NCBI GenBank assembly: GCA_036630325.1
Contig: CP142727.1
Span: forward strand, 930,001 to 994,000
DNA: 64,000 nt
Direction of reading: 5' to 3'
Origin: Vairimorpha necatrix
Lineage: Eukaryota
Shown here: positions 1 to 64,000 of the stretch, in pieces
Position numbering within the stretch: the stretch's first letter is position 1
Layout of the letters: each line of letters opens with the position of its first letter
Made by a program: the position numbers and the translations under genes
The notes under the pieces: model-generated
What the model was told of the DNA's origin: nothing
Database searches by the model: none
What the model saw: the letters and a program-made list of their open reading frames with translations, nothing else

Positions 1-691
1 TTATTTCATACTTTACACATAAATTCACGATATATTGATTAACAAATTCTCTACCGTTGTCGGTATGAAGTATAAAACAAGATCCAAACGTATTGAATAG
101 TGTTTCAAAGGCATCACGCACACTAATGCCAGTTTTGTCACGCAATGGAACCGTCCAACAGAACTTGGTAAATGAATCCACTACGTTAAGTAACCATTTA
201 TACCCATCATTGAGTTCGTGATACAATCGAAGATCAATCAAATCAGCAATATACCTTTCTCTAGGATATTTTGAAATGATTGGTCTAATAACTGGTCTAG
301 TTATTAGGTTTCTTCTTGCTTGACAAATATCACAACTTTTCAAAACTCTCAGTACTTCGTTTTGAGTAACGTCGTATACTTTTGATTGTAACAATGGATA
401 CAATCTGTCACGCCCAGGATGTCCATTAAAAACATGAATCAGTTTGATGAAATCCGGTTTGAAACGCTGCTCATTGGTTGTAAAGAATCTCAATGATCTA
501 TATTGATCTACTTTAAACCTCACAATTAGTTCAAAACTTCCATTGTTATTTTCTTCAAACAACATGAAACGTTCAGCTTTTCTTTTAAAATTTTTACGAT
601 CAACTTTGTCCAACAACGTTGGTGGCAGCTGACCATATAATAAAAAATTATAAACTTCTTGTCTTTTATCATTGTCCATTTTTATTCTCAT
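1..691 (-). CDS. Ginger2/TDD-like (KRBA2/SCAND3-type) DDE integrase/transposase, N-terminal 230 aa, runs off the window edge
   Basis: Manual translation from ATG at 691 is open to position 2: MRIKMDNDKRQEVYNFLLYG...IHVFNGHPGRDRLY...CDICQ (HHCC)...RERYIADLIDL...LNVVDSFTKFCW...ILHTDNGREFVN. GGGG motif just upstream of the ATG. No RT or gag upstream. Absent from the ORF track because the stop lies outside the window. Confidence 0.82.
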   Translation of the reverse strand, partial: MRIKMDNDKRQEVYNFLLYGQLPPTLLDKVDRKNFKRKAERFMLFEENNNGSFELIVRFKVDQYRSLRFFTTNEQRFKPDFIKLIHVFNGHPGRDRLYPLLQSKVYDVTQNEVLRVLKSCDICQARRNLITRPVIRPIISKYPRERYIADLIDLRLYHELNDGYKWLLNVVDSFTKFCWTVPLRDKTGISVRDAFETLFNTFGSCFILHTDNGREFVNQYIVNLCVKYEI

Positions 692-794
692 AACCCCACA
701 AAACAAAAAATTATTTACTAAAAATTGAAGGATAATGTTACTGTATTTTCTTAATAATATTTTTTTTCCTTTTTTAGTAAATTTTGTTTTTCTT

Positions 795-832
795 CGAGAG
801 GTCCTGGGTTCGATCCCCACAGAGCTCTTTTT
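795..832 (+). pseudogene. tRNA 3'-half fragment (tRNA-Pro-like; B box plus T-tract)
   Basis: CGAGAGGTCCTGGGTTCGATCCCCACAGAGCTC-TTTTT. T-arm TGGG/TTCGATC/CCCA; resembles the 3' half of eukaryotic tRNA-Pro. No 5' half or A box. Confidence 0.6.
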
Positions 833-2039
833 AGGGTTCCCTCTACTAACTGGTTCCCTCTACTAACTGCGACATATATTATCCAAATTGAAATGTGTAT
901 GTCAATTTTGTCTTAAACACTTAAAAATTGAAAAAAACATGTCTATAGATATCTGAAATACTATACTGTTAACAGGAACCAAAAATAACGCAAATATAAT
1001 AAACTTATAATTTAAATTTTACTAAAAGATACTGTTAAGACATCAATTCGGCATATACGACATACTTTCAAATATATTTCGGCTTCTAAATTGACAGTTC
1101 TTTTATTACGACAATGTTTTTTTTATTTAATGTATACTGTTTTTTATATCAAAGATATAACCAATAAAGTCTTTTCAAATATATGAATGACGACAATTCT
1201 CAGTTTGTTGCTCATACAAATAATTTAAAATAATATTTACCACGGGACGTCAATGTAATTACTGAGATTAACCCATGATCACTTCTTGTAGATACTTACT
1301 TAAATTTTTTCTCTTTAAATATTTACTGTAGCTAATTCTAAATATTTTACATATTTAAAACTATGATAAATAACGAGGAGCTAAATTATGTAACAATATG
1401 TATTAAAAACATGATTTGAGCAAAAATAAAGGAGCTAATTTATATGTTGGTTCTTAGACTCTGCAAACAATAACTAATGTAAATCTTATTTTTTAACATC
1501 TTATTAAACTATCAAAAATAAAGAATTCGCTTCTTTTGCATGTATAATTAAAGTACAATAGGCGGAGATACTCTCAAATAAAACGTGCGATGGTTACAAA
1601 GCTTGAGATTTATTTATTTGCTATTAGTTTTCACTTTTTGTTTATATTGTCTAAGCATTGCCCCATTTATTGTTTTGAAGTTTGTACACTAACAACACTA
1701 AGTTTTATGAAGAAAATCAATTGGAACTGAGTCTTATGTCCCAATGAAAAAATATAATGATCCAAAGAAAACGATATGCAACAAATTTATATCAAGAATG
1801 CGGATATTGTATTTTTGTCCCTTTTACAAAACAGAGGAGAAAAACAATGATATAGCATTGGTTTAAAATTCAATTTAAGTATATTTAAAGCAATGATAGA
1901 ACAACATAGCTTAAGTAACATTGTTTTTATGTTTTCTTGGTATTATAGATGTTGTTGTTTTATGTAATTCTATCTAATATTAGTAAAATATGAACTTTGA
2001 AAAAGAAATTTAATGGTAGGGTTTGTACTTAAAAAATAA

Positions 2040-2310
2040 TGACTCATTCTTTTTAAATAAAAAAGTATTTGTTAAAAATTAAAATTACAGTTTCTGGGTT
2101 CTGTTTTAATTTGATGATAAATATTGCATAAACGAATAAATCATGTTTAATAATAAACATTGTACGTTTGGCTTGTTTTGCTCTCAGAACTACCCTAAAA
2201 TAGATTTCTAATTCTTCTCTTGCCCAAATTCTTCCCTCTGTTTTTTTAAAGAAGGCAAAAAAACAAAACAAAACTATATGCAAATTTGTTAAAAAATGTT
2301 TTCTTTAGCC
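2040..2310 (-). mobile_element. Merlin-family 5'-end remnant
   Basis: Minus strand begins GGCTAAAG, then (T)EGRIWAREELEIY, homologous to the Merlin start at 46399-46507 (MEERIRTGRELEIIY). Left boundary uncertain. Confidence 0.4.
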
Positions 2311-3689
2311 ATTTATTGTTACTATTAAAACTACTCAACAATTATTGTTATGATAATTTGTTTGTTTGCTAAAAGTAAGCAGCGATATTAACATTTAATT
2401 TAGGAAAGAATATATTCCAATGTTTTATTAATGCAGTTATTATTATATGATAGATTGTGTCGAACAATCAAAAATTTGCAAACTACAACGGAAATGGAAT
2501 CACAAGCGTTTTATTTATCATACAAATATTTTTTGTAATAATATGATCTTAAGTGATCACAAACGATATATTAATTAACATATTAAAAATTAAACAATGA
2601 TTTTTACTCTTAATACGTTGGTATATGTAATTTAGAAAAATAAGATAAAATTGTCACATCATTATGTTTTACTCTTGATTAAAAAGCTAAGACCGCAAAT
2701 AAACACTCTAAGTAACAAAAAAACAATCGCACATATTAAAACCATATATATAATGTTAATAGCGCAGTAAACAAGGTAGGATTATCAGAAAAATAGCGTT
2801 CTCTTCGATTTAAGTATATGTTTATTCTAGATTGATATTTATATTTGATTCCTATGACTACTTATGGTTTTAGATGGTGCACAGGCAGTAAATATCGTTA
2901 GCCTCTAGAATAAATCAAAGTTTTTAGTTTACAAAGAAGGTTAAGAAACTTTAGTCCGGCAAACTCGAAGAACTAAAAAATATCAATTAGAGAAATAAAA
3001 AAGAATTTCTGACATAATAGTACATTGTTGATCATAAGAAACCTCTGTATCTTATATAGAGCCATATATATATGATATTATAAAATGTTATGTGGTTTTT
3101 AACAAGAAAGTTGCAATTAATGTTCGTTTTTTTAAAAAAATTTATAATTCGAACGACTTATTTTACAATTGCTAACAGATAGCTACTTAAAATAAGAAAG
3201 AGCAAAATTACACCCAATGTAATGAATGGTACAGTTATCTTGTCACATAAATCTGCTGATATTTTTAGATCTAAATAAAAAAGCTAGAAAATTATTTTTG
3301 TACTTAAAAACATATATGAATGGAAATGACACAGACTGCTAGTTGTCAATAAATGGTTTTTTCAAATGCAATATGTTGAAATTCTTTTAGAAGATTAAAT
3401 AACGTATACAATTGTTACTTTATCCCTATAAATTATTTTTATTGAAAGCAGTAGACAAGTTAGAAAGAAATTTTATGTTTATTTTAAACCTTTTTTTATA
3501 TGTTTGTGTTTGAAACAACCATCTGTGTTAGCCATGCTGAGATTGACGAACTTGTGCTTAGATAGTTTGGAATAGAATAAAGGGCAACAATTGATAATAA
3601 AAGACACAATGATTTAAATTGTATAATCTATGTGATATTATAAAAAAACGAATTCAATTTTGATATGCTTATTGTAATTTATATTAATA

Positions 3690-4200
3690 GTTTAACAGGG
3701 ATAGGTTCCGTGTTGGCGCCCCCTGCTTGTGGGCGGCTTCTCGTCTTCATAATCCTTTCCACATAAAGTTCGTCTTCTCTCCGTCTATAGTCCAGATAAA
3801 TGGTTTCTAGCGTCTTCTTTAGCGTGATCATCTGGGCGCACGCTTCTACTTTCTTAGGAATTTCAAACTTTTAGTATAAGATTTGTGAAACTTAGTCAAT
3901 ATACCGTTCCAAGTAATTATGTAGGGATTTATTTCTGTTTTAAAACCATATATTAGTCCCTGTTCCTTCGCAAGGACATCATACTTCAGTAACGAATCGT
4001 TTTTTACTTGCTGTAAATTCTCTTGTGATGTGACACCTATTTTGATTCTATTGATCAATTTGTTCTTTTTATCTACCACGACAACGTCAGTTTATTATAT
4101 TGATCTTTATGTAGTTTTTACCATTGTGTCTATTCTTATTTCCACATCTTTGTTGATAACTATCAGTTGTACTGGGTGGTTTCTTAATCTCTTCTTAAAT
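3690..4200 (-). pseudogene. R4/Dong-like non-LTR retrotransposon 3' fragment (restriction-like endonuclease)
   Basis: VDKKNKLI..IGVTSQENL..KYDVLAKEQGLIYG..PYIITWNGILTKFH, homologous to the RLE end of the element at 11308-15534. Confidence 0.72.
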
Positions 4201-5007
4201 ATAATTTTACATGTATATTTATAAAAATATAGCTTTTATGCTAGTATCTTAATCTTAGTATAATTTTCTTTTGATTTTTTTTTACAACAAACAACCAATT
4301 ATTACTATATTATTTGATCAAGATCAATCCGAAATTTAAATCTTTTGTTAATAGTTTTACAAATTCTCCCTATTCATTTCATATTTGTTGTTTTTACCTA
4401 TATTTTATTCTTAAAAAGAACTCGAAGATGAAAAAAAAACATCACAAAATGATGGGGTTGACATCTTGTAGCGTGAGACTGTAAAAGAGAATAATGACAC
4501 AAAACCATACATATAACTTTTCGTAGTGTATGCGCCTATATCATTATGGCAGATGTCATATTCATCATCCGTCAATGGTTTCAATGGACCTATCGAGAAA
4601 ATCATTAAACAAACAGACAAAAATATCTTTTAAATATGTACAAAGGTGTAAAGACACTAACAGTTGGTGTTCATGTTTGTTCAGAGGTTATATTAAAAAA
4701 ATTATAGAAAGAAGTTTGTAAAGGAAGGACTGAGGATTATGGTATTTTTTTAGAGTTGAGGATATAGAGGATAATAAAAACACTTTTATGTTTAGCTATA
4801 AAAAACCAGCACAAATAGTAAAACATCTTTCAAATAGACGACTCTATAAATATTTAAACTAATATTATTTCCGACGACCCGAATTAAAAGATCGATAAAA
4901 CTCGAAATTATGGAGTTGGTTATGAAAAATTATAATTTTAAATTACTTAATTTTAATATTGTATTTTTTCAGTTAATTATTCCTCTTTTCTTAATTTATC
5001 CCCTTTG

Positions 5008-5432
5008 GTGGCCAGGACTCATGTCTCGACTTCAATTACAGAAGATAAAAGCAAAAAGAGATCCCCTGCAAAGGCAAGGCGATGCTCTTTCAGCATCAGA
5101 AAGTCAGAAAAGAAAACGAGAAAGTCTAGTTTTACTGTTTGAAAAAATTAAAAGCTACAACAGAAGAAAATTTCTTGTTTGTGTAGTCGAATTCGACTGC
5201 CCTTTATCAGGATAATGAGGAGTAGTTTGGGGAATATGGGAAAGAACACAAACAGTCAAGCTCCTCGATTTATATCCCAGTCTATTATGAAACTACAAGG
5301 TGTATTTGAGAAACATCTCATTTCTTTGCTACAAGCTTTTTATTGACGACTGAGCATGCAAAAAGAGTGACTTTACTGCCAAGTGAAATAAAACTTATGT
5401 ACAAAGTCAAGGGGTATGATCAGAACATGTAA
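5008..5432 (+). pseudogene. Divergent histone H3-like (CenH3-like) pseudogene, copy 1
   Basis: CCCC motif, then GTG-ARTH...TRKSSFTV*KN*KLQQ...RLPFIRIMRSSLGNMGKNTNSQAPRFISQSIMKLQGVFEKHLISLLQA / frameshift / LTTEHAKRVTLLPSEIKLMYKVKGYDQNM*. Matches H3 MART, LPF, RF and HAKRVT. Stops and frameshifts present. Confidence 0.82.
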
Positions 5433-5717
5433 TGGAGTGATCAGATTTAAATATTGTAACCCCGAGGGGAAACCTTCCCAGTTAAAAAAGAGTATTCCAA
5501 AATACTTTTAATAAACTTCTTTTTTTTAATCATTTTCCCTTCTGAACTCTCTGAGGCTACGTTCTTTGCCTCTTCGCCATCACTGCTTGTGTACCCTTCC
5601 TTTCTGATTTTATTTATAGGAAAAAAAATTCTAGAAAATTCATTGATTGTTTTGACAGGGTGGAAATGCAATATAATAGGTAGAAGGCTTAAGAGAACTA
5701 GCTGCACATGTATTTGA

Positions 5718-6838
5718 GGCGCTACGATTATTTACAGAACCAAAAAAAATATAGAGCAAAAAAGGAGGAGCAAGCAGGAGACCAGAAATATGACCTCTTG
5801 GATAAATAAAAACATAACATGATTATAAATTAAATTTTGAATAGGTCTAATTAATATGTACTCTTATTTAATTCGGATTTCTGTTGTGTCATTAGTATTA
5901 TTTCTTCAAAAGCAAACATATTCAAAATGCGACTTATATCTTTAACTGTTTGATTTTGAGCTGGTACTACTCTTTTTACTGCAGACCAAGTTCTTCGATT
6001 GTTTGGTATTAACTCCATTCGTTGGTTTTACGAAACTGATTGAATGTTTGCTGTATGTGGGGTCATATATTGCTATTTTTCTGAAAAACGTATCCTTTCC
6101 AGCAATCTATATATTTTATGGAACTAAGAAGTACGTGTTCTTTGTTGAGACTTTCTAAAATTTCGGCCTTGCTATTTTTACTTGATGTAAGACTATCCCC
6201 CTTTTGATTGTTCTTTCGACCATTCTAAGTGCCCAGAATCCCTCAACTTTGTGCACTTTATTGTATTTTATTTTTATAAATTTTGATTCTTCCGAATCTA
6301 CACCAATACATAGTCCTTCAATCTTATATTTGCCGTAACAATTTTACTAACTTTACTGCTAATTGTATTGATTGTTTTTTTAGTTATAGATATTTTTTTT
6401 CTTAGTTTTAGGAGTAATTTTCAGAAATAAAAAAACTACGTGGCATATTTTAACCATGGTAGTCTTGCTAAAAGAGGGGTTTTGTTTGTTAAACCCGTTT
6501 CTTTTCTACATGTTCTCGTCAACATTTGAGTTTATTTGGGTTGTTTTTTTTTTGCTAAATTGCAAATTTTATATACGAGAGAGACAGTAAATGGGGTTCG
6601 ATATATTTTTTTATTGTATTCATGATTTCTTCGACTTCATTATAGTTCTAGGTCATACTGATGGTTTGTTTTAAAATTTAGATAATTATAACATATTGCC
6701 TGACAAATGAGTGTTAAAATTTAATTTATATTTATTTTGTGCTTTTATTTAGTATTTTTAACATCAAAAGAGGCCAGTATTTTTAATCTGCTGCTTGCGT
6801 CTCCTTTTTATGGGGCGCTACTTCATTTTCTTGCCCCC
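5718..6838 (-). mobile_element. Degenerate Merlin/ISXO2-type transposon
   Basis: Minus strand KIEGLCIGVDSEESKFIKNKYNKVHKVEGFWALRMVERT; eroded TIR-family sequence (AAAGGAGGAGCAAG) near 5760. Boundaries approximate. Confidence 0.68.
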
Positions 6839-6977
6839 CTAAAAAAATTTATTGTACAATCTAATGTATAAAGTTCTAAAACTTAGTTAAAAGAAACCCT
6901 TTAACAACTTTATTTAAATATTTGATGCTTTTTTATATATGAATTGCTTTTAAAAATAAATATATGCTATGCCTAAT

Positions 6978-8215
6978 GGCCAAAGGTCTAATAACCCCCC
7001 TCTTGCGGGTTCACTTTATTGCCGAACCCCAAAATTGAAGTGCAAAAAAGGAGGAGCAAGAAAAGGACAAAATTATCTCATAAATTTTAACATTAAAATG
7101 CAAAATAAAACTAGAAAAAAGACTTTAAATCATGGTGATCCAAGAAATGTTTAAGAAAATGATCTTTTATTATCTTTTCGAAGGTTTACTTAGGATTATT
7201 TTTTTTAAATGTAAATAAATTAAGAAATAAATTTTACATCTTTTTCTGTCCTATATCTGGCAGAAATCACTCTTTTTACACCAGCCCATGTTTCTTAGAT
7301 TGTGTTGGCATGAAAACCGCTCTTTGATTTTATAGAACCAAGGGAATGATTAATAGTAATGTGTTCGTACGGGACTAATTGGATTAAATTTTTTATCCTC
7401 TCTAATAATCAGTAAACACGATACAACCGGGAAGTACATAATCTTTTATAATCTTTCAAAAGTCGAAGTCTTTCTATTTTTAACTTTAAGTAAGACTAGA
7501 TCTCGCTCCGTAGTCCTTTCCACCATCCCGAGTACCCATGCGCCTTCGACTTTATGGCCTTTGTTGTCTTTTTTCTTTCCGAATTTAGATTCGTCGATTT
7601 CTACAATTATACCTGATCCTCCAATAGTTTTATTACCAGTTATGTGATTACTAATTTTTTTGATAATTCTATAAATTGTTTTTTTATTGAGACTGAGAAG
7701 TTTTTAATTGTTTTTATTGCTGTATTTTCAATAAAAAGAAATATGACCTGGCAAATTATCAGCCAAGGCAATTTAGATCTTTAAAAGGTTTTTTTTGTTG
7801 TGATGAGCTCTTTTCTGCAATTTTTTTTTGTATTTGTAAACGTCGTTTTACTTTCCCATAGTATATTGGCCAAAACTTTGATTTTAAAGTATAAAAAATT
7901 ATTTTCTTTATAATTTTCGCAACGTCTTGTAGACTTCTGTCATTTTTAAATTTTTAAAGGGCTATTAATAAAAAATAGTATAAAAAAACTTAAATTATTT
8001 ATTTTTAAAAATTTTAAGAGGAACCCTTTTATTTCTATTTCTTAATTTCAAATTTACTTTTAATCCACTTTATATCTTAGTTTTGTATTTTTAATATTAA
8101 AAGGTACAAGTAAACTGAGTGATAGTGGAAGCGTCTCTTTTTTTGCACTTCAATTTTTGGGTTTGAAAAAACAAGTGAACACGCCCAAAAGAGGGATCTG
8201 TGGTACCCCACCTCC
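6978..8215 (-). mobile_element. Degenerate Merlin/ISXO2-type transposon
   Basis: Minus strand TIGGSGIIVEIDESKFGKKKDNKGHKVEGAWVLGMVERT; TIR core GTTCACTTTATT...CCCAAAATTGAAGTGCAAAAAAGG at both ends. No TSD match seen. Confidence 0.82.
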
Positions 8216-8249
8216 TTTTTTTATTCATTCCCCCTTTTTATATGTATAG

Positions 8250-10450
8250 TATTGTGGTAACTTACTTTACATGAATTGACGAGTCTCTTCGGATACTGCT
8301 ATCTGTTTATGGAGAACTAAAACTTAATCCGTCTGAGATCAAACTATCTAGCAGTTTATTCTCTCTGCTTCCATACGATGACAATTGTTTTGCCCTAGAT
8401 GTACAGAAAGACCAAAGATCCCATAAAATCCTCCATGTATCATGTGTTCCATAAATCTTTAGTACTCATTTTACTGAGACTATCTTAAAGTCCCAAAATG
8501 ATTTATTTAGTTTTTATCTGTAATTCAATCTCTTTACAACCAAATATTTTATAAAAATTTGAAAATAATCCCACTGACATTTTAGAGGTATAAAGTTCTA
8601 CAATATTGTGATATTGTATTTTCAAGCAGATTGACTCATAATGGCTGCATAAATAGCAGTATTGCCTACCATTATACTCGGGCTCTCTTAATTGCCTGTA
8701 TTCTAGATATCGGTCATTGTAAATATTCGTCTCAGTAGCATACTTCTTGTGAATTCTAAGTTCAACCCCAAGGCTTATAAATTAGGTCTTTATGAGCTTA
8801 GTCCACATGATCTATGAATTATATGTTTTGTTACATAATTAAACAGCGTCGAATTTTTATGTGGAGATGGTATCTACAAACATACTGCCTATCTATTATT
8901 ATATCCAGGATTTATTCTTAAACATAATCAGTATTTGTGCATGGGGAAGTCCATGTCCGTAAAACCCAATAGAATATAAATGGGGCAGGAAATCCGCATT
9001 AAACATCCTGACATTATCTAATCCCGTATACTGTTATAATTCGAGTTGCAGAATTTTACTCTTAATTTAGGTCTATTAACTGCTGTTTATCATTAAGATA
9101 AAATAACTTTTATCTTCATCTAATTTTCATAGCAAGTCATAGAAATAAAAAGACTAGGTGTGGCATTGTGACCACATAACATCAATATTTCTTAAAGGAT
9201 GAATATACAATTTTTAATTATTATACCTCATTCTTATTTTAAAATAATTTATTTTAAACCACGCAAAAAAAGGAGATGAACCCAAAGGAGAAAGTATTAA
9301 ATAAAAATAATTACATTAAACATTATAAAAGCCTGGCAGGGACAGCCGGGCAAACATATAGTTCTTTAGAGTATTACTTTATAACAATCCGCATCCCTGT
9401 GCAGCACGCCTCTAGGCTTGACGTAACACATGAAAATAGACAACCATGATGATAAAGTTTTCTCGTGTTCCATGATCAAACCTGAAAGCTTAATATTAAG
9501 ATCACGGGGTTGCCACTACTTTCATATATAATAGTTTTATAATTTACACAGCCTTTGTAAGGATCTAGACCAACTACTTCTAATTTAATTTTATTAAGTA
9601 AAAGATATTTGTTTTAAATTGTAAATACGAATCGATTTCTAATGTCAATGACAATTTATACATATAAAATACAATTAAATTCTTCATTTTTTGTAGATAT
9701 TGTGTATCTATTATACATTACTTTACAAAAATATCTTATGTGCCTCTCGAAGAAATCATTTAATTCTTGAGTTTGAGGTCCACCCAACCTCCTCGTAGAG
9801 ATAGAACAAAGTTGATGTCATTTGATCTGATTGGGAACTTAAAATATAAAGATGTAAGCTATCTAAGTTCAGACCCTTGCTATATACATCAACATCTCGT
9901 TTGAATGGAACACATCAACAGATTTACTTAAAATCATTGTGCTTTAGATTGTAGATCAGCTTATATCATATTCATGTTTTCTAAATTCTTATCAAAGCCG
10001 AAATATCACCTCTTAACTATTTCCATCTCATTTTACTCGTTATTTATCCGGTAATATTCTTGTATGTGTGAATATGTGTGTTTGCTGATCTTTTGAATAC
10101 ATCTAGTGTGATCATAATATTGGAATCGCCGCTTTTTTAGATAAATTCATCATTTTTGAATGTTTGCCATATCACTATTAACTACATAAAATTGACCAAA
10201 CTTCTAGGCGTATTGGATTCCATATTATTGACATTATAAACATTATGATATACTTGGCCATGTATTTTAAATACAATGAAGCAGATTATATAGATTCAAT
10301 CTGATTACGAAAAGATGCAAAGGCTTGCTGATTTGAGAGAAATACTTTTCATGCTAGCTTTATTATCTTTATCCTTTTCATTGATTAAATTCTAAATGTC
10401 ATCAAAAAGTTCATTGATATTTGACTTTCGAAATAATTCATCGTATGTAT
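8250..10450 (-). pseudogene. Decayed Helitron Rep (HUH) region
   Basis: Minus-strand remnants in Helitron order: AFASF, VFKIHGQVYH, FGQFYVV, EEVGW, FISMTC..TAVNRP, GLPHAQILI (HUH-like), VTKHIIHRSCG. Many stops. No helicase seen. Confidence 0.7.
9159..9411 (+). mobile_element. Solo LTR inserted in the Helitron
   Basis: TGTGG...CACGCCT flanked by the 5-bp direct repeat CTAGG (9154-9158, 9412-9416). Termini resemble the TGTGG...CACGCCA LTR family at 37918. Confidence 0.65.
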
Positions 10451-11307
10451 GCCCCATTACTATTTGCTTCCAAGCAAAATTTTTGCAATCAAAAGCTAAA
10501 CTATTTTTTTGGATATTAAAGATAATGTTCGGAAAGATTGCTGGTAGCGGTTCTATTTTTTTATATATGATGTTATGTTGATTATTTACCTGTATTGTTC
10601 GCTGTTTTGGCTAAAGGTGCTAATAGCCACCCTCCCTTCTTAGGGTGTTCACTTTATTTTTTTTACCCAAAAACAAAGTGCAAAATAAAGTAGGGTCGGG
10701 AAGGGGACAAAATTACTAAGCACTTATGACATTAGAAACAACAAATAAACATACGTTTATGTACACAATTATGATTTAATTTAAGTTTGTACATTCATAT
10801 TAATTGATAAAAAATTTTACCCTTCTGGTTTATTAGAATTGGGGACCAAAACGCCATCTCCCGAGGATGTTCACTTTATTATTTTGAACCCAAAAAAAGA
10901 AGTGCAAAATAAAGGAGAAGCAATCATTACCACTCAAAATTAGTTGCATCTTTAAACAGTATAATACCAAATAAATATTTAATTGTATACAAAATTTAAT
11001 TTTAAAAAACAGCTTTACTATAAAATTTTAAATAAATAAACTTATTGTAATTTTATTTTTTGTCTTAACAATCTGTAAAGATCGTAGAAAATTTATTTGA
11101 TTTTTCTTATATAAATAATATTTATAATTTTAATTTTTGGTTTATTGGAAAAGGAGATTTTTTAAGAAACCTTCTTTTATAATAAACCAACAATAAAAAA
11201 AATGAAAAAATAAGAAGGGGCAAAAAACTACAATACCATAAATAATTATTATAACTAAATCTAAATTGATTTTTGTATCTAAGCATATTTTTTTTTTTTG
11301 TTGTTTT

Positions 11308-14300
11308 ATATGAGGGTAAAGATAGAGCAGGAGGAAAAAACCAACAAAAATGTAAAACAAACCTCTGAAGCAAACGGAGACAAATTAGACACAGAAGACA
11401 AAGAGCAGGGGCTAGAACTCACTAGTGTGCCCACTCAATCCACTTATGACACTCTTGCAGCAGTACTTGGACGTACCGATGCGAGTGAAGAAGAGTGGCC
11501 TCAGAGAGTATTCCTATCAAAATAAATAAATTTGGTAGAATGCCAAGAGGAGGGCGGAATAAAGCTACCGAGTTTTTCTGTGAAAAAATTGGGTCTAACA
11601 TGAGTTCACTAGAATTCAAGAGCAAAGCGAAGAAAGCACTCACTAGTAATAGTGGTAGACGAATGACGGCCCGGAAATTCTTAGTGAATCCTACCGAAAG
11701 AAGAAAAGCCGAAACTGGCTCGAAAGAAGGGAATAGTCTCTTCGAAACCGAGCTCTTCCTGAAAGCACAAAAATTGTTCTTGGAGAAACTTAGTGGTATT
11801 CAGAACACATGTGTGGACCAGGTAGAAAGAACAAGGAAGATTTCTTCCTTGAAGGTTGATCTGTTGAAACTTGATGCTACAGTCAAGGCGGTAGACAGTC
11901 ATGTTAGATATCATCCCTCTCATAACATGACAGAGTTGTCAAGGATACTGCAAGCTGCACGGATCTGCCATCAGAAATGGCCAGTAAAAAGCATAAACCT
12001 TCGTCTTGGAAAGAAAGTATCTTGAAAATGATTACTGAGATCGAAGACAAGGTAGTGCTTATCAAAAAATCCTGGCTTTTGATAAACACTCAAATGAGGA
12101 AAAGCGTGAAGTCAAGAAGGTAATACATGAACTCAACATGCTTGCATGTTTACACCGAGATACTTTTGAAGCTATTGCCATACTCGACGAGAGGAAAGCC
12201 ATATACTCGAGGAAGCTAGAGGTCGCAGACCGGCGCAGAGAGTATAGGCGTGAAAATCAAAACTTTGAGCTATATAGAAGCAATTTCTATAGAAAACTCA
12301 AGTGTGCCAATAAGGTTACTCATAATGTAAGCAAAGAAGATATTAGTTCATTCTGGTTAACCATTGAGAATAAGAAAGAGCAATCCGAAGACTGCAATAG
12401 TTGTGAGGTGTATCTTTTAGAATACATTCCTGATAGCCATGATCAGATCACTTTCGCCACCTTGCAAAAATTTGTAGATATTATTAAATATTTACCAAAT
12501 TGGAAGGCTGCAGGCTGTGATGGAATCTTCAATTTCTTTATTAAGAAGTGTGAAGCTCTAATCAATTCCTTTACAAGATTGTTAAGGAAGTATGCATGAA
12601 TGGGAAAGAACCCGAAGCTTGGTTCCACAAGGGGATTACTTATTTAACATCCAAAGGTGCTCCCACTTGTGGTAATGACTTCAGGCCTATTACCTGTATG
12701 TCGAACCTCTACAAGCTTACAACGAAATGCACTACGAAAGTAATGCAGCTAATTGTAGAAAGTAGAGGGGTACTAGCAGAGAGCCAACATGGGACAGTTA
12801 GACAAGTTTAAGGAGCAAAAGAACAAGCTATGATTAATATAGCAGTTAATAAGGAGCATGATAACAAGCCGAAGACCATGTGGATAGATGTAAAGAAAGC
12901 CTACGACTTTGTAGACCATTCTTATCTATTAACGTGCATTAGCAAGTTAAATCTCCCTCAATGGATAAGTAAATTCTTAGAAGTCACTGTTAAAAGGTGG
13001 CACTTTGAAAAAAATCAGGATTCCAAACGCAACTGAATAAGAAGATTGAAAAGGGCACACTACAAGGTGATTACTTGTCGCCGCTTTTGTTTGTACTATG
13101 TATGGACCCTTGAGCAGGAGACTGAATTTAACTTACCCAAAAGTAGGAATACAGACTCACGAATTTGTTTATGTTTCAAACCATCTTCTATTTATTGATG
13201 ATCTTAAGCTCCTTGCAGAGAACGACGTCGTTTTAAAAACTGATAAATGAGATAACTAAAAAGATTTTTCATCTGTAGGTTTAGAAATATACAGAATTAA
13301 GTCTGCAACTAACTGTAGTGATTGTAGTTGAGTTGCAGTAGTACTAGAAGGGCATCAAGGATACAAATACCTTGAAAAAACAGAGGATGCCTCTAGTGCT
13401 GTCAAAAGAGAGACTTTGAAAAAGTAAGAAATGAGATCCTACAGAGGGTTGAAAAACTATGCAAGACTTAATAAAATGGTAAGAATGTGATTCAAGTCAT
13501 AAACGAGTATGCAATATCAGTAATAAACTATCACGTAGGATTATTAAAATTAGAATTAATAGAGTTCAAAAGTCTCGATTTTGATATCCGACAGGTACTT
13601 AACAAGTAACAGGTCCATCTACAGCCTGCCTGCAAGAAAATACTATATCTTCCTAGATACGAAATGGGTAGAGGCCTCATAAGTATCGAAGATAGAAGCG
13701 AAAGTATGCTTCTGAATATTTATAAAACATTAGATGGGTCTAGAAATGGCTCACTAAGACGGGCAGCGATATTTAAAGTAGAGGCAGAAAGCAAATCCCA
13801 CTTGTTTACAATTAACGAGTATCATAGGATTAGGTATAGCTTTGTAGGAGAGATAACCCAGAAGATGCTAATAGAATTCCATAAAGAAGCGCTTTACAAC
13901 AAAATTAACATGAGGACAAACCATAGAAAGTTGTTTAAAGGGTACTTGACCGTTTGGAACCCGCCTTAGGGAAATTCAAAAAAGGGAAAAATAAAAAAAA
14001 TTATAAAAAAAATTATAAAAAAAGGAACTTGATGATTTATTTTAAAAAATGACAGAAGACAATTTATCCGGCGATTTTTGAAAATTGGAAAGCCCCATAG
14101 AACTGTAAAAGATATTCATAGTGTTCTTCTTTGTTTTTATCTAGATCGAATATCTCTTATAGAAATGAGCCAAACCCACTAAATTATATGGTATTGTGAC
14201 TCAGAATCGCTAGAGGTTACAGCATTTATGGAGTGAATCTTAGTACTGTGCTCCATCCCTTTGCTTAGCTAATGTGGCATCATATGCTACCCATTGATTA

Positions 14301-15534
14301 GAGATCGTAATAGAAACAGGTTATACATTTTCTTGTATTACCTCAAGGAAAAAGCAGTATTTCAACTAGTTACAGAAACGAGCAAGGCGCACGCCGATTC
14401 AGCATCAAATGTTTCCAAAATAAACTTTTCTATATATTCCATGTATAAATACATTTCATCACTAAAAACCTCATCTGCCCTAACAAACATTGTTTTTGCC
14501 AATTTTGCAATTTTTTTAAAGGGGGTCCTTTAAAATTTCAAGGCGGGTTCATTTTCCCAATGCGGGTTCCAAACGGTCATGTATCGTTTAAAGTAGGGAA
14601 AATGATTTAGTAAGCATTGGGGCTCTTCTACCTGGCTGGTATAAGGAAACAATCAGGCTATATCCGTAGCAATTTACTGCTTCCTACAGGATAGAAATAT
14701 CTTCTGGGGACAAGAGGGACAATGTCCCCATTGTGGATCTCATAAGAAGGCCGGGGGCCGTTTAGCTACCAAGTGTGATCGTATGCTGGGGTTTGATTAT
14801 ATGAAAAGACATAACGAGGTAGTTAGATGCATTCAACTCTTACTATGTATTAAATATGGGTTTAAGAAGACAAAGAAAATATATGGACACTCAGTTTAAG
14901 AGATCAAGGAAAATATTCGTGCAGAAATGAGAGTAGATACGAGAATATCCACTAAAATAAAGGTGACCCATTTCAAGCCTGATATTCTTGTGTTTGACAA
15001 GAAGAAGAAAGAAATTTTAATTGTTAAAGATGGTATAACCAACCAGGATCGACTTACTATAGTTGAGAATGAAAAATAAGAAAATATGACCTTCTTGCAA
15101 ATGAACTAGGACTAATACATAAATCCCAGACAAGAATAGTTTCTTATGTAATGACATGGGATGGAGTGGTAACTAAATATCACAGAAAGTACATCAGGGA
15201 GCTGGAAATACAACCCTATTTCGAAGCATATATCCAGTCTATTGTGATGAAGAAGACTCCAGAGTCCATCTCTTTGGAACGACGACGAGGATACGATCAG
15301 GAGGATACAGGAGAAGAAGAAGTGGCTAGAGCTGTAAGCGCACTAGCGAATATGGCGACTGTTAAAGAAATGGTGTCGGCAAAGGGGAATGAAGCTGAAA
15401 AGGCGAAGTTGTAAAACATTAATAATTCCACAGAAACCAAAGTCTGTGAAGAGCTAAATCCCATGAGCGATACCGGCGAAAGCTGTGATATGAATATCTA
15501 ATCTATATGAAAAATTATTTCAATAAATCTTTTA
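11308..15534 (+). mobile_element. Near full-length R4/Dong-like non-LTR retrotransposon (RT + Zn knuckle + RLE), frameshifted
   Basis: LPNWKAAGCDGI, FRPITCMSNLYK, WIDVKKAYD, GTLQGDYLSPLLF, HLLFIDDLKL, CPHC..LATKC..RHNEVV, KPDILVFD, KYDLLANELG, MTWDG. Flanked by ~12-bp TTTTGTTGTTTT (11296-11307, 15535-15546). Confidence 0.9.
13941..14585 (-). mobile_element. Internally deleted Merlin element inserted in the R4-like ORF
   Basis: 24-bp TIR GGTACTTGACCGTTTGGAACCCGC (2 mismatches), perfect 8-bp TSD GTTTAAAG. Internal remnant TISNQWVAY...GMEHST. Confidence 0.85.
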
Positions 15535-15998
15535 TTTTGTTGTTTTTAATGTAATAAGTGTAATGAAATTTTTGTCTCTTCTTTGCTCCTCCTTTATTTT
15601 GCACTTCGTTTTGGGGTCAAAAAAATAAAATATACACCCTCAGAGGGGGATCTTGGGTTCCAGCTCCACTGTTTTGTCTTCAACAGAGAAACACAAATAG
15701 GAATCTTATTTTGTTTATCTGATATTTGTGTTCTTAAATTTTTTTAACCATGTACATGAATTTTGATCCGACAGAAATTACGTTGTTATTATTAGTACTA
15801 TTACTTATATTCTATAAGATAATGTTAGCTCTTTTATGATGTTCACACTATTGTTGTTTCTTTGTTTTTTTTTGTAAGCATAATGAATGTTTAGAAAAAA
15901 AATTATTTATAGCTTTGAAATTCCATTTTTAAAAGTAAAACACAAATTTATTTTTATTTTAATAATATACACAAGTAAAGATATATAATGGAAGTTGA

Positions 15999-17148
15999 AG
16001 CGCTACTAGGAAAATCGCCCCCTACTAAAACACGCATAGAAAAAAATTATCATTTCTTTAAAATTAAAAAATCTCTCGATTTGTACTTGCTTGCATATTT
16101 TTTTCTAAACAAGGGGCGATTTTCAAAGCAATGGTCTTTTACACTTTTTTTCGGATTTTTCTTACCCTTCATGTTAGGAAGGATACTGGAAAAGGTAGGA
16201 GAACTTGATCCTTGGAACCCTATGTTCCAAGATAATGATCTCGCAGTTGCTCTTTTGGTAGAATTAAGAATAATAAAGTCTACCATTCCAGCTGTCTCCA
16301 AATCATGTCATGGAAACATGTCAATTGCTAGTGTTTCTTCCTTTATTGATGAAAAGGGGCACAGATGTATAATAAAAAAGTGCAAAAGAAAATGTAGTTT
16401 GAAAAAAGCACAAAATTATATAAATTGACTATCTAATTCAAAAAGATTCTGAGGTGTTTTTATTGTTGGATCTTTTCTTACTCAAATTATCAAGCTATCA
16501 ATTTTTGTAAAGTAGCCGAGTCCACATACATTAAATTTTAAAACATTCTAATAAACATTATAAGGAGACTCATCGAATAAAACAGATAGGGATGAAAACA
16601 TAAGGATATAAGTCGATGAAACTGCAATATGCATTGGCTTGGTGATTGATATATCGTCATCTCTACACGACGATACTCCTAATATACAATGGATACTTGT
16701 AGAAGGTGATGGAACGAATCTTTTTGTTTAATTTATTCCATAAGAAAGCATGAAACTTTACTAGAAGCGTTTAAAATCATTTATTTCCTGGAACTATTCT
16801 TGTTACTGATGGATGTCTATCATACCCCAAAGCAGTGGCCAATTTTGGACCTGAGCATGAGATAGTAAATCATAGCAAAGGATACGTAAACAGCAAGGGA
16901 GAACATACAAATCAGATTGAAAATTTATGGTCCCACTTAAAACACGATTATAGAAAAAGAAGTGGATTAAATCATGACCTTATCGCTAAATTTTTAATGG
17001 AATTTTCTTGGCATAAACATTGGCAATATAAAAAAATTCAATTCCTCATGCATTTGCTCTACTTTTACAAAAATGCATAGTTATCTAATAAAAATTCCAT
17101 AAATTTTAAATGATTTATTTAGTAGGGGGCGATTTTCTTAGTAGCGCC
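15999..17148 (+). mobile_element. Degenerate Merlin/ISXO2-type transposon
   Basis: TIR GCGCTACTA(G/A)GAAAATCGCCCCCTACTAAA; VDETAIC, PGTILVTDG, HEIVNHSKG, HTNQIENLWSHLK. TSD 6/8 (GAAGTTGA / GAATTTGG). Confidence 0.85.
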
Positions 17149-18547
17149 GAATTTGGATGTTCGTGTCGTTGACAATATATGAAATAGCCAGAATAAATAC
17201 AATTCATAATTCTCCTTAACGCTGTTTAAAATAAAATGTGTAAATAAATGTAATTTGTTGTTATATTGGGAAGAAAGAATTGTCAAACGTTGTTGTTGTA
17301 AAATTCTTGCCGGCCAACTTAACTATTTTTATCCGCATGTATTGTTGTATTTAAGAGCTCTTGTAGACTTTTGGTTTCTGATGATTACCAATTGTATCAA
17401 CACTCGGATTTGGCCTTATGATTGGTTAAACAACGGATGTTAACATTCATAATGAGTTGTTTAAATATTTTTAACTTTTTATAATACTTACTAAATCGAC
17501 GTATTAGTTTTTTTATGTTTTGAAAATTTATAATTTCTGATCTTCTATTTTAAGAAGAAAAATTTAGAAAGAAACTCATGGGTTCAAAGCAAAAAAATGA
17601 ACATTCTTAGTTCAAAGCTAAATCAATTACTTTTAAGTGTATGAAACAATATTTAACCCTTAAAGATCAATCTTCACATTTTTTGAATATTTTGGTTTTC
17701 ATTTCTGAAGAAATAACATAAAAAGCAATTTCATTTTGAGTAACTTCTTGTAGTAAAATTATTCAAAATTTATTATAAATACTATTGCATGATTTTCGCA
17801 TGTAACCCCCCATCCCCTGAATTTATGACGTTTTTGCTTTCTTCTTATTGTTATCTAACGCTAGAAGGAAGAATTTAAAAGGTAGAAATCATACTTCTAT
17901 GACTTCTGGAAATGATTCATAAGTATTTGTAAATATTTTTACTGTTTAAAATATTTATATAATATAACAAGATATATAAATCTTGTTTTTACATCACAAT
18001 TTGCATAATTTATATTTTTATCAATGTACATAAGGGTGTAAAAAAATAAAATTATTTTGTAAAGAAGTGTTTTTTTTTGCAGTTTTTAAAGTAAAAAACT
18101 TGATTCTTCTCTTATCGCTTTTTTATGTTTTATTTAGGCAAGAAAGGATAACTTTGGGGAAAATAATTGTAACAAAAAAAAAAAAACTTCCAAGAACTAG
18201 TGTAAATAAGCGAATCTATTTAAAATTTGTGATTTAAGACAATAAAATAATTGTAAAATGCTTTAAAGTCAATTTGGCGTGCTAATTATGTCTTATTTGC
18301 AAAAAACGGATATAAAGAAATACGTGTTTTTTTATTATCATTTTATTATATAGTAGATAAATAGAAAAACGATGATAAAATAATTTATAATGTATTCAGT
18401 TATACGTTTTAAATAGTTCAGATTAAGCTATGCAAGTTTTATTAAACTGATATAGCGTATTATAAAATATATATTATCAATCTAAAAACAAAAATGTTAT
18501 GATAAAACAAATAGAAAAATAAACTTTTAAAGCAATTTACTTCTATG

Positions 18548-18985
18548 CATGTTTTAGTCACGTCTCTTAACTTTGTGAATTTGTTTTTATCCGCTAGCAA
18601 TAAAGTCTCTCCCTTTTGCATTCTTACTTCCTAAATGAGAAGTCTTAGTAATGGTTTTAGATGTGTCTCAAATACATCTTTTATATCTTAAAGAACGCGA
18701 AGTAAATCAAGGCGCTGGGCCATTTGTGCTCTTAGCCGTGTTTATAGAACACTCATATCATTTGTGCATTAGGCATGCAACTACACAAAAAGTCCCTCTA
18801 ACAGAACTTGATCTTTTTTTAGAACCGTAATAGTAATTTTTACTTTCTTTTCGGTCTGTCTATGAGTATTATTGCGCTTTTGTGTACCGAAAGAGCTACG
18901 ACATTTCTTGTACGGATCTCTTTTTTCACTGGTCTTTTTGCCTTTGTTCCTTGCGATAATAGTGGAGACACCTACCAATAGCCAT
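18548..18985 (-). pseudogene. Divergent histone H3-like pseudogene, copy 2 (more decayed)
   Basis: CCC motif then ATG. Colinear with copy 1 across frames: VSTII..TVLKK..KSTNGPAP*FTSRS..DVFETHL..NAK..ETLL..IHKVKRRD*NM. Confidence 0.68.
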
Positions 18986-19042
18986 AATAAGGGCGGAAAT
19001 AAGCTTAAACATAAATGAGATAAGAAAAAAACGTAAACAAAG

Positions 19043-19387
19043 TGTCACGCGACCATCTTTCTGGTCCATTAGAGATTACAAGGTATGCTAGATACCAATT
19101 TCTCAGTCAGAACTGTCAAATGACCGAGATGCTGTTTGTTTACCATGATCACTGTAAACAAACAAGGAACAGAAAACAAAGTATTTAGAAACAATAAAAC
19201 ACTCGAAATATGCTAACTATTATTACTCCATAATTATTCCCTCCTTTTCCTAAAAGATGAAAGGGCAGGAAAACAAGTCTATAAAAAGAAATTATTTCTT
19301 ACCTTTCACCGAGATATGAAAGAGCGTAATTTCAATAAACAATTTTCTAATAAATCTTATTATGACACGCCGAGCAGCCTTGTCACA
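19043..19387. mobile_element. Solo LTR
   Basis: TG...CA termini with 5-bp TSD CAAAG (19038-19042, 19388-19392). Confidence 0.68.
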
Positions 19388-19412
19388 CAAAGAATAAAAA
19401 AACTTATACCAG

Positions 19413-19761
19413 TGGCGTGTTTACCGGTGACTTGCCCGTGGCAAGGAAGCATTCAATTATGCTACGGTTTGGAGTGCTTAAAAACCGGAGTTTAGATAGT
19501 TTGAAGGAAAAGAATGTCTATTGTTACAAAAAGAGTTTGGCTTTTCTGAATTGTAGAAGGAAGTGTGTTTGTTAGTTTTCGAGTGATGTACCATGTTCTT
19601 AATATAATTTCTTTATTTATATTACATAGTAACCAATAGAAAAGAAATGTGGTGTGACTGACCCATAATAACTGACTATCATTGATCATTCCTAATAAGC
19701 ATCAACGTTTTAGTTTTCATTGATTATTTATAAATCATGTGGTATGATCCGTTATACCACA
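19413..19761 (-). mobile_element. Isolated LTR of the 37918-40598 family
   Basis: End-to-end similarity to the LTRs at 37918-38266 and 40264-40598. No TSD match. Confidence 0.8.
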
Positions 19762-19769
19762 GTTTTAAA

Positions 19770-20620
19770 GGTTTTAGGCCCATATTTTTTAATCATACAA
19801 AGCGTAGAAAAATATTTAGCAAGTCCATATGTCAATACCTATTTTGCATAGAGCCTTTAAAGATCTCAAATTCTCTATGATGGTGTTTGTATGGACAACT
19901 GTCTCTGTGTCGCTATATTTGACTGTAATTCGCAGTTATATCATCGGCATAATGATTTTTAAGTTGAATATGACTATCACAATCCAAATAAATAACAGAT
20001 TTTAAATTTACATGCTAAACATGATTAAGGTAACGTATTCACGCTTCTTTTCTTAATAGAACGAAGACTATCTTCTTTGCTTTGATTATTAACATCCCAA
20101 AATACCAAAATCTCTTAACAAGCCTTCCCTATTGTATGAATTTTTCGATTTTCAATCTCTTCTATCTCCACAACAATATCTTCGCCTCATATCAGTTTCG
20201 TTTTTTTAAAATGCCACCAGAAAAATTTAAATTTTTACAATTTTTTTAAAGAATAGCTAACATTTTGTATGTTGCCCCTCAAAATTCTAAAAATTTAAGT
20301 TACTTTAATTCACAAAATCCATTTATTTTCCATTTTAACATGGGCAAATGTTCTACTAAAGCGTTGGCAAATAAGGGATTATTTTAACTTACAAATCTAT
20401 GTTTTCATTTTCAAACTTTACACATCAAAAAGATGTTTCGTATGGAACTATAGCTTATCACAATACATTTTATACATTTCTGGTTGTATTTCTTGTTTGC
20501 TGAACACATATGAATGTTTACGCTTTACCTTTTAACATCCCATTCTTTTTTTTCAAAAAGGGGCAATTTTTTAAAAATTTCGACCCCTTTTATTTTTGTA
20601 TTTTAATGCAGATTTTAGTT
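19770..20620 (-). mobile_element. Degenerate Merlin, relative of the intact copy at 47448
   Basis: Minus strand colinear with 47480-48300 (GEDIVVEIEE, HTNTII.., RSLKA). Boundaries approximate. Confidence 0.7.
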
Positions 20621-21419
20621 GAAAGTTTAATGAAGATGATAAAATAAAGTTTTTAAATATACAAAATAACAATAATCACTATTTTTCTAAAGTCAAATTT
20701 TAATTTCTTTTTCTTTTCCAAAAAAATTAGCACTACGACAAACCATTGTATTCTATAATGGATACATGTGCATGTAAGATGTATTATGGATTCTGCGTAA
20801 TGATGTAAAATTATCTATACAATTATTTAATTTGTTATTCCGATATTGTAATTTCCAATCAAACAAAAAATTTCTTTTGTTTTTCAGAAATCAAGATGGA
20901 AATACAAAAATTAAATACTTTATACAATAAACGTCACGGTATTTGGGTTTTTAAACGATATTATTGTAGTTTTCGTTGTTTTGGTAAATACAAAAAGTTT
21001 GTTTTCTAGATTTTTATAAATTTTACATAAATAATACAAAGGAAAAAATCGTTCATCATTGACTGTCAGTTGCAATCATTTCAGTTTTCAATTAGTACAA
21101 TAATTTATATACGTTAACAATGTACAAAATAAAAGAATTTTCTTATTTGAGAACATTTAATTTTATTTTTATACTCTAGCAATATAATATTATTTTTCCA
21201 AAATCAAAACATTGAAATTATTTATTTATATTGTAATATTTACTTATTTACATTAATGGCCAATATTCTTAAAATTACTTGTTTATCTATACATTTTTTT
21301 TATGAATAATGATTTTCAGATGTCAAATGTATTCCGAATAAAAGTATAAACAAAAGTTATATCAGAAAGTAACATTTTTACATTTTTATTTTAATTTGTT
21401 TATATCTGTTGTCAATTCC

Positions 21420-24400
21420 TTATTTGTTCTTTTCCATTCCCCTTTTCGGGAATCTTTTAAATACTTTTAGTTTCAATCAAATCTGTCCATTGGAAAGAAT
21501 ATGTTTAGCCAGTCTTTGGTCGGATACAACTTCCTTTAATCAGTCTTTGACGTATCCTTTACATATGGCTTCTATTAAGTTTTATTCGCTCGATGACTTT
21601 TTTTTCTTTTCACTAAAAATGGCCCTTCGCCTGCTATTCTGACAATAGCGTAGCCAAATGACCATAAAGCTTCCAATTTGATAATTCCAGAATTAATTCT
21701 GTATTTTTGAACATTTTATCTAACTTTTAACTTCTGCTTTATTTCCATTTTCCTTACGATTTTTATATTGTTTTTTAAACTTTGTGTCCCTCTTCCACAA
21801 AAGTTCTTGCTTTGTATAGGTCTTTTGGTAACTGTTATTTTATCATATACTGCTGTTATTATGTTATAGCCAAATTTAAAATGTACAACGATGTTTTTTG
21901 ATCTTTGAAACGATAGATTTACTGCGATGTAACCATTGAAATTTTTTATACAGTCAAATTTAGCCATAACCTGCTAATTTTATAATTTTGTATGCCAATG
22001 TCTGCATGGCCCTTTCCACGGGTCCTAGAGTCTGGTGATGGTATGGCGAACACTATTCAATGATATTTTATATAGTACTTAATGCATGTACTTTAAAGTT
22101 GCCAAACTCTAAACCGTTGTCTGTCAAGATTCTGTTTGATAACCCATGCTCACTGATAATCAATCCCTCGATTTGCTTATATATTTCACAACTATTTTTG
22201 CTCCGCAAAATCGTCTTTTCTATCCATTAATATAATGATTAATCGCTACAAATATGTATACACTTCCATTGTTGTATAAAAAGTTTCATTGTCAGATCAA
22301 ATACCCAAAGCTGATTAGGTTTTTTGAAAGTATTAGCATCTTATTTGTTTTCATGAGTTGATATCTCGAGCGTAAACATGTTTTGCAATTACTTACAAAT
22401 TTTTATTATGTCTCGATGTATAATTTTCCACTTAAGCGGCCGAGAAATCATAAATTTTATGATGTTCGATGTCTCATGGCCAGATATTTATGATACTTCT
22501 CTAGTATTTCAATAGTGATATTTTTCGATAACTGATGTATATCAAAGTTACAAGTTTTCACAATATTGTTGAAATCTGCTAAACGATTAGCTATGTTATT
22601 CTTTTTTTATATTTTAAATTAGAAGTCGTATTACGCCAATAAGAGTGCTCACCTGGAATCTTACTTGTTGATCCTTGCTCTCTATGGATGATTAGAGCTT
22701 TATGGTTTGTTCTTAACGTAAATTTGCTCCCCAAATGTAATTTATGAATTGCTCTATCCTTCAAACAAGCCCATAGGTTCTTATTGGTAATTGAATAATT
22801 CTTCTGACAATTAACCAGTCTCTTTATAAACCCAAAATCAATTTTCAGCTTAACATTTGTTCATTTGTAGGCGCACTGCTCCGATTCCCGTTTCAAATGA
22901 GTCCTTAACTTTATGAAAAAAGCTTTAAATTTGTCTGCGTACGTATTGTATTATAGTTTAGTACTTTTTAACGGTTTTAACGTATTCTGATCTTTGACTT
23001 GAGTTTAATTTTTTTTTACCAGTAGTTTGATTTCTGCCTTGTAGTACGTTGTCCAAGAGTCCCATAATTTCTGCAATATTTGTCACAAAATCCATACAAT
23101 GATTAGTTTTTCACAAAAAATCAATAATTTCTTTATGTAGAAAAATTGGGTATGCATGTATATCTAAATGCGCGTTTCGTTTACTTTGATAATGTGATTT
23201 CCGATGACGTAATAAGAACTTACTTTCTGATCCAAAAAACCTATACATTTGCAGTTAAGCGCTAAATTTTTTGCTCTTATTTTTTTTCAAAATATTATTT
23301 TTACATGTTTCTTATTGTTTTTTTTGTTTTATGAACTTATTATTTACCATCTAAGTATAGGATCACAAAATTTTAGTTTTTTTCCTAGATAAATTGTTTA
23401 TTGCACTTTAAAATGTTGTCGAAGCGTAAAAAAAGTTTGAAATGCATACGGTCAAATTGTATACTTGTTCCATACAAAGAATGTTATTTTTTACATGTCT
23501 TCATCTTGTGAAGGAATTTTATGGAAAGCACTAGTTTCATCTATTGTAAATATGGTTACAGTCGATAGACTGTCAAAAATTGCTTCGATTTCGGGAGTCA
23601 TGTATGCGTACTTAGCTGTTATGCTTTCTAGCTCTTATTATTCTACGCACTTTCTTTATGTTTAACCTGGTTTCGGTACTGTCAATATTCTGCCACACCA
23701 TGGCTCATGCTTTCCTTAAAATTCGAAGTTCTAGGAGTTTAATGGTTGCCTCGTTTACGGCCTCTTCTTGTGACACTGGTATCCTTTCGTTCTTTTTTAT
23801 AAATTATTTTTGTACTGTTTGTCTGTCTTAGATCAATGCTTTCTGTTCAGAGATTATAGTAGCCTATTTCTTTTTAAAAATCGTCTTTATACTCTTTTAA
23901 AATTTCATTTTTTCTAACTCACAAGTAAAGTTTGACATTTAGTAGATTCTATATTTTGGGGCATATAGATCGTCTAAGATCAAATTTTTCATTGTTCCAT
24001 ATCAAATTTTTAACTAAAATGACATATTTAATGTCATTTGATTATTAAGGGTGAAAAAATCTCGCATTTTTCATTGATTTCAATTTTAGAGTCTATAGAG
24101 CAGGTCTATTTTTATTTCCTTTCCCATATTCTTTACTATCCCATTATATCCAATATTCAAATTACGTTCTACCAAAGGAAAATTGTTATAGTTTATTCGC
24201 ACATCTGCTCCGGTATAAAAAACCTTTTTATTCATTTAAAAAGGCAGCTTTTCGCAAAAAAAGGTTCAAAGGTTCTTGAATATATAAAAAAAAAGTAATT
24301 TCTTTGCTGTCATGTCTTTTCTCATCCTGTAATATTCATCTAATGCATTTATATATATTTTTAAAGGTTTTCTTTTCGTACTGAAAATAATGGTTAGTTA

Positions 24401-25150
24401 TTTGAAATCTTTACTGAAATAATTACATTATTTGTGAAGTGTGCGTTGTTTATTATTTTTTCTCGAATGGTTTATATAGCTTGTCTTTCTGTAAAATCCT
24501 TTTTCGTAGTGAACTTTGGTGTTGTGCCCTCTGCCCACATCGGCATGCAGCTTGGTTCCTACTTACTTCTTATTAGGGCATAATATAAACTCATCTCCTC
24601 GACAAATCTAAACTGTAGTGGTATTTAAGTATAAAAAGGCTTTTATCTCCATTGGTTATTTGTTTGACAATTTGACACAAAGCGTCTAAATTTAAAAGAG
24701 GATCTCTTAAATAGCACTGCTGTTTTCTGCAACATCTGCGACAAATCTATCTTCATCTCTGAAATGTTATTAAACCCTAACTGTTTAAAGTTATATCGTT
24801 GTCTTTATGAGGCTCGAAAATTTCCATATATGAACTATCTTAGATGTTTCCATTTCCCTCCTGGGTTGGGACGCCCATAAAAATGCAATTCCTATAAGCT
24901 TACAACCAATTCAATTTTATATTATTCTTTGGTCCACCTAAAAATTCTAGCACCAGCATTGTGTTTATTATTTTTGTGTTATATAACTCTTTTGGTTTAC
25001 TTGTGTAGTATCCGACATGTCAATTTGTTTATTCATATTTCCTATCCTTAACGGTAATGTTTCCAAATACATTTAACAGTCAATCAAATCTATTCATCTG
25101 TAAGAATATGATTGGTTAACCTTTTATCGAATACAACAGTTTTTCTTTTG
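21420..25150 (-). mobile_element. Heavily decayed Ty3/gypsy internal region (gag-pol remnants)
   Basis: RT start (AIFDSLST, ~23480-23650), IGFL, integrase LTDNGLEFGN (~22100-22130), Zn-knuckle remnant ~24520. LTRs not resolved. Confidence 0.7.
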
Positions 25151-25199
25151 ATGAATTTTTGCAAATATTACTCATTAATTAATTTTGTATGCATAAATA

Positions 25200-25600
25200 A
25201 ATAATTTTTCATATTACTCTTCATGATTAAAGATATCTAAAAAAATTTATATAATGAAGCATCTTTTCCCCTCTCTTGTCTCTATTTCCTTCTTCATATG
25301 CATCTCTTTATGAGTAGAGATGATTAACTCTGAGTCTCTCGTCATCCCATTACTTCATAGATCTCCCAATCTTCTATATTTTAAAGAGATACTTTTAAAA
25401 ATCTTAACAGAGCAAGAAATTGGATATACGCCTGGAAGAATATCGGTATGTCGAGTCTTCTTCGGTGCACTTCATGAGATTTAGGAACCACCCGTCCCAT
25501 GTTAACACATACGTAATAAAGATATATTTAAAGCCATACATCAGAGATGTTTCATCGGCAAGAACACCAAATTTTCTAAGTTAAAGATTATTTTATAAGA
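25200..25600 (-). pseudogene. R4-like non-LTR 3' fragment
   Basis: KFGVLADETSLMYG..YVLTWDG..HRRRLDIP..QAYIQ; duplicated at ~51300-51700. Confidence 0.7.
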
Positions 25601-27828
25601 TACTTTGTATTTAAATATTTTTGCAAAATGTCTAGAAAGACACCGACGAGAAGGCTAGAGAATTTTTTTTATCGTTGTAGACTGTATTATTTCTACAACC
25701 TATCAATTTTTGCCTGCTTAAAAAATGAATTTTCTAGAAAATTATTTGTTTTTTTAATTTTTCATAAAAATAAGGGCGGACAACAAGAGAACAAAATGAG
25801 GTGATTAGACGAAAAACACGCAAAAAGCCAACGCTTAAAGTAATAAAAACACTAAAAGGTAATATTCTCTCGTGAAAAAGGTTTCCAAGGTACCGCATTT
25901 TCCTACAAGATAACTTTTTGCAAAAGGAAGAAGTTTTGGTAAATCAACAACAAGGATTAGTGATAAAAAAATCTGTCTCAAAAAAAGAATAACTTAATAT
26001 TTAAATTTTTTAAAGAAAAAAGATGACAAAACAAAAACAACAAACATAGAACTTATCAATATAAACAAAGAAAATGCGACAGTTGATGAAGCAAAAGAAT
26101 TAATCGACGAGAAAAAAAATTAATTGTCGATACAATAAAAACAATCTACTCAATATTACTAACTTTTACAAAAATAAAATTCTATTAAACACTTCAATAA
26201 ACAAGCTGATAAAATCTTACAAAGAATATGCCTATGATTCAGAAATTATAGGTCATATTCATGGAATCCTCATAGACAATCTCTATGAAGAAGAATCAAA
26301 TACAGGTTTATCTGGTATTATCACGAAAAAAAGAATTTGATAGAATATAACGAAAGTACATTACACACCACGTCTATCCCAATGAACATTAATGGATATT
26401 CACATTAATAATGTCATGCTAAAAATTGGAACTTTGATTTTTCCTCGTCATAACGAGAAATAATACAAGGGGCAAATTTTTTATGAATATTTATATTCAT
26501 TAAATTAAATGTCAAAAAAATCGTTTTTTTCGAACATCTCAATTTGTAACAAAAATCTACAAAAACATTTATCTCTATATTTAGCTGCTTTTTCTATTGT
26601 TTTTTCCATACCTGTCAAATTTTTGTTTGTTTGTGTGTATATAAATCAAAAATTGACATTTAATTTAATGTATTAGAGAAATATTATTGAGTACTAGAGC
26701 AGTATAGTAATATAAAACGAATACAACTAAAGTGAAATTTAAAATATACAGACAAAGGAAGATATTTCTAAAATACTAATGTGATGTACGTAGATTCAAA
26801 TATGATAGAGTTTAGAGTTTAAGAATGAACAAGTAGCAACCGAGAGAAAATTTTTACAAATCTTTAGCAAATCTCAGCACATTATAACGAATACTTTTTT
26901 GCACTTATTCTTGTTTTTTGTTTGAGATGAAGAATTAAAATATGAAGATACTCTACGTTGATCAATGTGATACTCTTAAATGTATTTGCGATGTAATTGC
27001 CAGCACAAAATGTATAGATGTCAAAAAAATCACATGCCAAATATTTCCGCGATGACGAGACAACACGCCAACAAACAAATAAACAAAAGAATACTTTAGA
27101 AACATGCTATAAATAGAAAGATATGAACAGTTAATAAATTATTAAACTAATAGTAATATCTAAAATCAAATATAAAAATAAGTTTTTAATAAGAGGATGA
27201 AATTCAGGAGAAAATAAGAAGCCGACACAATAATGATTTTTTATTTGGTATTTTATAGAGCTATTATGTAAACTGTAATTTTTGTTTGTACAGATGAGAA
27301 TACTAAATCACGTAAGTAATTTTTAATTCTTTAAAAACAATATAATAAGTGGTAAATATTATATTTTATTTTTAAATCTTTTTTATTTATAATTTCAATA
27401 AAGGTCTGTAAAACAATTGGATTTTTTTATTATGTGACTTGAATTACTATATTGATGCAAGAAGTCATTATTTTCTATTACTTATTATCTATGACAACAA
27501 TACACCAATAAGATGCTGAGGAGAAGGATTTGCCATAGATTTAAATCTATTATGTAAAGTTCAACTTCAAAAAAGAGATGATGATAATAAAAGGCTATTG
27601 TAATCTTTGGACATACACACTAAAATATTTCATTTCTAAAGTTCCAATAAAGTCAAAGCGAGCTTTCATTGTGAACGAAACTAGGGACGTCAATACTAAA
27701 AACATTAAAATGATTTAAAATCATTACATTCATTATTATTCCTTCATTGTATCTTTTATTCTTCATGTATTTAATATATTTTTGTTTATTGTATTGTGAA
27801 ATGGAAAATAAAAAACATACAATGTTTA

Positions 27829-28666
27829 GGGTGAAAGATACCACAGTACCCCCCATTTGAGGGTGTTTACTTTATTTTTTCGAACCCCAAAAACGAAGTG
27901 CAAAGTAAAGGAGGAGCAGGAAGGGGACAAAAATTACTAAGCACTTACGACATTAAAAATAACAAATAAATATATTTTTATGTACAGAATCATATTTTAA
28001 TACAAGTTTTAATAATTATTTTAAGTATTGTGTCTTTTTTGTCCTTCTTATATTTTCAATTTTTTTTTAATTTTTGGTTTATTATAAAAGGAGATTTTCT
28101 TCAAAAATCTACTTTTATGATAAACCAAAAATTAAAATTATAATATTATTTATTTAAGAAAATTTTAATAAATGTTCAACGATCTATAAAGATTGTTAAA
28201 TCAAAAAATTTAATTTAAAATTTGAAAAGTTAATTAGAAATATACTTTTATGATTATATTCTTTTTTTAAATTGAATTTCGTACACAAGAGTATATTTAT
28301 TTGGTGTTTTTTATATTTAAAGATGCAAGTAATTTGAGTGCTAATGATCGCTTCTCCTTTATTTTGCACTTTGTTTTGGGGGTTCGAAAAAATAAAGTGA
28401 ACACCCTTAGAGGGGGTGGGGTGTTGGTCCCCAATTCTAATAAATCAGAAGGGTAAAAAATGCTTGTTAATTTATATAAGTGTAAAAACTTGTATTAAAA
28501 TATGATTCTGTACATAAAATATATTTATTTGTTATTTTTAATGTCGTAAGTGCTTAGTAATTTTTGTCCCCTTCCTGCTCCTCCTTTACTTTGCACTTCG
28601 TTTTTGGGGTTCGAAAAAATAAAGTAAACACCCTCAAATGGGGGGTACTGTGGTACCTCACCTCCC
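27829..28666. mobile_element. Merlin-family MITE with ~180-bp TIRs
   Basis: Near-perfect long TIRs; TSD AATGTTTA / GATGTTTA; empty site in copy B at ~53907-53914. Confidence 0.92.
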
Positions 28667-29682
28667 GATGTTTACACAATGAATGACTATATGGGGAATA
28701 CGATATGTCAAAAAGACAAAAATGTAATAACTATGTGAATAATGAAATTTGTATTTAGAATATTAGTTTATTATTGTTTAAAAAATATCTTGTTAAAAAT
28801 AAAGTAATACTACCAAAAAGAACGAAAAGGTACTATTTTCTTACATAAATTTTTCTAAAAATCTTAAAAATAATTAAAGAGGCCAATTGATAGAGTAACA
28901 TCAAAATAATAATTAACAGGGAAAAACTATTATGAAGTTCATAAATTTTAGAAAATATGTTAACATCCAAAAAATACATCCAATAATGTAAAAACATAGA
29001 TACATGAAAATATAATAGAATAAATATTTAAATTTGAAAAATACAAAAGTATAAAAACATGGCGCAACAATCTAGGCACTTTTTTCTTCATTTTGAGGGC
29101 CTTCGTAGAGAGAGACGAGAAAAATAATAAAGGCATTTCATTCCATGAAGACTTTGATAATTTCAAATATTAACTCTCCGAAACTCTCAATGTTTTTATT
29201 ATCGCTTCTATTCTTCTGCTTCTAAATTATTTATAGAAAGACAGGATAATACTTTCTTTAAATCCCATGCAGTTATAATGTCACATTAAAGAGGAACCAG
29301 GTCTTTCTATTAGTTTTGTATCCTCTACTACTTTGTTTTTAAACCCTTCATTGTGAATTACTACGTTTGATCGCCATTGATAGATCCGACTACTAAGGAC
29401 AGTATTTCTTTGCATAGTTATACAAATCGTTTTTTCCAAAACCGAAGTCATGGTCCTATAGTCCCGCGCCTATGTACTATTTCGATTCTTAATTCTAACG
29501 TTTGTTCGTTTTTCTTACCAATCATATACATTTTTCTATCTGCGTCGTTTTTTACCCGACATAGATTATATATAATTTCCCATTAATATAACAGTTTCGT
29601 CGGTCTGTTTCACTTCTTCAACAGCCCTCTATTTTTTTGGTAATTGATATTTTACTTTTCCAGTGCTTTGTATATTTTTTTT

Positions 29683-30211
29683 GGAACATGGGTATTATAC
29701 GACATATTATGTCGTATAATACCCATTAAAAATATTTTTTTCTTTACTCAAAAAACGAGAAACATAACCTCAAGATTGGAACAACTTTTGTCATTAGGAC
29801 CTATGAAGTAGGTCCTTTGATCGAAATTTAAAAAGAAAAAACTTATTTGCATTCTCTTGGCAGTACCTTGTTGTTTTTTAAAATGAAAATGATTTTACAA
29901 GTTAAAGTGTAATTCATATTTATTTTAAAATAATTTTCTTAAGATCATGTGCATAATACCACATATTATGTCGTATTATACACATGATCAAAAAAAATAA
30001 GTATTACAATATTATCTGGATGAAATTATGTTTAAAGATAAATATAGAAGCTGAACTCTAACTAAAATACTTGGGTTACTGTTTGTTTTTGAATAAAAAA
30101 ATCAATATTTTATCTTTTACTTTATATCTAAATCTGCGAAAATTTTATTTTTTTTGGATATGTCGTATTATGCCCACTGGGGGGTCATATGTCGTATTAT
30201 ACACCTGATCC
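29683..30211. mobile_element. MITE built from palindromic TIR modules
   Basis: GG...CC ends, T8 TSD on both sides; empty site with a single T8 at 54918-54925. TIR related to the Merlins at 33143 and 57221. Confidence 0.88.
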
Positions 30212-32424
30212 TTTTTTTTAGCCCTGTAAACAAGTAAATCTAACATTGGGGAATTTTTGTTAAAGTTTAGTGTAGACCGCTTTACAGTAAATTAAGGCAA
30301 AACATAACAACTATTTATGCATAGATTCTGCGGTGTAAAAAATGAAGTATTATCGAAAACTTTTAGTGGTGGTCCGCGTTCTGCCTTTGGCACTAACCCA
30401 AACCTGTGACAGTCTATGTAAAATCGTTTAGTGTTAAAACCATTATCGTGAGACAATTCGTATATTTTATAGGGATTTTTATAAAATTTTCCTCTACTAG
30501 CCCTATACCACCATGTGGGCCTTAAAGAATTTTACCCTACTGTCGAACGGCTTAGGCATAACAAAGGGTAAGTCTTTTTTTCAAGTAAAGATAGAGTAAA
30601 CCTTACACAAGGACCACAGAGATTAGGGCGATGATTTTATTTAACTTGTATTGTGAGATTCTAATCTACTAAACCTCTCTAAATATAACAAACTGAAGCG
30701 GCCAGTTCCGACCGTATTCATTTGACAGGGACCAGAAGAATTCTCTTTATTTATACCTCAAATTGCGTCCAGAAACCCCTTACATCTGAAATGCTTAACG
30801 GGCATGGTCATTTGAAATGCTATACGGGCATGGTCATCTGAAATCCGATAAGAGACATAATCGTACTAACTCAAAGAGTTCAGCAATCTAATATACTGTG
30901 CACATTTCATTTTTTACCACCTTTTGAATGTATGATTAATTCACTCGTCGTGTAATAAAACGTTGTAGGATATGTTTCACGAGACATTATAGGACCATAC
31001 TGCGCCTAGTCTCTCAATTAGTTCGAACCCCCGACTCTTAACACCAGCTTCGGCTCTGAATACGCGTTGAAACATCGGATACTTTCATGTATCACTGTCA
31101 CCACAAAGACGATACTTTTCGGCCCTGAGAGCATCTTACACTAATGCCTATCCTATTATTGCAGGACGCGCACAAATTTTATTTAATTAAATTTATGATT
31201 ACTGTGGACATAATCGTCGGTTGTAAACAAGTATGCCATCGTATTATATAATATCTGAACCAATAGCTATTAAAACCGAATTTTGAAGCGAACAAACTGC
31301 ATCAGGAAAACACCACAGACTACAAACTGAAAATTTTAATAAAATGATGCATAATAGATCTTTTAAATACACCATACAGATATTTAACTCTTTAAAAAAA
31401 AATTGTATGACATTAAAAACTTTCTAGAATTTTACTAAAATTTATAATTTCTTTAGTTTTAAGGAAACCCCCTTAAAATAGAAAATGAAAGAAAATTACA
31501 AAATCAAAAAGAGAGATCTATTGATATGTAAGGCATCAAAAATAAACTATTGAAGCTATCATAAACTTACAACCGCATAAAAATCAACCGGGAATTTTTT
31601 CATAAAATGGTCTTGTTATGTAAAAATTGTAATGGAAGTATAAGCATTAATAGTATACCAAATGATATGTGCAAATAAAGAAAACAATAATTGAGAAGCA
31701 AGTTTCACAAATTAAAATACTATTTATGAATGAAAACATACAATTTAGCCGCAAAAACAAAAACTTCAAATGAAATTGTGAATCTATATTATAGCTTGAT
31801 GATTAAGACAAACAATTACTTCAAAGCTTACTTAATAAAAAAAGAAGAAATTAAAAAAAATAAAAGATGTAACATAGAGTTAAAGAAAAGCTAAAAACTA
31901 TGACATACCAAACGAGTAATTAAAGACAAGATCTGATCTTAAAATTATCAACTGTGATAATTTTTTTGTACTGAAAAAGGAATGGTAGCACGCTGGACTG
32001 ATAAAAATGCGAACACCCTCAAGAATAAACCCGTCTTTTCAATTTATAGGACATTAAATTGTCTTCTCTGGCCTTTTGAGTTTTCGTAGTATTTTTTATG
32101 TATGAATATAATATAATTCCTTTTGCTTATTTTCTGTTACTAAGATAAAAAAATACAAAACATATATTGAATATTTTCAACTACTATTTGCTTTGGCAAA
32201 TATTAGAAAAGAGATAGTATGTTACTGTACACAAAGCATTGCATAGCGTTTATTAAGACACCAGAGTAAGATTTTGTGCATTTCATTATTCACAGTTTAT
32301 TTTTAATGCACAAATCAATAAGATTTTTTAACTTATACAAGGAAGAAACGAATTTAAGATTTTACATAAAATATTTGCTTTGTATGATATTCACTAGTAA
32401 AGGATAAAGATATTTTAAACGCTA

Positions 32425-33012
32425 TAGACGTATGGTCTATCCCATGCCGAAAGAATTAGAAATCATTCAGTCCAGGCATGTGTAGCTAATGAGTATGTTG
32501 AGATACGAGTCGACGGTAGGATACATTCAAGTATTAAAATAAAGTATAACAAGCCTGATATACTAATTGTAGACAAGTTGAGGAAAGAAGTGATCGTTGT
32601 AGAAGTTGGAATCACAAGTTTTAACAACCTCCATGCAGTAAAAACAGAAAAGAAACATAAATACGACTTGCTCGCAAAACATGTGGCTTCTCTCTATAAG
32701 TACAATCCGAAAATTATTCCTTATGTGATGACGTGGTATGGAATAGTAACTAATTTTCACCGTACGCATATCAAAGTGCTCAGATTAGAACCCAGAACGG
32801 AAGCATATATACAGTCAAGAATCCTTAAAATGACTTTAGAAAGCCGCACTATGTCAGCCAGACATGGGCTTGATACAGATCAGGAAGGGGTCTTCGAGAG
32901 CCCAATGAGTGAATCTCAGAAGGAAGTCCTAGACAGCCAGATGAGACTGTATGCGTATCTTGTGAAAAGTAATTAATAAGCCAAATATTATACCCAAATA
33001 AATTATATATTC
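32425..33012 (+). mobile_element. 5'-truncated R4-like insertion
   Basis: KPDILIVDKLRKEVIVVEVGITS..KYDLLA..VMTWYG. 12-bp TSD TTTTAAACGCTA; empty site in copy B at ~57090-57101. Confidence 0.88.
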
Positions 33013-33142
33013 TTTTAAACGCTAAGATATTTAGTTGGATTAATATGCAGAGTTATAGTATATCTAATTAAAGAATTTCTTTAACTACAATATAACAAAA
33101 CTTAAACATTAGCTTTTTTTGTTTTAATGATATAGTAGGTAG

Positions 33143-35448
33143 AGATCATGGGAATTATACGACAAATTTTGTCGTATAATACCCACTAAAATCAATTTTT
33201 ATTTTGTCCCTAAAAATTGAAAATAGAACTTCAAGATTGGCACTTATCTAAACATTAGAAGCTTGAAAAAGAAACTGTAATTGAGATTTTAAGAAAAACT
33301 TATTTATTAATTGTTTAAGGTGTAAAAGTAATGTCATAAAGGCTGAAGATTCCCTCCCCCTCCCCCTCAGAGGGTGAAACTTAATTTTTACGAACCCCAA
33401 AATTGAAGTTCAAAAAAAGGAGACAAAAATTCCTAACAACTTTAAAATATTAAAAATATAAAATAAATATATTTTTAAATACATAATTTAATTTTAGTTT
33501 CATTTTTTAGTCAAAAGTCATTTTAATGTTATTTTCAACGTATTTTTAGGATTATTTCTTTTAAAAACAAATAAGTTTAACCAAGGTGTAATATGTATTT
33601 AGGTCCTATATCTAACTGGGCTTCCCAATTTAACAGCTGCCCACGTGTCTTCGATGTGGTTAGTGTGTACACCTGTCGTCAAATCTACAAAACCAATGAA
33701 GTGGTTTACAGTAAAATGTCTGTATATGCCAAACTTGGAAAGGTTTGCGTATCCTTTCCAACAATCTGTATATATAATGCTTTCTGCTAAAATATATTTG
33801 AGAATTACACTTTCTAATTTAATTGCCTTTTTATTGTCTACTTCTATAACAACATTTTTCTATGTGTGGTCCTTTCAACCATCCCAAGAACCCATGCTCC
33901 ATCGACTTTATGTCCTCTTTGAATATTTCTTTTACCGAACTTAGATTCGTCTATTTAACTATGATGTCTGGCCCACCAATCATTTCATTGCTTTTATGGT
34001 CTTTTGTAATGTTTTTTTAATGTTCTATATACCACCTTTTTACTTATTGATAATATTTAAATTATCGTTTTAGCAGGAGTATTATTTATAAATAGAAACA
34101 TTGCTTGGCTAGTTTGTAACCAACTTAATTTTGTTCGAAAAAAGGTTTTTTATATATTAAAGGCATTTCAAACCTACATCTTTTTTTACTACATCTTAGA
34201 AGATTTTGGTAAACCTTTGTCTTTTTCAAAGTTCCACTACATTTTGGACAAAATCTCCCTAATATGCATGAATCTATGCATCTAAGCATGCTTTCTTTTA
34301 AGTCTTATAATTTTCTTCTGACATTTATTTAAGAGTAGGGGCAAATAAACAAAATATAAAGTAAACTATGAAAAAATTTATAGGCTCACAAATCAAGTAT
34401 TAATAAAGATGAGGTGTTTCCTTTGGGCTAAAATTGAATTTTTGTATTCAAATATATATTTATTTTATATTTTTAAAATTTAAAGTTGTCAGGAATTTTT
34501 GTCTCCTTTTTGCTCCTCCTTTTTTTGAACTTCAATTTTGGGGTTCGAAAAAATAAAGTAAACACCCTCTGAGGTGTTTCGGATCCCTCCTCCGTCATAA
34601 ATGCATAATCGACAAGTTTAAGATACATGTAACATCTTAAAGAACCCAAAATTATAAACATTTTAAATGTTTAAAAGCCTTTTCTACTTTTTATACGCAC
34701 CAACTCTTTTTTACGATTGAAATTTAGTTCATCTGACGTCTGTACCTTATAATTATGTGGTTGAAAAATAAAAATATAATGTCAGATTATAATAGTCATT
34801 CTATCGACTGCGAAAACTGTTTCTAAAATAAAGTCTAATAACGAAAATAATTGCATAACACTTTTATTTAACTCTGTTCTGTCAAGATAATGGAATTGTA
34901 TGACATGTAAGCTAATCATTATTTCGCTACAAGCAGAAATGTCATAATAGTAATGTTTCAAATAATAAAGTGTAGTATGCGGTATCGTTGATACAACTTC
35001 ATAGCTGCAAAAAGTATCAAATGTCTTAACTAATAGATCTGAAGAAAATCTGTTACCTATTATTAAAAATTTTTGTAAAGATTGGACTATTATACACAGC
35101 GATGAATGGGTTGCCTACAATATAAAATACAATAAACATTAGGCTATAAACATCAATAATAAAAAATTCTCTTAATTTTGTATATTTTGACACGGTAGTA
35201 AATACTCAACATGCATAATCGGGCTAGGCTAAGCAAAAATTAACATTAAAGAATGAAAGGCATAAAGAAATATGTATTGCAAAATTATTTTGCAGAAATT
35301 ATGTTTAAAGATAGATATAGGAGCTGCGATTTAAGATTTTTTCTAGAATTAGTGTTCATTATATAAAATCTCTTGATTTTATTTTCTTTTTTTATCTTAG
35401 TCTGCCAAATCTTTATATTTTTATTATTTCGTATATTATCCATGATTC
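33143..35448 (+). mobile_element. Degenerate Merlin hosting a second Merlin
   Basis: TIR GATCATGGGAATTATACGA; NLLPIIK..WTIIHSDEWVAY; uninterrupted counterpart at 57221-58273. Confidence 0.68.
33341..34593 (-). mobile_element. Degenerate Merlin/ISXO2-type transposon
   Basis: TIRs, perfect 8-bp TSD GTCATAAA, IGGPDIIVK*TN / DESKFG-like motif; absent from copy B (~57413-57420). Confidence 0.9.
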
Positions 35449-35892
35449 AAAGATAAAATAATAACGGGAACACAATTTACAAATTATGTTGTAGAAGATT
35501 TTAATTCTGCATTAAAAAGACAATTGAAATTACTACATCCAAGTTTAACTAAATTTCTTATGTGTTAAAAATCTCGATTTTTAGACGAAATTTACAAATA
35601 CAATACCAATTATCAGAAAATAATCTTCTAAAAAACAATAAATGTCTTTTTTATCATAATGGGTTAGAGATTATACAAATATACCACATCTCTTCTCAAG
35701 ATGGTTAGTCGCATCAAATTTCCACATCTATCTCATTCATACTCTTCAGATCATAATGTCTCTCTTCAATAGCCTACTAATACTAAATTTTACTACATAA
35801 GAAATTTTCCCACACTACGCAAATTTCCCTATGTCCAAAAATCTTTCTTCCTCATACTTATTAACTCATGCCAAAATTTCTCGTTTAGCTAT

Positions 35893-36157
35893 TGTGATAT
35901 TATGAACATCATCTGTCAAAGGTCTAATCGATGACGAATCAATGTGCCAATAAACAAACAAAAGAATACCTTGGCAAAGGGGTTATAAATGAAAAAGCAT
36001 TACTTTTAGTAAAATTGCTAAACAATTCTTATATTAAAAATAAAAAATAAAAAAAACTTTGTCTTTAAAAGGTATGGAACATCAAAAAAAAACAAGAACA
36101 TTAACAACATTTTAGAAAGCTATTTTAAATATAGCAAAGTCCCAACCATACAGGACA
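35893..36157. mobile_element. Solo LTR in the integrase tail
   Basis: TG...CA with 5-bp TSD GCTAT; also present in copy B at 58719-59027. Confidence 0.75.
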
Positions 36158-37917
36158 GCTATTCTTACAATTAACTTTTACTAATTTCTTTGATCTTTTA
36201 TTTTCTAAACCTAAGGTAATATTTTCCTATAGGGCTATTTCCAGGCATTACGCCTCCAGTTTTATCTTCGGTCGCTTCTTTTGGTGTACATTTTAGTACT
36301 GTATGATAGCTCCGATTATATATATCGATACTTTTATGCAGTTTTCTTCAAAAGTTCCCGAATCCGACCTTAAAATATTTTCCCTCAAAGTTTCTATAGC
36401 GCGCTTTACTCTTTCGTTGCTTCTATTCTCTTTTATACCTTCTTGTCGGTGTATTATATTTAGAACTCTACAAAATTTTCTAAATTCCACGCTAATAGAG
36501 TCTTTACCGTTATCTGTAATAATTTCTTCTTGTTTAATTCTTCCTCACATAATTTTCTCAAAAAATCCAACAATTTTATTACTTAACTTGGTATTTATAA
36601 CTATTCCCCATACTCTACGTGTTAAATAATTAATAGCAACTAAAACATATTTCTTCTCATTTCTAAAGTCTATCAAGTCAAATGCAACCCTCTCTAAATA
36701 TCTCGACGTATCTACAAATTTTAACCATCCATATTTTTTCCTGTTATATATTTGAAATTTCCGGCACTGTTTAATAACCTCGTTTATTTCTTTCTTGACT
36801 CCTGACCAATAGTATTCTTCTCCCATTGCATAATAAACACTTGTCATACATCTGTGGCCTCTTTCTTATGATGTTTTTGAATTAATGTCTTCTAATATTC
36901 GCCGGTGATATTTCAACTTTACGTCCTGAATCAAATTTCTAATATTGCTTTCCATTCATGGCAGAAACATGTACTTTCCATTTACCTTCTATTTACTTGT
37001 CGATCGCTCTTTATTCTTCATTTGTAATATCCTCTGTCAAATTTATTCGGATCAACGCATCTGCTACCACCATCTCATCTGGTTTTTTATATTCAAAGCT
37101 AAAATCATATTTCTGTGTCTTCTTGATTAAGCGATTTTTTATTTAAAAAGGGCTTGTTTCTTATCTCAACCAGTGCTTTGTGATCCGTTTTTATCTTATA
37201 TTCCCTACCTTTTAACTCGTATTAAAACTTATCAATGAACAATATATCGCAAGCATTTCCTTTTCTGATATACCACATCTTACTTCTGTTGTGTTAGCTT
37301 TTTAGATACCCATTGTATAGCAACCCATTCTCCACTCTTATTTTTATATAGTAATACCGCACCTAATCTCAAGTTACTAGCATCTGTTTTTAGGATGAAC
37401 TTTTTATTATAGTCCGGCAATCATAGTCTTCACATTTTTTTATGAACGCTTTTCATTTCATACATTTTTTCATCTATCTCTTTCGTCTATTTCTACGAAT
37501 TTCTATTTTTCTTTCAAACTTTCAGCTATTTTCAACATCAATCCAGCATTTTCTTCCATAAATGGTCTGAACCAGTCAGTAAATCCTCCAAACCTTCCCA
37601 ATACCGTCAAATTTTTGGTTCTGGATACACCAAAGCATTTATTGTTTTGTATTTCGTCGACCTAATATCTGTTCCATCTAACGTCATTTTAATAAATTTA
37701 CTGCCTGCTGTATTAACTGTATTATCCCTTTTTAATTTCATTGATTTCTCTTAATTCTTCCTAAAACCTCTAGTACTAGTTCATCGTGTTGACATTTATT
37801 GTTGGCATGTTTTACTATTCGTCTATGTATACCTAAACAACATTTCCTGACAAATACTCAAAAATCGTTTATCGTTCGCTGTAGTATCTATGGGGAAATT
37901 TTGTATCCCATCACCAT

Positions 37918-40598
37918 TGGCGTGTTTACCGGGAAGCTTGCCTGTAGCAAGAAAGCATTCAATGATGCTACGGTTTGGGGAGCCGTGAAAACCGGAGTTA
38001 AAAGAGTTAGAGTGAAACGATTGTTTATTGTTATGGAAAGAGTTTTGTTTATCTGATTTGTAGAAGGAAGAGGGTTTGTTATTGTTCTGATGTTGTACCA
38101 TGTTGTTTCATGGAATTTCTTTATTTACATACATGGTAACCAATAGAAAAGAAATAAGATTTGGCTGACCAATAATAGTCGACCATAGTTGATCGTTCCG
38201 AAGAAGCATCAGCGTTTTAATATTTATTGGTTTTATAAATCATGTGGTATGATCCATTATACCACATACTGGCCTCCTTCAGAACGCCAAATTTCGAATG
38301 TGCGTCCACGTTTTTTCATCTTTAAGTCTTACCCAATTCCCTTTAGATCCTACTTCTTCAATTAACCTTTTTGGTCAATATTTGCGATCAAGTTTAGAGG
38401 CGCTCAAATTTCTTTTATAGACTGTATCTCCTTTCATGAGAGGTGGAATATGCTTGATAGATTTTTGCTTTGGTGTGTATGTCTGTGGCTTGTTTTCAAT
38501 GTCATAGAAATCTCGCTTATTGGCTATAATATATGGAGATGTTCGAATTCCTCTATTATAGTTTATGTTTAAAGTTTCCTCGGCCATTTTAACTGTTTTT
38601 AGTATACTTTGATTTTTATTAATGGATAGTATAAACGCGATGGTCTGATTTATTCGCTCCGAGATTCCGTTAGATTTGGGCGTATAAGTAGGTATTAATA
38701 TATGATTTATTCCTACTTCTTCAAAATAGTTCTTTTGTGCTGACGACGTGTATTGCCTGCCGTTATCTGATATTACGTGCTTAGGCTGTTCTTTTATTTT
38801 TGTCCAATAATCTATCGACTCGATTATTTGTCTTGTTTTAATAGATTTAAAGAAAAATAATTTACTTTCTATTGAAAATATATCTGAAATAGTCAGGATA
38901 TATCCTGTCTTTTCCTCGGGAGTTGAATTGTCGTTTTGTTCGTAATATTTAAACGGTCCGAATATGTCCGTCGATATTCGTTCATATAGCCTTAGTGATT
39001 CTAATTTTGTATTTTGTAAGCGTTTATAAGTACTTAATAATTCTTTGTCTTCTGAAACAATGGGTAAGCACGTGGTTTCGTATAATATTTCATCAAGTGA
39101 CTCTTTGGTCAACTTCTCTGCGTCGATGAAAGAGATCTTTTTATTATTCTCCAAGACTAGCATTCTTTTGTTAATATTTAATATAGCATTGTTGGCGACA
39201 AGAAATTCATATCCTATAATTAAATCTTCTGGTATTCTTTCTAACACATAAAACTTAACAAAAAATTCTTTTTTCGTCAAGCGCTAACTTTGTTTCTACA
39301 GATAAGGATGTCGTTTCTTTAGTACCACTTCCGAATATCATGGTTACTGGTTTTGCCTCGATAGGTTTTAGATTTAATTCTTTTAATAATTTTTTATGAA
39401 TATAATTGTGTGTTGCGCCTGTATCAATGAAAAATTGTAGCTTTTTAGAGTGCAACTTTCCCTGTATTTTGATTCCATCTTGAGTAATTGTTTTTAGTTC
39501 CGAAATAAGTAAATTATTTTTCTGTTCTTTATCATTCCTATGCTGGGAACAGTCCTTTGTGTTATGAAATTTCGATTGGTGCTACTTACACCATTTTTTG
39601 TTTGAAAAGGTTTTTTTTACTTTAGAGACAGATATCGTGGTTGCACAGTATTGTTTAGCGTCTGTCAATTGTGCTATGATGGTTTCTTTTAATTCCGATA
39701 AAAAATTAATTACTTCTTCGAATGAAGCCGTTTTAAGTCGTTGGTCTGTAATTTTTATTGTGGTGTGTGTACCTAGACCTTTAAAGAAGATTTCTTCTTG
39801 TTTTCTTTCTACCTCCTTCCTTGTCAATTCATTTACGTGTATATATCCTTCTAATTCTTGTAAAATTTTCTCCATATATTCGTTTATGGTTTTATAGTCC
39901 GTCTGCTTAATTTTATCTATTTTATTAGAAAGTATTCTGCATTTAGTTTTTGGGTAAATTATGTCAAGAAGCTGTTTTCTTAGAGCAATATAGCTATTCT
40001 TTGCAATTTTTCTTTGTACATGCTATCGTAAATTAAACTATGGTAAATTTGTCCTGCTTGGGAGTCGTTCCACTTGTTATAATTGGAAAGTGTTTCAAAA
40101 TCATTTAGATTTCTTAGCGAAAGTTCTGTTTTAATATTATAGATTTTTTGAATGTGCTCTCTGATGGTAGTTTCGGTCCCTTCTACGGTTCGAGTGGATT
40201 CAGCGTAGGAATGTTTATTTTCAGATAAGAACTCTTTTTTCGTATAGCCATTTGAGCTCAAATTGGCGTGTTTACCGGGGAGCTTGCCTGTAGCAAGGAA
40301 GCATTCAATGATGCTACGGTTTGGAGTGCTGTGAAACCAGAGTTTAGATAGTTGGAAGAAAATAATGTTTATTGTTATAAAATGAGTTTTGTTCATCTGA
40401 TTTGTAGAAGAAAGAGTGTTGTCATTGTTACGATGTTGTTCATGGAATTTATTTATTTATATATATGGTAACCAATAGAAAAAAAATAAGATTTGGCTGA
40501 CCAAAAATAGTCGACCATAGTTGATCGTTTCGAAGAAGCATCAGCGTTTTAATATTTATTGGTTTTATAAATCATGTGGTATGATCCATTATACCACA
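37918..40598 (-). mobile_element. Ty3/gypsy element lacking RT/RNase H, inserted in the RT of the compact element
   Basis: LTRs 37918-38266 and 40264-40598; 5-bp TSD ACCAT; PPT GAAGGAGG; gag remnants, protease FFIDTGATHNYI, integrase core. Confidence 0.92.
38375..39280 (-). CDS. In-frame fusion of protease C-terminus and integrase catalytic core
   Basis: 301-aa ORF: EDLIIGYEFL followed by ISTDIFGP / ISDNGRQY / GISERINQ (D,D,E). No RT, RNase H or HHCC. Confidence 0.65.
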   Translation of the reverse strand: MTKKEFFVKFYVLERIPEDLIIGYEFLVANNAILNINKRMLVLENNKKISFIDAEKLTKESLDEILYETTCLPIVSEDKELLSTYKRLQNTKLESLRLYERISTDIFGPFKYYEQNDNSTPEEKTGYILTISDIFSIESKLFFFKSIKTRQIIESIDYWTKIKEQPKHVISDNGRQYTSSAQKNYFEEVGINHILIPTYTPKSNGISERINQTIAFILSINKNQSILKTVKMAEETLNINYNRGIRTSPYIIANKRDFYDIENKPQTYTPKQKSIKHIPPLMKGDTVYKRNLSASKLDRKY

Positions 40599-41789
40599 AC
40601 CATACTATTCCATTCGTAAACTTTCTTATTTAATTCAATGGCCACTTGTGTTTATCTTTTTCTTCGATTTCAAAATGGTAAAATGCTTCTTTACAATCAA
40701 CAACAGTAAATATCATCGGCCCTTGCTTAGCTCAATATTTTCTCTCATATTCGATAATTCATATGGGCCTTTCTCGATTAAATCATCAACCCTATAAAGT
40801 TACTAGCTACTCTTACTTCACCACTTGGTTTAAGTATCGCTCTTATTATATTTCTCCATTCCGATGACGATCTTCTAATAATCTTTCTATTTTTTAAATC
40901 ATTAATATATTCCTCTGTCTGTTTGATTAAGCCTGTGAGATCGTTTGTCCCTCCCTGACTATCTTCTTACCCTCTGGTGTGTCTATCTTACACTTTTCTA
41001 ATGTACAATAACCTATAGCCTTATCTCCTTGTTTAAAAACTTCTTCATATTTCGCTTTGAGGTCTTACAACGTAAATTCCTTCTTTAGTAATCTTTTTTG
41101 TCTCTTTATTGCACGCATATATTTTTTCTAACTTTCTTTTATCACTATTATTATATGCCCCCAACTTAACTCGTTTTGTCTTTCCATTTGGTTTATATCC
41201 TTTATTATCATCACTGCTATTATAACTTTGACTTCCGTCTAACTTTAAATACGAATAAAGCTCTTTATCATTTTCCTGATTATTGTTTCTTCCTAGATAG
41301 CAGTTCCTAGCCATATGGCCAAATTTCCAACAATTAAAACAATTCCTACTTCTTCTTATTTCTTGTACTGAATTCCTCAAAACTAAATCTTTCTCTTGCA
41401 TTTCTTTTCTCATGGTTTCTCTAACATTCTCTGTTATAGCCTCAAGAAGTTCTCTCCTGTTTTCTTCTCTACACATTTCCCCTCTAATTTCTCAATTATT
41501 TTATAATATTCGTCCTCTTTACTGATTCTTTCTACCATAAAAATTTTTATTTCTTCACTTCCTCCCATAAACACATTTGGCTTGCACAAAATGGATTCTA
41601 CTTCCACCATCTCTGCCCTGTACATAATTCTTCTAACTTCCTTTGATGACTTTTTGACCTCTAGACCACAGTCCCTACTTGTAAACTGACAATTCGGTAT
41701 CGCCCCATATCTTTATTTATCATAATGAGGGTAGAAATTATACAAATATATAACAATAAGTACAAACATTGCCAAAGAGAATTAATAGC

Positions 41790-42978
41790 CTCACATTTGG
41801 GATTATTCGATTTTTTCGAAGCCCAAAATAAAGTTCGAAAGAGGTTGAGCAATTAGAAGGCAAAAAATAATGTCCCCTTACGATATTAAAAATACTTAAT
41901 AAAAAAATAAAATGACTTTTGCTTAATTTTAAGCCATTTTTTTTTGATTTAAACCATTATAGAAACAATTTCTAAGGGTGTTATTAGTATTGTTTCTTCT
42001 AAATGAAAATATGTAAAATCTTATTATACCTTTAATTTCATTTTTTATTGGTATCACGTTTTTCTTGCAACCAAATTCTTTTAATTGTATTTGTTTGGAC
42101 CTTATTCATTAGAATACACAACCAAGTGCATTATTTACTATATAGTAGTTATAAATTCCTATTTTTCGTAAATTTACGTATTCTTTCCAACATTGCGTAT
42201 TGAATATTGATCCAAGTATTACGTACTCTCCGATGAACCTTCCAAAGATTTGGCCTTCCAATTTTTTACCTTATGTAGGATTGTTCCCCTTTTTGCCATT
42301 ACGACCATTCTAAGTACATAAACAACAAACTTTATGTGTTTTATTCATTTTCAATCCCTTAATTTTGACGAGTCAATCTCTACAAAAATACCCAGTCCAT
42401 CAATCTTCGTTTTTGTCTTAAACAATCTTAACAACTTCACAAATTATAGTATTTATTAGCCTTTTACTCATAAATAGTTTGTTTTTCATGTTTTAAAAGA
42501 AAGGTTATTAAGAATTATAAAAATCACTCGACGCTCTTTAACCAAGGTAATTTTGCGTTAAAAGGCTTTTTGTTTGTTAAAATGATAGCTTCTACATGTT
42601 CTCGTCGAACACTTGAGTAGTTTAGGCCTTTTTACATATTTTAAATTAAACTACAAATGAAATATAGCATAGTTTTATTTGGATTTCAATGCTAACAACC
42701 TTGATTTCTTCGTCCTCTTTATAGTTCTCGATCATTTTTAAGGGGCTTGTATAATGCAACTTAATTAAATTTATAAAAATGTTAAATTTAAATTATCCTT
42801 AAAACATTATAACAAGACAACTCTGGTTAAAATTAAATTTAAAGCCTTTTCTTTATGAAGCATGTTTGATAGCCAAAATGGTCAGAATTTTTTGTGTCCT
42901 ACTTGCTCCACCTTTTTTGCACTTCATTTTAGGGGGTCGAAACACCCCCATATCTAAATGCGGTGACTGTAAGTTTCC
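41790..42978 (-). mobile_element. Degenerate Merlin/ISXO2-type transposon
   Basis: KIDGLGIFVEIDSSKL, VLRMVV; eroded TIR-family sequence at both ends. Boundaries approximate. Confidence 0.65.
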
Positions 42979-44561
42979 TAACTTCCAATTTTTTTTCTTA
43001 TAGTAGACATATTGATGGTAATGATTGTTTAAAGCATATAAAAATTGCGTCTTTATATAAATTTAAGATGATATATTACAATAAATTTATTCATTTTGAT
43101 TTCTCCTTATAGAGCTATATTTATATAAATTTTCTTATATACTTTACGTACTTTTCTTCAGAAATTTTGTCGCATAGAATCTGTCGAGGTTTTATGTGTC
43201 AGACTTAATTTGTAGAAGTTTGTCTTAATAAGTTAAAGAATTTATTGATAATGTAATAAAACGAATATGTATGGTTTATACTACGAATATTGTTTTTTAG
43301 CACATAGGTAGATTTAATATAAAACAATAATTTTATGTATCTTAAAATATGAAATCGAAATTATCTAATTCTTACTGTTGGATCGATGACTATAACAGAA
43401 AAAAATCATAAATGTTTTTTGTTATAAAAATAATCAATAGGACTATTGGTTGTAAGCAATCAAAGATGTTTCACCTATTGGTTAGATATTTGCTTTAATA
43501 AAACAATAAAAATCAACTTATCAAACACCTAATAATTGCTGCAGCATTTATTACTTTGTGCTTTTAAAAACACTTTAACCAATATTGCTTCTTAACTATG
43601 AGTAAAACTTACGATAGTACACATAAATAGAAAATCTGTGTAAGGTGTAGCCACAAGATCAAAATATGTAATTTCAATCAGAAATGCTATAGTTAAAGTT
43701 AATGGACGATCTTAATTTGACCATATGTCTGTTTTGTTGAGGAAAATGGTATCACATGGAAGACAGACTTCTAAATGTGTTCATCTTTGGTTTAACTGGG
43801 CATTTTCCACTTGCCTTGTTCGTTAAGAAGTCTTTAGATAAAACGTTATTCAAAAAAACTTTGAAAGAACAATGTACGCCTTTTCATGGCGAAATAAAGT
43901 ATATACATATTGAGGTAAAGAAAGACTAGCAATTTACGCGAGATTAAAGGGATTATAAAATACAATAAATAAGACCAATGGACATTTAAAAACACATTTC
44001 GACATTTAATTTTTAATTATAGAGTCCATTAGATTATAAAATTTATAAATTACTGAGAAATAACTCCGTAAAACTTGGGGTTAATAGCGGTGTTTCCAAA
44101 GTATACAGTACCACCTGCCCATTTGTGTATCTATTTATATAATTAAACAGACGGCTAGGAATTTTTATTTATTTACGAATAGGTATTTCTTAAATTATGT
44201 AACAAACGCAATAAGAGAGATGGCGTTGTGCAAAATTTAAAAAAAATAATAAAATGATTAAAGGTCTATATAAATCATGAAAAAATTAAAAATAGTAAAT
44301 TTATTTTTGTCTGAGTAGTAGTATGATATCCTAAATATCATACGATATGTTTACTAACACTTTCCTCCAAATTTGACATCTTTCCCTCCAAGTCCAATAC
44401 TTTCCCCTTGATAAATATTTAAACATTCTACCCATTCAGGAGTACGAGATGAATAAAGGACAGGAAACAAGAAGAACAACCAATACGGTAAACAACCAAA
44501 TAAATATTGATATTCTTGATATGTTCTTAAGTGGTGGATACCACAAGTAGTCTCAAATAAA

Positions 44562-45160
44562 GGCTGGCCGGAAGTTTCGTCCCGGTGGTAGGGGATAAAA
44601 AATAAAAATACTCATTTTTTTTTTATTTTTTAACCCTAAACACCGGGACGAAACTTCCGAAATAAAAATAAAAATTTAAAACTTAAATAAATTCAAAGAT
44701 ACAATCTGCACCAAACCCTCCATCTTCAGTTTTATTTAAAAATTTTACCTCCGAATCTCTTATTCTTCGTATTTTTGTTTACGTTCAAAACATGATTTAA
44801 AACGGTTTGATCTATTATCTTGATTTTAACTATATCTTTTTCATCCTTGAACTTACTCACTAAAAATGAAAACTGTAGCGACTTGTACCAAATAAGTTTT
44901 TAAAGGTATTATGCCAACTTTTAATGCATTAATCGTTCTTGAAAAATCTACATCCATACTATTTCGCGTGTGCCACAAATTCGGCGGAAACAGCATCCTA
45001 AATCAATTTAATTGGTATAAAAATAGGAATTTAACTTGGTCAAGCATTCCGGGAAATTTCTGTATTGTTTTAATTCTAAAAAATATACAATAAAACGTCT
45101 TATTTAATATATGTAAGCGCCGTAAGATACAAAACAAATTTTTAAACATAGATTCACATG
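44562..45160 (-). mobile_element. MULE/Mutator-like 3' end
   Basis: LFPPNLW..RTINAL/SWHNTFK..KFKDE; 19-bp inverted repeat CGGAAGTTTCGTCCCGGTG (44569-44587 / 44641-44659). Confidence 0.62.
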
Positions 45161-47447
45161 TGCCAGAAACAGGTGGATATCAATGTATCTTAAATAATAC
45201 TCTATGAGTAAAGTTGGAATATTCTTAGATGGTAACATTTTTAAAGATATTTTTTCTTTATAAGTTTTAAAGGAGTTTCTTCTTTTGATAGAAACATTCT
45301 ATTGGTAGAAACAGATTGATCCTGTTTCAGAATGAAACAATTATAAAAGTAAATAAAATCATGTTGTGTTATGTTTACATAACATTCTACCCCACCGAAG
45401 CCCAGTGTTTAATGTTCTTTACGTGGTAACATTTGTCACGCCCTTTAACTTTAATCCATAGCCCTTTGTCGGAAACTTCATCTACTGCATAGGGTCCTTC
45501 ATATTTCTGCCCCAATTTCTCTGCCGGAATTCTCAAATATACTTTATCATCTTTTTTATATTTATTGAACCTTTTGATTTCTTCATAAGGTCTTATCAAC
45601 TTTGTGTCTTGATAGTGCTTTATGTTACTGGGGTCGGAGATATCACGTCCTGTGGCAATAGTTAAGGCGTTTCCCTTTGTCGAGGTCAAGTAATTTTTGT
45701 TGACTCTTTGGCGTACTTTTGCCAGTATTCTTTTTATCCCTTCTTCTTATACATTCTTAAAATTTCAGAGAATGTTTGATTTAATCTTTCGCTGATTCCA
45801 TTTGAAGCAGATGTTTGCGCCGGAATTAGGTTGTGGCGTATGTTATTACTTTTGACGAAACTTTTAATTTAGTGCTTGTGTAATTTCGACCATTATCTGA
45901 AACTATTATGCTTGGTGTTTTGTAAGTACGACACCACTTCTCAAATACACTAACAAGCGTCTCGCTTCTTATGCTAGTAGTGAATTTGACCAGCGTGAAT
46001 CTCGAATATATATATATATATATATATATATATCTGTTATTGAATAAGGTAGCCCTTATTCTCCCCTTCTCAATACTCATGTCTTCCACATCAAACGGTC
46101 TATAGATGTCTGAAACACTGTACCAAAGCTCTTTTGAGATTATAGTTTTATCTTTGGGGTCGTTTTGTTTTCTCACCTTTTTATTCAGTTTGAATTTGCT
46201 GCAGTTATCCATGATTTCTTTAAACTTTTAATTACTATTTTTTATCCAATAATATTCTCTTACGTTGAAGTAGCAAGCATTAATTCCTACATGCGCACTT
46301 TTCTGTGGATGTATTTTAAATATTCGTTTGCATATTCTTCTTTGATTATGTATCTACCTTTCTCATCTTTGGTAGAAAAATCACACCAATTTCTTATCGG
46401 CTAAAGTAAGCATTAGCTACAAAAAATCGATATAGAGGTTTTTTGCCCCTTTTTTTAAAAAAATGGAGGAAAGAATTCGGACGGGAAGAGAATTGGAAAT
46501 CATATATTGTTTGATGGCTATAAATAGCAATATATTATTAAATACCCCAAATGTCTACTATTCTCAACATGGCACCCGGTACAGAAAACTCGTATAGAAG
46601 GATGGAAGCACCCAACTTCAGTTTAAAAAGTGCACTTGTAGATTGCATGAAGTTTGAGATATATTTTAAGACAAAAATATAATTGTAGATGAGGAAAAAA
46701 TAAACACCGTCTTATTATGTTCAGACGACGAAGCCGCTTATTTCTTGTACACAAACAAAGAAAAATTTACAAAAATTACATGGCGAACATTTAAGGGAAG
46801 AATTAAAAAATACATGGAAAGGAATGCTTTAGAGAAAATTTTAAAATCAAAACAAAAATATAATGAAGCAACAGCAACTCGGATAAAAAAAGTTCTTCCC
46901 CTGGCAAGTGCAGCCAACTTGCCTCAAGAATATACTAACATCTTATTAAGAATACATGTATTAACTTAGATTCAATGTTGATTATCCAAGAATGTTTGAT
47001 GGAACGTAATATTTACAAAGAGAAAGAAATGATTTTAAAAGATATAGATGAAGTGGAATATATTAAGAAAACTGCAAAAAAGATAAAAGCTAATAGAGAG
47101 ACAGTAATGAGAAGAAAAGGCGTTTCAGAGCCAAGACATAAAGAACCCATTAAACAAACTGACAAAACTGAAATGAAAAAATTTAATCAATTAGTAAAAG
47201 GGCCTATAGATAAAAACAAAAGTGATAATGTAACTGAGATTAAACTAAACAGTGTAAATATTTCCGCTTTTATGGATGAAGGATCAGATGTGAACATTAT
47301 CAATGAAAAGAAAGTAGAAGAAAGAGGGCTTTTTGCTTTACCCTGTGAACATACAACAATAAAAAACGTGTTTGGGGTAGTAACAGAACTGACTAAAAAG
47401 GTAGAGGTAACATTAAAAATCAATGATATTATACTTACTTAGGAATG

Positions 47448-48496
47448 GGCTAAAATCAGCATTAGTGTAAAAAAAATGGGGGGGTCAAAATTTTTAAAAA
47501 AATGCCCCTTTTTTAAAAAAAGGAAGGGAATGCTGAGTAAGGAAGAAACTGAAGATTTTTACGAACGTCTGCTAAACAAGAAATATAAGCAGAAATGTGC
47601 AAAATGTGGTTGGAATACGTCTAGAGTATCCAACGAAACAGCTTATTTGAGATGCAAGTTTCCCAAATGCAGGCACAGATTTTCAATTTGGAATAATACC
47701 TTATTTTCAAATAGTAAAATAGATCATCTTCTTATGTTGAAAATAATTAATCTGTGGATAATTGGAATTAAAATAGCGCAAATTTCAAAAATTTTGGATT
47801 GTAATGGTCAAAATATAAGTTACACACTCGAAAAATTATATAAATTAAAAATTTACGAGAAGTATATAAATAATACAAAACAAATTGGAGGCGGAAATAT
47901 TATAGTAGAGATCGATGAAAGTAAAATAGGGAAGAATAAATACCACAGGGGAAGATTGGTTAAAGGTTTTTGGTGTTTCGGGATGGTAGAAAGGACAGCC
48001 GAAAAGAAGATAATCTTTCAAATAATAAAAAAAAGAAACAAGGAAACATTGCTACCCATTTTATTTAAGCATGTAAATTTTGAATCCGTCATTTATTCGG
48101 ATATGTGGAGGGCGTATTCAACGTTAAAAAATCACTATGCGGACCATAGGACTGTGAATCACAGTCAAACTTTTAGAGACAGTGAGACGGGTGTTCATAC
48201 AAACACCATCGAAGGGAATTGGAGGTCTTTAAAAGCCTCTATACCCAATAGGTGTAGGACATATGAACTAGCTGAGATATATTTGACCCTCTATATGATT
48301 AGGAGAAATGAGAATCAAAATACCTTCGAAGCATTATTAAAATTATGTTTTTGATATATTTATTTATTTTAATGTTAATTTTTATGCATTTCTACATCTT
48401 AATTGCATTTTAGGATTTTCCTGAAGTTTTCTCTTCCCTTCCTTTTTTTAAAAATTTTGACCCCCCATTTTTTTTACACTAATGTTGATTTTAGCC
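47448..48496 (+). mobile_element. Intact Merlin/ISXO2-type DNA transposon (1049 bp)
   Basis: ~50-bp near-perfect TIRs starting GGCTAAAATC; perfect 8-bp TSD TAGGAATG; single intact ORF. Confidence 0.95.
47530..48354 (+). CDS. Merlin/ISXO2 (DDE_Tnp_IS1595) transposase, 274 aa
   Basis: N-terminal CxxC..Cx4C; VEIDESKIG, IYSDMWRAY, VNHS, HTNTIEGNW. Start placed at the ATG after the CCCC motif; the ORF-track ATG at 47476 lies inside the TIR. Confidence 0.92.
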   Translation: MLSKEETEDFYERLLNKKYKQKCAKCGWNTSRVSNETAYLRCKFPKCRHRFSIWNNTLFSNSKIDHLLMLKIINLWIIGIKIAQISKILDCNGQNISYTLEKLYKLKIYEKYINNTKQIGGGNIIVEIDESKIGKNKYHRGRLVKGFWCFGMVERTAEKKIIFQIIKKRNKETLLPILFKHVNFESVIYSDMWRAYSTLKNHYADHRTVNHSQTFRDSETGVHTNTIEGNWRSLKASIPNRCRTYELAEIYLTLYMIRRNENQNTFEALLKLCF

Positions 48497-51400
48497 TAGG
48501 AATGTTATGTAGGAGCTTTTAAGAATTTCAATGAAGACATAGTTATCGACAGGCCAACTTCAAATAAAGTAAAAAAACTTAAAAATGAACTTTCAGAGCT
48601 TGTAAGAAAATTTCCAAAGGTTTTTGATGGAAAGACAAGTAAAGGATACACGGATATAATGTGTGAGATAAACACTCCGATAGGTAAGACAGTGAATATA
48701 AAATACAGAAATATACCACAGGCCCTAATGAAAGGAGCACAAGAAACAATTAACAAATTATTAGAACAAGGATATATAGAATGTTCGACATCAGCTTTGT
48801 GTAATCCCATAAGACCAGTATTTAAAACAGATGGCACTGTTAGAATTACAAACAACATGCAATTTCTGAATAACCTAGTTGGAGATAACAACTATTCAAT
48901 ACCTGTATTTCAAAACATAGTAGATGCCACGCGAGGTAAAAGATTTTTTACAGTTATAGATCTGACAGATGCCTACTATTAAATACACCTGAAACCTAAA
49001 CATAAATATAAAACCGCATTTTTGTTTAAAAAAAACTATATTTATACACACGGATGCCACAAGGCTTTAAGAATTAACCTGGCATGTTACAAATGATAAT
49101 GGATATATTACTAGAAACCACCTTAAAACTGCTTGTTGCGTCTATTTAGACGACATAATAATTTTTGAAACAACGGGGACACGAGATAGAGAAATGTTTT
49201 AAAAAGCCAAGTTACAAAAAAGACTAGTAGACCGTAAACGTATTTTTGGGCGGGATGTTGGATGGCTAAAATAGCAATATTATCATTAAAGACCCCCCAT
49301 GTCTACTATTCTCACAGTAATCGTCTCTATTTATGTTTTCTTTTAATTTGCCCGTGGATCCTTGCTTTGAATTCAAATTGCCCGAAACAGGTGGCAAGTC
49401 ATTGTATCTTAAATAATACTCTAAAAGTGAAGTTGGAATATTCTTAGAGGGTAACATGTTTATTTAGATTTTTTTTTCTTTATATAGTTTTAAAGGAGTT
49501 TCTCCTTTTGATAGGAACATTCTATTGGTAGAAACAGATTGATTCTGTTTCAGAATGAAACAATTATAAAAGTAAATAAAATCATGTTATGTTATGTTTA
49601 CATAACATATGGAAAGCACTGGTTTTATCTATTGTAAATATGGTTGCAGTCGATAGACTGTCAAAAATTGCGTCGATTCTAAGAGTCATGTATGCGTCCT
49701 TAGCTGTTATGTTTCTAGCTCTTATTATTCTCCGCACATTCTTCATGTTTAGCCTGGTTTCGGTACAGTCAATATTCTGCCACATCATGGCTCATGCTTC
49801 CCTTAAAATCCGAAGTTCTAGGAGTTTGATGGTTGCCTCGTTTACAGCCTCTTCTTGTGACTCTGGCATTCTTCCGTTCCTTTTACAAATTATTTTTGTA
49901 CTGTTCGTCTGTCTTAGATCAATGCTTTCAGTTCAGAGATTATAGTAGCTTATTTCTTTTTAAAAATCGTCTTCATACTCTTTTAAAATTTCATTATCTT
50001 CTAAATCACAAGAAAAGTTTGACATTTAGTAGATTCTATATTTGGGGGCATATATATCGTCTAAGATCAAATTTTTCATTGTTACATATCAAATTTGCAA
50101 CTAAAACGACATATTTAATGTCTTTGATTATTAAGGGCGAAAAAATCATACATTTTTTATTGATTTCAATTGTAGAGTCTATTAAGGAGTTCAATATAAT
50201 ATTTCCTTTCCTATATTCTTAACATCCCATTATATTCAATAATCTAATTACGTTCTTCCTAAGGAGTATTGTTGTAGTTTATGTTCGAAGCATTGGCTCC
50301 GGTATATAATACCTTTATATTTATTTAAAAAGGCAGCTTTTCACAAAAAAGTTCTAAACTATTTTGTAGAAATTAAAAAAAATGTATGGTTTTACTGTCA
50401 TGGCCTTTTGCATCCTGTCATATTCATCTAATGCATTTTTATATTTTTTTTAAAGGTTTTCTTTTCGTACTGAAAATAATGGTTATTTGAAATCTTTACT
50501 GAATAAATTACATTATTTATATAGTGTGCGTTGTTTATGATTCTTTCTCAAATGGTTTGTATAGCTTGTCTTTCTGTAAAATTCATTTTCGTAGTGAACT
50601 TTGGTGTTGTGCCCTCTGCCCACGTCGGCATGCAGCTTGGTTCCTACTTACTTCTTATTAGGGCATAGAATAAACTCATCTCCTCGACAAGTCTAAACTG
50701 TAGTAATATTTGAGTATAAAAGAGCTTTTATCTCCATTGATTATTTGTTTGACTATTTGACACAAAGCGTCTAAATTTAAAAGAGGATCTCTCGAATAGC
50801 ACTGCTGCTTTCTGCAACATCTGTGACAAATCTCTATCTTCGTCTCTGTAATGTTATTAAACCCCAATGTTTAAAGTTATATCGTTGTCTTTATGAGGCT
50901 CGAAAATTTCCATATATGAACTATCTCCAATGTTTCCATTTCCCTCCTGGGGGTTGGGACGCCCATAAAAATGCAATTCCTTTATGCTTACAACAAATGC
51001 CATTTTATATTATTCTTTGGTCCACCTTAAAATTCTAGCACCAGCATTGTGTTTATTATTTTGGTGTCGAATACCTCTTTTGTTTTACTTGTGTAGTATC
51101 CAACATAATTCGTCGTTGTCGACATGTCAATTTGTTTATTCATATTTCCTATCCTTTTCGGAAATGTTTCCAAATACATTTAACAGTAAATCAAATCTAT
51201 TCATCTGTAAGAATATGATTGGTTAATCTTTTATCGACTACAACAGTTTTTTTTGACAAATTTTTGCAAATATTACTCATTAATTAATTTTATATGCATA
51301 AATAAATAATTTTTCATATTACTCTTCATGATTAAAGATATCTAATAAAATTTATTTAATGAAGCATCTTTTCCCTTCTCTTGTCTCTATTTCCTTCTTC

Positions 51401-54400
51401 ATATGCATATCTTTATGAGTAGAGATGATTAACTCTAAGTCTCTCGTCATCCCATTACTTCATAGATCTCCCAATCTTCTATATTTTAAAGAGATACTTT
51501 AAAAATTTTTAACAGAGCAAGAAATTGCATATACGTCTGGAAGAATATCGGTATGTCTAGTCTTCTTCGGTGCACTTCATGAGATTTAGGAACCACCCGT
51601 CCCATGTTAACACATATGTAATAAAGATATTTTTAAAGCCATACATAAGAGATGTTTCATCGGCAAGAACACCAAATTTTCTAAGTTAAAGATTATTTTA
51701 TAAGATACTTTGTATTTAAATATTTTTGCAAAATGTCTAGAAAGACACCGACGAGAAGGCTAGAGAATTTTTTTTATCGTTGTAGACTGTATTATTTCTA
51801 CAACCTATCAATTTTTGCCTGCTTAAAAAATGAATTTTCTAGAAAATTATTTGTTTTTTTAATTTTTCATAAAAATAAGTGCGGACAACAAGAGAACAAA
51901 ATGAGGTGATTAGACGAAAAACACGCAAAAAGCCAACGCTTAAAGTAATAAAAACACTAAAAAGTGGTATTCGCTCGTGGAAAAGGTTTCCCAGGTACCG
52001 CATTTTCCTACAAGATAACTTTTTGCAAAAGGAAGAAGATTTGGTAAATCAAGAACAAGGATTAGTAATAAAAATCTGTCTCAAACAAAAGAATAACTTA
52101 ATATTTGAATTTTTTAAAGAAAAAAGATGACAAAACAAAAACAACAAACATAGAACTTATCAATAAACAAAGAAAAGGCGACAGTTGATGAAGCAAAAGA
52201 ATTAATCGACGAGAAAAAAAAATTAATTGTCGATACAATAAAAACAATCTACTCACATATTACTAACTTTTACAAAAATAAAATTCTATCAAACACTTCA
52301 ATAAACAAGCTGATAAAATCTTACAAAGAATATGCCTATGATTCAGAAATTATAGGTCTTATTCATGGAATCCTCATAGACAATCTCTATGAGGAAGAAT
52401 CAAATACAGGTTTATCTGGTATTATCACGAAAAAAAGAATTTGATAGAATATAACGAAAGTACATTACACACCACGTCTATCCCAATGAACATTAATGGA
52501 TATTCACATTAATAATGTCATGCTAAAAATTGGAACTTTGATTTTTCCTCGTCATAACGAGAAATAATACAAGGGGCAAATTTTTTATGAATATTTATAG
52601 TCATTAAATTAAATGTCAAAAAAATCATTTTTTTCGAACATCTCAATTTGAAACAAAAATCTACAAAAACATTTATCTCTATATTTAGCTGCTTTTTCTA
52701 TTGTTTTTTTCCATACCTGTCAAATTTTTGTTTGTTTGTGTGTATATAAATCAAAAATTGACATTTAATTTAATGTATTAGAGAAATATTATTGAGTACT
52801 AGAGCAGTATAGTAATATAAAACGAATACAACTAAAGTGAAATTTAAAATATACAGACAAAGGAAGATATTTCTAAAATACTAATGTGATGTACGTAGAT
52901 TCAAATATGATAGAGTTTAGAGTTTAAGAATGAACAAGTAGCAACCGAGAGAAAATTTTTACAAATCTTTAGCAAATCTCAGCACATTATAACGAATACT
53001 TTTTTGCACTTATTCTTGTTTTTTGTTTGAGATGAAGAATTAAAATATGAAGATACTCTACGTTGATCAATGTGATACTCTTAAATGTATTTGCGATGTA
53101 ATTGCCAGCACAAAATGTATAGATGTCAAAAAAATCACATGCCAAATATTTCCGCGATGACGAGACAACACGCCAACAAACAAATAAACAAAAGAATACT
53201 TTAGAAACATGCTATAAATAGAAAGATATGAACAGTTAATAAATTATTAAACTAATAGTAATATCTAAAATCAAATATAAAAATAAGTTTTTAATAAGAG
53301 GATGAAATTCAGGAGAAAATAAGAAGCCGACACAATAATGATTTTTTATTTGGTATTTTATAGAGCTATTATGTAAACTGTAATTTTTGTTTGTACAGAT
53401 GAGAATACTAAATCACGTAAGTAATTTTTAATTCTTTAAAAACAATATAATAAGTGGTAAATATTATATTTTATTTTTAAATCTTTTTTATTTATAATTT
53501 CATTAAAGGTCTGTAAAACAATTGGATTTTTTTATTATGTGACTTGAATTACTATATTTATGCAAGAAGTCATTATTTTCTATTACTTATTATCTATGAC
53601 AACAATACACCAATAAGATGCTGAGGAGAAGGATTTGCCATAGATTTAAATCTATTATGTACAGTTCAACTTCAAAAAAGAGATGATGATAATAAAAGGC
53701 TATTGTAATCTTTGGACATACACACTAAAATATTTCATTTCTAAAGTTCCAATAAAGTCAAAGCGAGCTTTCATTGTGAACGAAACTAGGGACGTCAATA
53801 CTAAAATCATTACATTCATTATTATTCCTTCATTGTATCTTTAATTCTTCATGTATTTAATATATTTTTGTTTATTGTATTATGAAATGGAAAATAAAAA
53901 ACATACAATGTATGCACAATGAATAACTATATGGGGAATACGATATGTTAAAAATACAAAAATGTAATAACCATGTAATTAATGAACTTTGCATTATAGA
54001 TATTAATTTATTATTGTTTAAAAAATATCTTGTTAAAAATGAAGTAATACTACCAAAAAGAACGCAAAGGTACTATTTCTTACATAAATTCTTCTAAAAA
54101 TCTTAAAAATAATTAAAAAGGACAATTGATAAAGTAACATAAAAAATATTTATTAACCGGGGAAAACTATGCTAAAATTCATAAATTTTAGAAAATATAT
54201 TAACATCCAAACAATACATCCAATAATGTAAAAACATAGATACATGAAAATATAATAGAATAAATATTTAAATTTGAAAAATACAAAAGTATAAAAACAT
54301 GCTCAACAATCTAGGCACTTTTTTCTTCATTTTGAGGGCCTTCGTAGAGAGAGACGAGAAAAATAATAAAGGCATTTCATTCCATGAAGACTTAGATAAT

Positions 54401-56156
54401 TTCAAATATTAACTCTCCGAAACTCTCAATGTTTTTATTATCGCTTTTATTCTTCTGCTTCTAAATTATTTATAGAAAACCAGGATAATACTTTCTTTAA
54501 ATCCCATGCAGTTATAATGTCACATTAAAGAGGAACCAGGTCTTTCTATTAGTTTTGTATCCTCTACTACTTTGTTTTTGAACCCTTTATTGTGAATTAC
54601 TACGTTTGATCGCCATTGTTAGATCCGACTACTAAGGACAGTATTTCTGGCCACAGTTATACAAATCGTTTTTTCCAAAACCGGAGTCATGGTCATATAG
54701 TCCTGCGCCTATGTACTATTTCGATGCTTAATTCTAACGTTTGCCCGTCGATTATCCTTACCAATCATATACATTTTTCTATCTGCGTCGTTTTTTACCC
54801 GACAAAGATTATATATAATTTCCCTTTAATATAACAGTTTCGTCGGTCTGTTTCACTTCTTCAACAGCCCTCTATTTTTTTGGTAATTGATATTTTACTT
54901 TTTCAATGCTTTGTATATTTTTTTTAGCCCTGGAGACAAGTAAATCTGACATTAGGAAAATTTTTGTTAAAGTTTAGTGTAGACCGTTTTACAGTAAATG
55001 AGGGCGAAACATAACAACTATTTATGCATAGATTCTGCGGTGTAAAAAATAAAGTGTCTTCGAAAACTTTTAGTGGTGGTCCGCGTTCTTCCTTTGGCAC
55101 TAACCCAAACCTGTGACAGTCTATGTACGAATCGATCGGCTTTACTGCCATTATCGTAAAACGAATTGTATATTTTATAGGGATTTTTATAAAGTTTTCC
55201 TCTATAGCCCTATACCATCATGTGGGCCTTAAATAATTTTACCCTACTGTCGAACGGCTTAGGCATAACAAAGGGTAAGTCTTTTTTTCAAGTAAAGATA
55301 GAGTAAACTTTACACAAGGACAACAGAGATAAAGGCGACGATTTTATTTAACTTGTATTGTGTGATTCTATCCTACTAAACCTCTCTAAATATAACAATC
55401 TGAAGCGGCCAGTTCCGACCGTATTCATTTGACTTGGACCAGAAGAATTCTCTTTATTTATACCTCAAATTGCGTTCAGAAACCCCTTACAGCTAAAATA
55501 CTTAACGGGCACGGTCATCTGAAATCCGAGAAGAGACATAATCGTGCTAACTCAATGGGTTCTAAAATCTTATATACTGCGCACACTGCATTTTTACGAC
55601 CTTTTTAATGTAATATTAGTTTACTCGCCGTGTACCAAAACATTAAAGGACATGTTCCACGAGACATATTAATACCATACTGTGTCTTGTATCTTAATTA
55701 GCTCTAAAACCCGACTCTTAACTCCAGCTTCAGTTTTAAATAAGCGTCCAAACATCGGATACTTTCATGTATCACTGTCATCATAAGGACGATACTTTTT
55801 CGGCGCTGAGAGCATTTTACACTAATGCTTATCCTATTATTGTAGGACGCGCACAAATTTAATTTAATTAAATTTATGATTACTGTGGACATAATCGTCG
55901 GTTGTAAACAAGTATGCCATCTTATTATATAATATCCGAACCAATAGCTATTAAAACCGAATTTTGAAGCGAACAAACTGCATCAGGAAAACACCACAGA
56001 CTACAAACTGAAAATTTAAAAAAATGATGCATAATAGATCTTTTAAATACACCATACAGATATTTAACTCTTATAAAAAAATTGTATGACATCATAGACT
56101 TTCTAGATTTTTACTAAAATTTATAATTTCTTTAGTTTTAAGGAAACCCCCTTAAA

Positions 56157-58467
56157 ATGAAAAATGAAAGAAAATTACAAAATCAAAAAGAGAGATCTAT
56201 TGATATGTAAGGCATCAAAAATAAACTATTGAAGCTATCAAAAACTTACAACCGCATAACTTCAACCGGGAATTTTTTCATAAAATGGTCTTGTTATGTA
56301 AAAATTGTAATGGAAGTATAAGCATTAATAGTATACCAAATGATATGTGCAAATAAAGAAAACAATAATTGAGAAGCAAGTTTCACAAATTAAAATACTA
56401 TTTATGAATGAAAACATACAATTTAGCCGCAAAAACAAAAACTTCAAATGAAATTGTGCATCTATATTATAGCTTGATGATTAAGACAAACAATTACTTC
56501 CAAGCTTACTTAATAAAAAAAGAAGAAATTAAAAAAAATAAAAGATGTAACATAGAGTTAAAGAAAAGCTAAAAACTATGACATACCAAACGAGTAATTA
56601 AAGACAAGATCTGATCTTAAAATTATCAACTGTGATAATTTTTTTGTACTGAAAAAGGAATGGTAGCACGCTGGACTGATAAAAATGCGAACACCCTCAA
56701 GAATAAACCCGTCTTTTCAATTTATAGGACATTAAATTGTCTTCTCTGGCCTTTTGAGTTTTCGTAGAAATTTTTATGTATGAATATACTATAATTCCTT
56801 TTGCTTATTTTCTGTTACTAAGATAAAAAAATACAAAACATATATTGAATATTTTCAACTACTATTTGCCTTGACAAATATTAGAAAAAAGATAGTATGT
56901 TTCTGTGCACGAAGCATTATATAGTGTTTATTAAGACACCAGAATAAGATTTTGTGCATTTTATTATTCACATTTATTTTTAATTCACAAATCGATAAGA
57001 TTTTTTAACTTTTACTAGGAAGATCCGATTTTAAGATTTTACATAAAATATTTGCTTTGTATGATATTCACTAGTAAAGAATAAAGATATTTTAAACGCT
57101 ATAATATTTAGTTGAATTAATATGCAGGGTTATAGTGAAGATCTAATTAAAGAATTTCTTAACTACAATATAACAAAATTTAAACAAAAACTTTTTTTGT
57201 TATAATGATACGAAAGGCAGGGATCGTGGGAATTATACGACATATTTTGTCGTATAATACCCACTAAAATCAATTTTTATTTTGTCTTTAAAAATTGGAA
57301 ATCGAACTTCAAGATTGGCACTTATCTAAACATAAGAAGCTTGGGAGAGAAGATGTGATTAAGATTTTCAAGAAAAAACTTATTACTTAATTGTTTAAGG
57401 TGTAAAAGTAATGTCATAAATTTATAATTTATAAGTTTAAGATACATGTAACTCATAAAATAACCCGTAATTTTTAATATTTTAAATGTTTAAAAGCATC
57501 GTCGATTTTTAACATACGCACCAACTCTTTTTTACAACCGGATTTAGTTCATCTGACGTCTGTACCCATATAATTATGTGGTTGGAAAATAAAAATATAA
57601 TTTCAGATTACAATAGTCATTTAATCGATCAACGAACACTGTTTCTAAAATATAGTCTAATAACGAAAATAGTCATCAGAACACTTTTATTCAACTCTGT
57701 TCTGTCAGGAGGGACGGAATTGTATGCCAAAAAGGCTAATCAATGTTTCTCTACAAGCAGAAATGTCATAATAGTAATGTTTCAATAATCAAGTGTAGTA
57801 TGAGGTATCGTCGATACAACTTCATAGCTGCAAAAGGATATATACAAGTCTTAACTATTAGATCTGACGAAAATCTGTTACCTATTATTAAAAATGTTAT
57901 TAAAGATTGGACTATTATACACAGCGATGAATGGGTTGCCTGTAAAATAAAATACAATAAACATCAGGTTATAGACATCAATAATAAAAAATTTTCTTAA
58001 TTTTGTATATTTTGACACAGTAGTAAATACTCAACATGCATAATCGAGCTAGGTCAGCAAAAATTAACATCAAAGAATGAAAGGCATAAAGAAATATGTA
58101 TTGCAAAATTATTCTGCAGAAATTATGTTTAAAGATAGATATAGGAGCTGCGATTGTAGTTTTTCTTCTAGAATTGTTGTTCGTTATTAAAAATCTCTTG
58201 ATTTTATTTTCTTTTATTATCTTAGTCTGCCAAATCTTTATAATTTTATTATTTCGTATAATATCCATGATTCAAAGATAAATAATAAGGGATGCACAAT
58301 TTGCAAATGATGTTGTAGAAGATTTAAATTCTGCATTAAAAAGACAATTGAAATCACTACATCCAAGTTTAACTAAATTTCTAATGTGCTTAAAAATCTC
58401 GATTTTCAGACTAAATTTACAAATACAATACCAAGAATCAGAAAATAATCTTTATAAAAACAATAAA
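56157..58467 (+). pseudogene. Decayed MULE-like transposase (copy B) with nested Merlin
   Basis: Paralog of 31485-35642; IPFAYFLL, VEDLNSALKRQLKSLHPSLTKFL. Confidence 0.58.
57221..58273 (+). mobile_element. Degenerate Merlin
   Basis: TIRs GGATCGTGGGAATTATACGA / ...TCGTATAATATCCATGATTC; ENLLPIIKNVIKDWTIIHSDEWVA. Confidence 0.7.
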
Positions 58468-60543
58468 TGTCTTTTTTATCATAATGGGGTAGAGATTATA
58501 CAAATATGCCACATCTCTTCTCAAGATGGTTAGTCGCATCGAATTTCCACATCTATCTCATTCATACTCTTCAGATCATAATGTCTCTCTTCACAAACCT
58601 ACCATTACTAAGTTTTACTACATAAGAATTTTCCCCACACTACGACAAATTTCCCTGTATCCAAAAATCTTACTTACTTATACATATTAACTCCTGCCAA
58701 ATTTTCTCGTTTAGCTATTGTGATGTTATGAACTACAACATAATAACAGATGCCATGAACATCAACTGTCAAAGGTCTCCTCCATGACGTATCAATGTGC
58801 CAATAAACAAACAAAAGAATACTTTGGCAAAGGGTTTATATATGAAAAAGCATTAACTTTAGTAAAATTGCTAAACAATTCTTATATTAAAAATAAAAAA
58901 TAAAAAGAACTTTGTCTTTAAAATGTATGGAACATCAAAGAAGCAAAAACACCAACAATAAATATATTAGAATTACAACATTTTAGAAGCCTCTTTTTAT
59001 ATAGCAAAGTCCCAACCATACAGGACAGCTATTCTTACCAATTGACCTTTACTAAATTTTTCGATCTTTTCTTCTAAAGCTACTGCAACATTTCCTTATA
59101 GGGCTATTCCAAGCATTACGTCTTCAGTTTTATCTTCAGTCGCTTCTATTGGTGTACATTTTATTACTGTATGATGGCCGCGATTAATATATATCAAGAC
59201 TTTTATGCACTTTACCCTTAAAAGTTACCGAATTTGACTTTAAAATATTTTCCCAGAAAGTTCTCATGACACGCTTTACTCTTTCGTTGCTTCTATGCGC
59301 TTCTATACTTACTTGTCGGTGTATTATATTTAGAACTCTACAAAATTTTCTAAGTTCCACGCCAATAGACTCTTTATCAGTAGTAATATCTTCTGGTTTC
59401 AGCTCTTCCTCACATAATTTTCTCAAAAAAAAACCAACAATTTTATTACTTGACTTGGTATTTATAACTATTACCCATACTCTACGTGTTAAATAATTGA
59501 TAGCAACTAAAACATATTTCTTCACATTTCTAAAGTCTTTCAAGTCAATTGCAACCCCCTCCAAATATCTCGACGTATCTACGAATTCAAAACCATCCAT
59601 ATTTTTCCTGTTATATATCTGACATTTCTGACACTGTTTAATAACCTCGTTTATTTCTTTCTTGACTCCTGACCCTAGCATTCTTCTCTCATTGCATAAT
59701 AAGCACTTGTCATACATCCGTGGCCTCTTTCTCATGATGTTTTTAAATTAATTGTCTTCTAATATTCTCCGGAGATATTTCAACTTTACGTCCTAAATCA
59801 AATTTCCAATATTGCTTTCCATCCATGACAAAAACATGTACTTTCCATTTACCTTCTATTAGCTTGATCGTTCGCTCTTTATTTTTCATTTGTTTATATC
59901 CTCTTCCATATTTATTCGACTCAACGCATCTGCTACCACCATCTCATCAGGTTTTTTTCATTCAACGCTAAAATCATATTTTTGTGTCTTCTTGATTAAG
60001 CGATTTATTTTTTCATGTAAAAAAGGCTTAATTCTTATCTCCACCAGTGCTTTGTGATCCGTCTTTATCTTATATTCCCTACCTCTTAACTTCTATTAAA
60101 ACTTATCAATGAACAACATATATCAAGCATTTTCTTTTCTGATACACCAAATCTTACTTCTGTTTGTGTTGGCTTTTAGATGCCCATTGTATAGAGACCC
60201 ATTCTCCATTCTTATTCTTATGAAGTATAACCGCACCCAAGATAAGTTGCTAGCATCTGTTCTTAGGATAAATTTCTTATTATAGTCCGGCAATAATAGT
60301 CTTCGCGTTTTTTTAAAAAACGCTTTTTAATTCAGTAAATTCTTCTTCCATCTCTTTCGTCCATTTCCACGAATTACTATTTTTCTTTCAAACTATCTGT
60401 CATTTTCAACGTCAATTCAGCATAATCTATCATAAATGGTCCTAACCACACAGTTAATTCCAGAAACCTCCTCAATACCGTCTGACTTTTGGTTCTAGAT
60501 ACACCGAGGCTTTATTTTTCTTTATTTCGTCGGTCGTAATATC
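58468..60543 (-). mobile_element. 3' half of the compact gypsy (RT end, RNase H, integrase, 46-bp LTR)
   Basis: Paralog of 35643-37669; LTR 58468-58513; integrase ORF 59184-59735. Confidence 0.85.
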
Positions 60544-61617
60544 GGTCTCCTTAAATTCAAAATCACACGGGTTAAAAAAATTCACGAACATGTATTGTAA
60601 ACATTCTACAAAAAATGCCAAGTGCCCTTAACATTTTGAATTTAAGGAAAGCGATTTTGTGAATTTTAATTTTTTACCCCTAATGCAAGTTAGAAATCTC
60701 TACAGCATAATATTTGTTGAAGATGAAGCAGCCATAGAATACTTAAAGGCTTTAAACTTCTACAGAAATACTATTTAGTGTGACTGTGGTTGTTTTATGA
60801 ACCAAGTAAAATCTAAAAACTACTTGGAAGGAATCTGCTTTTATTGTGCAAATGGCTGCAAAAAGCAAAAGCATTCAAATGGTACTTATTTACAGAAGTC
60901 CAGGATGCCCTACACATACAACTGAGAATGTTTTTTTGCTCGGTGATGAAAATAGCCAACACAATAGTCTCAGAAACATGTGAGGTCTTCGAGCCCACCT
61001 ACATTTCTTTCAAGGGCTTTCTCCTAGAAAAATTAAAAATGAAATAAATACATTTTTTGTAAAAATAGGTGGGCCGGGAATACTATTTAAGTCGACGAGA
61101 CAGCAATATGTAGAGGTCGTATAATTACGAATCCTACGACAAAAGAAGACGATATCCCTGGGACGACTTGCTAGTCGGAGGTATAGAAAATGAAAGCAAC
61201 AATTGCTTCTTAAAAATAGTTACAAATAGGACTGCTCCTATAATGTTAGATCTATTTAGAGAGTATGTAGTAGAAGGAACTACAATAAGAACTGATGGTT
61301 TTGTTTCGTATCGTTCTGCTGTTCGCGATTTCAAATCTGTTCATATAGTCGTTAAACATAGTTTTGGTTTTACTAATGACAATGGACAACATACTAACAA
61401 AATAGAGAATCTGCGGAGTCATTTAAAGACCGAATTGAAAACAAGAAGAGGAATAATGAAGGTAAAATGGGCAATTTTACATACGAGTTTCAATTTAGAT
61501 CTAAATATTTAAAAGAGAATAATTCTGATACTTATGCAGAAACTTTACAAGAATACTCTTGTTAGAATAAATGTTTCTTGTTTTTTTACGTCTGTGATTT
61601 TGAATTTAAGGAACGCC
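60544..61617 (+). mobile_element. Degenerate Merlin/ISXO2-type transposon
   Basis: TIR core TCCTTAAATTCAAAATCACA; IGGPG..VDETAIC, GTTIRTDG, HTNKIENL. Flanks do not match. Confidence 0.85.
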
Positions 61618-62039
61618 GACATAAACACAATTACTATCAAAAAAAATCTCAAGAAGGTATTTTGATGAGAAATCCACAATAATATGGGAATTCATGAGTA
61701 TGTATTAAAATGAGAAAGTAATATATGGAAAATTAAGAAGCGAATTCCTATTTAAAAAATATCTAAGAGAAGCACTTTGTCCAATATAGAAATAAAAATA
61801 AGAATTGACGTCGAGGAGAAATCAGAACACAATTCTGCACGAATTTCCAAAATAATGATTAAGATGATTACAGTTTACGAATAAAATAGTATACTTACAC
61901 TATTGAAATGTTAAGTCATGATTTAGACAACTATACGCTGACAATACAAATAAAAATATGATTTTTGACGATTTTGTATATTTAAATCTAATGTTGTAAA
62001 CAATAAATACGAGCACCTTACATGGTTAAGAATGCGTTG

Positions 62040-62369
62040 TGGCGTTATACGGAATTGTGTCAGTGGCAAGAAAGCATTCAATAATGCTACGGTTAGGTGA
62101 ACCGCGAATTCATAAGATAAGTGTGAGTGTAGTTAAATAATATTTATTGTTAGAGGCATCATAGATCTGAAATGAAGTGGGGCTGTTGAAATTCTTAGGC
62201 ATGTGTTTGGCGATGAATTTTGTTATTTATATTTGTCGGTAACCAATAGAAGACAGTGTTCCAGAATTTTCCACTAACTGAGAGGGCTGCTTGACGTGTA
62301 TAGGATTATATCAGCGTTTCATCGTTTATTGGTCACCATAAAACATGTGGTATGGATTATAATACCACG
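62040..62369 (-). mobile_element. Solo LTR, diverged member of the 37918 family
   Basis: Shared GCAAGAAAGCATTCAAT..ATGCTACGG, GGTAACCAATAGAA and terminal hairpin; 5-bp TSD CGTTG. Confidence 0.8.
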
Positions 62370-63623
62370 CGTTGTTAAGTTTAATCAAAAGGGGTTAAAA
62401 GAATAAAAAGGAAATAAATAATCAAGGCAAATGCAAAATCAGGGTGTATGCCAAATTTACTACAAACGGAACGCATATAAACAGCTTTTCATACATAATG
62501 CTAAAAACTAATTACATAACCAAATTTATGTTATAAAAATAAACAAAAAACGGAATTTGCAAAAAACCACAAAGCATATAAAATAACACTCATAAAAAGA
62601 GAGGCGGAAGGCCGTATATGGGCAGTAAGAAAAATCAAAAGAACTGATGCATATATGCGTTCCATTGTGCTTAAAGAGAATTAAAGACCCAAGCAAACGC
62701 AAATGGAATATTTGTGCATGCAAAGAAAAATAGCCCTGAAACAGCAATGAGATGTGAAGATGAATGAAGCAAAAAGGAAAAAATTAAGAAGAAGCAACGA
62801 AATGTTCTTAACTCCATTAGTAAGACATACAAAGCGCTGGTCTTATTTATATATATATATATATATATCTTAAAGTCTAAAACTTTAGAAAGAGGATCAC
62901 GTAGTACTAACAATACTACAAATTGTTTGTTTTTATTTTGGAATTTTTTACTTTTCAAAAATAGACCTTTCGACCGGTCTATTCCAAATATTTACTATTT
63001 ATTCATTTTTTTGCCCCTACCCCAGATATTGGCAAGCAATAAGATAATTGACAATACGCTTGGTGCACAAGACCAATGAAGGGAATAGCAGCCAGGGAAC
63101 AAATTTCTAATGGTAAGGGGGAACATTGCATAACTTCAATGAAGGTGTCATTTATAATACCTTTATTGTGTTTATGTTATTTTGTGTGCTCTGCGGGTTT
63201 CTATTCGCGGTTCTTGTAATAGTCATCAAAAAATTTTAATACCTCTTTTAAAAATGCGTATGTCTCCTTTTCTCTATAATTAAGATTACAACCACCTCAA
63301 TTAATACGTTTTCCCGCCCTTTAGTGGTACCGAGTATTATTGAGTTCGTTGGCCATTCTCTTATAACCTTTTCTTCATAAGCATACACCTTGTTGTCTTT
63401 ACAAGGTGTAAGAACTTGCTTATGTTGTTGTATTGATCGATATCCACCTGAGTATATCGATCTAACAAGTAGTTTATAAAATCATCTTCGATTAGCAGAT
63501 TCTTGGGGACGCCAGCAAAATTCCCCATAAGAATTTTATCGGATAAGGCGTTCCTCTCTTCATTTGGAATTACAGATTCCAAATTATTTTCTGTTTTGAA
63601 CTTTTCCTGTTTGTTATTTTGGA

Positions 63624-64000
63624 CAATTTTTTCAACAATGTTACTATCCATCACACGCTAGCCGGTGTATTTAAAATATCATAACATGACAAAATGGCCA
63701 CTTTGATAGCAGTCCATGATTCATGCGGGTATTTGTTCTTTCATTGGTCTAGTTTTATCAATGTCTCTATTGTGCTTTATTTTTATTTTTCAAGTTCATT
63801 AAAAAGTCATGTAATCTATCGACATGCTACTTCAATTTTGTTGTTTTTAACAATTTTTTAAACAATGTTACTATCAATATACACGCTAGCCGGTGTATTT
63901 AAAATATCATAACATGACAAAATGGCCACTTTGATAGCAGTCCATGATTCATGTGGGTATTTGTTCTTTCATTGGTCTAGTTTTATCAATGTCTCTATTG
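63624..64000. repeat. Tandem repeat, ~228-bp unit, at least 1.6 copies, runs off the window
   Basis: 63634 onward recurs almost exactly from 63861. Confidence 0.88.

Follow-up and report, generated by a model that had tools for sequence, protein, structure and literature searches.

The primer of an LTR element has to anneal at the U5 border, and in tRNA-primed elements the primer-binding site carries a TGG complementary to the CCA end of the tRNA. To our knowledge, three ways of starting reverse transcription are known in LTR elements, with the primer supplied by the 3' end of a tRNA, by a fragment from within a tRNA or, as in Tf1, by the 5' end of the element itself. In the self-priming of Tf1/sushi elements the complement is about 11 nt long and lies within the 5' LTR. 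One earlier report, on the fungal GalEa copia elements, describes a palindrome that takes the place of the primer site and leaves it unexplained. There a conserved palindrome, the Conserved Hairpin Site (CHS), is found at the border of the 5' LTR, formed by the LTR's A followed by CTGATCAGT or CTAATTAGT, and the authors state that no described priming model fits.

We analysed a 64-kb stretch of microsporidian DNA from the Nosema/Vairimorpha clade (the window), in which two minus-strand elements, E1 and E2, carry a palindrome at this very border (Table 1). The position of the E1 LTR end is fixed by its 3' LTR (37918-38266) and by the 5-bp target duplication ATGGT that flanks the element at 37913-37917 and 40599-40603; the 5' LTR is 88% identical to 37916-38266. 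Its last bases on the minus strand are ...AACACGCCA, and the perfect 14-bp palindrome that a first-pass annotation had placed directly after them is indeed there. A TATA-like run and the gag ATG both lie inside the 5' LTR, and the codons from the LTR's final A through the palindrome read AAT TTG AGC TCA AAT (N L S S N) of gag. This frame is open from stop to stop over 39980-40456, and its N-terminus aligns with protein P0003 and gives an HMM match with an E value of 3.5e-28. With no reverse transcriptase between its protease and integrase frames, E1 is a derivative devoid of this enzyme. The first TGG in E1 lies 13 nt past the LTR. Contigs of four sequencing runs, compared over 38270-49700, gave no per-base information at either palindrome. 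A contig from run X1 that covers 39727-40291 differs at 27 positions, and among the differences listed none falls at the palindrome, an observation without evidential weight.

Table 1. Features of elements E1 and E2 in the window
Feature	Position	Strand	Basis or remark
E1 5' LTR, TGTGG...CGCCA	40264..40598	(-)	alignment with the 3' copy and a third LTR
E1 palindrome ATTTGAGCTCAAAT, perfect, 14 nt	40263-40250	(-)	directly after the LTR's last A
E1 3' LTR	37918..38266	(-)	alignment
E1 gag N-terminal open frame	39983..40396	(-)	ATG 40396-40394 in the LTR, runs through the palindrome
E1 protease and integrase frames, reverse transcriptase absent between	38378..39581	(-)	Pfam; tblastn of P0001
E2 5' LTR, TGTTATG...CGGGCA	49379..49607	(-)	alignment with the 3' LTR
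E2 palindrome TTTGAATTCAAA	49366..49377	(-)	one base past the LTR end
E2 3' LTR	45161..45385	(-)	alignment with the 5' LTR
E2 gag N-terminal coding stretch	49315..49457	(-)	interrupted at 49314 by nested E3

The end of the E2 LTR is fixed by its alignment with the 3' LTR (45161-45385); a matching target duplication was sought in the E2 flanks and is absent. The last bases of the 5' LTR, ...TTTCGGGCA, are followed by A, then by TTTGAATTCAAA (49377-49366) and then by G, placing the palindrome claimed for this element one base beyond the LTR. Inside the 5' LTR are TATATAAAG and the gag ATG (49457-49455), and the codons across the palindrome are AAT TTG AAT TCA AAG (N L N S K). The pattern TTTGANNTCAAA occurs twice in the window, both times at the E1 and E2 LTR borders, and its mean count in shuffles is 0.59, with 6 of 100 shuffles reaching two occurrences anywhere.

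TGG-type sites are found in the window as well, ATGGGGCGATACCGAAT near 41707 on the minus strand and CATGGCACCCGGTACAG at 46567 on the plus strand. The first-pass annotation had assigned them as ordinary primer sites to two other gypsies; both sequences are as described, and an LTR end could be confirmed only at 46567, through the repeat 46508-46566 = 49256-49314 of E3, a plus-strand element nested in E2. An isolated LTR (19413-19761), raised at the time as a caveat, is followed by CTGGTAT as stated but has no bearing on the question, since with neither a target duplication nor gag homology beside it this LTR is uninformative on primer sites. Among eight other gypsy LTR pairs from the fetched loci, which served as a control, none has a palindrome of at least 10 nt within 20 nt after the LTR, and three have a TGG.

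Two independent contigs carry such a palindrome in DNA, TATGAATTCATA in locus L001 and GCTGATATCAGC in locus L081. The latter is intact, with 1278 open codons from the LTR to the polypurine tract and domains in the order PR-RT-RNaseH-IN; since the contig breaks off within the 3' LTR of L081, the LTR end of this element was placed by the terminal inverted repeat TGTCG...TGACA. The LTR end of L001 was placed by homology, as its contig has a single LTR. In all four DNA cases CA is followed by 0-1 nt and then by a perfect palindrome of 12-14 nt, which directly follows the final A of the LTR in E1 and lies one base further on in the other three elements. A tRNA-type site, with its TGG about 0-5 nt past the LTR, is found in none of them, and the first 16 nt of E2, L001 and L081 are free of TGG. 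In E1, E2 and L081 the site is part of a translated frame. In L001 a stop lies five codons upstream and the only ATG is within the palindrome, so that the upstream peptide is not needed in this element.

In both E1 and E2 gag begins inside the LTR, where the gag frame of Ty1 begins too, and reads through the palindrome (N-L-S/N-S-N/K). Because these elements have one gag-pol frame that begins within the 5' LTR, the putative primer site is also translated. The first-pass annotation had regarded the two elements as members of unrelated gypsy families. Their LTRs show no alignment at the DNA level, and yet the U5 parts encode Gag N-termini with mutual homology and with homology to a polyprotein of Nosema granulosis, so that the claim finds no support. 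Both elements fall in a single clade, which comprises at least 70 protein clusters, and the palindromic motif is thus shared by descent rather than by convergence. A profile of the Gag N-terminus, built with E1, E2 and P0003 and thus possibly favouring motif-carrying matches, found 70 proteins, 47 of which were usable as representatives. Protein word searches with the Gag N-terminus returned only the query itself or no match, P0055 and P0058 as single queries found no relatives in viral contigs, and a metagenome scan with a pol alignment yielded 80 distant gypsy loci, with the N-terminal domain in L001 only.

The assignment to Ty3/gypsy follows the domain order PR-RT-RNaseH-IN of the clade, E1 itself having PR and IN only. 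The order PR, RVT_1, RT_RNaseH, Integrase_H2C2, rve is present in the L081 frame and in P0003. Ten long relatives show RVT_1 with RNase H in six (PR ahead in four), PR then RVT_1 in one, PR only in two and no match in one. Direct TG...CA LTRs with a target duplication are found in E1; the LTRs of E2 fit, its flanks do not match. Some of the relatives were named after Tf2 by annotators.

Comparing E1 with E2, only 15 of the 57 flanking aligned coding bases are identical and all five shared residues use different codons, whereas the two palindromes agree at 12 of 15 bases and encode each of their three shared residues by the same codon (AAT, TTG, TCA). This pattern points to selection at the nucleotide level on top of coding. 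The change of the two central bases between the elements, GC in one and AT in the other, had been put forward as covariation. The change is real, but it is weak evidence alone because it exchanges AGC Ser for AAT Asn, AAT being the commoner Asn codon (0.69), in a palindrome whose translation had been overlooked in that annotation.

The strong evidence for covariation comes from the wider family and from L001 and L081 rather than from the two copies in the window. In the four DNA sequences 92.9% of the cells in the seven pairs are paired, and both sides changed in four of these pairs; the covariation score was reached by none of 500 shuffles, and slid registers were 30-46% paired, with no double changes. 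The symmetric variants are GAGCTC, GAATTC and GATATC at the centre, and TTTG..CAAA vs TATG..CATA vs GCTG..CAGC. Turning to proteins, a palindrome of at least 12 nt can be encoded in the same phase by 36 of the 47 representatives (column shuffles: mean 14.4, maximum 22 in 1000 trials) and the full 14 nt by 19 (mean 8.3, maximum 15 in 1000 trials), in a test that assumes the most favourable synonymous codons and to which the real bases are not visible; as the representatives are interrelated, these shuffle counts are not probabilities. The palindrome window of the protein alignment scores 5.40; across the 92 other windows the mean is 1.35 and the highest score 3.50. Paired residues change in concert, as predicted, from L..I/K/N to M..L/F and from N-S to H-A, Y-T or L-T. 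For 11 of the 47 representatives the aligned window does not allow 12 nt, and six reach at most 4/7 pairs. Taken at the level of sequence, these patterns support the notion that self-complementarity is kept by selection and not by chance.

The first-pass annotation had seen no complement to the palindrome in the LTR, and this was upheld: the LTRs contain no complement of 7 nt or more, and the best LTR duplexes are no better than the shuffle means (E1 -9.3 vs -10.8, E2 -7.0 vs -7.6, L001 -6.2 vs -7.0 and L081 -12.6 vs -13.1 kcal/mol). A downstream partner was likewise sought in the four elements, the best duplex being no better than shuffles, and each element has one copy of the motif. A weak A/T-rich match of 7-9 nt between the E1 LTRs and positions 23-43 past the LTR was judged to be low-complexity chance and is absent in E2. 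The self-duplex is predicted at -17.3 kcal/mol for E1 and -12.0 for E2 (range over elements -12 to -19), and the hairpin at -0.4 kcal/mol for E1 (range -0.1 to -3.5). The self-duplex is far stronger, and covariation extends to the central bases, on which a hairpin loop would make no such demand; both observations favour a duplex over a hairpin. Since local folds of 61-121 nt are no better than shuffles (z of -0.4 to -0.9 for E1, +0.14 and -0.72 for E2), no larger presenting structure of the Tf1 kind was found, and the 20-50 nt downstream of the palindrome have nothing in common between elements.

Based on our data we propose, with somewhat less than even confidence, that the palindrome may be the minus-strand primer site of a compact microsporidian Ty3/gypsy clade and that self-pairing between two genomic RNAs is under selection. 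Of the tRNA-independent priming suggested earlier, the replacement of the tRNA-type site, the selected self-complementarity and the lack of a Tf1-type partner in the LTR all stand; the unrelatedness of the families does not. Pairing between two RNA copies is the reading that best fits the covariation: the 12-14 nt would pair with a second copy of the same sequence, most likely the same site on the other genomic RNA in the particle. As the LTR ends 0-1 nt before the palindrome, the 3' end of the primer would have to sit at the palindrome's right-hand edge. One RNA might be cut at this edge, in the way that the RNase H of Tf1 cleaves the RNA:RNA duplex of that element, and the freed 3'-OH might be extended over the U5-R of the partner RNA, in which case dimer linkage and priming would take place at one shared site. 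The model assumes 5'-side trimming of the primer RNA. A palindromic primer site could carry a cost, in that plus-strand strong-stop DNAs could pair with each other. Still more tentatively, an entire clade of gypsy elements in microsporidia may have exchanged the tRNA primer for its own genome: of two packaged RNAs paired through the site at the U5 border, one would be cut at the 3' edge and prime cDNA synthesis on the other.

It is conceivable, though unlikely, that the palindrome serves dimer linkage or packaging alone, in the manner of the retroviral DIS or the PAL motifs of Ty1, and that something else primes. Self-complementary sequences in the 5' region dimerise retroviral genomes and PAL motifs are candidates in Ty1 (PMC3592414), and the covariation demonstrates self-pairing, not priming. 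Against this, the palindrome follows the CA of the LTR by 0-1 nt in all four elements, leaving no room for a second primer site, the next 20-50 nt are unshared, no TGG site lies within the usual 0-5 nt of the LTR, and the hairpin loop in which a DIS normally lies, besides a PBS, would need a flanking stem that is unsupported here. We consider it improbable that a host RNA such as an internal tRNA fragment is the primer and that palindromy is incidental. Half-tRNA sites of the copia/Ty5 type that lack TGG do exist, in plants only in Ty1/copia lineages (PMC6317226), but families differing by paired symmetric changes, with further variants inferred from proteins, cannot all match one host RNA, which moreover would give no reason for the symmetry. 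By our reasoning, a single tRNA arm does not accommodate a perfect 12-14-nt palindrome. An origin from an anticodon arm or T-arm was rejected on similar reasoning: the loop would have to repeat the stem, or G53-C61 would be non-canonical, with the symmetry unexplained. The window contains no tRNA genes.

Translation of the site in E1, E2 and L081 and the conservation of its peptide in many relatives would be expected if the site had no RNA function and the Gag peptide (N-L-N/S-S) were palindromic by chance, or if the DNA were the site of a dimeric protein. This is very improbable, since synonymous sites are saturated in the flanks and identical in the palindrome, coupled peptide changes keep the bases complementary, L001 does without the upstream peptide, and a protein-binding site would keep specific bases and not just symmetry. 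Least credible of all is cis self-priming of the Tf1 type, in which the site pairs with the 5'-terminal bases of the same mRNA: it is the known tRNA-free mode of gypsy elements (PMC4600332) and agrees with the naming of some relatives after Tf2, and yet the 5' LTR complement that defines it is absent, LTR duplexes in the four elements being no better than shuffles, and it gives no reason for palindromy.

Should priming by paired genomic RNAs be correct, one short translated sequence would act as dimer linkage, primer and primer-binding site, and in members such as L001, where the gag start codon is inside the site, translation would be coupled to packaging. The same solution in a superfamily and a host group unrelated to those of GalEa, with covariation showing that self-pairing is kept, suggests a recurring design and comes with a concrete mechanism proposal. 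Programs that find LTR elements by demanding a tRNA match will overlook or misinterpret such elements. Gene callers mis-model them as well, as in a public protein model that seems to begin inside the LTR and to have a splice at the centre of the palindrome. In the literature library that we searched, the primer sites of LTR elements from microsporidia are nowhere described, and the main text of a microsporidian transposon survey does not mention them.

Among known systems, the retroviral DIS is likewise a self-complementary sequence of the 5' region, there pairing two genomes (PMC3592414). However, the DIS is found in a hairpin loop, with a separate tRNA primer site upstream of it, whereas the palindrome described here abuts U5, occupies the primer site and has no supported stem. 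Ty1 also keeps 5' cis signals within the GAG region, including palindromic motifs proposed for intermolecular RNA pairing, but it retains a tRNA-iMet site beside the LTR, and its PAL1-3 are 6 nt long and apart from that site (PMC3592414). With Tf1/Tj1 the elements would share tRNA independence, an element-encoded primer and a gypsy-type nature, and our proposal of cleavage where an RNA:RNA duplex ends draws on these systems; the Tf1 site, unlike ours, pairs in cis with the 5' end of the mRNA, a complement that is absent here (PMC4600332), and is not palindromic (PMC5445492). The nearest precedent is the CHS of GalEa, which also lacks a tRNA-type site and a Tf1-like complement and varies mainly symmetrically. 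GalEa is a copia element of Pezizomycotina, whereas the elements described here are microsporidian and gypsy by domain order. The CHS of 10 nt includes the LTR's last A and can form a hairpin with the inverse-complementary CHSeq2 located 12-41 bp downstream; the microsporidian palindrome has no such counterpart, measures 12-14 nt, starts 0-1 nt after that A and, unlike the CHS, lies within the gag frame.

At the 5' LTR borders of E1 and E2, two minus-strand gypsy-type elements, the place of the usual tRNA primer-binding site is occupied by a palindrome of 12-14 nt. The first-pass annotation had placed palindromes directly at these borders, and this was borne out when the 5' LTR ends were checked against the 3' LTRs. 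The end of the E1 LTR is secure, because the 3' LTR ends alike and ATGGT borders both LTRs. No TGG site was found within the usual 0-5 nt after the LTR at the palindrome sites, and the window contains two occurrences of TTTGANNTCAAA, those at the E1 and E2 sites (shuffle mean 0.59).

The palindrome lies inside a coding frame. Two stretches of the window, one in E1 and one in E2, align with the N-terminus (MLNKSLLELYLKQGEIPGGHRILNSI...) of P0003, a gypsy polyprotein from Nosema granulosis. The gag frame of each starts at an ATG within the LTR (E1 40396, E2 49457), with a TATA-like run upstream of it, and crosses the LTR end and the palindrome, the final A of the LTR and the palindrome forming the codons AAT TTG AGC/AAT TCA AAT/AAG. 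Although the two LTRs give no DNA alignment, the peptides that they encode are homologous, which does not support the earlier assignment of the elements to two unrelated gypsy families and indicates that the palindrome was inherited, not convergent. Across the 19 aligned codons preceding the palindrome, E1 and E2 have 15 of 57 bases in common and all five shared residues are specified by different codons (e.g. Ser AGC vs TCA), whereas within the palindrome 12 of 15 bases are common and all three shared residues use identical codons. Two of these three, TTG and TCA, are non-preferred, making up 0.18 of Leu and 0.20 of Ser codons respectively. Selection here bears on the bases and not on the peptide alone.

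When 1.84 billion representatives were searched with a profile of three N-termini (E1, E2 and P0003), which thus includes the motif, 70 proteins reached E 0.001 or better; of the ten long relatives scanned, nine have retroelement domains. Forty-seven of the 70 (P0003 excluded) have residues in all five palindrome columns. Allowing the most favourable synonymous codons, so that the encodable bases are inferred, and bearing in mind that the sequences are mutually related, 36 of 47 could encode, in the same phase, a palindrome of 12 nt or longer (1000 shuffles within columns: mean 14.4, maximum 22) and 19 all 14 nt (mean 8.3, maximum 15); 11 proteins do not fit. The mean centre run at the palindrome window, 5.40, is the highest among 93 five-residue windows scored, and the 92 windows more than 4 columns away have a mean of 1.35 and a maximum of 3.50. 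As inferred from the proteins, residues change together in the combinations expected from base pairing: Leu (TTG) occurs with Ile, Lys or Asn (A..), Met (ATG) occurs with Leu or Phe (T..), and Val with Gln or Leu. Asn-Ser (AATTCA) gives way to His-Ala (CATGCA), Tyr-Thr (TATACA) or Leu-Thr (TTAACA), and a single subfamily holds three of these variants. A C-ending codon is possible for the residue preceding the palindrome in 46 of 47 proteins and an A-starting codon for its first residue in 44, as expected if the CA of the LTR falls there.

Two further palindromes were found in DNA. L001 was the single match of the N-terminal profile among 80 metagenome loci and carries its palindrome at the homologous position; a stop lies five codons upstream and the sole ATG is within the palindrome. 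The ends of this contig (1-123 and 4042-4164) are exact mutual repeats and the assembly is therefore circularly permuted, with the two LTRs collapsed into one, whose end was placed by homology. L081, found by a scan of genome contigs, is a 4.4-kb contig (1-4441, GC 0.38) in a record labelled as a bacterial metagenome-assembled genome; its presence in that bin is probably due to microsporidian contamination. Its one open frame, 1278 codons long, begins at an ATG within the LTR, extends as far as the polypurine tract and has the domain order PR-RT-RNaseH-IN. The element, about 4.5 kb in size, is very compact and apparently intact. Its U5 holds a second palindrome, AATTCGAATT, at 411-420, 16 nt before the main one, and a relative, L082, is present in the same record set. 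In the alignment of E1, E2, L001 and L081, 92.9% of cells are paired and both sides change in four of seven pairs; the covariation score is reached by 0 of 500 shuffles, and slid registers give 30-46% pairing and zero double changes. Of eight other gypsy LTR pairs in the fetched loci, taken as a control, three have TGG and none shows a palindrome of 10 nt or longer within the 20 nt that follow the LTR. Four distant metagenome gypsies (L003, L017, L073 and L084) show neither TGG nor a long palindrome in the 20 nt next to the 5' LTR end and may be Tf1-like self-primers.

Features of the palindrome-bearing elements and their surroundings (L001 and L081 in coordinates of their own contigs)
Feature	Position	Strand	Description
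E1 5' LTR	40264-40598	minus	end ...AACACGCCA
E1 palindrome	40263-40250	minus	ATTTGAGCTCAAAT, immediately after 5' LTR end
E1 3' LTR	37918-38266	minus	terminal bases identical to 5' LTR end
E1 stretch aligned to P0003 N-terminus	40321-40004		NRSIIECFLATGKLPGKHANLSSNGY...
E2 LTRs	49379-49607 (5'), 45161-45385 (3')	minus	91% mutual identity
E2 palindrome	49377-49366	minus	TTTGAATTCAAA; 5' LTR end ...TTTCGGGCA, then A, palindrome, G
E2 stretch aligned to P0003 N-terminus	49430-49311		SLLEYYLRYNDLPPVSGNLNSKQG...
E3	46508-49314	plus	nested in E2; short LTR ends 46566 and 49314; ordinary site TGGCACCCGGTACAG at 46567
Insertion in E3, 1057 bp	47441-48497		IS1595/Merlin-type transposase (Pfam E 6e-18); inverted ends 47448-47502 and 48443-48496
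Third E1-family LTR	19413-19761	minus	~80% identity; without target duplication, polypurine tract or adjoining gag
L001 palindrome with flanking bases	3068-3083		...CCGTCA T TATGAATTCATA C; homologous position
L081 5' LTR	56-435		TGTCG...TGACA
L081 palindrome with flanking bases	434-449		CA T GCTGATATCAGC G

E1 is 2.7 kb long and encodes gag, protease and integrase without reverse transcriptase (38378-40022, minus strand). A Vairimorpha necatrix protein of 613 aa, P0001, has the same composition and an identical protease-to-integrase junction; it matches E1 at 90-93% identity in gag-protease and 68% in the integrase frame, where matches from Nosema granulosis, Dictyocoela and Hepatospora are weaker. 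The shared structure suggests either the spread of a non-autonomous subfamily lacking RT or a duplicated copy. The protein matches assign the window to a microsporidian of the Nosema/Vairimorpha clade. In the public model of P0001, residues 1-32 begin inside the LTR (window 40480-40575) and the protein resumes at the palindrome centre, ...GAG|CTC... (40224-40256), like a called GT...AG intron, probably an annotation artefact of a gag that begins in the LTR. E2 is broken after a 64 nt leader by E3, in which the Gag N-terminal domain of the palindrome clade is absent; contigs of sequencing runs X1 and X2 connect 47440 to 48498, the empty site of the insertion in E3. The flanks of E2 show no target duplication between them, which suggests rearrangement or LTR-LTR recombination. 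A large duplicated block (23520-37675 vs 49608-60550) is 86-94% identical, with indels, and one of its edges is the exact outer end of the E2 5' LTR. The CTGGTAT that had been raised as a caveat does follow the isolated LTR at 19413, as claimed, but with no gag or polypurine tract adjoining it is flanking sequence only.

Reverse transcription of LTR elements begins with the addition of the last U5 base to the primer, whose 3' end must therefore pair with the sequence immediately following the LTR; as this is the palindrome, the last 12-14 nt of the primer would have the palindrome's own sequence. Since this sequence varies between families yet stays self-complementary, the partner must be element-encoded, and the only sequence in the element able to pair with the palindrome is the palindrome itself. 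The first-pass annotation saw no Tf1-type complement in the E1 LTR, and we likewise found none in the LTRs of E1, E2, L001 or L081, nor a downstream second copy in these four. A stable hairpin was not found (-0.1 to -3.5 kcal/mol, vs -12 to -19 for the self-duplex), and local folds around the palindrome are no better than shuffles. A single host RNA was rejected as partner, as it cannot match variants differing by symmetric double changes.

On the simplest reading, two genomic RNAs would pair through the palindrome and one of them would be cleaved at the 3' edge of the palindrome, much as Tf1 RNase H cleaves its own duplex; the new end would then be extended across U5-R of the partner RNA. For such priming the primer RNA would have to be trimmed at its 5' side, and any annealing of plus-strand strong-stop DNAs to each other would have to be tolerated. 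The main rival is a pure dimer-linkage role of the palindrome, which alone leaves the primer without any place.

Nothing on the primer sites of LTR elements from microsporidia turned up in the literature searched, and the terms 'PBS', 'primer binding' and 'palindrom' are all absent from the main text of a survey of microsporidian transposons (PMC4202319). [quoted passage not shown] The two differ in superfamily, host, length and register and, unlike the CHS with its partner CHSeq2, the microsporidian palindrome is without a downstream partner and is located in the gag frame.
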